DNA from: Nemertoderma westbladi
Taxonomy: Eukaryota > Animalia > Xenacoelomorpha
NCBI GenBank assembly: GCA_032718475.1
Contig: JAUCBJ010001957.1
Span: 1 to 64,000, forward strand
Length of the DNA: 64,000 bases
Direction of reading: 5' to 3'
The notes under the pieces: generated by a model
Told to the model about the DNA's origin: nothing
The model's database searches: none
Seen by the model: the letters and a program-made list of their open reading frames with translations, nothing else
Translations under genes and position numbers: made by a program
Part shown: one piece after another, positions 1-64,000 of the stretch
Position numbering within the stretch: the first letter of the stretch is position 1
Layout: each line of letters opens with the position of its first letter

Positions 1-3000
1 AATAAAGATAATAGGCCTATCGTAAATACCGGTATATCAATTATTTTAGAATAATTGAATTTCTGTTACTTTAGGGTTACTTTGTTACTTTACTTACTTT
101 ATTACCGTTATTTGAGCAGTAATCCAACTGATATTTAGACCTAATGGTTGTATGGTAGGCCTACGATTTATAAATCGTTAGATTTGATTTATAATATATA
201 TATACCCGTTTTAAATGGGTTTTGTCAATGTTTGAAATAAATGTTATTATTTCTGGGGAGTAATCACTACACAAAGCGGTGCGCTTTCAGTGAAGTGTTA
301 CGTACAGGACACTAAAACAAATAATACTAATTTACCTAAGTTACTTAATACTACAATTACGTACAATTCGGGTTGAGATTACAATCTCTAAATAAACATA
401 AAAATTTTACAAAAACACAAATACGAATTTTTAGGGTATTTTTACAAGAAGTCTACAAACCAGCCTAACAAAGGGTTAGAAAACCGGTTATTACAGCGGA
501 CAGGGTACTACGGTATTTGAAATAATAAGTAGTAGTAAATACACTGCGTTGTCTAGATAGGAAAATACCACCGCCTGACGACCTATAGCCGTATCGCTAT
601 AGGTTCTACGTTATGTATCACGGAGTGTTCCTACCTAGAAGTTAATAGAGCTAATCGAATGTGCCTATCAACCACTTTACAACACAAATATAATGCCTAC
701 AATAATTACTTCGGAAAGTATTGTACACTAAACCCTAAATTAGGTACAAGTACTTGTATAACAAATAATCAGTAGTTAAATATACTTGAACAGCTAAAAG
801 AACCACGGCATCTGCTGGAGTGACCGATGCACAAAATCACCAGTCTTGACCTACGCCGAGCAGCCCGTGTAGTACCGGGGTTAATTTAACTATAGCGGTA
901 TGTATAACAAACACAATTACTGTAGGAACAAACTTGGGGACTTGAATGTTGCGAATAATCGCATAAACTCTGAATAATAAATATTACGCTACGCGTACAA
1001 ACTACTCAAACAAAATACAGACCGAACACTGACAGACTACTATCAAGCCTAAACAAACTACGGTATATGCAGACTCCGAAATGATTAGGGAGTATGCGCT
1101 CTAACCCAGTAGTGCGACTTATTCTTTAGTTGGGGGTTTACCTTACAGCATTGCTGCCCCTACTGCCTAATCGTACTTAATCGGACAGATGATCTACACA
1201 CGCGGCAATCCGTTCAGACTTAATAACAGCCAGACAACTATCCAGCCTACAAATTATTTAAATAAAATTATACGCTACCCGTACAGACTTACACAAACAA
1301 AGTACAGACTAAACGATGGCAGACCACTCTCAAGCCTAAATAAACTACGGTATATGCAGACTCCGAAATGATTAGGGAGTATGCGCTCTAACCCAGTAGT
1401 GCGACTTATTCTTTAATTGGGGGTTTACCTTACAGCGTGGCTGCCCCTACTTCCTAACCGTACTTAATCGGACAAGTGCTCTACACACACTGCAATTCGT
1501 TCGGACTTAACAGCAATCAGACAACAGCTTAGCCTACAAATTGTCTATACAATCTGATGAGGTTTACACGCCTTCTGTTCAATACTGGCCTACAAACAAA
1601 TAAAACTTGACAGAAATAAGTAAAAATCTCAATAAAAAACCAGGGCTGCAGTCCCTGATTAATTATTAAGGCCTACTGGTATATAATAATCAAAATCTAA
1701 TAATACTGCTGTAGGTACCGGTCCGGATGATCAGGCAGTCAGGCCTACTGGTTACCGGTCGACCGGTACTTTCGACTTTATTGCTTACTGCAATAAAGAA
1801 GCTATATCCTTTAATGTTCGCGCTTTCAGACCTTTGGCAGTTTAACCCGCCAAATTAGAATGTCTTCTAGATAATAAATCTGCTTTTTAGTCTATGACAA
1901 GTATTTGATTCACTACACTAGTCGAAACCAATCCGTGCGCGACCATTCACCCGCTGGATATTCCCGGGAGATTGGGTTCGACGGTTTAATTTTTTATTGC
2001 TATGTAAGCCTAATGTATTATTCGACTGACAGTATTATATAATCTCTGACAATATTATTCACCTTCGGTAATATTAACAGTTCCTTTAGGACGTGGCGCT
2101 TTATCTATATAAACAGAGTTATGACTTAAACTACTCACAACGATATGGCTTAATTATAATTCACATATATGGCGCATTCTTTAGGAATTGCTTCTTTAAC
2201 AGACTCACTCATACACTATGCTGCACAATACTGCACACTAATCTGCCAATCTTCACTGATTTTAGTCACATATAAAAGGAACACAGGCTGACTCATGTAG
2301 GGTCTATCAAATAACATTAGATTCACTTCAAACCACTTTAACATAAGTCACAATCGTTATTGGTAACCTTTCTCTCTTACCTTCGGTATATCAAGAATAT
2401 TGGGTTGCGGGGTTATTTATCGTTATTCCAAATATAATAATTCATCAACCATATTATGAAGAACTGACAGCAAATAGCAGTATAAAACAACAAGTCAGTA
2501 CCGGTATGTCAGTGCACATAGGCATGAGATATTCAAGTAGTCAGTTGTTTTGTATGTTAAAGGATATATGCCCTTTATAATTAAACCTACTAGTGTACGA
2601 CTAAAAAGCAGTACAGCACAAAATACTTCCAAGCCGTTCTTTCTTTGGCTCAAGACTGAATGTAAACACTGCACATAGGCATTGCGTCATTTCTCGGAAA
2701 TTTTCTGTACAAGGAGCCACAAAAACGCTCTCATTGGCTGACTGAGCTGAGAGACGCCGTAGAACAAAGGAAATCAACACGTATGAATGTCAGCTGTTAA
2801 CCGTAGTCATAGTAACTACTGTTCAAGAGTAGCTCTCACCCTTTTGCGTCACGAATTGCCATAGAATCATAAAATATGCCTTTCACAGTACACATACGGA
2901 GGAAATAGGTCTTAGATCCTCTAAAAACACAGATACAGCAATAATACGGTCTCTTACACTTATTAAATCAACTACAGAGTATTTTAATGTAAAAGATAAT

Positions 3001-3045
3001 AAAAATAACGGGGCAATTCAGCAAAGGCTTTTACACTACATGACA
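1..3045 (-). mobile_element. Diverged inverted copy of the BEL/Pao element's 5' non-coding (leader/LTR-like) region; runs off the left edge of the window
   Basis: The reverse complement is colinear with ~39153-42260 along its whole length (e.g. 541-640 vs 41575-41700; 1921-1985 vs 40195-40256; 2690-2830 vs 39350-39500), with many substitutions and indels. Similarity ends near TGTAAAAGC (3035 / 39166). Confidence 0.85.
985..1560. repeat. Two tandem copies of a ~288-bp unit inside the leader copy
   Basis: atgattagggagtatgcgctctaacccagtagtgcgacttattc occurs at 1081 and 1368. Confidence 0.85.
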
Positions 3046-3849
3046 TTAATATACCTACCTACCTACCTGTAATTACTAAAAATACTCGAAAGCGCTAGGT
3101 TCTCCCATAGGCTACCAGGGTGGATGGGTTGTTTGTTGTTGACCCATTGTTTAATTGCTTGTAGTTTGGGAGCCAGCTTGCAGCTAAATGGCTTGGCGCT
3201 GAGGATTGCGCTGAGGATTGGCGCTGAGTTTGGGCTCATTTTATGACATCTGATGTGCAAACTGAGTTTAAATTCGACAACTTTTTTTGGACCACCCCAA
3301 CCCTCTCATTTACCTGAGGTCAAAATTGACCTCAAAGGAATCATCTGTTTGAGAAACGAAGGGTTAAGACCTCCGAAAAAGTTTAAATGACACAGCTAAT
3401 GGTCGAGTACAATTCTGCCAAGTTTCAGGTTAAACGGATTAAGAGCAAAGAAATGGGAGGACATTTAATGTTTAGACACGTAGCCATCTAGCGGGAGACT
3501 GTTGAACTGTTGTGATGAAAAAGTCGCTAAATAATGTCAAGTTTTGGACATATTTATGCCTACAAATTTTCAATTCGACAGCTTTAAATCTGACAATGTT
3601 ATTTAATGTCAAAATAGTTACGTCAACAACTATTTGCCATTATTGACATTCTCCTTAACAGTGTCAATTTGCCAAGGCTCCGCCAACTTCGTGGCTCGCC
3701 CCACACACCTTTCAACAATATTGATTTTACTTTATGTACTAAATTAACTCTCACTTTTTTGTATGCTCCCCAAATCCCAGTTATGGGATTGCCCCCCCAG
3801 ATTTGGCCTCTGCCCCCCCAGATATTATGATCACCATACGGGCCTGCTG

Positions 3850-4420
3850 CTGTAACCTGTTCCTTTCCCTCAATTTGGTAACAATATCGTTTATTGTTAT
3901 GGTTAGATAAGCCTGCCTCTCTCTATAACCTGTTTATTTCCCTCAATTGGTAACAATATCGTTTATTGTTTTGGTTAGAAAAGCCTGCCTCTGTAACCTG
4001 TTCCTTTCTCTCAATCTGTCAATTGGCTGATTGGTAACAATATCGTTTATTGTGTATAACCTATTCTGCGGTCAGGCAGTATTCATCTACCTGTCTACCG
4101 TATTCTTCAGCATTACATACTGACATATATCGATAGCTGACAGACACTGTGAGACTGTTACCGATACTGCTCTGCTACTGTACTACGATATGGCGAAACT
4201 GGATTGTGACGCCCCTGATGCCAGGACTAACGTGTTTCAGAGCCTCATCCACCTGAACTGTACCGCCGGTACTGTAGGTACAGTAATTGTACATGTACAG
4301 TGTAGTACTGGTGCAGTGTTCTGTAACCTGCTCCTTTCCCTCAATTGGTAAAGTGGTCGTTTATTGTTTTGGTTAGAAAAGCCTGCCTCTGTATCCTGCT
4401 CCTTTCCCTCATCAATTGGT
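3850..4420. repeat. Clustered copies of a ~62-bp dispersed minisatellite (tgtaacctgttcctttccctcaattggtaacaatatcgtttattgttttggttagaaaagcctgcctc)
   Basis: About 3 copies at 3850-4060 and about 1.5 at 4320-4420. The same unit recurs at 7630-7957 (inverted), 13670-13750 and 14720-14910. Confidence 0.8.
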
Positions 4421-6242
4421 TTAATGACATGTGTTACTTATATTAGGAATTAGGCCTACAGTATTACTGTACTGTATTATGTGGAGGCCCCCAAACACGT
4501 TAATCCCCTGATGCCTGTAAAAAAAATAAAATAGGCCTAGTTATGAAAAAAAAATTTAATTTTTTTCCCGAATTCTAAATTTTCCCGATTTTTGTCCCGA
4601 ATTCCCAAAATTCCCGAAAATATCAGAGTGTTTTCCCACAGACTGACAGAGACCGACTAGTAACTGAATTTATAAAAAAAGTCTGATTCTTTTCCTAGAG
4701 AGACCTGTTTTCGAGCAAAAAAAATTATATCCACGAGTACGGATTTGTGACATTACCGACTGCAGACTGTACAAGCCTAGCTGCTAAGGTCTACTGTACT
4801 TCTGTTTTGCCTATCACAGCCCAGTAAACAACAAGCGTGTTAGGCGCGTTCGCCAGACGTTCTGGTACATTTCTTGAGGTGCGGGAGAGATTCGCCAATG
4901 ATTCTTGTCTGGGAATAGTTTTCAGGTAAGCGCCAGGAGTGCGTGGCGCATACTAATAATTTCATTAACAGGAATGATTTATCCTTCGAATTCCAAGCAT
5001 GCGTGGTGAATGGGCTGAGAATGCTTGTCTGCGAATAATATTGGTCAGGATCATTTTCGCGGAATTCGTATGTAGAAAGACTGTACTGTATGAGTGGAAC
5101 TGTTGGGTTAACAGCCTGGCCACTCATCACTCACGCTGTTATACACAGGACTAAACTTATATATATTTAAATTTGGGCGCAATTTTTCATGGAGTAATGT
5201 ACTCCATGTCATGAGATGGCAATACTGTTTCACGTTATTTCTGTAGTTTTGATAATTTATTAATTACTGTAGCCTTATTATTTGTGGTACTGTACAACTG
5301 ATGCTGCTGTTTAAATTAATAATTTTAATTTATGAATGTAGGAGGTACAATACTGTATACATTATACAGTATAGTGCTTGTGTCGAGGTGTTTTTGTTTC
5401 AAATATTATTTTCTACAGTACATCATTTCAAGTACATACTGTAATTTATTGTCATACTGGAAAGTGAAAGTGCAATAAAGGTATCGCCAAGTATCATGGG
5501 GAGATGTGGGTTTAATCGCCAAGTACAGTATATGAGAACCGACTACAATGCGTGTGAACTTGAAAAGCTGGAAAAAAACGGAAAAAATTGGTGATCACCA
5601 TGGCCATCATGCAAGTAAGTTAATTACTTATCCGTATAAATAGTAAGAATTGCACTGTAGGCCCTATACAAAACTATACGTGTGTAAAGTTCTCCTGTAG
5701 AGAGGTGGCTTGTTGCGCGACTGATCCTAGCGCAAGACTACAGGACACCGCACCGCAAGTAGGCGGGAGGGGGGGGGGGGGGGGGGGGGGTTCCATTACC
5801 GGTAAACTTATTGTTTCAATATGATTGTCAGTATAATCTATTATTTAATTATTAGATTCATTCTTGTCCAATGTGGCATCTGCCGAAAATATTGTGAGTT
5901 CATTTGTAACTTCATGTTTCCTTTTGGAGTTCGAAATGCACAAAAAGGCAAATTGATTTTACGAATATAGTTATTGAGCGGATTGAGTAAAAATCTTATA
6001 CTAAATGTAATTTAAGTATATTAAACACGCGGTATTTACGCTCTGAATTGTCTGATGTAGACAGACTACAGACGGCATTATATTAATATGAAATCATATA
6101 AGACTGTTAATTCACGATGTATTGTATTTCATTTATTTTAATTCCATTTATTATTATCATTTTTATCGTCATCATTAATACAAGCATCACCACCGCCATT
6201 ATTAATATTCATTGGGAAGCATTGACCCCTATTACTGTAAGG

Positions 6243-6945
6243 TGTCCCCCATTAATGTTTGTGCCCCTCATAAATGTTTGTGTCCCTCATTAATGTTTGT
6301 GTCCCTCATTAATGTTTGTGTCCCTCATTAATGTTTGTGTCCCTCATTAATGTTTGTGTCCCTCATTAATGTTTGTGTCCCTCATTAATGTTTGTGTCCC
6401 TCATTAATGTTTGTGTCCCTCATTAATGTTTGTGTCCCTCATTAATGTTTGTGTCCCTCATTAATATTTGTGTCCCTCATTATGTTTGTGTCCCTCATTA
6501 ATGTTTGTGTCCCTCATTAATGCTTGTGTCCCTCATTAATGTTTGTGTCCCTCATTAATGTTTGTGTCCCTCATTAATGTTTGTGTCCCTCATTAATGTT
6601 TGTGTCCCTCATTAATGTTTGTGTCCCTCATTAATGTTTGTGTCCCTCATTAATGTTTGTGTCCCTCATTAATGATTGTGTCCCTCATTAATGTTTGTGT
6701 CCCTCATTAATATTTGTGTCCCTCATTAATGTTAGTGTCCCTCATTAATGTTTGTGTCCCTCATTAATGTTAGTGTCCCTCATTAATGTTTGTGTCCCTC
6801 ATTAATGTTTGTGTCCCTCATTAATGTTTGTGTCCCCCATTAATGTTTGTGTCCCTCATTAATGTTTGTGTCCCTCATTAATGTTTGTGTCCCTCATTAA
6901 TGAGCCCCTCATTAATGTTTGTGTCCCACGTTAATGTTTGTGTCC
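6243..6945. repeat. 19-bp minisatellite (CCCTCATTAATGTTTGTGT)n, ~36 copies
   Basis: Directly visible, highly homogeneous tandem array. Confidence 0.97.
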
Positions 6946-7269
6946 TGGCCGCTATGGGCTTCCGTATATAACTGATTCTTATCACACCTTTACTTAAACT
7001 TGAATTAGTTACAGCGAGTGAACTTGACATGCTATAGAAAATCCGAAAGCAGATTCGGAATCAGCATCGTCCAATTGTATAGAAGTGTATTTTCATATGA
7101 ACAAATTGATATTTGAAAAATAATGCATAAACCCACACAGTGGACTGCCGCGCTTAAAATTTGTAAACTTCAATGTGCTTGAGCACACCCTAAAAATTGA
7201 GATTGATGCTCAAATTTTTTTGGTGTGTTTTCTCATGGAATGGACCCAATTGACACCCTTAGCGATCAA

Positions 7270-7410
7270 AAAATCACATTTTCGATTTTTAAGAGCCACC
7301 CTAATATTGAGAATAAATGACCCAGAAATGTACTTCAGGTACATGAGGATGTCACCCAATCGGTTCGACCACCTACTGTAGTTACTAGGCGAAAATCTGA
7401 AAAAATGTCT
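7270..7410 (+). pseudogene. PIF/Harbinger transposase N-terminal fragment
   Basis: Translation LILRINDPEMYFRYMRMSPNRFDHLL*LLGENLKK resembles the L(R)xxDxxxFxxYxRMSxxxFxxLL motif of Harbinger/HARBI1-type transposases; it has an in-frame stop and is truncated. Confidence 0.7.
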
Positions 7411-7629
7411 TCTTTCAGAGAAACCAGACAAATGTGTGTACCGGTGTAACACGAAAATATGCCCCCCCGGGAAATGTGCCCGGGGGGGGGGGGGCATGTT
7501 TTCCTAGGAAAAAATGCCCCCCCGGGCAAATTTCCCTAGGAAAAAATGCCCCCCCTTAGGAAATTATGCCCCCCCTGAATTATACAATAAACAAAACTTA
7601 TTACTACTAAAACTTACAAAAATTATACA

Positions 7630-7957
7630 AAACAATAAACAGTCATTTTACCAAATGAAGGAAAGGAGCAGGTTACAGAGGCAGGCCTTTCTAACCAAAA
7701 CAATAAACGATCATTTAACTAATTGAGGGAAAGGAGCAGGTTACTGGTTACAGAGGCGGGATTTTCTAACCAAAACAATAAACAGTCACTTTAGCAAATC
7801 AGGGAAAGGAGCAGGTTACAGAGACGGGATTTTCTAACCAAAACAATAAACGATACCATTACCAATTGAGAGAAAGGAGCAGGTTACAGAGGCGGGATTT
7901 TCTAACCAAAACAATAAACAATCACTTTACCAAATCAGGGAAAGGAGCAGGTTACAG
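7630..7957. repeat. ~5 tandem copies of the ~62-bp minisatellite (inverted orientation)
   Basis: Repeated gggaaaggagcaggttacagaggcgggattttctaaccaaaacaataaac. Confidence 0.85.
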
Positions 7958-9183
7958 ACTTAAAAAAGCTTGGCTGCTTGGAGCTGCTCGGCGCCCACAC
8001 AACACCACACACTCGCACTGCTGTTATACCAGTACTTACTACAGTAGCCTACTGACTTAGATACTTCAGTATGCTGTTCTACATCCCTTACTGCCTTACC
8101 TGCTTACCTTAGGCTATATATGTAATTTAAAGCTTATTATGGGTAGTCAGACAATGTTTGTATCTTATTAGTTGAAATATAATTTAGTAAACTATATTTT
8201 GTAATTTATTATGTTTGTACTAATATTTAGACATTTCAAATGGTTCGAAATGAAATAAATACTTAATAAAAATATATTTAATTACTATAATTAACCATTA
8301 ATACTACAAGGCGCGGCATTTTTATATGTAGTGCCATGGCATGGGACATGGGATGGCAAGTGGTGGATCTGGCGACATGGTAGTGTAAGGAGTTTGGAGT
8401 TATGTTATACAGTATGATTGATTGATAACTTTATATTATTATTACCGTTCCGGTAGGTACTTTATATTCTCACTTTATCTTATCTATCAGGAACTTTATG
8501 TTATTACGATATTATACTATTTATATTTATCATTATTATATATTACGATTGCCTATCCAATATTCCCCACCACAAAGTGAAAAACACAACAATGGCCTTG
8601 AAACTATTTCTTAATTAATTAAATAATTAAGTAACAATCCTGAAAATTAATCTTAAATCAGAAAATTAAACGGGTGAATCCCCTGCAGAGAATTGTCTCA
8701 GTTTTAAAAAGTCGCATTATCAGATAAGTTAAGGGAACCGCCAACCTCATTCAAGCATCCGACAACAAATTTATACATTTCAAACTAAAGTTTCCAAACT
8801 TAAAAACAAAGGATGGCCCCCCGAACAAGGACGCCTTGATCTATACCATACATGAATCGATATGATAAAATCTAAAATCAAAAGACAGTTATTTACCTAA
8901 ATAGATGACACTCAATATTAATATGCCTTGTGTAGTTCCCAAAAAGTTGAATTTATTTCAACCCTTGTGTAGTTGCAAAATTATACATACATATTGCCTT
9001 GTGTAGTTACTATCACATTACCTCGTGTAGAAAAACGACTACAAAAGTGTAGCTACACAAGGCTTTTGTGTAGTAGCTACATTGTGTGTAGTTAGCTACA
9101 TGTGTGTGTGTGTAACAACTACCGGTACACCCAATTCTGAACCAGGCTTAAGCAGGCCCTTCCTATACATACAGTAAAAACAT

Positions 9184-10207
9184 GGGTATAACTTTTCGCT
9201 GTATCCGTATCCGTATGCATTTGCCGTATCCGTATGTACATACGCGTATGTAATGGATTCCTATGGAGAATAATCCGTATGTAATTTTAAAGATTAGGCA
9301 TTGCGGACCAGTAAGAAGTTCACAATACACATGCAGACTGAAGACAGGTAGGCCTCCTTAAAGCTAAGTGATTTAAAGAGTGTGGCTGCCGCTACCTTTT
9401 ATGTCAAATAAACATTGTACTAGTAGGTCCAGGATGAGTGACAGATGATGTCCTTCAGTCCCGGGATGCGCCACAGCGCTTGTTTTATTGTACTAACTGA
9501 CACCTGGCCGCCCGGTTGGACTTAGATTAATTACTGGCCCCCCGTTGCACTCGCTGACACGTGGTTTGACTAACTGGCACTAGGTTGGTCTTGTTGGCAC
9601 TTGGGGTTAACTAAATACTGGCCCCGAAACGGCGAAAGTAAAGGTATATTTATTATTATATGTTAATAAATTCACAAAGAAGGACAGACTGACACGACGG
9701 TTTTCAATATCTGTGCGAATGTTTATTCCCTTAGCATTCTCATTGCTGCTTCTATCAGTCTATACTATGTATGTTAGTGCCATATACTGTAGCAACCAAC
9801 AACATTCTATAGCCAGGTTGGTGGAAAAACAGTTCAAAAATAAATCATGGTTGGTTAGTTTTCCAAGCGGCGTCAAGAAGAGTTAACTGGTTAATAGGTA
9901 CTGCACTGCTGGCGCATCCCGGGGCTGGCGGACACCGGCTGTCACTCATCCTGGACCTGTCCTGCATTGTTTATTTGACATAAGGTAGCGGCAGCCACAC
10001 TCTTTACTTTAAATCACTTAGCTTTAAGTAGGCCTACCTGTCTTCAGTCTGCATGTGTGTTGTGCACTTCTTACTGGTCCGCAATAATGCCTAATCTCTA
10101 AAATCACATACGGATTATTCTCCATAGGAATCCATTACATACGGCACATACGCGTATGTACATACGGATACGGCAAATGCATACGGATACGGCGAAAAGT
10201 TATACCC
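9184..10207. mobile_element. Mutator (MULE)-like MITE with ~290-bp TIRs and 9-bp TSD
   Basis: GGGTATAACTTTTCGC...GCGAAAAGTTATACCC. The TIR similarity extends ~9184-9475 vs ~9910-10207. A perfect direct repeat TAAAAACAT lies at 9175-9183 and 10208-10216. Confidence 0.9.
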
Positions 10208-10276
10208 TAAAAACATGTAACCAGCTGACCAGCCTGCTCATCAACTCACACAAATACAATTGAATCATTAGGACTA

Positions 10277-11333
10277 TATGAAGCGCCGTTTACGCCAAAA
10301 CTATCTGAATAAATATTATACTCAAGATGTGTCAATAAAAAATATTATACTTAAGATGTATCTAAATTCTCGGCCGAGATTTTCGGCCGAGTTTTTCTCG
10401 GCCGAGATCTCGGCCGAGTTTTCTCTGCCGAGTTTTTCTCGGCCGAGATCTCGGCCGAGTTTTTCTCGGCCGAGAAAGTATTAAAATATGAAACGGCGGG
10501 AAATTTAAAATGGCATTGTATTTGCAATAATTACAGTATTACAGCAGTACAGTACATAAGCCTGCATCCTATTGCTACCGTTTCACTTCACTATCCTACA
10601 CGTGTGCAGCTATGCCTATGGCTGAGGCCAATGCAGCAATGTAGAACTGGTTGGAGGTATCAGCGGTGGGAGGCCTCGTTACGAAATTACGGAGAGGCAG
10701 TTGCACTATTTACGGAATATTGGATTCTCTCGAAGAGATACGGCACGCATTTTGGATGTTAGCGAACGAACTATTTCAAGGCGTTGTAAACAATATGGAC
10801 TGAATAATAATAAATACTCTGATATAGATAATGTATGTAATGTAATGTATATAATGTAATGTGATAAAGCGACATATATTGAGCAATACGCCTAATATCG
10901 GCGAGGTATATTTGAAAGGTGGTTTACGGGCAGTTGGTATACGACAGAGACTACGTGATTAACTAATATATTTATAATTTCATTGTTTATATGCTTTACC
11001 ATTCATGATATTGTATAAACTATTAAGTAATTTAAACAGGACTCCCGATTCAATCGATTCCCGATTCAAAGTATTTAACTGAAACAAACGGTGATAGAGA
11101 ATACGTGATATAGAACGGCAATATCGTTTAATTCCATAAAGTTTAATTAATAAATCAGTTACAAAGTTTAAACAAACTGTTACAACTTTTAAGATTATAA
11201 ATTTTCGGCCGAGAAAACACGGCCGAGAAAACTCGGCCGAGAATTTAGATACATCTTAAGTATAATATTTTTTATTGACACATCTTGAGTATAATATTTA
11301 TTCAGATAGTTTTGGCGTAAACGGCGCTTCATA
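10277..11333 (+). mobile_element. IS3EU-like non-autonomous DNA transposon with transposase remnant
   Basis: ~105-bp near-perfect TIRs TATGAAGCGCCGTTTACG...CGTAAACGGCGCTTCATA, ctcggccgag subterminal repeats, and flanks ggacta/ggccta (6 bp, 1 mismatch). The internal frame ~10665-10830 reads GGRPRYEITERQLHYLRNIGFSRRDTARILDVSERTISRRCKQYGL, followed by ILSNTPNIGEVYLKGGLRAVGIR, typical of the HTH region of this family. Confidence 0.8.
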
Positions 11334-11620
11334 GGCCTAATATTAGTCAAAATATTAAATAAATTCATATTGGACGATTAGGCTATGGGAGTGGTGCGAA
11401 TCGGTCAGCTGACAAAGTCGATTCGCCCCAAGCAGTCTGGGAAATTAGCCCAATAGGGAAACTTAATTATTTCCCTACCGGTAGTTCCCTGTAGGGAAAT
11501 CACAGTATTCCCTATAGGGAAATTATACAATATCTTGGTTTTGATTTATTTTACTTGATTTTTATTTATTTTAGACTTTAAATTTCCTGTTTTACTGTTA
11601 ATAATAATGAATAATATAAA

Positions 11621-13168
11621 GTGCGTTACGTTGTGCCGGCAGTGTCGGCGTTACGTTGTGCCGGCAGTGTCGGCGTTACGTTGTGCCGGCAGTGTCGGCG
11701 TTACGTTGTGCCGACAGTGTCGGCGTTACATTGTGCCGACAGTGTCGGCGTTATGTTGTGCCGACAGTGTCGGCGTTACGTTGTGCCGACAGTGTCGGCG
11801 TTACGTTGTGCCGACAGTGTGGCGGGCTAAAACCTAAATAGGAGACTGTAGGATAAGACTAAGGTAGATGATTTTGATCACCGCAGACTGAACGACCCAA
11901 CAGGTAGTTGTGCGGTACACCGCGCGGTTTACCGCAGCCCATTGAAACAATTTCAACAAAATTAATGTAATTTCCTGTTGAATTCGCAGTCGACAGATAG
12001 ACAATCAGGGCTTAATGTGAATTTCAGTAGTATACCGAAATCGTTCGAGACAGAGTGTCGTCATTTAATAGGCCTCACGCCATGCAATAGATCCATGTAC
12101 TATAGAACTAGAAATAGGGCGGATTCAGACAGTGTCGCCATTTCATAATGAATCTATATTGAAGCTACACAAACGAGCAGGTTAGTTGAGAAGTACACAC
12201 ACAGTCAGATTTATTACATACTCGTCCTTTAACAAAGCGCGTTTGCTGTGTCAATGCCTCAGGTGGGTGGTCTCCAGTACTAATGCAAGGCCCAACTCAT
12301 CTCGGGCAAACTGTCAATAATAAAAATGAAAGCGAGCCGACATTAGTCAGAGCAACCAAATCTATGGCCATGGAGACAGACAGTCTGGATTTAGCTGAGT
12401 CGAGTTAAAACGCATCGCCAAAATTGACCAAATAGCCCATACGAATACACTACATTTATTTGGTTATTTTTGCCGCCAAAATGGCGAAGTTAACGCTTAT
12501 TGTTGGCGTTGGGACTGTATAAAAGGCCCCCTATCAGGCCTTTGGCGCGGGGGGAGGGGTTTCATTTATATATTTTTTTTTAAAGTAAAGTTAGTTTTCT
12601 TCGGCCGTTAGACTAGGGATTATGCACAAAGTCTGACGACTTATTTCCAGTGCGGTCCCCCCAGAACTATACTCCCCAGTGGAAATTGGTACTCATTTAG
12701 CTACCACTTAAGGATGCAAGGCAGAGAGATGCGCCCTGGCTGGTCCCTTCAAATCATTCGTGCCGAAACGAAAACTGCCCTGACCAATGCGGGGATCGAA
12801 CCCACGACCTACGGAGAGATGTGAATTCAATGCAACCACTACACTAAGGTGGGACACTAAGATTAAATTCACTAGGATTCTAAATACGCTAAGATTAAAT
12901 TAATCTGTATCTTGGAAACAGTTACGCCTACCTATGTTCTAAAAACCGAGATTTCTTTTTCCTGCTTAAATTTTCAATTTTTTTTTTGAAAATGTTGACA
13001 TTGTCGGCACAACGAAACGCCGACACTGTCGGCACAACGTAACGCCGGCACTGTCGGCACAACGTAACGCCGACACTGTCAGCACAACGCAACGAAGACA
13101 CTCAGCACATTATCTGCACACTGTCGGCACAACGTTATGCTGAAACTGTCGGCACAGCGTTTACACCC
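11621..13168. mobile_element. MULE-like foldback element whose arms are inverted arrays of a 25-bp unit; left terminus missing
   Basis: (gcgttacgttgtgccgacagtgtcg)x8 at 11623-11822 and inverted copies at 13000-13160. The right end AGCGTTTACACCC equals the terminus of the 13615-13805 MITE. Confidence 0.75.
12570..12855 (-). mobile_element. tRNA-derived SINE with Deu/Nin-like central domain
   Basis: Minus strand: A box TAGTGTAGTGG, B box GGTTCGATCCC, then GCCTTGCATCCTTAAGTGGTAGCTAAATGAGTACC (resembling the Deu/Nin core, from memory), and a ctttactttaaaaaaa tail. Confidence 0.75.
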
Positions 13169-13268
13169 GAAATGCTTTGGTATTGTACCAACGGACTTTA
13201 ATAGTTATTGAGTGATACTGCAAGATACTTCCGTGGGTTCCGTGGGAACATGACCCCACATTAGAGAC

Positions 13269-13542
13269 AGCTAACCCATCTCACAAGGTCAGCTAACCTT
13301 GTCTAAGCTAACCCATCTCACAAGGTCAGCTAACCTTGTCTAAACTAACCCATCTCACAAGGTCAGCTAACCTTGTCTAAGCTAACCCATCTCACAAGGT
13401 CAGCTAACCTTGTCTAAGCTAACCCATCTCACAAGGTCAGCTAACATTGTCTAAGCTAACCCATCTCACAAGGTCAGCTAACCTTGTCTAAGCTAACCCA
13501 TCTCACAAGGTCAGCTAACCTTGTCTAAGCTAACCCATCTCA
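13269..13542. repeat. 37-bp minisatellite (agctaacccatctcacaaggtcagctaaccttgtcta), ~7.5 copies
   Basis: Directly visible tandem array. Confidence 0.95.
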
Positions 13543-13614
13543 AGTGTTGTCCGTCACCTATTTAGCTATTTTTAGCTTCATCGCGAACTGGGTGCGGGAA
13601 TGTAACCTTTCCAC

Positions 13615-13805
13615 GGGTGTAAACGCTACGGCGACAGCCGACAGCCACTGCCGACAATGACAAATATGGAGCTGTAACCTGTATTCATCACTCTCGTTTA
13701 TTGTTTTGGTTCGAATAACCTTCCACTGTAACCTGTTCCTTTCCCTCAATGTGTAATTAGCATTAATTCGCGTTTTAAATGGTTGTCGGCGTAGCGTTTA
13801 CACCT
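13615..13805. mobile_element. 191-bp MULE-like MITE with 9-bp TSD
   Basis: TIRs GGGTGTAAACGCTACGGCGACA / TGTCGGCGTAGCGTTTACACCT; perfect TSD CCTTTCCAC at 13606-13614 and 13806-13814. Confidence 0.9.
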
Positions 13806-15140
13806 CCTTTCCACTGGTATTGGGCTACTGTACGTGTACATACAAACAGTACAGCAAAGCTAAAAGCAGCAGTTTACAGATAAGTTAGCGAGTTAGTTAG
13901 AATACGGATCCCTCTATGAATTCAGTATGAGTTTCCATTAATTGATAATAATACTTTGAGGTGAGATATTAATTCGCTGAGATGGAAATTGCTGAAGTAT
14001 TTGGCACAAAGTCGATCGACAAAATAAACAAATATTCATCTTGTATCTTCTATTCTTATTGTTTCTAATAGTAATCTCTAAAAATAGTATGTCTTTCCAC
14101 TAATTTCATTAATGTGACAGTGTCTAAAATATGTTATATTTTTGAATGAAAATATATAGAATAAGAACAAACAAGACAACCAATAGCTGCTAAAGAAGAT
14201 AAGACATAATCGATTTTCAGTGATGCTAAAATCAGTCTGGGAGGGATATTGTATTATGAAAATATTATGCTACCATGAATAATAATTAATGTTTTAATAT
14301 GATTTTTGTTCAGAAATGGAAAAAGGCGTCCATCAGCGCTAATCAGTTCAACCACTCTCTCATGACTTTAAGTTTGCCTTTGATCTAATTTCTTCCCGGT
14401 TCGAATTTCACAGCATTTTAATCATTTAATTTTTGGGACCGCGAGTTTATAGACAGGGTTTTAGGAATTTTCTTATGGACAGGGCAAAAATTGGACCGAC
14501 CGGGTTTTAGGTTCAGTGGACTGAGACCGGTCCTGGTTTTAGACAATCCCAAAAGGTTAACCCATAACTTGTTCTTTTGTATTTCAGTAGTGCTGCGGTG
14601 TATTTTAGTATTTTGATTAGGTTTGATATTGAAAACAGTAATTTTATATCTGGTCGGTCAGCCGCAGCGGGTTGCAAAAATGAAATAACAATGAAACATA
14701 TTTTCTTGAGTTGTCGTTTTTTGTTTTGGTTAAAAAAATTCCCACCTTTGAAACCTGCTCCTTTCCAGTAATGGAGAAATCTTGTTTCGTTTATTGTATT
14801 GGTTATAAAACACCGCCACTTTAACCTGCTCCTTTCCTTTAAATGACGATACGAAATGGAAATCAAGTTTTGTTATTCGTTTTCTCGTTTATTGTTTTGG
14901 TTAGAATTATGGTTTTATTGTTTACCGGTTGGCCTTCAAAAACTGTAGGCTTACTAGCTGACAATCTCCTGGGGGCATAATCTAAAGAGGGCGCAATAAC
15001 CTCCTAGGATATTTTGACGGATGGGGGTGGGGCATATTATTCTAGGAAATTTTGACCGGAGGGGGGGGGGGGGGGGCATATTTTCCTGCTACACCAGTAA
15101 ATGTTGTGGAATTTCGGACACTATACCATTTTCCAGAGAA

Positions 15141-15420
15141 GGCAGTGATTCAGAGCCGGGCAGTGCCAGTGATCCATATAATGTAGTGACCCAGAAAGGG
15201 CAGTGATCCAGATAAGGTAGTAATCCAGAGAGGGCAGTGTAGTGCTAGTGATCCAGATTTTAAGGTAGTGATCCAGATAGGGTAGCGATTCATATCCGGG
15301 CAGTGAGGTGCCGTGATCCAGAAATGGCAGTGAACCAGATAGGGGAGTGATCCAGATAGGGGAGTGATCCAGATAGGGTAGTGATTGAATGGACATTGAT
15401 TCAGAAGAATAAATGATCCA
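15141..15420. repeat. Degenerate ~17-bp tandem repeat (gtgatccagatagggga)
   Basis: Repeated (ca)gtgatccaga motif just downstream of the RPS23 3' end. Confidence 0.75.
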
Positions 15421-15572
15421 TAAATAAATTTAACCGTAAAAATTCGTGACTGCAACACGTTTTCGTATTATTAATTATTTGTCACTAATTGGATGTCCAA
15501 TAGAAAATAATATATATAATTGCAACTCAGTCTACAGGACACCATAACGTTGGTTACCATGACAATATGCGG

Positions 15573-15707
<135 letters not shown>

Positions 15708-15720
15708 CTATTGGAATAAT

Positions 15721-18700
15721 AATCATACAGAAACCATAAAGTAATCATACAGAAACCATACAGTAATCATACAGAAATCATACAGTAATCATTCATACAG
15801 AAACCATACAGTAATCATACAGAAACCATACAGTAATCATTCATACAGAAACCATACAGTAATCATACAGAAACCATACAGTAATCAATCATACAGAAAC
15901 CATACAGTAATCAATCATACAGAAACCATACAGTAATCAATCATACAGAAACCATACAGTAATCATTCATACAGAAACCATACAGTAATCATACAGAAAC
16001 CATACAGTAATCAATCATACAGAAGCCATACAGTAATCATACAGAAACCATACAGTAATCATACAGAAACCATACAGTAATCATACAGAAACCATACAGT
16101 AATCATTCATACAGAAACCATACAGTAATCATTCATACAGAAACCATACAGTAATCATACAGAAACCATACAGTAATCAATCATACAGAAACCATACAGT
16201 AATCATACAGAAACCATACAGTAATCATACAGAAACCATACAGTAATCATTCATACAGAAACCATACAGTAATCATACAGAAACCATACAGTAATCATTC
16301 ATACAGAAATCATACAGTAATCATACAGAAACCATACAGTAATCATACAGAAACCATACAGTAATCAATCATACAGAAACCATACAGTAATCAATCATAC
16401 AGAAACCATACAGTAATCAATCATACAGAAACCATACAGTAATCATACAGAAACCATAAAGTAATCATACAGAAACCATACAGTAATCAATCATACAGAA
16501 ACCATACAGTAATCATTCATACAGAAACCATACAGTAATCATACAGAAACCATACAGTAATCATTCATACAGAAATCATACAGTAATCATACAGAAACCA
16601 TACAGTAATCATACAGAAACCATACAGTAATCAATCATACAGAAACCATACAGTAATCAATCATACAGAAACCATACAGTAATCAATCATACAGAAACCA
16701 TACAGTAATCATACAGAAACCATAAAGTAATCATACAGAAACCATACAGTAATCATACAGAAACCATAAAGTAATCATACAGAAACCATACAGTAATCAT
16801 ACAGAAACCATACAGTAATCATACAGAAACCATTCAGTAATCATTCATACAGAAACCATACAGTAATCATACAGAAACCATACAGTAATCAATCATACAG
16901 AAACCATACAGTAATCAATCATACAGAAACCATACAGTAATCAATCATACAGAAACCATACAGTAATCAATCATACAGAAACCATACAGTAATCATACAG
17001 AAACCATAAAGTAATCAATCATACAGAAACCATACAGTAATCATACAGAAACCATAAAGTAATCATACAGAAACCATACAGTAGTCAGTAATCATACAGA
17101 AACCATACAGTAATCATACAGAAACCATACAGTAATCAATCATACAGAAACCATACAGTAATCATACAGTAATCATACAGAAACCATACAGTAATCATAC
17201 AGAAACCATACAGTAATCATACAGAAACCATACAGTAATCAATCATACAGAAACCATACAGTAATCATACAGTAATCATACAGAAACCATACAGTAATCA
17301 TACAGAAACCATACAGTAATCAATCATACAGAAACCATACAGTAATCATACAGAAACCATACAGTAATCATTCATACAGAAACCACACAGTAATCATACA
17401 GAAACCATAAAGTAATCATACAGAAACCATACAGTAATCATACAGAAACCATACAGTAATCATACAGAAACCATACAGTAATCAATCATACAGAAACCAT
17501 ACAGTAATCATACAGTAATCATACAGAAACCATACAGTAATCATACAGAAACCATACAGTAATCAATCATACAGAAACCATACAGTAATCATACAGTAAT
17601 CATACAGAAACCATACAGTAATCAATCATACAGAAACCATACAGTAATCATTCATACAGAAACCATACAGTAATCATACAGAAACCATACAGTAATCATT
17701 CATACAGAAACCATACAGTAATCATACAGAAACCATACAGTAATCAATCATACAGAAACCATACAGTAATCAATCATACAGAAACCATACAGTAATCAAT
17801 CATACAGAAACCATACAGTAATCATTCATACAGAAACCATACAGTAATCATACAGAAACCATACAGTAATCAATCATACAGAAACCATACAGTAATCATA
17901 CAGAAACCATACAGTAATCATACAGAAACCATACAGTAATCATACAGAAACCATACAGTAATCATTCATACAGAAACCATACAGTAATCATTCATACAGA
18001 AACCATACAGTAATCATACAGAAACCATACAGTAATCAATCATACAGAAACCATACAGTAATCATACAGAAACCATACAGTAATCATACAGTAATCATTC
18101 ATACAGAAACCATACAGTAATCATACAGAAACCATACAGTAATCATTCATACAGAAATCATACAGTAATCATACAGAAACCATACAGTAATCATACAGAA
18201 ACCATACAGTAATCAATCATACAGAAACCATACAGTAATCAATCATACAGAAACCATACAGTAATCAATCATACAGAAACCATACAGTAATCATACAGAA
18301 ACCATAAAGTAATCATACAGAAACCATACAGTAATCAATCATACAGAAACCATACAGTAATCATTCATACAGAAACCATACAGTAATCATACAGAAACCA
18401 TACAGTAATCATTCATACAGAAATCATACAGTAATCATACAGAAACCATACAGTAATCATACAGAAACCATACAGTAATCAATCATACAGAAACCATACA
18501 GTAATCAATCATACAGAAACCATACAGTAATCAATCATACAGAAACCATACAGTAATCATACAGAAACCATAAAGTAATCATACAGAAACCATACAGTAA
18601 TCAATCATACAGAAACCATACAGTAATCAATCATACAGAAACCATACAGTAATCAATCATACAGAAACCATACAGTAATCAATCATACAGAAACCATACA

Positions 18701-21700
18701 GTAATCATACAGAAACCATAAAGTAATCAATCATACAGAAACCATACAGTAATCATACAGAAACCATAAAGTAATCATACAGAAACCATACAGTAGTCAG
18801 TAATCATACAGAAACCATACAGTAATCATACAGAAACCATACAGTAATCAATCATACAGAAACCATACAGTAATCATACAGTAATCATACAGAAACCATA
18901 CAGTAATCATACAGAAACCATACAGTAATCATACAGAAACCATACAGTAATCAATCATACAGAAACCATACAGTAATCATACAGTAATCATACAGAAACC
19001 ATACAGTAATCATACAGAAACCATACAGTAATCAATCATACAGAAACCATACAGTAATCATACAGAAACCATACAGTAATCATTCATACAGAAACCACAC
19101 AGTAATCATACAGAAACCATAAAGTAATCATACAGAAACCATACAGTAATCATACAGAAACCATACAGTAATCATACAGAAACCATACAGTAATCAATCA
19201 TACAGAAACCATACAGTAATCATACAGTAATCATACAGAAACCATACAGTAATCATACAGAAACCATACAGTAATCAATCATACAGAAACCATACAGTAA
19301 TCATACAGAAACCATACAGTAATCAATCATACAGAAACCATACAGTAATCAATCATACAGAAACCATACAGTAATCAATCATACAGAAACCATACAGTAA
19401 TCATACAGAAACCATACAGTAATCATACAGAAACCATACAGTAATCAATCATACAGAAACCATACAGTAATCAATCATACAGAAACCATACAGTAATCAA
19501 TCATACAGAAACCATACAGTAATCAATCATACAGAAACCATACAGTAATCAATCATACAGAAACCATACAGTAATCAATCATACAGAAACCATACAGTAA
19601 TCAATCATACAGAAACCATACAGTAATCATACAGAAACCATACAGTAATCATACAGAAACCATACAGTAATCAATCATACAGAAACCATACAGTAATCAA
19701 TCATACAGAAACCCTACAGTAATCAATCATACAGAAACCATACAGTAATCAATCATACAGAAACCATACAGTAATCAATCATACAGAAACCATACAGTAA
19801 TCAATCATACAGAAACCATACAGTAATCAATCATACAGAAACCATACAGTAATCAATCATACAGAAACCATACAGTAATCATACAGAAACCATACAGTAA
19901 TCATACAGAAACCATACAGTAATCAATCATACAGAAACCTTACAGTAATCATACAGAAACCACACAGTAATCATTCATACAGAAACCATACAGTAATCAA
20001 TCAATCATACAGAAACCATAGAGTAATCATACAGAAACCATACAGTAATCATTCATACAGAAACCATACAGTAATCAATCATACAGAAACCATACAGTAA
20101 TCATTCATACAGAAATCATACAGTAATCAATCATACAGAAACCATACAGTAATCATACAGAAACCATAAAGTAATCATACAGAAACCATAGAGTAATCAT
20201 TCATACAGAAACCACACAGTAATCATACAGAAACCATACAGTAATCAATCATACAGAAACCATACAGTAATCAATCATACAGAAACCATACAGTAATCAA
20301 TCATACAGAAACCATACAGTAATCAATCATACAGAAACCATACAGTAATCAATCATACAGAAACCATACAGTAATCATTCATACAGAAACCATACAGTAA
20401 TCATACAGAAACCATACAGTAATCATTCATACAGAAATCATACAGTAATCATACAGAAACCATACAGTAATCATACAGAAACCATACAGTAATCAATCAT
20501 ACAGAAACCACACAGTAATCATACAGAAACCATACAGTAATCATTCATACAGAAACCATACAGTAATCATACAGAAACCATACAGTAATCATACAGAAAC
20601 CATACAGTAATCAATCATACAGAAACCATACAGTAATCAATCATACAGAAACCCTACAGTAATCAATCATACAGAAACCATACAGTAATCAATCATACAG
20701 AAACCATACAGTAATCAATCATACAGAAACCATACAGTAATCAATCATACAGAAACCATACAGTAATCAATCATACAGAAACCCTACAGTAATCAATCAT
20801 ACAGAAACCATACAGTAATCATACAGAAACCATACAGTAATCATACAGAAACCATACAGTAATCAATCATACAGAAACCATACAGTAATCAATCATACAG
20901 AAACCCTACAGTAATCAATCATACAGAAACCATACAGTAATCAATCATACAGAAACCATACAGTAATCAATCATACAGAAACCATACAGTAATCAATCAT
21001 ACAGAAACCATACAGTAATCAATCATACAGAAACCATACAGTAATCAATCATACAGAAACCATACAGTAATCATACAGAAACCATACAGTAATCATACAG
21101 AAACCATACAGTAATCAATCATACAGAAACCTTACAGTAATCATACAGAAACCATACAGTAATCATTCATACAGAAATCATACAGTAATCATACAGAAAC
21201 CATACAGTAATCATACAGAAACCATACAGTAATCAATCATACAGAAACCATACAGTAATCATACAGAAACCATACAGTAATCATACAGAAACCATACAGT
21301 AATCAATCATACAGAAACCATACAGTAATCAATCATACAGAAACCCTACAGTAATCAATCATACAGAAACCATACAGTAATCAATCATACAGAAACCATA
21401 CAGTAATCAATCATACAGAAACCATACAGTAATCAATCATACAGAAACCATACAGTAATCAATCATACAGAAACCATACAGTAATCAATCATACAGAAAC
21501 CATACAGTAATCATACAGAAACCATACAGTAATCATACAGAAACCATACAGTAATCAATCATACAGAAACCTTACAGTAATCATACAGAAACCACACAGT
21601 AATCATTCATACAGAAACCATACAGTAATCATACAGAAACCATACAGTAATCAATCATACAGAAACCATAGAGTAATCATACAGAAACCATACAGTAATC

Positions 21701-24700
21701 ATTCATACAGAAACCATACAGTAATCATTCATACAGAAATCATACAGTAATCAATCATACAGAAACCATACAGTAATCAATCATACAGAAACCATACAGT
21801 AATCAATCATACAGAAACCATACAGTAATCAATCATACAGAAACCATACAGTAATCAATCATACAGAAACCATACAGTAATCAATCATACAGAAACCTTA
21901 CAGTAATCATACAGAAACCATACAGTAATCATTCATACAGAAATCATACAGTAATCATACAGAAACCATACAGTAATCATACAGAAACCATACAGTAATC
22001 AATCATACAGAAACCATACAGTAATCATACAGAAACCATACAGTAATCATACAGAAACCATACAGTAATCAATCATACAGAAACCATACAGTAATCAATC
22101 ATACAGAAACCCTACAGTAATCAATCATACAGAAACCATACAGTAATCAATCATACAGAAACCATACAGTAATCAATCATACAGAAACCATACAGTAATC
22201 AATCATACAGAAACCATACAGTAATCAATCATACAGAAACCATACAGTAATCAATCATACAGAAACCATACAGTAATCATACAGAAACCATACAGTAATC
22301 ATACAGAAACCATACAGTAATCAATCATACAGAAACCTTACAGTAATCATACAGAAACCACACAGTAATCATTCATACAGAAACCATACAGTAATCATAC
22401 AGAAACCATACAGTAATCAATCATACAGAAACCATAGAGTAATCATACAGAAACCATACAGTAATCATTCATACAGAAACCATACAGTAATCATTCATAC
22501 AGAAATCATACAGTAATCAATCATACAGAAACCATACAGTAATCAATCATACAGAAACCATACAGTAATCATACAGAAACCATACAGTAATCATTCATAC
22601 AGAAACCATACAGTAATCATTCATACAGAAACCATACAGTAATCATTCATACAGAAACCATACAGTAATCATTCATACAGAAACCATACAGTAATCAATC
22701 ATACAGAAACCATACAGTAATCATACAGAAACCATACAGTAATCAATCATACAGAAACCATACAGTAATCAATCATACAGAAACCATTCAGTAATCATAC
22801 AGAAACCATTCAGTAATCATACAGAAACCATACAGTAATCATACAGAAACCATACAGTAATCATACAGTAATCATACAGAAACCATACAGAAACCATACA
22901 GTAATCATACAGAAACCATACAGTAATCATACAGAAACCATACAGTAATCATACAGAAACCATACAGTAATCAATCATACAGAAACCATACAGTAATCAT
23001 ACAGAAACCATACAGTAATCATACAGAAACCATACAGTAATCAATCATACAGAAACCATACAGTAATCAATCATACAGAAACCATACAGTAATCAATCAT
23101 ACAGAAACCATACAGTAATCAATCATACAGAAACCATACAGTAATCAATCATACAGAAACCATACAGTAATCATAGAGAAACCATACAGTAATCATACAG
23201 AAACCATACAGTAATCATACAGAAACCATACAGTAATCATACAGAAACCATACAGTAATCAATCATACAGAAACCATACAGTAATCAATCAATCATACAG
23301 AAACCATAGAGTAATCATACAGAAACCATAAAAGTAATTATACAGAAACCATACAATAATCATACAGAAACCATAAAGTAATCATTCATACAGAAACCAT
23401 ACAGTAATCATACAGAAACCATACAGTAATCATACAGAAACCATACAGTAATCATTCATACAGAAACCACACAGTAATCATACAGAAACCATACAGTAAT
23501 CATACAGTAATCATACAGAAACCATACAGGAATCAATCATACAGAAACCATACAGTAATCATACAGAAACCATACAGTAATCATTCATACAGAAACCACA
23601 CAGTAATCATACAGAAACCATACAGTAATCATACAGAAACCATACAGTAATCATTCATACAGAAACCACACAGTAATCATACAGAAACCATACAGTAATC
23701 ATACAGAAACTATACAGTAATCATACAGAAACCATACAGTAATCATACAGAAACCATACAGTAATCAATCATACAGAAACCATACAGTAATCAATCATAC
23801 AGAAACCATACAGTAATCAATCATACAGAAACCATACAGTAATCAATCATACAGAAACCATACAGTAATCAATCATACAGAAACCATACAGTAATCATAC
23901 AGAAACCATACAGTAATCATACAGAAACCATACAGTAATCATACAGAAACCATACAGTAATCATACAGAAACCATACAGTAATCATTCATACAGAAACCA
24001 CACAGTAATCATACAGAAACCATACAGTAATCATACAGAAACTATACAGTAATCATACAGAAACCATACAGTAATCATACAGAAACCATACAGTAATCAT
24101 TCATACAGAAACCACACAGTAATCATACAGAAACCATACAGTAATCATACAGAAACCATACAGTAATCATTCATACAGAAACCACACAGTAATCATACAG
24201 AAACCATACAGTAATCATACAGAAACTATACAGTAATCATAGAGAAACCATACAGTAATCATACAGAAACCATACAGTAATCATTCATACAGAAACCACA
24301 CAGTAATCATACAGAAACCATACAGTAATCATACAGAAACTATACAGAAACCATACAGTAATCATACAGAAACCATACAGTAATCATACAGAAACCATAC
24401 AATAATCATTCATACAGAAACCATGCAGTAATCATTCATACAGAAATCATACAGTAATCATTAAGAAAGCATATATAGTAATCATTCATACATAAACCAT
24501 ATATAGTAATCATTCATACAGAAACCATACAGTAATCATTAATACAGAAACCATTACAGTAATCATACAGAAACCATACAGTAATCATTCATACAGAAAG
24601 CATATAGCAATCATACAGCAACCATACAGTAATCATTAAGAAAGCATATATAGTAATCATTCATACAGCAACCATACAGTAATCATTATGAAAGCATATA

Positions 24701-24717
24701 TAGTAATCATTCATAAT
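15721..24717. repeat. ~9-kb satellite of 22-bp (aatcatacagaaaccatacagt) and 26-bp (+caat/catt) units filling RPS23 intron 3
   Basis: Directly visible. The unit is a pair of related 11-mers (catacagaaac / catacagtaat) and degenerates at the right end. Confidence 0.99.
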
Positions 24718-24764
24718 CATAGTTAGTTGACTATGAATGAAGAAGACTGTCGCGTTGGTACTTA

Positions 24765-24941
<177 letters not shown>

Positions 24942-25647
24942 TTAACAAATTTACTACAATCGAATAAATTCAACAACGACCACATTAAACACAAGTGAGT
25001 GAATTATTTCTCATTATTATTATTGCCATTACTTGAGCAGCAAGTTTATATACCGGTATATCACAATGGAAGTCTATAATTGGACTAATTTATACTCTTT
25101 ATTTACGAATATTCGTAAATAAAGATTATAAATTAGTCCAATTATACACTTTCTTGTATATACAAATCCTTTGATTCCATCCTGCTGCCGTATGAAATCC
25201 CTAGACTACCTAAATGTCCCGTATCTCTTGCACTGCCGTTTACTGGTGCGTTTACTATGTGATGTTTAATAAGTATGTGTTATATTTTATTGTGAATCAC
25301 TTGTTGTTATAATCGAATCTCTTAATCTTGGCTTGGCGCAAATAAACAAACTTCGACATTCCGTTTCCCAGTTACAGTTCATCATCATGTCCACTATTCA
25401 GATATCCGGACCCAGCTGCTTCTCAATCATGAGGTGTTAGGGCAGGTCTATTTCGTTTATTGTTTTGGTTAGCGTAGTGTAGGAGTTGGTTTGCACAGGC
25501 CATAGGATTTACACCGTAACCCGGACTAAAACCGTGATAGAATCCTAACTCTTAAGTCACAATTTGTTAAAGTTTGTCGCCCGGCCTTATTGCCATAGAC
25601 CCAAACGCAAAAGGACCGTGATTGGCAAAATGAATGGGTTTACTTAC

Positions 25648-25807
25648 ACTTTTTCTAGCACAATTCCTTTAGCGTGGGATGCGCCACCGAAAGGATTCGC
25701 TTTAAGTGCTGTTCCCAAATGCGCTTTCTTGAATGTTTTGTCGGCCCATCTGTTTTTTCTGCGAGAATTAGCCAACTTCCGAGCTGTTCGAATACCCTTA
25801 GGTTTAC
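25648..25807 (-). CDS. RPS23: RPS23 coding exon 2
   Basis: tttag| (G)[52 protein letters not shown](V)|gtaagt. Confidence 0.98.
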
Positions 25808-26583
25808 CTAAACACCAATAAACAAGACTGCAACAACCAACACAAACAATGAAACATTCGATTGATTAACAAATGAGCTACAGAGGTAGTGACAATGACA
25901 TTAAATTCAGAAGTTAGCCCGGTACCGGTACCGTACATTATACGTTATATTAAAATAATCAATTCAGCAATTTGATTTTTGTTTTAAATATTAGTCAGGC
26001 CAGCTGCCAGCAGTGAAGTTTTATTGTTGGCTTACTGGCTTAAAGTTAAAGACAGAAATTCAACCCTGACTGCCTGATGCTGAACAGTCTGACAGTACTA
26101 CAACTGTACAAGTACAACTACTATACTGCAGTACTGCTGCACTCTGATACTAGTCACTAGCAACTACCGGTTGCCGGTAGTGTACTACTACTAGGCCTAC
26201 CAGTCGGTACCATACCACTGTACCAGTCAGCCAGTCTGCCAGTAGCAGTAGGCCTACTGCAGTACAGCAGTACCAGAACCTGAGAACTGCTGAATGATGT
26301 CTGGCGTTTGGCTGCTTGCAGTAGGCTACCCCTACCACCTTACCTCATAGGCAGATAGGCCAGTAGGCCTACGCCTACCTCACACACACACTGCACCCTG
26401 CCAGCCTGCTGCACTGTAGTAAGTAAAGTAAGTACCGGTACTGAAGTAGGCCTCCTGCCAGCCTGCTGCCTACCGAACAACTGCTGAACTGAAGTATTAG
26501 ACCACACTACCGGTTACGGTAGGCCTACTGCACTATACAATAAACTACAATAACCCACTACAATAAACAAAGTCTAAACTCAC

Positions 26584-26587
26584 CCAT
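26584..26587 (-). CDS. RPS23: RPS23 coding exon 1 (ATG G)
   Basis: Minus strand aaaATGG|gtgagt: a strong donor whose phase fits exon 2 (G+GT = Gly2). Confidence 0.88.
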
Positions 26588-26979
26588 TTTGTATGTCGAA
26601 TTCTTGTACGAGCGTTAAAGAATTAGCAGATGGGAAAATTCAAAGTTATAATCCAGTTCGGTATGCCTACCTTCACAGTTTGTAGTTCTGTAGTTCCTGA
26701 AGTCTTCCTGCTGCTGTACAGCTATAGGCCTATATCTGTATTCACTCGTGTCAGCCTATAGCATATTGCAGTATTGTACACTGTTGCTGTTCTACTGCTC
26801 TAGCTGTCAACTGGTCAAGGCCTAGCTACAATAGTACAAACACCAACAGACTGAAGAAGAATACAGGAATAGGATAGTGAGGTAGAGCAGAATGCGATTT
26901 TAGCTCGTTTGTTAATCTCAGTAAACTACAGTATCTTGCATTCTTGCATTCCCTCAATTTCATGTCTATCAGTCTAAAT

Positions 26980-28384
26980 CGGCCCTATACATGCCAAAAC
27001 AAGTCGATTTTTTTCGAAAAATGCCATATGCATCCATTTATTGGAATCAGAAAAACGAGGCGCATCTTTATACATTACAGTATAGCCAAGTCTTTAAGAC
27101 GTAATTATGAAGACCTAAGGAGTTATATTTTTGTCAAAACCGTCTATCTCAACTTCTGTCTATAATAGTAAATCCCAAAACCATCTATCTTTTCTAGGAT
27201 TGATTTGGGATTAATCATTAAATTTGAATTTATGGTTTCCTTTATGCCGAAACCGTCTATCTGTGTACAGTATTCTATCTGTGTATTCTGTCTAGTTGTA
27301 TTCGGTTTGATTTAATATTTAATAATTGTTCATTTTTATTTGCCAAAACATAGTCTATCTCTATGATCTACAATACAGTACAATAATGTCTGTAAACTTG
27401 CCTTATAGCCTACAATTATGCTTTTACTAGTAATGAAAAATCAACATGAATTCAAGCCAATTTTATGACCTTTATTAACATTTTGATTTGTTTTTTGGGA
27501 TGCTGATCACAAATATGACACTGAAATATATCGTACCTTGTTGATTACGGTATTTTTGGATAATTATGTGTCAATGTGTGGCACGAAAAATATAATTATA
27601 GAACAAATTTGTTAATCAACAATCATTACTAAATCAACCTTATTTTATGACATGAGGGGTTTTCTGAGACGCTGATCACTTTCTTCCCACCAGACAAGCA
27701 CTAAAAAACGATACTTGCGTTACCACTAAAGATTTTTAACGAGTTGTACTGTATAGTAATCAGCGAACTTGAAAACCAGTATTTGCTTCAGAATTACCCA
27801 AACAAAGGCACAATTTAACAGTTTGAAATTTTTCCTACAGTACTTCTACTTTTCATCCTGGGGCATCAGAATGGTACAAAAAATGACGTTTGACTTACCA
27901 GAAATATTTTTTTAAGTTTCATCGTGATCAGCGACCTCGAAAACCCGTATACCTTCGGAATTATCAAACCAAATACAACATTTTTTGTGTCTTAACCCAA
28001 TTACGTATTTAAAAATAGCCCGGCCAGATAGGGTTTATATCTGAGATAGCCTGTTTTGGCCGGCATGTAAGAATGCCTAGAACTTCAGCTTAAACAACAA
28101 ATGTATACATGCCAAAACAGATTATATCTGAGATTGACGGTTTTGACTTACAAATGTATATGAAAACAATAAGCTCTATCTCACAGTGCACTATGTAGAT
28201 CGAAGTTTCAGTTAAAAATATGCTGTTCAAAGAATGCTATGACTATAACTTACCTAGCTAATGACATAATTTCACAGGATTTCCACCAATCAGGAATCAA
28301 ATGACAGGCCTGGTATGTATTTTAGGTTTTTCTCAAAACTACGTATGTAAAAATTAGTTAGACTGTTTTGGCATTTAAGGGCCG
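26980..28384. mobile_element. Sola1-like non-autonomous DNA transposon
   Basis: TIRs CGGCCCTATACATGCCAAAACA / TGTTTTGGCATTTAAGGGCCG, 4-bp TSD AAAT on both sides (AWWT preference known for Sola1), and internal gccaaaac/aaccgtctatct repeats. Confidence 0.72.
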
Positions 28385-29299
28385 AAATGCTTGATGTAAT
28401 AAACTTAATATAATAATAAACGTAAAGTCTTTTGTCTGTCTGCGTCTGCCTTTATATCGACTATCGTTATCGAGGATGCGCTTTCGAATGGTCAATATTA
28501 TGAATATGAATTTGTTAATGAGTGTTGCGTTATTATCCAGTTAGCAGTGACGGGAGTACAAGACTATAGCCACTGTATGTAAATAATTGTTTAATGTCTA
28601 CTGTATTCCATTATGTCGAAACGTCCAATAGACAAGAGACTTTAGAGAAAATGAGCAAAGAAAATGGCGACAGTGTTCAGTAAAACTAAACTGATGCAGA
28701 CGATGACTCGGTTTGCTTCAGATCAAAGATTTATCACGTACATGCAGGAGATAACATTTCTAAGGTCACTTTTCAGCCTTAAAGATCCTTATTGTTTATT
28801 ATTATTATTTAGCATTATTGTTTAGACCTCCCTCGCTGCGCTCTCTCGTAAGTATGTATGTATGTTTTTATTGACTAAAAAGATGTACTCTATATGTACA
28901 GGAACATAAACATTTAGATTAAAAGCAGTCCAAAGAAAAACGGAATACTGTAGATATCAATACAAAAAAGTTAGGTAGACAAACTCACGGACAAAGTTCG
29001 ACAAAGAATGGAATGCAAAGTAGTACAAAACAGTTAAGATAAGTGGACAAAACGATAATAATAAACACAGAGCGGGCGTGTCGGGGTGGGGTTAGCACGT
29101 CACATACTACTATACGTACAGTAGTTTATTTATCTCGGAGATGAATGTTGGTACACTGGTTTATCCTGTGTTCCTGCCAATGTGAAGTTACTGGGTTCAC
29201 GTCCCAAGAAAGTAGATCAGCATAGTCTAATATTGTGGACACCGCAATAGGGTATATCTACTGTACCATTGTTCAATGGCCAGGTTGTGGGAGCTGGTT

Positions 29300-30400
29300 C
29301 TAAGCTGAGCGAATGCACATATCGGCGTATGAGTACATGTACAGTAATTATAAGCTTTTAGCCTTGGTAGGGATGGGTTTAGACTTGTGTATGTTACATA
29401 TTTAGTTTTATGTTTAGAAGACTTATCTAGAACACGATTTTTAAGTAATGTTAGTGAAGATTCTAGAATATCGCATGGGTTAGAAATGGTTAGGAAGTCA
29501 GTTAAATATTTACTGAGTTTAGAGTCTTTGGGTTAACCATTAGTGCCTCGTAAAGAGGACTCGATTCATTACCACCATTAACATCGGGTATAAATGTCTT
29601 TATAAATTTGGCTGTCCGCATTTTGATTAGGCTGCCAATTGGTGGGCGGAAAAATTCAAGATAAGGAAATTCATTGGGTGTACTGCTTTTTAAACCTAGT
29701 AAAGTTCTGAGAATCTTTCGATACTTGGATTCTACAGTAGTGGGCGTACGTCTATCTCTCCCCATGACTCGCAGTTATAGAGCACGCCATTAAGTAGACA
29801 TGAATCGAGAACAGTTTCCTTCACAACCAATGGAGCATTGGAATTTTCTCTAAGGAAATGCATAGAGTTTAAGAAAATGTTTGTTGTATCCTTTCCTGTC
29901 TTCAACAAACATATCTTGCAGTTTTCCAGAAGAGAAAATAACAGATCCCAAATATGTTTCATGTATAGATGATTTAATATCACCCGATTGAATAATGATA
30001 GGGACGCATTCATGTAAAGTAGCATTGACAGCTACTGTATGGACGCATATTCGGATTGGAAGGGTTTAGTGTAAGGTGCTTGACAGTATTCCTCTAGTTT
30101 AATGGTCTTTACTTCTGCTGATTGACATGATTGAGAAAGCGAAATCGTACCATCGGCATGGATAAGGATGTGGATGCTTTTAATTGCAGCTTCAGATACA
30201 AAACTACTAAAAATCTCAATCAGGCCGAGAGTGTACGGTAGACCAATAAAAGTATTGGGCTGCTGGGAGCACCCTGTCGTAAGGATCTTTATTTTTATTA
30301 TGCTAGAGTATTCGGATTTCAGTTCAACTACTACATACTCTCTGTGTTGAATAATAACAAAGTACATAAATAACGCTGCAAAGTGCTACTGTACTTTGTA
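29300..30400 (-). pseudogene. Decayed non-LTR retrotransposon (LINE) RT and C-terminal region
   Basis: Frameshifted pieces IHILIHADGTISLS (YADD-equivalent), YLGSVI, AFLRENSNAPLVVKETVLDSCLLNGVLYNCESWG and YRKILRTLLGLKSSTPNEFPYLE. Confidence 0.75.
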
Positions 30401-30773
30401 GATAAAAAAATGTAGATAAAAATAGTTATTCACCAAACCAAGCTATCTAGTGCCTAATGAGTGCACGTGCACAGGACTCAGTGGTGGCGTTCTGCAGAGG
30501 AATTGCCTCTGGTCAGCGAGTGAAGCGGTCTATGATTGTAAACAGATACGAATTGCTTTCTGATTCAGGAAGGTGTCCCACAAGGTCAACATGGAGACTG
30601 GCAAACCGTCGGTCGGGTTGTGGCCGATGTGTAAGTGGGGCATGTACATGATATTGCACTTTTGATGCCTGGCAACGATGGCACTCTCGGCACCATCTTC
30701 TGACATCCGATTTTAATTTGTGACAAACAAACCTGGAGGAGATGGCGCGTTGCATTGGGCGGCAACCAGTATG

Positions 30774-32306
30774 TATGGTGGCCCTGAGCGGCCAAAAGTT
30801 TGTTTTTTGTAATCTTTTTTTTTGTTCACCCGACTTTTGTAAACTCGTTCGAACGACTATACAAAACTCGGGAAAACAAATCTAATTGGCTGGAGTGGTT
30901 TCTATACCAACAAACATCCAATCAAGTTTGTTTCCCCGACTTTTGCAAACTCGTTCGAACGACTTTACAAAACTCAGGAAAACAAAAGTTTGTTTTTTGT
31001 AATCTTTTTTTTTTGTTCACCCGACTTTTGTAAACTCGTTCGAACGACTTTACAAAACTCGGGAAAACAAAAGTTTGTTTTTTGTAATCTTTTTTTTTGT
31101 TCTCCCGACTTTTGCAAACTCGTTCGAACGACTTTACAAAACTCAGGGAAACAAATCTAATTGGCTGGAGTGGTTTCTCTACCAACAAACATCAAATCAA
31201 GTTTGTTTCTATAAATAAGCCAATCAGACTGAAGCTGCAGTATCCTTGATCACCTTTTTTTTATCGAATCGGTAAACAGTACCTGTGAATTAATATTAAT
31301 GTGGGCAATTTAAAAAAGATTCGATGTGGTAGCCAGGCCGATTACAGTTTTGAGTTGAACATATTCTGCATTTGAATTGTCTCATTATTAGAATATTACT
31401 TAAAATGTCTCAAAATAATTATCTTCCTTTTACATTTTCTGAAGGCTGTAACAGATTTTCTGTAAATGATTTGATAACTGTCTATTTCTATTTCCAATTC
31501 ACCGCTAAGGAGACAGCCTCTATGTTAAACTCGGTTTATTTTGAAATATGTAGATCCTGAAGGCGTAAAATCTCGCTTACGAAAAACACTTCATCGACGT
31601 ACGCGATACCATTCTAAAGGTTCTAATCACACGGTTCATATTGATGGATATGATAAGTTAAAGCCCTACGGCTTTCCAATTCATGGGGCAATAGTCGGGT
31701 TCTCAAGGAGAGTACGCTGGTTAAATGTCTTGCCGAGTAACAACGATTGACAAACAAACGATCAACAAACTTGATTGGATGTTTGTTGGTATAGAAACCA
31801 CTCCAGCCAATTAGATTTGTTTTCCCGAGTTTTGTAAAGTCGTTCGAACGAGTTTACAAAAGTCGGGTGAACAAAAAAAAAAGATTACAAAAAACAAACT
31901 TTTGTTTTCCTGAGTTTTGTAAAGTCGTTCGAACGAGTTTGCAAAAGTCGGGGAAACAAACTTGATTGGATGTTTGTTGGTATAGAAACCACTCCAGCCA
32001 ATTAGATTTGTTTTCCCGAGTTTTGTAAAGTCGTTCGAACGAGTTTACAAAAGTCGGGTGAACAAAAAAAAAAGATTACAAAAAACAAACTTTTGTTTTC
32101 CTGAGTTTTGTAAAGTCGTTCGAACGAGTTTGCAAAAGTCGGGGAAACAAACTTGATTGGATGTTTGTTGGTATAGAAACCACTCCAGCCAATTAGATTT
32201 GTTTTCCCGAGTTTTGTAAAGTCGTTCGAACGAGTTTACAAAAGTCGGGTGAACAAAAAAAAAAAGATTACAAAAAACAAACTTTTGGCCGCTCAGGGCC
32301 ACCATA
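30774..32306 (+). mobile_element. IS3EU-like DNA transposon (internally deleted) inserted into the Gypsy integrase
   Basis: Long TIRs TATGGTGGCCCTGAGCGGCC...GGCCGCTCAGGGCCACCATA built from ttcgaa-containing subrepeats; perfect 6-bp TSD AGTATG (30768-30773, 32307-32312); transposase fragment 31541-31750 RRTRYHSKGSNHTVHIDGYDKLKPYGFPIHGAIVGFSR. Confidence 0.88.
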
Positions 32307-32362
32307 AGTATGTGCCAGGTTATAAATTGAGTTGAAAATATGCTTAGTCTATGTAGCTAGCA

Positions 32363-33735
32363 CTATGGGACGATTGTTGCCTTAGAGATGGCGCACAGGT
32401 CGGTATAATCGCCGAAAGAGACATCTTTGAGGTTGAGTCCAGATATAGCTGTCCGATGGGATGCGATTTCGTTGGAAGAAAGCTGGTCAGCTGCCAATTG
32501 GCGGTAATCGATAGTAGGAACATGAATCGCGGAGATTGTTGCACTGACTGCCTGAGAGAGTGCATCAGCAACCACATTATCAGAACCATTGATATGGCGA
32601 ACATCGGTGGTAATCTCTGATATGTATGAGAGTTGACGAGTTTGTCGTGGTGATCTGTCGGTGGATGTAGAGAAGGCGAAAGTCAAAGGCTTGTGGTCGG
32701 TTAGGATATGGAACTTCCGGCCTTCAATAAAGTGTTGGAAATGTTTGACTGAGGTGAATATCGCCAACAGTTCACGGTCGAATGTACTGTATTTTGACTC
32801 AGCAGTAGTGGTGAGTTTCCTGGAGAAAAACGCCAGGGGTAGCCATGTATCAGAAACAGAGTTTAGCTGTTCATTTTGGGCTCCGACTGCGACATCTGAT
32901 GCATCGGTGCCGATCCTCATCTCACTCGCAGAAATAGGATGTATGAGAAGAGTTGCAGATGCTAATGTTGCCTTAGCAGCTTCAAAGGCGGACTGACATT
33001 CGGTGGTCCAAGTGATGTCTTTCCCCTTTCCCTTAGTGGCATCATGGAGAGCTGCGAGAGTGGTAACAATACATGGCATAAAACGGTGATAGCAGTTTAT
33101 CATGCCAAGGAAACGTTGTAGGGCGAGTTTTGACTTGGGGTTGGGTATTCGAGGATAGCTGCAACATTAGAGGGAAGCGGAGCGATACCAGAAGCACTAA
33201 CGCTGTGGCCAAGGTATGTTAGTTCTGATACACCGAACACACATTTACCTCTGTTTACTACCATCCCATTGTCCAGGAGGAGGCTGAATACCTGCTTTAA
33301 GTGGTTGACATGTTCCTCTGAAGTGGCGCTAGCAACGAGGATGTCATCGAGATATACAAATGCAAAGGGGACACAATGAAGGATACCATCCATAAGACGC
33401 TGAAAGGTCTGTGCTGCATTCTTAAGACCGAATGGCATTCGTAGGAACTCGAATAGCCCAAATGGTGTTATAATGGCAGTTTTTGGTATATCGCTGGCAT
33501 GTACAGGTATGTGGTGAAAACCTCGCACCAAGTCGATCTTTGAGAAAATGCTCATGTTCTCGAGTCTGGCATTAAAGTCATGGATGTGGGGTAGTGGATA
33601 ACGATCATCTATGGTGACATCGTTGAGCCGGCGGAAGTCTCCACATGGGCACCAGCCACCAGCAGGTTTGGGGGCGATATGGAGGGGAGAGGACCAAGGT
33701 GAATTAGATCGGTGAATGATTCCGAGTTCCTCCAT
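32363..33735 (-). pseudogene. Gypsy RT-RNase H (frameshifted)
   Basis: ORFs 33100-33735 (SPWSSPLH, DFRRLN, MPFGLKNA, YLDD) and 32363-33103 (TDASD, YSTFDRELLA, NVVADALS). Confidence 0.92.
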
Positions 33736-34337
33736 TTTGGCAAATTCTGCCTTGGCGATGGCTAACTTGTCTGTATTGAGGCATCATGCATGAGCGTGGA
33801 GAGGTGGTCCCTCCTTTGTGAGAATGTGGTGTTCCACGCCATGTTTATTGGAGGCTTCAGCAAAGAAACGAGGAATAAGGAGATCAGGGTACTCGTCTAT
33901 AATCTTGTCAAAGGCACTCTCAGATGGGGCATGGATGCCGGAAATGGAGGCCTGAATAGTGGATTCCTGGGGTGGGATCGTGGAAAGCAGCTCCATGTCT
34001 AGAAGGCGGCGCCCAGCCATGTCGATCGCTAAATGGTTATCTGTGAAAAAGTCGGCACCGAGTATGGGCTGAGAAACATCAGCAAGACGAAACTCGTGGG
34101 TGAATGATCGACAACATAGGAGAAGAGGGATGATTTGTGTACCCCAAGTGCGGATGATTGTGTCATTGGCGGCTATGAGAGACTCAGTTCAAGAGTTGAA
34201 CCGTTTGTCGTGGGCAGAGGCAGGGTAGACTGAGTAATCTGCACCGCAGTCGACAAAGAAGTTGCGACCAGAGCGGCGGTCACTGACCATCATTGTTTTT
34301 CTCATCGTCGTTTGATCAAGGCCAACCGCGGAGACGT

Positions 34338-35123
34338 CTAGCGGCCGGCCTGGGAGTTTCCCAAGGTTGAAAACTTGGGCCGGATTGGGGTGGCTGCATT
34401 CGGTACAAGGTGACAGAGGATGCAACCATCATGGTTGTATTTACGGGCATTTTCTCCAAATCTATCGTGGAAATAACAAAGTTCATTCCGGGCTTCTGCT
34501 CTTTGCTTTGAAGAAGGCAGCACTGAATGCGTAGAGTTGATGCCTGGGTGGCCGACATTATTGCCTGAAGCTTCAATAATGTTATCTGCCTCTATTGCCA
34601 GTTGGTCAAGCTCTGACGTTTTGGAGCTAGCCAGGATACGGCGCACTTTGATAGGCATTTGAGCCAGGAAAAGAGCAAGGAATATTGTCTCAGGGTTGCC
34701 ATTGAGAGAACGCATGTGTCGAAGCAGTCCCGATGGTGTACGATACCCAAGACCAGATAATGACAGTAATTCATTGTCTTTGGCCGCTTGAGATTTACCA
34801 AAGGTTTTGATAAGGGCTGTCTTCAAAGTTTCATAGCGATCATCAATTGGAGGGCTGAGGATAATCGATCTAACTTCTTTAGCAGTGGCATTGTCCAGAG
34901 CTGCAACGATGTAATTAAACTGTGTCTTGTTGACAGTATTCAGGGGTGTTCTCGTTTCAAACTGCGCCTCCACCTGAGCGAACCAAACTTCTGGTTCGGC
35001 TATCCAGAACACAGGGAGTTTGACAGAAACGGATGAAATTACTGCTGCAGGAGATGGATCAGTGACAGACGTTGTTAGGTTTTTGATGGCCTGAGCTAGT
35101 AGCTGTATGTCGTTTTGATCCAT
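34338..35123 (-). CDS. CsRn1-type Gag ending in a G GGA AAC -1 frameshift site
   Basis: Open frame MDQNDIQLLA...STLGNSQAGR*; GGGAAAC is the complement of 34356-34362. Confidence 0.8.
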   Translation of the reverse strand: MDQNDIQLLAQAIKNLTTSVTDPSPAAVISSVSVKLPVFWIAEPEVWFAQVEAQFETRTPLNTVNKTQFNYIVAALDNATAKEVRSIILSPPIDDRYETLKTALIKTFGKSQAAKDNELLSLSGLGYRTPSGLLRHMRSLNGNPETIFLALFLAQMPIKVRRILASSKTSELDQLAIEADNIIEASGNNVGHPGINSTHSVLPSSKQRAEARNELCYFHDRFGENARKYNHDGCILCHLVPNAATPIRPKFSTLGNSQAGR

Positions 35124-35156
35124 CGCGTGTGTTTTTGCTTTGTAAAATGAGTTCGG

Positions 35157-35334
35157 CATCTGGGTCACCAGTTTAGCGTGAGATAGTGAGATAAGTTTAG
35201 TGTATTATTATCATTTGATCATTAAAATAATAGGTAATAAAAGTATTAATACATACATATACACGTTTATCAGTACAAAGTGTAGTGATCTAGCTAGCTA
35301 AAATAATCATTGTTTATTGTTTTGCCTAGCAACA
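35157..35334 (-). repeat. Short 5' LTR (~35172-35334) and tRNA-Trp-like PBS (TGGTGACCCA, 35161-35170)
   Basis: Minus strand TGTTGCTAGG...CACGCTAAAC TGGTGACCCAGATG. There is no partner LTR to confirm the limits. Confidence 0.6.
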
Positions 35335-35366
35335 TATCCACAATCCTTAGCTGGAAAACCTAGCAG

Positions 35367-37600
35367 CTAACGTTCTAGTTCCAGGGTCGCCACAATAGAC
35401 AGCAATCCTCCCTGCGGGACTCCCCTCTTTATCAAGGCTCTGGCTGATTGAAGACAGTATACCATTTGGCTGCGTTCACTTAGGTACGATTTAAACCATC
35501 CAACAGTGGCTGTAGAAAATCCATTTGCTCGGAGTTTGAATAAGAGCAGATCGTGATCAACAGTGTCAAATGCTTTGCGCAGATCTATAAATACAACGCC
35601 AGTCATTCCCCCCCCCCCCCCCCCCCCCCCCATCTATACAGCAGCTTATTTGACGTAATTATTTAGATACATCAGACAAGTTTCAACTGAAAATCCTTTT
35701 CTGAATCCGGATTGTAAATGGTCTAATATGTTGTAGAGTACCCAGGTAGCACAGGACGTCCACGAAAGAAATTGAACGTTCATATTTGGTACTTTTTTTA
35801 TGCGAATCTGAACATCAATGAAATATTGTTCAAAATTGGTAAAAATTGCTGACGTTGTGAGTAATTTACCAAATTGTGACGTTCACATTAGGTAATTTAA
35901 CGTCCTAACTTTAAGAAATTGAATATGTACCAAAACAAACGAATATTGAACGTTCAAATTGCGTCCAGTTATGCGTTCATTTTTTTGTACCTAAATATGT
36001 ACGTTGTTTGAACATTTATGAACGTTCAAACATAATTTACTTTAACTTGTTATGTCAATGGCATGTTCAAACTTGTTCGTGATACAATTATCTGACTATT
36101 TATTATTTTGCAATTATTTTTTATGTTGGTTAGCCTACTCCTTGTATGGTTGGTGTGGTTCCGCTTAGTTATATCTGGACTAATGGTTCATTCTCAATAC
36201 AAAACAATTACTTTAAGTAATCGAAATATTATTGATTTATTGAAATTATTGATTATTGAAATTATTGATAACCAATACAATGCTGACGCATATTTTAAAC
36301 AACAAATAACATCAAAATTAGACAAAGGTGATTCTACTGATTACTAAAGCTAATACACTAGTACCATGTCACGAAAAATTGTAATAAAATTATTAGAATA
36401 TATTAGGCCTATTGAACCAAGAAAATAACAAACAAAGAAAACCGCAAAAGTTTGTCTATTTTGATACCAACTGACCAAATACCATTACATTATGTTGAGA
36501 TAAATCGGACATATGGGCGTTGGAATGTTCAAACTTCTATCATGGGTAGGGTAATTTTTTTAAACGCAAAACATTATTTTTATTTTACAAATTTATCATA
36601 TTATATAAACCTTTCTTACGTTTCAATTGCTTTTTGTATGTATTATTGCCTTATTGCATAGATACAAAATTTAAAATATCAATTATAAGGTCATAAAATT
36701 AATTAATTTTTTTAAGATTCATCAATATGAATAATCTATTTTGGCTGGAAATAAGATAAAATACAGAAATCTAACTAATCCAATGCGAATTTGTGGATCA
36801 TCACCATAATATATCATGGATACTCTTATATCACTATCGATTAAATAATTTCATATATACTCTGATGCTTCCTTCTCTAAATGTATAGGGTATTGTAGGT
36901 GTAGGGCCGTAGGATAGGGTGTAGGGATAGGATAAGGTAGGCTACCCCCCCCCCCCCCCCCTCCCCTCTCTACACAGAACATGCACCAATAAACAGTGAT
37001 TGGTTGGTCTCACGTTAAATTTTTACGTTTATTCAACCTAATATGGACCTATAACACACCAGAAATGAACGTCTAGTGAACACGTCATTTGAACATAGAT
37101 TGCCTGCGGTCTCTTTTACGTTCAATTGCCCGTTCATATTACGGTACTTCTGACGGCCAACTTTGAACTATTGAACGTTTAGCATCAATAGCATCTTATG
37201 GGAGAAATACAACGTCATATGAACATAAATCCAGAACGTCTGGACGAATACTGAACGTAAATTTACCGTAAATTTACGTATTTGTGCTACCTGGGTAGGC
37301 CTACTAAATAATGAAATATATGATCACAAAAATTGGCTGATCGAAGACTTTCGATAGAATAGGAAGGACAGATACCGGCCTGTAATTGCTCCGTTCTAAC
37401 CTCACTTCTTTCTTATAAGCAGGCGTGACTTTAGCCAATTTTAAATTAGACAGATAGGTGGAGGTTGCTATCGATCGATTAATTAGATGAGTTAGCAGTT
37501 CAGCAATTTCATCAGCAATATCCCTAATAAATGATGGACTTAGTTCATCAATAATGCCTGCATTTTTATCTGTCTTTATGTTCTTCAACACTTTTAGGAC
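35367..37600 (-). pseudogene. CR1/L2-group LINE reverse transcriptase fragment, split by a MITE
   Basis: AKVTPAYKK..SNYRPVSVLPILSKVF (37304-37591) continues after the MITE as HLQSGFRKGFSVET...GVVFIDLRKAFDTVDH...FKSYLSERSQ...GVPQG. Confidence 0.88.
35741..37295. mobile_element. EnSpm/CMC-like non-autonomous element
   Basis: ta|CCCAGGTAGCACA...TGTGCTACCTGGG|ta; 2-bp TSD; many gaacgtt subterminal motifs; cleanly interrupts the LINE frame. Confidence 0.8.
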
Positions 37601-37611
37601 AGTCGGATATG

Positions 37612-38540
37612 CCGTACGTATCCACGTACTGTATGTGCGTACGTATCCACGTATCTATATTACATTGAGCGATTTCACATAAGCGTAGGCGAATACTGTT
37701 TTCTGATTGGTCCAGATGAGATATGAGAAAAATTTCATACAAAATGCTTAGGCCTAAAGTCTGTAAGTTAAGTTAGATTCGACAATGTGCCCATATATGG
37801 GACCGTTACAGTATGCTAAAAAGCGGAAACAACTGGAAACACGTCATTTTCGTACCGTGTAGATACGATTTGGAATACTATTCCCGAAAAGGTAATGGAA
37901 TGATAATCACGATCTATCGCAATACTACAACTACAGTATGTTTAAAAATAAATTGAACCTGATGGATATCTCGGAAATCACTACTTTTGACAGATAGTTA
38001 TGGTCTATATAATAATTATTTTTCCATTTGCGTGCACTTTTATTTATATTTAGTTACATTCTTACATTGAAATACTATACAGCACACATCTGCCTTTTAT
38101 TGTCGGCAAGTCAGAATTAAATTAAAATTAATTATTTGTAATTTCCATAATTAACAAAGTCTGATTAAGACCATTATGATTTATGTATCATTACTGTAGG
38201 CCTATTATGATTAATGACAATAATTATTAGATTAGCACAACTCACTAAAAATAAAATTCAATATCTCAATGACACACGGTCTGAAAATATGACAGACTAC
38301 AGCAAGCATACTGCCTGACAGACAAATCCGAAACCTGGAAACACCGCGGTGGTACTGTAATGATAGGCCTACAGGTACAGAGACACTGTCAGACTGTTGA
38401 CTTGACAATGATCTCCTATCTTATCTGGACCAATCAGGAAACAGTATTCGCCTACGCGTATGTATAGGCGTATGTCAAATCGCTCAATGTAATGTATAGA
38501 TACGTGGATACGTACTTACATACGTGTAAAAGTTTAACCC
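37612..38540. mobile_element. MULE-like MITE related to 9184-10207; left terminus eroded
   Basis: 37635-37730 (acgtatccacgtatctata..cattgagcgatt..cgtaggcgaatactgttt.ctgattggtccagat) is the inverted match of 38415-38520; right end AAAAGTTTAACCC. Confidence 0.75.
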
Positions 38541-39973
38541 TATGTTTTCTGGTTTTATGCTATTTTAGTTGTTAGTATTCCATTAGGAACATATATCTGC
38601 ATATGATATTGGACAGTTCAGTAGGGAACATACCCTTAAATAAGCTCCAAAAGTGGGTTCTTATTTAAGGAAAATGGCTCTTATTTAGGGGTTTTTGGGC
38701 CTTTTTTGGATATTTTTTCGACATAATATGCAAGAACATATGATATTGGACAGTTCAGCAGTTGGATATAGCAGAATAGACATGATATAGACATACTGCA
38801 GTACTGCTGTATTGTAGTGCTGCAGATTTAGACCTGGCCTACCTGAGACTGGCAGACTGGAGGGAGACTTTTGCAACTGCAGCTCAGCTGTACCAGACTG
38901 TCTGTATCATTACCGTACCGCATACCGGCAGACCGGTAAAGCGTACCCCGTACTACTGTACAGCTGTACTACAGTCAGACAGTACTGCGGGCTGGCGGGG
39001 TTCCTTCCGTTCCTGATCAGCTGATATGACAGTACAGCAGTATCATACCAGGATACTTGATACTGCTGTACTGTTGACTGGTTGACTGTGTAGGGTAGGC
39101 CTTTTACTGCTGTACTGTAATGCCGGCACAGCATTCTTAAAAATGCAGCTGCAATGCAGCATGCCTGTAAAAGCTTTTGCGGAATTAGCCGGTTATTTTC
39201 CCCGTAAAGTACTCTGTAGTTGGTTTAACAGGCATAAAATGCCGTATCCTTACTGTACTGGTGTTTTAGTGGACATAAAAAGCCATTTCTTCTGTATGTG
39301 TACTTTAGCGGACATAATTAGCAATTCTATGTCGCAATACGCGAAATCCTCTTGAAACAGTGTAGTTACTATGACGACAGCTAACAGCTGAGCTGTACAA
39401 GTGTAGCTTTTCCTTGTTCTCTGGTGTTTCTTTGTTCGGTCAACCAATCAGAGCGATTCTCCTGCTTTTTGTACAGAAACCTCCGAGAAATCGCGCAATG
39501 CATTATGGGTCATTGTTTACATTTTGTCCTGAGCCCAGAAGACCGGCTTTGGAATCTCTGTGTTTTCAGTCTTTAGCCCAACATTAGTAGGCTTAATTAT
39601 AGAACGTATATCTGTTATCAAACAAACCTTACTTACTTAACAATTCATACCATACCAAATCACATATCATAACAAGTTATACCTTAACATTGTACTGCTA
39701 TTTACTGTCGGTTATTCATTATATCAGTTGATGGAATATTATTATATTTGGAATACCGATAAATAATTACAAAACCCTCAATCTTCTTGATATACTGAAG
39801 GTAAGAGAGACTGGTTACATATAACGATTGCGACTTACATTAAAGTGGTTTTTGAAGTGAATCTAATCACCAATGCTATTTCATAGGCACTACATGTATT
39901 GGTTGTTGTTCTCTTTATATGTGACTAAAATTAGTGAAGGTCGGCAGATCGGTGTGCAGCATTGTGTATGATT
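38183..39973 (+). repeat. Long direct repeat, copy 1 (partner 61491-63296)
   Basis: Near-identical from atgtatcattactgtaggcc to gtgtatgatt, with a few SNPs and small indels. Confidence 0.95.
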
Positions 39974-40624
39974 GTGACTGATAACAAAGCATCTCCTAAA
40001 GAATGCGCTATATACGTGAATCCATAGCCATCCCGTTGTGTCTAGTTTAAGTCATAACTCTGTTTACATATCTAGAGCGCCACGTCCTAAAGGAACTGTT
40101 AATATTTCCCGAAAGTGAATAATATTTGTCAGAGATTATATATTACGATCAGTCGAATAATACAGTAGGCCTACACCGCAATAAGGTTAGGCTTCCGAAT
40201 CCAGTCTCCCGGGTATATCCAGCGGGTGAATGGTCGCGCATAGACTGGCTTCGGCTAATGTAGTGTATCAAATACTCGTCATAGGCTAAAGACGATTTAT
40301 TATCTAGAAGATATCCCAATTTGGCAGGTTAAACTGCTAAAGGTCTAAAAGCGCGAACAATAACAGATATAGCTTCTGTATTGCAGTAGGCAATAAAGCT
40401 GAAGTACCGGTCAGCCGGTCAACCGGTACCTAGTAGGCCTGACTACCTAACCACCCGGACCGGTACCTACAGCAGTACAGGTACAGCAGTATTATTCGAT
40501 TTGATAATTATATACCGGTAGGCCTTAATATTGAATCAGGGAGGGCCCGCCCTGGTTTTTTATTGAGATTTTACTTATTTCTGTCAGTTTTATTTATTTG
40601 TAGGCCAATATTGAGCAGAAGGCG

Positions 40625-41225
40625 TGTAAGCCTGCTCAGATTGTACAGATAATTTGTAGGCTGGACTGTTGTCTGACTGTTGTTAAGTCTGAAGGGACTG
40701 TAGTGTGTGTAGAGCGTATGTCCGAAAAAGTACTAGTTAGGAAAGTAGGGGCTTCCAGTGCTGTGAGGTAAACCCCCTCGAAAGAATAAGTCGTACTACT
40801 CGGTTAGAACGCATACTAACTAACCATTTCGGAGTCTGCATATACTGTAGTGTATTTAGGCTTGATAGTAGTCTGCCAGCGTTTGGTCTGTACTTTGTTT
40901 GTGTAGTCTGTACGGGTAGCGTAATATTTCTTATTTAGATAATTTGTAGGCTGGATTTTGCCTGGCTGTTGTTAGGTCTGAAGAGATTTCGGTGTGTGTA
41001 GAGTGTATGTCCGATAAAGTGCCAGTTGGGAACGTAGGGGCTTCCTGTGCTGTGAGGTAAACCCCCTCGAAAGAATAAGTCGTACTACTCGGTTAGAACG
41101 CATACTAACTAACCATTTCGGAGTCTGCATATACCGTAGTTTGTTTAGGCTTGATAGTAGTCTGTCAGTATTTGGTCTGCATTTTGTTTGAGTAGTCTGT
41201 ACGCGTAGCGTAATATTTATTATTC
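40625..41225. repeat. Two tandem copies of a ~289-bp unit in the leader
   Basis: catactaactaaccatttcggagtctgcatat occurs at 40812 and 41101. Confidence 0.85.
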
Positions 41226-42608
41226 AGAGTTTATGCGATTATTCGCAACATTCATATCCCCAAGTTTATTCCTACAGTAATTGTGCTTGTTATATATACC
41301 GTTATAGTTAAATTAACCCCGGTACTACATCAGGGCTGCTTGGCGTAGGTAAAGACTGGTGATTTTGTGCCCCGGTCACTCCAGCAGATACCGTGGTTCT
41401 TTTAGCTGTTCAAGTATTTTTAACTACTGATTATTTGTTGTATAAGTACTTGTACCTAATTTAGGGTTTAGTGTACAGTGCTTTCCGAAGTTGATTAGTG
41501 TGTGGGCAGTATATTTGTGTTGTAAAGTGGTTAATAGGCACGTTGGTTCTGGTAGACCGCGGTAATTAACTTCTAGGTAGGAACACTCCGTGATACATAA
41601 CGTAGTACTTATAGCGATACGGCTATAAGTCGTCAGACGGTGGTATTTTCCTATCTGGACAACGCAGTATATTTACTACTACTTATTATTTTCAAATACA
41701 TTTTCCTATCTGGACAACGCAGTATATTTACTACTACTTATTATTTTCAAATACCGTAGTACCCTGTCCGTTGTAATAACCAGATATTCTAACCCTTTGT
41801 TAGGCTGGTTTGTAGACTTCTTGTAAAATTACCCTAAAATTTCGTACTTGTAATTTTTTGTGTTTATTTAGAGATTGTAATCTCACACCGAATTGTACGT
41901 AATTTGTAGTATTAAGTAACTTAGGTAAATTAGAATTATTTGTTTTAGTGTCCAACAAGTAGCACTTCACTGAGAGCGCACAGCTTCTGTGTAGTGACTC
42001 CCCCCAGAAATAATAACATTTATTTTAAATATTGACAAAAACCCATTAAACGGGTATATATATTATAAATCAACTCAAACGATTTATAAATAGTAGGCCT
42101 GCCATACAACAATTAGGTCTCAATATCAGTTGGACTACTGCTCAAATAACGGTAATAAAGTAAGTAAAGTAACCAAGTAACCCCTAAAAATTCAGAAATT
42201 CAATTATTTAAAATAATTGACATACCGGTATTCACGATAGGCTTATTATTTATTTCTATAAATTTAGGCTAAATTATATACCGGTATTCTGTAATTAATT
42301 CTAGTCTGTAATTATACTTATATATATACATTATAAGTGTAAGCTGTATACTGGTATTCACGATAGGCCTATTATATATTTATATATATTTGTGCTGAAA
42401 TTATATACCGGTATTCTGTGACAAACCTAGTCTGTAATAATACTTATATATATACTATAGGCATACCGGTATTCTAATATATTATATATATATCACGCTA
42501 CACTGAGTAGCAGTATCGGTAATCAATTACTAAGCTAACAGCGATACTGAATTACTAGACTTGCTTTAACTGTAATATAGCAGTAGGCATTCAACTGTAC
42601 AAACAAAC

Positions 42609-43334
42609 ATGTCTGACACAAAGCAAAACCTGTCAGACAGTCTCCTAGATACGACCATCTGTGACCCAGACAGGAGTGTGGAACGTGTGAGACCGAAGTT
42701 CAACTCACCTCCTACTGTAAGAAAGATCATTCCCCCAGTAGTAATATCAGACCCTAGCCTAGTCCAACATCGTAGGTCTATCATAGGCACTCGAGCTCAG
42801 GTCAAGCAGGACCAAGAAGCAGCGGAACAGCAAATACCCGCGAGCCGAGAACTTATTTCTCAGCGGCCCGACAGCTCCAGTAGTGCGGATACTGTAGAGC
42901 TGACACCCGAGTGCGGAGCAAAGATGGCAGATGCGGTTTATTCGGATCCCCTTCTCATCCTTCCTGCAGCCGTACTCACTAGGGTATTGATTGCGGTGGA
43001 GGAACACCAGATTGATTGGGCGAGAAGTAAGCGATCGACCAAGGATAGTTATGCGGGATATACAAGGGAAGAACTGAAGTCTATTGTCGAGTCGCAATGG
43101 AACTTCCCCGGACCCGGACTCCCGTTTGACTTATCGGAAGCTGCCTGGGAAGACATACACAGGATGGGAGTGACAAAGGAAACCAGCGATCCAACTGTGT
43201 GGAAGAGGTCAGCAGCCGGATACGTACAGGGATTCTTCAGCTCCATGGAGCGATTAGAGGAACAATTGTTTAGACAACCACAAGGACCTCAAGAGCAGGG
43301 AGAGCTGCTACCCAAGGAGGTGAGGTCTCTATAG
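42609..43334 (+). CDS. Orphan 241-aa ORF upstream of gag, unknown function
   Basis: ATG in aaacATGt context; 726-nt uninterrupted frame, clearly more GC-rich than the flanking AT-rich DNA; no recognisable domain. Confidence 0.6.
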   Translation: MSDTKQNLSDSLLDTTICDPDRSVERVRPKFNSPPTVRKIIPPVVISDPSLVQHRRSIIGTRAQVKQDQEAAEQQIPASRELISQRPDSSSSADTVELTPECGAKMADAVYSDPLLILPAAVLTRVLIAVEEHQIDWARSKRSTKDSYAGYTREELKSIVESQWNFPGPGLPFDLSEAAWEDIHRMGVTKETSDPTVWKRSAAGYVQGFFSSMERLEEQLFRQPQGPQEQGELLPKEVRSL

Positions 43335-43750
43335 GGTGGCAGCAACAGGCGGCGGCGGACTCGTGAGGGTCTGGGGGCACGTTAAATCTCTCCTATAGTG
43401 CAAGGGAGTTACTGAAGGCCCTCGTGTCTAGCGAACCATGAATCAACATGGTGCCGTGGTACCGTCTAGTCGGCCTGTTGCCGTACTGCCAGTCCTGTAC
43501 ACAGTAGGGGTGGTGGCTTAGTGTGATCTGTGGTTTATGTGGTCTATGTGGTAGGTCTATGTTTGGTATGTATGAGTTGACCAGACTTTTTACTGTCTCC
43601 GATCGGTTGCCAAAACGTGTCTTTTCCCAGGGTAGCACTATTGGAATGGAGGTGTTACATCGGAATGGACAGGTTTCTGATGATTCTGTTGGTACTACTA
43701 TTGGAATGGAGGTGGCACCCGGAATATCGGCTGCAAGGAGGGGTTGGTGT

Positions 43751-44106
43751 TGTAATAATTTGTTGTATAGGTTATAGTCATGATCACTATAATGGTTACA
43801 GTGAGTAGAGTATATGATTAGTATAAAGTGATTTAATAATTGGTTTGTAAACGAGTGTGTATGTAGTGAGAAGTTATCCAGCTGTGATGATTTGGATGAG
43901 AGAATATGTATAGGAGAGGGGTGGTGAGGAAAGGGGTTTTTATGTAGATTATTGGTGTAAACGATTGGATATAGATAGAGTAAAAGATATATTATAATTG
44001 TTTTGTGTATATTATATGTATTGTATCAATTATTGTGTATTTATATTATATTCTATCTTAAAAATAACTGAAAGCATTTTAAATATTTCGAAATAAAACG
44101 ATTACA
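43751..44106 (+). repeat. 5' LTR (356 bp) of the nested element
   Basis: TG...CA with 6-bp terminal inverted repeat; AATAAA near its end. Confidence 0.95.
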
Positions 44107-44122
44107 AGCTATCACCGCAATT

Positions 44123-44893
44123 ATGTCATTAAAGTTAAATCAAATCATACGTCCGTTTAGTGGTGATGACAAAACTGTTAATTTTAACGAATGGATGAAG
44201 AAATTTCTATTAGTCGCGAAAACTCAGAAATGGGAACAGTTGGAAAATCACCTGCCATTGTTGTTGGAGGGGTCAGCATTCACGGTGTATGACCAATTAT
44301 CAGATGAAGCCAAAGGAAATATAGATAGTATCGTAAGCACGTTGACCACCGCATTTTCGTTGACACCAACACAAGCATATAAAGCTTTTACGAAACGTAT
44401 GTGGTCTCCGGATGAAGCTGTTGAAGTGTACCTGTCGGACTTGAAACGGTTAATTTTGCTAACTGGAATCAAACCATCGGACATTGAGCGTATTCAACCA
44501 ATAATAAAAAGTCAATTTGTTAGCGGATTACCCAATGACCTCAGTAGTAAACTAGTTACAATGAATGCGGTTGAAAGTGAATTGATGAGTTTAGAAGAAT
44601 TAGTGACGAAAGCGAGACGTATCATCGCAGATCGAAAGTGCGATGACGGTATAGGAATTATCGGTGCTGTTGGGGAACGCCGCCGTCCTTATCAGCACCC
44701 ACATAATGATGGTGATCGTAGTAACAGAGCTACAGCGTCGTTTATCTGTTACAATTGTGGGAAACCGGGACATATTTCGTCACAATGTCCCTCAGAGAGA
44801 AAAACTGTCAAATGTTACCGCTGCTCTGGTTATGGCCATATTGCGAGAAATTGCGGCACTAAGGAATCGGGAAACGCGAATGGGGGGTTGTAG
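44123..44893 (+). CDS. Gag with two CCHC zinc knuckles
   Basis: CYNCGKPGHISSQC and CYRCSGYGHIARNC; in-frame G GGA AAC at 44869-44875. Confidence 0.92.
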   Translation: MSLKLNQIIRPFSGDDKTVNFNEWMKKFLLVAKTQKWEQLENHLPLLLEGSAFTVYDQLSDEAKGNIDSIVSTLTTAFSLTPTQAYKAFTKRMWSPDEAVEVYLSDLKRLILLTGIKPSDIERIQPIIKSQFVSGLPNDLSSKLVTMNAVESELMSLEELVTKARRIIADRKCDDGIGIIGAVGERRRPYQHPHNDGDRSNRATASFICYNCGKPGHISSQCPSERKTVKCYRCSGYGHIARNCGTKESGNANGGL

Positions 44894-47800
44894 GGGTCGC
44901 CGCTTTAACTTCCTCCCGCGATTTGTTGCCAAGATGTTCGGCGAATATTTCATCAACAGACGGATCAGCTAAGTATATTTGTAGAGTAGGTGTTGACTCT
45001 TATTGTTCAAAGACTATTGTATCATCAGGTTTTCTGTATGGTAAATCTGAATTTATATTTTCTAATGCCAATTGTTCAGAGACTTTTATGATGTTAAACG
45101 GTACCAAAATTTATACTGTAGGGAAGATTTCAATTTATTTGCATAATTTACCTGGTATTGTTGGAGGGTTTTGTTTTGATGCATGGGTAGTAAACGGATG
45201 TGATATATTTGATGTTGATGTTTTATTGGGAATCGATGCAATTGTGTGTTTGGGTGGTGTGAAGATACATTCATCTGATTGTATATCTGTTTCGTCAATT
45301 GAATTTTTAGGATGTGGATCAAATAATTTACGTCCAAATTATTGTGGTGCACTGACATCAAATAGTGATAATGATAAAGTTAAGTCAGATAGTACAAATT
45401 CTAGTGGAGACAATAATGAGCTAAATTCAAATACCGCAAGTTTCTTTTATCATGATAACGGTGATATCACCATCACTGAAAGTGATTTCGTAGTAAAGTT
45501 TGATAGTTTATCAAAGTTGTGGACCGTAAATTGGGTGTGGAAGAATAATAAGCCCCCAATTCATAAAGTTGGCAGTGGTATTGGTGATTACAATATAAAG
45601 TTATCAGATTCACATAACACCATGTTTGAGAATGAAATTCAAGTTTGGTTGACAAATGGGTTTATTGTAGAATATGACCCGATTGAACACGGTGAAATTG
45701 AATGTGTGTTACCGTTAATGCCTGTGGTCCAGGAACACAAGATCACAACTCCTGTGAGACCTGTATTAGATTACTCAATGTTGAATAGTTGCTTGGTGAG
45801 TTTTCCAGGACAACAAATGGGAATATGTAATAATAAATTGCGAAACTGGCGACAGCGTTCATCAAATAGTACGATTATAGATATTAAAAAAGCATATTTA
45901 CAGATAAGAGTTGCTCCACATTTGTTGAAATATCAAGCACTTTTATACAAAGATACTATTTATATAAAATGACACGAATGGGGTTTGGATTAGAGATTGC
46001 AAGAAAAGTTTTAGAAACTGTGATTGAGTTCATCTTTAGTGTTAGCAAATTTCCCGAAAATGCAGTAGATTTCTATGTGGATGATGTCTATTGTGATGAG
46101 AATTTGGTATCTGCAAGTTCAGTGGAAATTGCTTTGAACAATTACGGTTTACCCACAAAACCCCCTACAAGTATCAAAGAAAATGACGTTTTGGGCTTAC
46201 ATGTATTCGAAGCAAATTCTGAGTTGTGTTGGAAGCGACGTAACAAAGGTGATCTTATACCAGATTTATTTAGCATGACTCGAAGAGGTCTACATTCATG
46301 GACTGGTAAGGTAACTGGCCTATATCCCGTATGCAGTTGGTTACGATTAGCCTGCAGTTGGTTGAAACGACAATGTATAGGAGATTGGGATAGTCCAGTT
46401 GACTCATGGATATTAAAATTGGTGAAAGTTACATGGGAGAGCATATGTAATAACGATCCAGTATGTGGAGTATGGAATGTAAATACTCTTAATGGAAATT
46501 GTGTGATGTGGTGTGATGCTAGTGACATTGCTAGAGGAGTTCTTCTAGAAGTCGATGGTAGAATAATTGAGGATGCTGCTTGGCTACGAAAGAAAAATGA
46601 ATCAAAAGCTCATATCAATGTGGTGGAATTAAATAGCGTGGTCGATGGAATCAATCTCGCAATAGAGTGGAATATTAAACGATTCACATTATGTTCAGAT
46701 TCACAAATTGTGTGCAGGTGGGTTGAAGCAACTCTGAAAAATATACATCGAATTCATGTCGGGGGAATGTATATGAATTTGGTAAAACGTCGTTTAGAAC
46801 TGTTGCTAGAGTTAGTACAGTTATATGGTTTAGATGTTGAGGTAAAGTGGGTGAAATCTGAACAAAACTTGTCTGATAAACTAACGAGACTACCCAGAGG
46901 TTGGAAAGAGTCTGCCACGGTAAATCAACCTGAAATCGAGACATGTAATACGGATAAGTGTTCGGGAATCGGTGCTGTAATGTACCATAACGATAAAGAA
47001 CTATATTGTGGAATTAAATTAGAGCATATAAGAAGAGATCAAATTCAAGACAAAGATATAAACATAATGCTAAGTGATCCTTCACATATCTCAAAAACAA
47101 CAAACTCATACAAAAATGTTAGATCTCAGTTAATGGTGTATAGCGGAATGTTAGTTCGCAAAGTGAAAGTTCCTCCAAACGATTTATTAAATGTTCCAGT
47201 AATTCCAAGTAGTTTAGTCAACGAAGCTATTAAGAATGTCCACGATTCTTATGGTCATCCATGCAGTGAAACTACAAGAGAAATAATCAGGCGGCAAGGT
47301 TATTTCCCCAATATGATGTCGCAATGTCAGAAATTCGTTAAAAGTTGTGAAAGGTGTTCATTATCCGATCCTAAAAAACCAGACGATATTAACCCAACAA
47401 CCCAAATGGTAATACCTGATCGTCCATGGCAAGTGGTTCAGATTGATACCATGAAAATAACTGGTGATATACACTTTGTAGGGTTACTGGCTATGTTTGA
47501 TGTATTAACAAAGTATGTTGAAGTAGAACTTTTGAAAGATTATACTAAAGAGACTGTTGTGTCCAAGTTGCTGAAGATATGCCGACGATGGGGTCCCCCC
47601 GAGGTGATACGTTGCGATTCTGGTACTGAGTTATGGAATTCCATGTCGAAAGCATTATATAACTCTTTTAATATTATTGTTAGACGCGGAGCAGTGAGAC
47701 ATCCAAGAAGTCAGGGAGCAGTAGAACGTTTTAACAGATCATTTTTAACATTGGTACGAAAAACGTTAGAACGAAGTACAGATTGGGCTGTAGAATTGGA

Positions 47801-48419
47801 TCAATTGTTATATTTCTATCGTCACAGACCTACGACTACAACTGCCATGAGTCCTACAAAAGCGATGTGTGGTTGGGATTGTTGTTCTAGAAATATCGAT
47901 AAGAAATCTGGGTCATCATGGTCCCAAGGTCTAAATCCTTCTTTAGTTGATACTCTGGAAGAGTGTATGTCAAAATTAGATGGAATAGACATTTCAACAC
48001 CACAAATCTTTGCCACTGGAGATTTGGTGTATTTATTACGTGAAGATAGGTCGCCTAAACACATGACACAATGGACAAAGGGATGGACAGTGACTGATAT
48101 TATAAACTCAACAACAGTACGAATATCTAATACCAATAAGGAGATCAAAGACAAATTTGTAAACATTGATATAATAAAACACGCAGTAGAAGTAAATATT
48201 GATGACCGTTTGGAAAAAGCAAAGATTAAAGAGGATGATAATATAATAAAATCCGATGACAGCGATGATTTCTTAGAATTTGAATGTGGAGAGTTTGATC
48301 AAAGCGATAACAGCAACCAAAATACTGATAATGACGAAAATGAAGATGCAGTAATACCACGACGATCTACACGTGTGAGACGTCCTGTTGATCTGTATGG
48401 AAATCCAAAACGTTATTGA
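44869..48419 (+). pseudogene. Pol (PR-RT-RH-IN) reached by -1 frameshift; one extra frameshift in RT near 45965
   Basis: VDSYCS (protease site), RPVLDY, DIKKAYLQI, RMGFGL, FYVDD, WCDAS..HINVVEL..SDS, H-x4-H..C-x2-C, and QID..CDSG..GAVERFN. Confidence 0.88.
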
Positions 48420-48476
48420 TGATGTTACTGAGGGGGATGTAATAAATATGATAGACGGGGTTCTATCAGAGGGGGA

Positions 48477-48828
48477 TGTAATAATTTGTTGTATAGGTTA
48501 TAGTCATGATCACTATAATGGTTACAGTGAGTAGAGTATATGATTAGTATAAAGTGATTTAATAATTGGTTTGTAAACGAGTGTGTATGTAGTGAGAAGT
48601 TATCCAGCTGTGATGATTTGGATGAGAGAATATGTATAGGAGAGGGGTGGTGAGGAAAGGGGTTTTTATGTAGATTATTGGTGTAAACGATTGGATATAG
48701 AGTAAAAGATATATTATAATTGTTTTGTGTATATTATATGTATTGTATCAATTATTGTGTATTTATATTATATTCTATCTTAAAAATAACTGAAAGCATT
48801 TTAAATATTTCGAAATAAAACGATTACA
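48477..48828 (+). repeat. 3' LTR (352 bp) of the nested element
   Basis: Matches 43751-44106. Confidence 0.95.
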
Positions 48829-49781
48829 CGAGTGAATGATACTCTGGAATCTGTGGTTTGTGTGTGGACGATCAGTGGCAGTTTGCTTGAGCTTTCTGTT
48901 GCTGTGGGTACGTGGTATACGTGAGTGTATGTATGGCCACTGCGAGTGAGTATGGGAAACCTTGCCGGTTGGTTCAGTCGCCGCTGGTTATTAGTAGGAC
49001 CATATCTTTACTGCGCCCCAGCATATTTTGTGCACACAAAGTTATTTTGCCCTGACGGCAAAATAAGGTACTCTCGGCTCTTTTATTAGTCGATACAATT
49101 TTGTCCCCTCTGATTTTGTCACCGATTTGTCTTTCCCGATTATGTCCTCTGTGTGTGCATGGTATGCGTCAGATTTGTGTTTACCGTTATGTACTTGATT
49201 TCGTGAGCATCTATTGAGTACACGTGTACAGTGACTGGTAAGTGGTGACTTGTTCTTAGCTTTAAGCTAGACAGTATTGTTTGCGGAACCGACTTCCCCT
49301 CAATACTGCCGGCGAGGCGGGTGAAAACGTGTCAAAATTCCATGTTGGGTAGCGCAAGCCCACTTGGGACAAGACCGTCGGTTTGGCTCAAGGGCGACCT
49401 TTATGCTCGATCGCTATCGACTGGTCCACCCGCCGGTTGACTCTCTGAGTTGGCTCAATGTACAGTCAGGCCACAGTAAGTTGACAGTAGCCGACCACCT
49501 GGCTACACCGATGAGCTGTGCCGGTGTGATCGGGGGATTGAAAATTGAACCCGGGAAGCATCGGGCTACCCTCCGGCCTGGTCTGATAAAAACGGAGTCA
49601 GACTGGCCCCAAGGGTGGTGGGACAGCGTCCGCCTCGTGGGTGCGCCTCGGAGAGGAGCCCAGAAGGACGCAAGCGTTATCAAGTTCGAGAAAGAATTCT
49701 AAGAATCAGACTAATCCTATCGGCCTTTGAGGAGGCTTCGAAAAGAAGACAAGACACGTCGTTGCAAGTTGCCGTAAAGAC

Positions 49782-52700
49782 TTGGTTACAGTGGGTGAGT
49801 CTCCAAGTTCAAAGAACTGCCCTGTGGAAATCTCAGTTAGCTCAACCCTTGGAGAATCAACAGACACCACCTTTTCCCAAGTGGAAAGTGAAGCGACAGC
49901 AGAGAAACCGCATAAGAGGGATGCTATTGACATCTATCTGTCAGACTATCAACGCTTTGTAGGTGACGAAGAGTTGAGGAGACGGCTGGATGGACTTAGC
50001 CCTAATAGTGAAGGAGCCAAGCTTGTGTTGGACGCAATCGATGCGGATATGAGAGCTGCGAACCAAGCTAAATTTGATGAACGCCTCCGCATCGCTAGAG
50101 TCCAAGAAGAACAAGTAAAGAAAAAACATATAGAAGACAGAAAGACAGCGGCAGTGGCAGCAGCAGTGGCAGAAGCGGAAAGAAAGGCGGCAGTGGCAGC
50201 GGCCGAAGCGGAAAGAAAGGCGGTAGTGGCAGCGGCAGAGGCAGTGGCAGAAGCAGAACGGAGGGCATCTGAAGAAACAACCCAACTAGAGTTGGAAAAT
50301 CTTCAAGAGAATCAAGACTGCATAAATAAACAGTTAACAGCTAGTCAAATGCAGATGATGAGTCGATCTACTCCCAAAAGACAGGGATATACATCATCTG
50401 AGGAAGGCGATACCACCGATCCTGAAGGCGGAGGAAATCGATCTCGCCTAAGCAGACGTAGAAGAATGTCCCACCGTCAGAAATTGCCTGATTTGCCCCC
50501 AACTGTTAGAAGGCAACTAGCTAGCACAGACTTAGTAGTACAGAACCCACAGACCAAATAATTAAAATAGAAAGACTCCCTACTATAGTAGATGAGCCTG
50601 AAATTATTAGGCCTGTTCTCGAAGCCACCCCTTTGGTGATAGAGACACCTGTACTCCCAGAACTTACCTCTAAATTCCCTCTGCACAGCACTAAGCTACC
50701 TGTGCCCAGCAGAACAGCCCATGAGACAGTTCATGTCCTGGACTCCGAGCGAAATATTAATGATTTGTCGCCCGTTGTCCCTCGTCCGCCCGCTACAACG
50801 TTGGCGGCTCCCGCTTCGGCGGTCGAGTGGGTGGATGAGAGACGGCGGGGGATGGATCTCCTGCTCGGGCAGATGCAGGAGACTGTTAAGCAGTTCAAGG
50901 GCACAGTAAGGGAAAGTAGGTTAGAGTTGCAAGAAGTGCAGCAAAGTATCGCGTTAGAACGCGATAAATTAGTAAATACACAAAAGGGTATACCACCACC
51001 CCCGGTAACAATGTGTCAACCTGTTAGGTCTGAAGTATCTCATGCGCAAGGTGTGGAGCCTACACGTATCTATACTGCTAGCGAAGTAGAAACTCCTATA
51101 GTGAACCCTATTAAGGGTAATTATAAACCTGTTGACAATGATATTCCCTATAGACCTGATCATAATCCGAGAAATTTATATACCGATAACTCGATATTAA
51201 ATAACACGATGGCCCAAGAAAGTTTTATGCGTCAAATGGCTAGAACCGAAGCCCGTCAAGCGGTAAAGGTGGGAGAGATAGTCAAGTTCAATGGAGATGA
51301 GATGAAATGGTTACCTTTTAATGAATATTATAAAGATAACATACAGAACTCTGTGCTATCTAACGGAGAGAAACTTAGATTCCTCATCGAGTGCTTGGAA
51401 GGATCTCCCAAGTTAATGGCGTTAAAGTTTATTGGACATCCAGACGGATTAAGACAAGTTTGGGATACACTAAACATCAGGTATGGTAATAGGAATAACA
51501 TAGCTAAATATTTGTATGCAAAATTAGTAGCGCCCCGAAAGTTCATTAGCAGCGGGATAATAGAGTTTTCCGATGAGATTCAAGAGATCTGTAGACAATT
51601 AGATTGGTTAGGTAAGTCTCATGAATATCAGAGTTCTATGGTTATTGGAGCCGTGGCTTCTACTTTACCGAAGGGTGGAGTAGGTACACGCTGGGATAAG
51701 AAAGTGTTATATATGATGGAACAATAACGACGAGACCCTACCATGGCTGATCTCATGTCATTCTTAGATGGAGAAGTGAAATTACAGCTCCTAAGGCAGT
51801 CCAGAGAGAAGACACCGGAAAACAAGGTAAGTGAGAAACCCGTTTCTAGGAGAAAAGTAACACCAGTGTGTTATACCGACGACGGCGAAAGCCAGACTTC
51901 TCAAGGAGAGGATAGCGGGAAAGACACTGAAAGATCTTATTATGTCAATAAAACGCCTAAAGAACAGGTAAGTAAATTCAAGTCTCGAACCAATGACAGG
52001 AGAGAACAGGTAAGAAAAACTCCTCCTACGTCTCCTAAGAGAATTCAGGTAAGAAAGCCCGAAGAAAGAACGAGTGTGCACAATGTTATTCAAAATAAGG
52101 TAAGTAACATCAAACCGAAATGTGTGCTATGTGACGGGACCCACCGTTTGAATATGTGTGATGAATTCCTAAAGAAATCATTAATGGAGAGACGGGAAGT
52201 CATGTGGGATAAGCGGTTGTGTTATAATTGCCTCAGACAAGGACACCAAAGGCGAACCTGTTACTCCGACACAAGGTGTGCAAAGTGCGATGCGAAACAT
52301 CATATCTTGTTGCACACAGAATTCGAACGAAACAGTCCGAGTCAGGTAAGTGATTCCGAACTACATGTCCAATTCAGTGATGTGAACGACACTGACCAAA
52401 GTTCTGAGATGGAAGGATTCTATACGGATGAATTCTCCGACGAAGATGAATCCTGTTACATGATAAATACCGCAGTGTATCGAGCACTTACGTATGAAAA
52501 AGACACAGACAGCGACCTCACCCTAACTACTTCTGATCGACAACCATCTTGGAAAGCGCCAACTTCCAATGTAGGAATCCGAGAATTTCCTGTAGTACAG
52601 TTAAGGGTCCACGGACCTAAAAGGAGTTATATAGTGAACGCCCTTCTTGACTCCGGTAGTACAGGAACATTCATCGACAAAGAACTAGCCGAAGACATCT

Positions 52701-55700
52701 TTGCTGGACAACCCAAGTTCCGAACTAAGCTAAACATGTCAGGAATTATGCAGGTTTGGAAATCTACAGTAATTTAGCGGATTATTATGTAGGTGCATTG
52801 TCCACCCCCCAGGATGAACTAGGAGAACATAGTATAAGGTCAGTAAAGATGGTGGCGATAAAGAACTTCGCTACCAGCCAAGTGGAACCTTATAACTGGG
52901 ATGAGGACGATTTCACCCCGCAGCTTGAAATACCTAGATTCGCCACCGATTACCCTGGAGTGCAAATACTCATCGGTCAAAACGCGCATGAAGCGCTCGA
53001 GACATTGGAGAAACGGCCTGCTCAACCGCAACCACTACAAGCTTATGAGGGAAGAACTAGAGTGGGTTGGTACTTTACTGGCCCTTCCCGTAGAACTCTC
53101 ATGGAAAGATTACCGAAAGATCAGGTATATCAAGTAAGAGAATGGGAAGTTGAGAGCAGTGAGTTAGACGATCCAACTGAGGGAACACCATACTCCTCAG
53201 ATAATGACGATGTCCACCAACTCTTCGACGAGGAGAATACCATTGATCTCCTTAAGGTAAACGAGACTTGGCAAAACCAAGTGAACTTATGTCAGCTCCT
53301 TCGTCCATCAGAACGAGACGACTATAACGACGAACTGAATGACGTCATTGAACGTTGTAATGCCAAGACTCGGGATGAACACGCCGTACGATTCTTTACT
53401 CAAGAGGCTGTAGAGCCCAATTCCTACGATAAGGCCCTATCGGTAGAAGAAGAAAGAGCCAAGCAGATCCAAGAGACAACTACACGTTCTCTTAAAGATC
53501 AAGGTAGATATGAAATCGGTCTACCTTTCCGAAAGCGAGAACCAAAGTTCATAAACAACAGACCCTTGGCGGAGAAAAGAATTGCTCAACTACATCGACG
53601 CCTTACGGCAAATTCTTCAGCTAAAGAAATGTATCAAACGCAGTTGAAGAAATTTATTAGCAAGGGATATGCGGAGCGAGTACCGGAAGAAACACCTATA
53701 ACTGAGAGAACATATTATTTAACTCACCATTACGTTCCCAAACCCGGTAAACCCCATGAGGTACGAGTAGTGTTTGACGGCTCCGCCCTCTACATGGGCC
53801 AATCCCTTAATTCCGAATTGTTACCCGGACCCAACTTACTCCAATCCTTGTTGGGAATACTCTTAAGATTAAGACAATATTCAATCGCTTTTGCCTCTGA
53901 TATAGAAGGCATGTTCTTACAAGTCAAGGCGCTGGATAGGGATCGAGATAGCCTACGATTTCTGTGGTGGCCTGAAGGAGACCTCAACCAGAAACCGGTG
54001 GAGTACTGGATGACCATCCAGGCTTTTGGGATAATCTCAAGCCCTTCAAACGCCTGTTCAGTGGTGCGCACCACTGCGGATGACAATCGAGAAGCCTTCT
54101 CTAAAGAGGTGATTGACAACATCAAACGGGATATATACATGGACGACAATCTAAAGTCCCTTCCATCAGTCGAAGAAGCCATTGATGTCGCTAAAGGAAC
54201 GGTAGAGTGCTTAAAAAGAGGTGGATTTCGATTAACTAAATTCACCAGCAACTCCCGTGAGTTTCTGGAGTCGATCCCGGTAGAAGATCGAGGAGCGAAA
54301 GACCTAGATCTAATCAAAGATGATCTTCCAGAAACCAAGACACTTGGTTTGAAATGGGACACAGAGAGAGATATCCTGTTTTTCCAGCTAAAACAGCGAG
54401 ATAATCCAGTTCGGACTAAATGGATTTGTTTAAGTATCCTGAGCACTTATTTCGATCCATTGGGATTTATTAGCCCAGTTATATTGATTGCTCGGAGTTT
54501 AGTACAACAAATGTGGCTTGAAAACCACTCATGGGACGATCCACTTAAGGGAGAATTATTAAAGAAGTGGATGAAATGGGAAGATTCTCTACCAGCCATT
54601 GAGAACTTTATAATTTCCCGTTCATATTTTGGTCATGTTATTCCTATCAACTCCATGTGTTTGGAGACGCCAGCGATATGGGAATAGGTATAGTAGCCTA
54701 CCTAAGAGTGGAAACTCCGGATGGAATCAAAGTCGCCTTGGTTACCTCTAAGGCATTGATAAACAACAAGTTGAAAGTTCCTCAAGAGGAGTTAAAAGCG
54801 GCTCTATACGCTACAGCCATCGGCCGGAATGTAACAGAACAGATCGACTATCCACTGGAGAAAACTGTCTATTGGACCGATGCTTTACTCGTGTTGGAGT
54901 ATATAACCAATGAAGTCTGTCAGTTCAGTGTCTTCGTTACCAACAGAGTAGCCATTATACTTAGTCGCACAAAGATGGATCAATGGAGACATTGCCCCGG
55001 AACGATCAATCCAGCAGACATCGCCTCCAGGGGAGCTACTCCACAAGAACTGGTAGATACTCCAGACTGGTTAGGTGGACCCGAATTCCTCTACAAAGAA
55101 GAAGAAGAATGGCCTCCTCATCTTACTACGGCAGAGATCAGACAGGCCAAGGGAGCGGAGAAAGTCAAACCTAAAACTCGGGCGAGTAAATCGAAGTTAT
55201 TTAAACCTATGGTAGATCTGTCTGTACTACATACTTCCGGAGACGACGCTTTGGATCAGAGGCCCACAGCCATAAATAAGTCTGTTGTGGAAATCCGTGA
55301 GAAGGATTGGAAATCTGGAATACCAGACGTCTCGCAAGGACTCTCACCTCTCCTGCAGAGAACGATATATCACTACAGTTCCTGGAATCGGCTCTGTAAG
55401 GCCGTTACATATTTAAAAAGATGTTTTCACCATCACTACTCCGGGATGAAGACCAATAGTGATACCGCTCTGCTGACATCGGTGCAGGTCCATGTTGTTA
55501 AAGATCTTCCCAAATATAAGATATCCGACAGGTTTCTGAAGGAGAAGATCAGTTATCAGGAGCATGAAGAAACCAACAAGCAGATGCTGAGACTCCTGCA
55601 ATGCTATGATGATTCCGATAAGTATTTCCTGTTGTTGAGAAATCCACAGATGCGCTTAAGGGATCGTTTCTCTAGCACAATGATAGATGGGTTGATACGT

Positions 55701-57011
55701 GTTGGCGGAAGATTAACGAATGCTCCATTATCCTTTGACACTAAGTTTCCCATACTCATTAGAAATCTTGAAATACAAGTCAAGATGATTGTAGATGTTC
55801 ACAGCAAACTTTATCATGCTGGTAGAGAACGAGTTCTTAGCGAAATTCGAACTCGCTATTATTTTTATAAACCCCGTAGAGCTCTGAACCAAGTTCTTAG
55901 GAACTGCATACCCTGTAGGAAAGCATTCAGTAGGCCTTTAACACAGCGAGAGGCAGAATTACCTAGGGAACGAGTAAGCTTCTATGAACCACCCTTTACT
56001 AATACCGGTGTAGATTTATTTGGCCCTATTGAAGTATATCGTGCTAGGACTATAGTCAAGAGATGGTGTGTCATCTTTGTTTGTATGACTTGTAGAGCTA
56101 TCCATCTCGATATGGTGAACGATTTATCTACCAACAGCTTCCTATTAAGCTTACGACGACAGATCGCTCGCTTTGGAACTAGTAACACGATAAGATCTGA
56201 TAAGGGAACAAACTTCATTGGTGCCAACAATGAAATCAAAGCTTACGTCAAAGATTGGAACCAAAGACAGGTGGACGATCAGCTAAGGGTAACAGCGTCT
56301 AGCTGGACCTTTAACGCCGCCGACACCCCTTGGTGGGGAGGAAGTTGGGAGAGATTAATTAGAAGCGTGAAGACCGCATTTCACTTTATAGTGCCGTGCC
56401 GCGCGTATCTCACCGACGAACTTTTGCGGACGTTAATGGAGGAAATCGCCGCCTATCTCAACGAGAGACCGCTTATGCCAGTCTCATCGAGTCCCGATTC
56501 CCTGGAAGCACTAACACCCGCGCACTTCCTACTGAAGAAACCTGTAGCCATGCTCCCACAATCGGAAATCACAGACGGAGACGAATACTGCCGGCAAACT
56601 TGGCAACTCATGCAGTTGTTATCCCGTTGTTTCGCTGACCATTTCGAAAAACACTATCTGCCCACACTACAACTTCGAACGAAGTGGTTTGCGCAGCAAG
56701 AAAACGTCAGCGCTGGAGACATGGTCCTTATTGTGGATTCAGATCTTCCACGTAAGCGGTGGCAGACAGGTCGTATCATCGAGACTCACATCTCGGATGA
56801 CGGTTTGGTGCGATCGGTAGAACTCGTCGTCATGCGACGTAACTTCAAGAAACTGGGAATTGTCTTCGAGACACAGCAGCTCAATCGCCCAGTTGGTCGT
56901 TTATGTTTACTGGAAAGAGACAGAGAACTCTCCGGAAACTATGGAAGACAAGATACTCTTCCCACGACCACCTCCCTAATCCAACAAACATCTAGGGACT
57001 CCCCAGCTTAG
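49782..57011 (+). pseudogene. BEL/Pao gag-pol polyprotein with three frameshifts and one stop
   Basis: KFNGDEMKW..LSNGEKLRFL..RYGN (BEL gag); triple Cys/His cluster CVLCDGTHRLNMC, CYNCLRQGHQRRTC, CAKCDAKHH; ALLDSGS; RVVFDGS, DIEGMFLQV, YMDD; LHVFGDAS, NPADIASRG; GVDLFGP, RSDKGTNF, GGSWERLIR; GLVRSV. Breaks near 50540, 51725, 52760 and 54650. Confidence 0.95.
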
Positions 57012-58649
57012 TAGCGTATGGAGTGGGTGTGTGACCATATTATTTTATATTCTTATCATTTTATATTTATGTATGTATTATTATGTAATTTTCTTATAAT
57101 CGTTTTCTTTAATTTTATTTAGCAGAATATTATTTTAGCGATTATTTAGTAGATTAGTGCAATATATATTCGTGTTTATTATTTAATTACTTATATATTA
57201 TATATTTAGTGCGACGGCGAGAAATAATTCTTTTTCTTTTTCCTTTTCCTTACTGTCCGTATTACATTACAAATACGTAACTACAATAAGATGAAATATC
57301 CGTACTTATTAAAGTACAATAAAGCTCCTACTATATTCAAGTAGTATTGGTAAGTAGAGTATTAGGAATGCAAAATTCAGATCCTCGTGTCTCGGCTAAA
57401 CCAAGCTCTGGGTAGACCTTGGAAACGACTTGCCTCTTCTCACTGACATTGCTTCGTGCGATATTGCTCTCATACCGTATATTAAATAATACATATAGTA
57501 GCATGATGTCCCTTTAACAGTAGCGTATAACGCAAAATAAATCTGTTAAACCCTTTGACCATCTGCAATTCTAGTCGATTAAGATATCGTGGCACCCACT
57601 GATATACTTGAAAGACAAAATTCTAGAATCAGTGGTTAACGTCCCCAGACAAGTTCTGGAATAAACTGGTGCCTATCCTAAATATTAATTATTAATATTT
57701 ACAAAATCTGTCAAATTTTAGATCCTTTAAAATTCTGGTCTATTAAGATATCGTAGCACTTACCGATATTCTTAAAAAGACCAATTTCCTAGAATCAAGG
57801 ATCCCAGTCCCCAGACATGTTCTGGAATAAAATTGTGTCTATTTAACATTAAATAATAAAATTTACGGGAATAAATTTAAATTAATATTTTAATGAATTT
57901 AATAAATTTTCATTTTTATACAATTTATAACATTCCCAAAATTCCTTTAATTAATAGATCATGGGAGCGGAGATTCACTCTATTAAGTGTATTAGTGTGC
58001 GAGAATCTCCAATATATAGTCAATAGCCGATAAAATTCATAAAATCATGTATAGAGAGGATATTGACCATTAAAGAATTACTATTAAATAGCATCCCAGA
58101 TCTGTATGCATGAGAATTACCCTAATTCTACCGCTAGCTTTCCATAATGTCACCATGGCAACAACCACGCTAGAATTAGAAGTGAGTTAAACGAACAATA
58201 GAAAGCTTGCCCCATTGAATAGCATAGGGAATCAATAGCGCACTGCTAGTATCCAAGGATACATAATAATAAAGTGACATTCTGGAAGGCACTGACTAAC
58301 GGACAAATGGCCCGAATGTGTACAGTTTGTGACAGTTGTGTTGAATTTGTGCGTTTATAGGTGAATGTTACTGCTAAAGTGTGTTTACAGTAGCGAGTCG
58401 CAATTGTGAAAGTAGCCCTACTCTGCCGAAAGAACCTGAAGTACATCTAAGCCTTTGGGACGGACAGTGGAGTGACTTGTGCCGGTTATCGTTGTCGTTG
58501 TGTAGCTACATCGTTGGCGAAAGCACAGCGACGACGGTACATCGGCGCTGAGGATCTTGCACTGTCCGGGGGCAAAGAGGGGTAGGCAGCGACGCCCGCT
58601 AGCCTAAAATATAAACTCATTATAATATAGATAAACTCATATAGCAGAT

Positions 58650-61538
58650 ATGACTGAGTTGATAGAAGATGATCTTGGTATCAGGGAGCGATATACTCTA
58701 CCTTTACAAGCGTTTGTCGATAGCTTGATACGCGGCGACGCTGGTCCAACTACTACGGAGAATGATGGTCGTTATATCGAACCGCCAATGTCCCCGGAGC
58801 AACTTACGCGCGAATTGGATTATAGAAAGTTCACCGCTCGCTATACGCATCGTAATGGTACGTATATGGACTTCTTAACTACTGGCCATCCTATCGATTT
58901 ACACGATACGGACGATGTAGACACCGAAAGGGAAATGGTTTTATTTAAATATCATACCCAGCGGAGTCGGAACGATAAACCGAGAATAGAACACGAGAAC
59001 TCTATTCGAAACAGACTCGAAAGGGAAGACGTTGAAGAGCCGGATAAACGCAGCGACTTCAACGATTATCTGGAATTCCTGAGAGAGACATATCTCAATA
59101 TTGCCAGCCAACAAAATCTCGAAACTCGATATCCTCAAGGTATACATCATGATCCTATGATAGAACTCAAACGACTCTATTTCACTATGATGTATCTTAC
59201 CGCCGATTGACCGCTACCTGTCGTCCCAGATAGCTTCGAACAGATGGAGGAATATTGTAAAACTGGAGAACGATCACCCGCATTTCCCCTGCAGGACGTG
59301 CGTCTTTGGTATTACTGCGACGAATGCCCTAGACCCAATCAGCAAACGGAAAGACATAAACATCCGCGGAGACGTTGCGCTAAACACAGTTTTACACGAT
59401 ATACTTATGGGAGTTTCGAGCGAAACCTGTTCGACGTATCACCTACGGTCGCTCGGCTCAAACGATCCTTGAATAAACCAATGATCAGAGTTCCGGAATA
59501 CTCAGTCAGACCTCCTCATTCCTCAGTTAGACCTCAGACTCTTGATCCTAATAGTATCACGGATCCTCCCGAACTGTACTCACTGTTCAAAGATCTAGTG
59601 TTACCCGAACAGTTGATCGGTGGCACTCCGGTAGTGGGCTCGCTAGATATTCGTCAACCCTACCTAGCCGGATTAGGACGCGGTCATCTAATATCGCCGT
59701 TTAACCCGTACAACCGTCCCGGCTTCACCCCGATACAACCCGTTACGGAAGTCGAAGAGAGTGTCGTACGAAACGCTTTAGACGCTATTCGGCAGAAAAT
59801 CGGAAAGGGAACTTACGATTATTTGGAGAAACGTAAATTGCAGCAACAAGTCCAAGCGGTGAAAGAATTAGCTTTACCCCAGTTCGATAGAGAAATACAA
59901 AATCTCGAGGAGGACATCGAACGTGGACGAACCTACTCTTTACAAGAGTTCCTAGATGAGTGTTTACAACAACAAGCGGAGGAAAATCAGCTCGAGGAGA
60001 GACATATAGAACTAGATGAGAGAGAAGAAGCAGCTTTAGCCCAGCCAGAAGCTCAAATCCTTATAACAGATCTCTATTCTAAAACCATTATCCATCCTTC
60101 GATGGTTCCTCATTTCGGAGACAAACTCTTCACCACGGCACAGCCTCAACCGGTTGATATCAACCTAAGATCTCGAGATCTTATCTCTGACGCTCCCATG
60201 TTGCAACGTCCGCTCATCGAATCCGCTCGTGTCGATGGTATACTCGTTGAACCTCCGGACAATAGAGCGGATCTTGTCCGTCGCATGGTACACGATGTTA
60301 ACATACGCGCTAAACCTTTACCGGACTCGTTTTATGGGATCAAAGATCACCCTTATTACGTCAATCTAACACAATATTACATGGTAAAACCGGAAGATCC
60401 TACACATAGTCTGAGGTTTCTACCACTAATAAATCCTCTCGATCTTGTCGAACTCGAACAACTGCAGAAACATCTGGATCAGTTAGTTAAAGTAAACTCA
60501 TTTCGAAAACCATATAATGTTTCCAGAATAGAGAAAGAAACAATACCTCCGTATAATCTTGATGGATTCATCAAAACTCGATTAGTACACTGGAATCTTT
60601 ACGTGTTATTCGAGGAGGAAAGAATACAACGATATGGAGATGTGGAAACATATACTACACAATACTTAAAGTATAGAGATCTACCTAATGCTAGCGAATG
60701 CGCTACCTTGTGGCATCCAGTGGGAATGACTCTCGAAAACGCCACTAAAGAGTGGAACGAGACTCTTAACGTTATCGAGATGTATGGAGTTGTCACTTAC
60801 GATAACGAAGGTAGCGTTCCGGTTGGAGAACTGGGAACTACGCGAATGATACACATACGAGGACTCGCTGGTTCTACCCACATATTTACTCGAGCGTGTT
60901 CCGATGTGATTGATTATTCTTTTGAGACTCTTACTGAGACACAAAAGAAACTCAGACATGGACAATTCGAACTCGCGCAGCGTTACGTCACCGACACCGA
61001 GCGCAAACCGGCCATGGGTATCGATGGATCGATGTTACCCCAGCCCGTGCTCGAGATGTTGTTTAACGAAAGAATCCTTAAAATCGGCTCAGCTGTTTAT
61101 GGAGATCTCCAAAACGACTTTCGGAACATGGAAAACATTCCATACCCTTTCGTTGATACTCAGCTGATTGCTCCCTGGGCAGAAGGCCGAGGTTTCTTCC
61201 GCACTATGTATGCCAATACACCCAGCGGCATTACTAAAGTACAACGAACCTCTATCGGACATCTTGCCTTTCAAGAATACGGATGGAATTTCAAGGTTGG
61301 AAATCCTACCAATTACCAACAAGTATATGGAGATCATTATTCTCGTTTATACTTTGATGGACCATTGACCGCACCTGGCGCCGTATATAGCTTTATGAGT
61401 GTTCCACTTCGTCCCTCCTTAGCTATATACACGATCTTTGAAAACGCAGCACTTGCCGGTTGGCTAGCCGTGCAGTTGTGCAGTCGTACCATGTATCATT
61501 ACTGTAGGCCTATTATGATTAATGACAATAATTATTAG
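58650..61538 (+). CDS. Accessory ORF3 (~960 codons, one internal TGA at 59208-59210) with C-terminal DnaQ/RNase D-like 3'-5' exonuclease domain
   Basis: ORFs 58650-59210 and 59244-61538 share a frame. Motifs VVTYDNEG, LPQPVLEMLFNERILKIGSAVYGD, FVDTQLIA, SIGHLA..YG and LAIYTIFENA follow WRN/EXD/RNase D order; there is also a C-x2-C...C-x2-H cluster and a coiled-coil-like segment. Confidence 0.72.
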
Positions 61539-63296
61539 ATTAGCACAACTCACTAAAAATAAAATTCAATATCTCAATGACACACGGTCTGAAAATATGA
61601 CAGACTACAGCAAGCATACTGCCTGACAGACAAATCCGAAACCTGGAAACACCGCGGTGGTACTGTAATGATAGGCCTACAGGTACAGAGACACTGTCAG
61701 ACTGTTGACTTGACAATGATCTCCTATCTTATCTGGACCAATCAGGAAACAGTATTCGCCTACGCGTATGTATAGGCTTATGTCAAATCGCTCAATGTAA
61801 TGTATAGATACGTGGATACGTACTTACATACGTGTAAAAGTTTAACCCTATGTTTTCTGGTTTTATGCTATTTTAGTTGTTAGTATTCCATTAGGAACAT
61901 ATATCTGCATATGATATTGGACAGTTCAGTAGGGAACATACCCTTAAATAAGCTCCAAAAGTGGGTTCTTATTTAAGGAAAATGGCTCTTATTTAGGGGT
62001 TTTTGGGCCTTTTTTGGATATTTTTTCGACATAATATGCAAGAACATATGATATTGGACAGTTCAGCAGTTGGATATAGCAGAATAGACATGATATAGAC
62101 ATACTGCAGTACTGCTGTATTGTAGTGCTGCAGATTTAGACCTGGCCTACCTGAGACTGGCAGACTGGAGGGAGACTTTTGCAACTGCAGCTCAGCTGTA
62201 CCAGACTGTCTGTATCATTACCGTACCGCATACCGGCAGACCGTCAAAGCGTACCCCGTACTACTGTACAGCTGTACTACAGTCAGACAGTACTGCGGGC
62301 TGGCGGGGTTCCTTCCGTTCCTGATCAGCTGATATGACAGTACAGCAGTATCATACCAGGATACTTGACACTGCTGTACTGTTGACTGGTTGACTGTGTA
62401 GGGTAGGCCTTTTACTGCTGTACTGTAATGCCGGCACAGCATTCTTAAAAATGCAGCTGCAATGCAGCATGCCTGTAAAAGCTTTTGCGGAATTAGCCGG
62501 TTATTTTCCCCGTAAAGTACTCTGTAGTTGGTTTAACAGGCATAAAATGCCGTATCCTTACTGTACTGGTGTTTTAGTGGACATAAAAAGCCATTTCTTC
62601 TGTATGTGTACTTTAGCGGACATAATTAGCAATTCTATGTCGCAATACGCGAAATCCAAGAGGAATTCAAGAGGAAACAGTGTAGTTACTATGACGACAG
62701 CTAACAGCTGAGCTGTACATGTGTAGCTTTTCCTTGTTCTCTGGTGTTTCTTTGTTCGGTCAACCAATCAGAGCGATTCTCCTGCTTTTTGTACAGAAAC
62801 CTCCGAGAAATCGCGCAATGCATTATGGGTCAATGTTTATATTTTGTCCTGAGCCCAGAAGACCGGCTTTGGAATCTCTGTGTTTTCAGTCTTTAGCCCA
62901 ACATTAGTAGGCTTAATTATAGAACGTATATCTGTTATCAAACAAACCTTACTTACTTAACAATTCATACCATACCAAATCACATATCATAACAAGTCAT
63001 ACCTTAACATTGTACTGCTATTTACTGTCGGTTATTCATTATATCAGTTGATGGAATATTATTATATTTGGAATACCGATAAATAATTACAAAACCCTCA
63101 ATCTTCTTGATATACTGAAGGTAAGAGAGACCGGTTACATATAACGATTGCGACTTACATTAAAGTGGTTTTTGAAGTGAATCTAATGCTATTTCATAGG
63201 CACTACATGTATTGGTTGTTGTTCTCTTTATATGTGACTAAAATTAGTGAAGGTCGGCAGATCGGTGTGCAGCATTGTGCAGTATTGTGTATGATT
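61491..63296 (+). repeat. Long direct repeat, copy 2 (partner 38183-39973), interrupted on the right by a TIR element
   Basis: Near-identity with copy 1 stops exactly at CCCTGCAAACA (63297). Confidence 0.95.
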
Positions 63297-64000
63297 CCCT
63301 GCAAACATTTTACGTTAATTACGCTAATCTAACGTTAGACTTTAGTCTGTTTTAGGTTAGAAAAATAAAGTTATAAAAATAACTTAGAACAAACGTTTTC
63401 TAACGTCTTATAATCGTTTAAAAACTACATGTCTAAAATCAACTAAACCCAAACGTTAAACTGACGTTCAATTTTAACATAGATTTTTAACGTTATTTTG
63501 AAACGTCTGACATTGGTTAAATTTAATCATGTACAAAAATGACTAAACCCAAACGTTAAACAGACGTTGAATTTTAACATCAATTTTTAACGTTATTTTG
63601 AAACGTCTGACATTGGTTAAATTTAATCATGTACAAAAATGACTAAACCCAAACGTTAAACAGACGTTGAATTTTAACATCAATTTTTAACGTTATTTTG
63701 AAACGTCAGACATTGGTTAAATTTAATCATGAACATAAATCACTAAACCCAATATTAAACAAACGTTGAAATTTAACATCGATTTTTAATGTTAATTTAA
63801 AACGTCTGACATTGGTTAAATAGAATCATTCTTGTATTAGAAAATTGTAATGTAATTTAGTCACGTTAATATTTATTGCAACAGGTCCACTGGAATATAG
63901 TGTTGTAATTATTCAGTGTCATGCAACTATCACTCAAGTTGTACCTTGTGGTCTTACTTTTGTACCTGGGGGGGGGGGGGGGGGGGGGTGTGGTCTTACT
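63297..64000. mobile_element. Left part of an EnSpm/CMC-like element with 100-bp subterminal tandem repeats
   Basis: Starts CCCTGCAAACA; ctaaaccc(a)aa..ttaaac recurs at ~63443, 63543, 63643 and 63743; aacgtt-rich like 35741-37295; right TIR not in the window. Confidence 0.65.

Follow-up and report, generated by a model that had tools for sequence, protein, structure and literature searches.

A probable third gene of a high-copy BEL/Pao retrotransposon family encodes a predicted DEDDy-like exonuclease domain

The window analysed here is a 64,000-nucleotide stretch of DNA from Nemertoderma westbladi (GenBank assembly GCA_032718475.1, contig JAUCBJ010001957.1, positions 1 to 64,000 of the forward strand). 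It contains a long BEL-type retrotransposon interrupted by two inserts and followed, 1.64 kb past the pol stop (57011), by an open reading frame on the same strand, hereafter ORF3, which in this copy runs from an ATG at 58650 to a TAG at 61538 (962 codons). The features are:

39166-42608, + strand: 5' end of the BEL element with its long leader, starting with TG at a depth step at ~39.1 kb
42609-43309, + strand: ORF, likely the N-terminal part of gag
43310-43750, + strand: 5' part of an insert of 1289 bp within gag, lower in depth and with an empty-site joint
43751-48828, + strand: nested low-copy Gypsy-type element, foreign to the BEL family, with 356-bp LTRs that are 98.9% alike
48829-49676, + strand: 3' part of the same 1289-bp insert, resumed after the nested Gypsy
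49677-57011, + strand: remainder of gag-pol, which in this copy is disrupted by stops and frameshifts
57012-58649, + strand: AT-rich non-coding spacer, no lower in depth than pol and ORF3
58650-61490, + strand: ORF3, 947 element-derived codons, 3' end cut off in this copy
59208-59210, + strand: in-frame stop TGA, splitting the ORF3 frame into 186 + 775 codons
59316-59387, + strand: C-x2-C-x16-C-x2-H cluster, putative zinc site (C-x2-C at 59316, C-x2-H at 59376)
59805-60060, + strand: Q/E-rich, probably helical stretch (residues ~390-465)
60660-61490, + strand: predicted DEDDy-like 3'-5' exonuclease domain, C-terminal 277 residues
61491-63295, + strand: 98% duplicate of 38183-39982 (flank plus 0.8 kb from the start of the element), supplying the last 15 codons and the stop of ORF3

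That the carrier of ORF3 is a BEL/Pao element, as the first-pass annotation had proposed, is supported by its predicted proteins. DUF1759, Peptidase_A17, DUF5641 and integrase H2C2 score above the Pfam cut-offs. The gag-pol region (~2680 codons) follows gag with protease, reverse transcriptase (RT), RNase H and integrase, the order by which BEL/Pao is recognised; it encodes DUF1759, three Cys/His knuckles (52121-52315), protease (52643), the RT motif YMDD (54136), a Peptidase_A17/RNase H region, integrase (from 55800) and DUF5641. DUF1759, Peptidase_A17, DUF5641 and three gag knuckles are associated with BEL, and all of them are found here.

Other copies of the element were examined as contigs of public sequencing runs X1, X3, X4 and X5, the last of which may be RNA. 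At the 5' end, contig depth climbs from ~10^2-10^3 to 10^5-10^6, and a second copy in the window (3035->1) has the same start, a different flank and 80% identity; no LTR boundary was located at this end. Within 39166-43460, downstream of the start and spanning the 3.4-kb leader, eight CA..TGG candidates for a primer-binding site were inspected by eye, none of them recognised as a tRNA 3' end; TGGTGCCGTG at 43449 was rejected as such a site, its position falling within the 1289-bp insert. The ORF at 42609 has no family match in Pfam and was rejected as a separate upstream gene, being continuous with gag in other copies (joint 43309->49677 in 4/4 runs). The 1289-bp insert has group I intron-like features, including an exon end that pairs with a guide-like sequence, and no match in Rfam; the Gypsy element nested in it has a depth of ~60-175, and a joint 43754->48829 was seen in 3/4 runs. 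With both inserts subtracted, 39166-61490 amounts to 15,958 bases with the 3' end lacking, which gives the element a length of at least 16.0 kb and bears out the earlier claim of an unusually long genome against the 4.2-10 kb of the ICTV profile of Belpaoviridae, a descriptive range and not a membership rule (PMC8742986).

ORF3 lies where a long same-strand frame had been claimed, some 1.6 kb past pol. It contains 1 internal stop against ~53 expected, with 41-73 in the other five frames. GC content by codon position (0.56/0.38/0.41) resembles that of gag-pol, and among the 12 best-supported indel rows the sole one in ORF3 is of 3 bases, those in the spacer being of 1-2 bases; the paucity of stops, the 3-base indel and the codon-position GC together indicate that ORF3 is under coding constraint. 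Base differences (7 in ORF3 among 40 of 2761 rows; 2, 2 and 3 at codon positions 1, 2 and 3) are mostly private to this copy, codon-usage correlation is non-discriminating (ORF3 with gag-pol 0.59, Gypsy with gag-pol 0.57), and some copies have deletions inside ORF3 (joints 58677->58887, 58711->58851 and 59370->59421).

The protein itself is not env-like. Its N-terminus is acidic and does not resemble a signal peptide, the best 19-residue Kyte-Doolittle mean (1.33) gives no transmembrane segment, in agreement with the first reading, and only 9 of the 962 residues are Cys; a signal peptide, a C-terminal anchor, a Cys-rich ectodomain and family matches were all absent. The Cys/His pairs reported earlier are present, 16 residues apart, as is the Q/E-rich stretch (Q+E 38% in residues 401-450), the helicity of which is only probable; no clear heptad pattern was seen in it (best a/d hydrophobic share 0.42). 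The N-terminal 680 residues are charged and proline-rich, and these ~680 residues gave no homologue or family match in sequence, NCBIfam, PHROGs or Atlas searches, nor did an Atlas search with the 483 residues between the in-frame stop and the exonuclease-like domain return a usable match.

Two defects set this copy apart. The base at 59208 reads as a non-stop in nearly all contig depth in 4/4 runs (68, 37, 3 and 5 contigs in X1, X3, X4 and X5), and we therefore regard the TGA as private to this copy. At the other end, 61491-63295 is low-copy apart from its final 0.8 kb, and contig depth drops on entering it. Since it is duplicated low-copy flank, codons 948-962 do not come from the element; the ~960-codon ORF described earlier stands as 962 codons as read, but with one in-frame stop and a foreign last 15 codons. 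The left copy of this 1.8-kb direct repeat (38183-39982) is matched exactly by X3 contigs, one of them unbroken over 38129-38444. The repeat was rejected as an LTR pair, as it begins in low-copy DNA, 1 kb upstream of where the element starts, and no polypurine tract or target-site duplication was found at it; the spacer after pol was likewise rejected as a 3' LTR, being without similarity to the element's 5' end. The real end of ORF3, the polypurine-tract region and the 3' LTR are absent from the window, and the sequence that lies 3' of ORF3 in whole copies has been lost here, which leaves the first-pass proposal of an ORF in place of env no more than possible. A cluster of 116 contigs with loose ends lies at 62473.

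ORF3 is very probably part of the BEL/Pao element. Depth stays very high without a break from 39166 over pol and the spacer to ORF3 in 4/4 runs, which upholds the link to this pol. In X1 it reaches 968,000-1,032,000 in the three spacer bins (57078-58679), 291,000-799,000 in pol and 141,000-758,000 in ORF3, against 115 in the nested Gypsy, and the depth profiles of X3, X4 and X5 have the same shape. From this continuous, very high depth we assign ORF3 to a high-copy family with a length of at least 16.0 kb. Linkage was read from short contigs, the longest listed piece being 581 bases, shorter than the distance from pol to ORF3; an X4 contig with 40 differences bridges the ATG (58375-58784), and no loose-end cluster like that at 62473 appears in the spacer among 24 of the 2666 loose-end rows. 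The copies diverge widely, most contigs being <99% alike. The spacer has no Rfam match and a single TATAAA, at 58610, 40 bases ahead of the ORF3 ATG.

The C-terminal domain of ORF3 is highly likely to have a DEDDy-like, DnaQ-type fold, judged from its sequence. All the motifs first noticed by eye were located: YDNE at 60798-60809 (ExoI Asp 60801, Glu 60807), the ExoII-type block LPQPVLEMLFNERILKIGSAVYGD at 61035-61106 (Asp 61104), DTQL at 61155-61166, and YTIFE at 61428-61442 (ExoIII Tyr 61428), where Glu 61440 does take the place of the usual Asp. The two best NCBIfam matches are both RNase D (E 0.0033 and 0.021), the score of 16.7 bits lying below the equivalog cut-off of 299 and the match covering the ExoII block. 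In the Atlas, which compares language-model features, 30/30 named matches are PF01612 (scores 0.92-0.93; 0.90-0.91 in an unfiltered run). The sole homologue among 1.84 billion representatives (E 4e-4; 31% over 112 residues) is an unnamed 648-residue singleton from ENA, P0001, which is in register with ORF3 over D-x-E, GS-x3-DL, DTQ and Y-x3-EN and keeps all four acidic positions and the Tyr at 28-29% identity, the ExoI pairing (D-x-E with D-V-E) depending on alignment settings (83/256). In P0001 the domain is N-terminal; a disordered stretch comes next, and then CCHC knuckles, which put the domain in an RNA-binding context.

Four metagenome loci retrieved by the ExoII block are PF01612 proteins, 3/4 of them above the Pfam cut-off; hhalign matched them at 94% over 35 columns, and a six-row profile run against the PDB matched only WRN exonuclease (E 0.0025), both matches leaning on fungal rows picked by ORF3's own motif. 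Three independent profile routes (NCBIfam, the Atlas and P0001) converge on one superfamily. In a shuffle control the domain scored 39.8 bits against P0001, where the best of 1000 shuffles reached 6.6; with the fungal profile the two figures were 20.2 and 5.7. The ExoII Asp is invariant in the 6/6 aligned rows. ExoIII is YTIFE in ORF3, YIYCE in P0001 and YAALD in L002-L004; given YxxxE in place of YxxxD, we file the domain as a DEDDy-like variant and not as a canonical member, and since the distant P0001 has the same Glu, the residue is not a sign of decay. Literature searches on this Asp-to-Glu change returned nothing usable. Relative to canonical relatives there are inserts of ~29 and ~25 residues, between ExoI and ExoII and before ExoIII.

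The domain assignment proposed at first reading is borne out by NCBIfam, the Atlas and P0001, but not by Pfam, in which PF01612 gave no match in ORF3 up to E 10. The domain alone found no match in a PDB sequence search, and a two-row profile reached RNase D only at E 2.3 or, depending on the search, not at all. The AlphaFold and Foldseek check suggested in the first-pass annotation was run and is too weak to decide: at pLDDT 31.5 and 35.6 the models are too low in confidence for fold or active-site geometry to be read, Foldseek on a model below pLDDT 50 gave no match at E 0.001 and is uninformative at such confidence, and VIA-align on the same weak model listed NTF2-like matches (Z up to 5.9, residues 5-105) and no DnaQ-family row. 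The predicted secondary structure, itself of low confidence, has its elements in the order of a DnaQ fold, and D-x-E falls in the first strand (44-54). Word-indexed searches over limited length ranges gave 0/6444 candidates for ORF3, 0/4883 for the two-row profile and 1/907 for the domain, P0001 itself. Scans of metagenome, viral and prokaryote contigs revealed no ORF3 relatives; tblastn found none in phage and one chance match in plasmids, PHROGs gave weak matches only (best named, an exonuclease, E 0.25), and no HRDC or helicase domain was found in ORF3.

We consider the domain to be probably an active nuclease. The reading that we favour for ORF3, with a probability of roughly 0.45, is that its main role is that of an accessory 3'-5' RNA exonuclease directed against small-RNA silencing. 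On this reading the high-copy BEL/Pao family, with a length of at least 16 kb, would carry ORF3 as an accessory gene that is expressed from a short message of its own, with the TATAAA 40 bases upstream. Two-metal catalysis would be kept despite the Asp-to-Glu change at ExoIII, the 680-residue N-terminal part, with the Cys/His cluster, would direct the protein to RNA granules, and the RNase D/WRN-class domain would trim or degrade host small RNAs aimed at the element. The available text of PMC5408684 counts silencing and the processing of RNA 3' ends among the possible functions of DEDDy ORF3s and points to Mut-7, EXD1 and Maelstrom, which derive from DEDD proteins and act in small-RNA pathways; it also reports no clear link of the rotifer DEDDy ORF3s with copy number, which counts against this reading.

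A pseudo-nuclease of the EXD1/Maelstrom kind, an adaptor or decoy with a DEDDy fold that binds RNA ends or silencing proteins with little or no cutting, is unlikely. It would suit the Glu at ExoIII, the ~29- and ~25-residue inserts and the very large non-enzymatic N-terminal part, and inactive DEDD proteins do act in piRNA biogenesis (PMC5408684, in part). Yet ORF3 and P0001 retain the four acidic positions and the Tyr at only 28-29% identity. Dead enzymes usually lose carboxylates. An Asp-to-Glu variant, DEED, is moreover described for the rotifer ORF3s in the accessible part of PMC5408684. We think it quite improbable that the motif likeness is due to chance or vestigial, or that ORF3 is a repeat of its own, or a captured passenger, merely lying behind this pol; the lack of a curated family match, of a confident fold and of a homologue for the N-terminal 680 residues would favour this, as would the fact that no single contig reaches from pol to ORF3, but three profile routes agree on one superfamily, the domain far outscores its shuffled versions (39.8 and 20.2 bits against 6.6 and 5.7), and depth is continuous across a spacer in which the loose-end rows considered (24 of 2666) show no cluster.

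The size of the element, at least 16.0 kb and past the ICTV range of 4.2-10 kb (PMC8742986), might instead point to replication, with a particle-packaged exonuclease trimming tRNA primers, the 3' ends of genomic RNA or overhangs of single-stranded cDNA for clean copying and integration of a very long genome. Inspection of the leader gave no recognisable primer-binding site, the solved structure closest by profile is that of WRN, a DNA exonuclease, and DEDDy domains of Dada transposases have been proposed to process 3' ends (PMC3706591, available text). This role is nevertheless improbable: ORF3 is a separate gene 1.6 kb past pol, outside the packaged polyprotein, most BEL elements replicate without such an exonuclease, and the RNA-binding knuckles of P0001 suit RNA surveillance at least equally. 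Proofreading for the RT, as the nidovirus exonuclease proofreads for its polymerase, is very improbable and the least likely of the three functions (trimming, anti-silencing, proofreading) suggested at first reading. The long genome and the proofreading by DEDDy domains in family A polymerases (PMC5408684, in part) speak for it, but ORF3 is neither fused nor adjacent to the RT and the copies differ widely. Because 30-kb Burro elements are described without an exonuclease in the available text of PMC6431247, a length of 16-20 kb does not require proofreading.

If the favoured anti-silencing reading is carried to its full extent, a giant BEL/Pao lineage (>16 kb, in hundreds of copies or more) would encode an active enzyme from an undescribed D-E-D-E(y) clade of exonucleases, in which at least one unrelated knuckle-bearing protein also falls; this enzyme would suppress piRNA/siRNA silencing and would have aided amplification, with the 680-residue N-terminus a new scaffold domain; in this complete form the proposal is rather unlikely. 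An enzymatic suppressor of small-RNA silencing encoded by an animal retrotransposon would, if shown, be a notable mechanism. The rotifer exonuclease ORF3s, known since 2017 from low-copy elements, are still untested in function (PMC5408684, available text), and the high abundance of the present family makes function testable, with many natural copies for an analysis of selection and ample RNA and small RNA in which an effect could show. The element also extends the BEL/Pao size range past the 15-kb upper length filter given in the available text of the main survey (PMC3118150), by which elements this long would have been missed. What is new here is an exonuclease-like ORF3 on BEL/Pao, the published cases that we found being confined to other groups of retroelements in rotifers; if this is true, a third retroelement class would draw on the exonuclease ORF3 gene pool. 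Literature searches, with most subscription journals, Repbase and GyDB outside their coverage, found no BEL/Pao element with a DEDDy or exonuclease ORF. They did not find the RNase D/DEDDy-bearing nematode BEL elements mentioned in the first-pass annotation, and the word 'exonuclease' occurs 0 times in the text available of PMC3118150 and PMC13524379.

Compared with Belpaoviridae (PMC8742986; PMC3118150 and PMC13524379, available text), the element shares a DUF1759 gag with three knuckles, the PR-RT-RH-IN order, a DUF5641 tail and a third gene past pol. The third gene of roo, Tas and the carriers of Chuviridae glycoproteins is an env-like fusion glycoprotein, whereas here it encodes a soluble exonuclease-like protein, and a length of at least 16.0 kb contrasts with 4.2-10 kb (PMC8742986); the 3.4-kb leader and the gag-pol of ~2680 codons are further differences. 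With the RNase D/WRN-exo/EXD2/Mut-7 class (PF01612) ORF3 has in common the ExoI D-x-E in a predicted strand, the LP...l...i.KiG...i..D block, the D-t/l-q strand and a terminal Tyr-bearing helix; it differs in YxxxE for YxxxD, in its inserts and in scoring below all curated cut-offs. P0001 has the same four acidic positions, including YxxxEN, but its domain is N-terminal, before the disordered stretch and CCHC knuckles, whereas that of ORF3 is C-terminal. A DEDDy domain borne by a mobile element is also known from the Dada DNA transposons of Laccaria and Ectocarpus, though as a canonical DEDD inside the DDE transposase of a DNA transposon (PMC3706591, in part).

The parallel named at first reading, that of bdelloid rotifers, is real: DEDDy ORF3s are published for the Juno/Vesta LTR retrotransposons and the Athena/Terminon elements (Rodriguez et al. 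2017, PMC5408684). They too are separate same-strand ORFs downstream of pol, lack a transmembrane segment, resemble RNase D-like DEDDy proteins and have an Asp-to-Glu variant of the acidic motif. Their motif is given as DEED, and the one here reads D-E-D-E(y). Unlike them, ORF3 has at least 947 residues with an unrecognised 680-residue N-terminus, and in place of the low-copy Juno/Vesta or Penelope-like carriers of rotifers, the carrier here is a BEL/Pao family of very high copy number.

The frames upstream of the long frame ORF3 match DUF1759, Peptidase_A17 (twice), integrase H2C2 and DUF5641, all above Pfam cut-offs, and run in BEL/Pao order (three gag knuckles, protease, YMDD, integrase), which bears out the BEL/Pao identity proposed in the first-pass annotation. 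ORF3 itself opens with an ATG at 58650 and ends at 61538, 1.64 kb downstream of the pol stop at 57011. The claimed long frame is real: it holds 1 internal stop where base composition predicts ~53, with 41–73 in the other five frames. The motifs read in it earlier (YDNE, the ExoII block, DTQL, YTIFE and a Cys/His cluster) lie where they had been placed, and we likewise find nothing resembling a signal peptide at the N-terminus and no transmembrane stretch (hydropathy peaks at 1.33 in the best window).

Features in and just before ORF3, read from the sequence
40 bases before the ORF3 ATG, + strand: single TATAAA
59316 and 59376, + strand: C-x2-C / C-x2-H
60798, + strand: YDNE
61035-61106, + strand: LP...KIGSAVYGD block
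61155, + strand: DTQL
61428, + strand: YTIFE

A purine-rich, PPT-like run (58568-58586) lies just upstream of the TATAAA.

Other copies were examined through the contigs of four public sequencing runs, X1, X3 and X4 (organism A) and X5 (organism B). The linkage of pol to ORF3, on which the first-pass annotation had made its proposal depend, is supported in all four by continuous high depth through pol, the spacer (57012-58649) and ORF3; it is unbroken at 10^5-10^6 in X1 and X3, compared with 115 in a nested Gypsy element and ~6,000 just past 61.9 kb, and equally continuous at lower depth in X4 and X5. One divergent X4 contig (58375-58784) spans the ORF3 start codon. The 24 loose-end rows listed, of 2666, include only one large cluster (116 contigs), at 62473, outside the element; those in the spacer involve 1-13 contigs each. 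A single contig over 61471 has a word depth of 17,000 (X1) and 24,000 (X3), with low-copy flank contigs at 27-39; the BEL family with ORF3 thus numbers hundreds of copies, depth not being equal to a copy count. ORF3 is a real accessory gene. The spacer was ruled out as an LTR because it has no match to the element 5′ end; it contains a 165-bp tandem duplication (57539-57866, 76%).

The window copy is dead, since its gag-pol is broken by stops and frameshifts. An in-frame stop in its ORF3 (59208-59210), missed by the first-pass annotation, is peculiar to this copy, since almost all contig depth reads otherwise in 68, 37, 3 and 5 contigs of X1, X3, X4 and X5, respectively. The 12 indel rows with the best support include just one in ORF3, of 3 bases, and three in the spacer, of 1-2 bases. 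Some copies have deletions inside ORF3, as in pol, and joints omitting ~1.7 kb of pol (53211-54978 and 55165-56882), present in 4/4 runs, suggest that non-autonomous deletion derivatives of the family have been amplified.

Contig depth leaps at ~39.1 kb, the element 5′ end. Directly before this end lie 44 bp (39122-39165; 62430-62473) of a different high-copy repeat, from which 116-117 contigs go on with other letters. A second family 5′ end (3035 to 1, minus strand), like the first, starts with TG but sits in a different flank; it is 80% identical over 3.1 kb and runs past the window edge; the leaders of both copies carry a 290-bp tandem duplication. To 61490, with both nested inserts subtracted and the 3′ end missing, the element measures 15,958 bases, so the claim of unusual length holds against the 4.2-10 kb of the ICTV profile (PMC8742986); the main BEL/Pao survey, in the passages available, applied a 15 kb filter (PMC3118150).

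Repeats nested in gag or elsewhere in the window
30513-35204, − strand: second Gypsy-type element, decayed, with gag through integrase recognized by eye from translations
43310-43750 and 48829-49676, + strand: 1289-bp insert in gag, split by Gypsy, absent from other copies in 4/4 runs
43751-48828, + strand: young low-copy Gypsy-type element inside the 1289-bp insert, LTRs 98.9% alike, DUF7047

The joint 43309->49677 is present in 4/4 runs, and the ORF at 42609 is therefore likely the start of gag, with 43310-49676 representing two nested inserts. The marks of the 1289-bp insert appear group I intron-like: a guide-like sequence pairs with the end of the exon across 10 bases and forms U-G at the junction, a terminal G is present, and a GACUG/CAGUC pair (49419/49463) stands in what we take to be the R- and S-like context of such introns. 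Rfam gave no match for 48700-50000. The Gypsy-type element within it has a depth of ~60-175, a joint across it in 3/4 runs and no target-site duplication within the window; empty-site contigs hold a few extra letters. Satellite arrays occupy 15600-24500 (~9 kb of 11/15-base units), with smaller arrays of 19-, 25-, 37- and 100-base units at 6100-6900, 11600-13600 and 63400-63830.

The sequence from 61491 to 63295, as the first-pass annotation missed, is a 98% identical 1.8-kb duplicate of 38183-39982. Depth collapses beyond 61490, no contig of the four runs shows the 61490/61491 junction, and X3 contigs fit the left copy exactly, one unbroken over 38129-38444. The junction may be an individual-specific rearrangement or an assembly (haplotype) mis-join. 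The last 15 codons of the window ORF3 are therefore foreign to the element; the real end of ORF3 is not in the window, and any env would lie beyond it.

The C-terminal domain is very probably DEDDy-like, judging from its sequence, but not a canonical member. Pfam gave no match for ORF3 or the domain, nor did PDB sequences for the domain; that part of the earlier proposal which stands does so on NCBIfam, the ESM Atlas and one distant protein. In NCBIfam the two best matches are both to RNase D and fall on the ExoII block (E 0.0033, 0.021). Atlas matches at 0.90-0.91 share the PF01612 clan, and 30/30 named clusters, at 0.92-0.93, carry PF01612. When 1.84 billion representatives were searched exhaustively, the only protein returned was P0001 (E 4e-4), an ENA singleton of 648 residues with 31% identity over 112 residues and a faint PF01612 match of its own (E 0.2). 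It combines a D-E-D-E(y) exonuclease-like domain, an arginine-rich linker and several CCHC knuckles, and is probably another mobile-element accessory protein. D-x-E, GS-x3-DL, DTQ and Y-x3-EN align in register, the ExoI register appearing in 83/256 aligner settings and being absent from the first three alignments; the ExoIII Glu is read as a trait shared with P0001. Scanning metagenomes with the ExoII pattern common to ORF3 and P0001 gave 264 candidates, of which 4 loci were kept; all 4 resemble PF01612, 3 of them above cut-off. A six-row profile, whose metagenome rows were chosen by the query's own motif, matched only WRN exonuclease in the PDB (E 0.0025). AlphaFold gave no confident model of the domain, alone or with the six-row alignment; the latter model, of low confidence, has secondary structure in DnaQ order. 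The N-terminal 680 residues matched nothing in homologue and family-profile searches (NCBIfam among them; 1.84 billion representatives; ESM Atlas).

ORF3 thus joins a long charged, proline-rich part, the Cys/His cluster and an RNase D-class domain. Its most likely role (probability roughly 0.45) would be that of a cytoplasmic accessory protein, likely translated from a separate message, which trims the 3′ ends of RNAs; the most profitable targets would be host small RNAs directed at the element. We favor this reading because the gene lies apart from the packaged polyprotein, has its own TATAAA, and lacks membrane features, and because the single relative of its RNase D-class domain, P0001, bears RNA-binding knuckles. 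The domain could instead be an RNA-binding pseudo-nuclease, which we consider unlikely, or, marginally less plausible, could trim primer or cDNA ends inside the particle; proofreading is highly improbable. That the motifs are a chance likeness, or ORF3 a separate repeat, is quite unlikely, though less so than proofreading: the longest listed piece is 581 bases, hence no single record runs from pol to ORF3, but depth is continuous across both, and the real scores of 39.8 and 20.2 bits far exceed the best of 1000 shuffles (6.6 and 5.7).

In the papers covered, no BEL/Pao element with a DEDDy or exonuclease gene was found, though Repbase, GyDB, subscription journals and the PMC3118150 supplements may include one. 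The rotifer precedent named in the first-pass annotation is borne out by the accessible text of PMC5408684, which describes DEDDy ORF3s in Athena/Terminons as well as in the LTR elements Juno and Vesta; their motif is DEED, and their activity is untested as published. PMC5718144, PMC6431247 and PMC6338049 repeat this account; 'nematode', the other precedent named, does not occur in that text of PMC5408684. Dada DNA transposons also carry a DEDDy domain, according to the part of PMC3706591 available. Three metagenome loci (L002:466-1612, L003:3190-3971, L004:561-1620), on fungus-like contigs with transposase-like frames beside them, encode intron-split canonical DEDDy domains and are possibly Dada-like elements; they have the canonical YAALD, whereas ORF3 has YTIFE. 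What is new about ORF3 is its carrier, its size, its architecture and its active-site variant; the kind of gene is already described: like Juno, Vesta and Athena/Terminons, the Nemertoderma westbladi element has a DEDDy-like ORF3, but its carrier is BEL/Pao.
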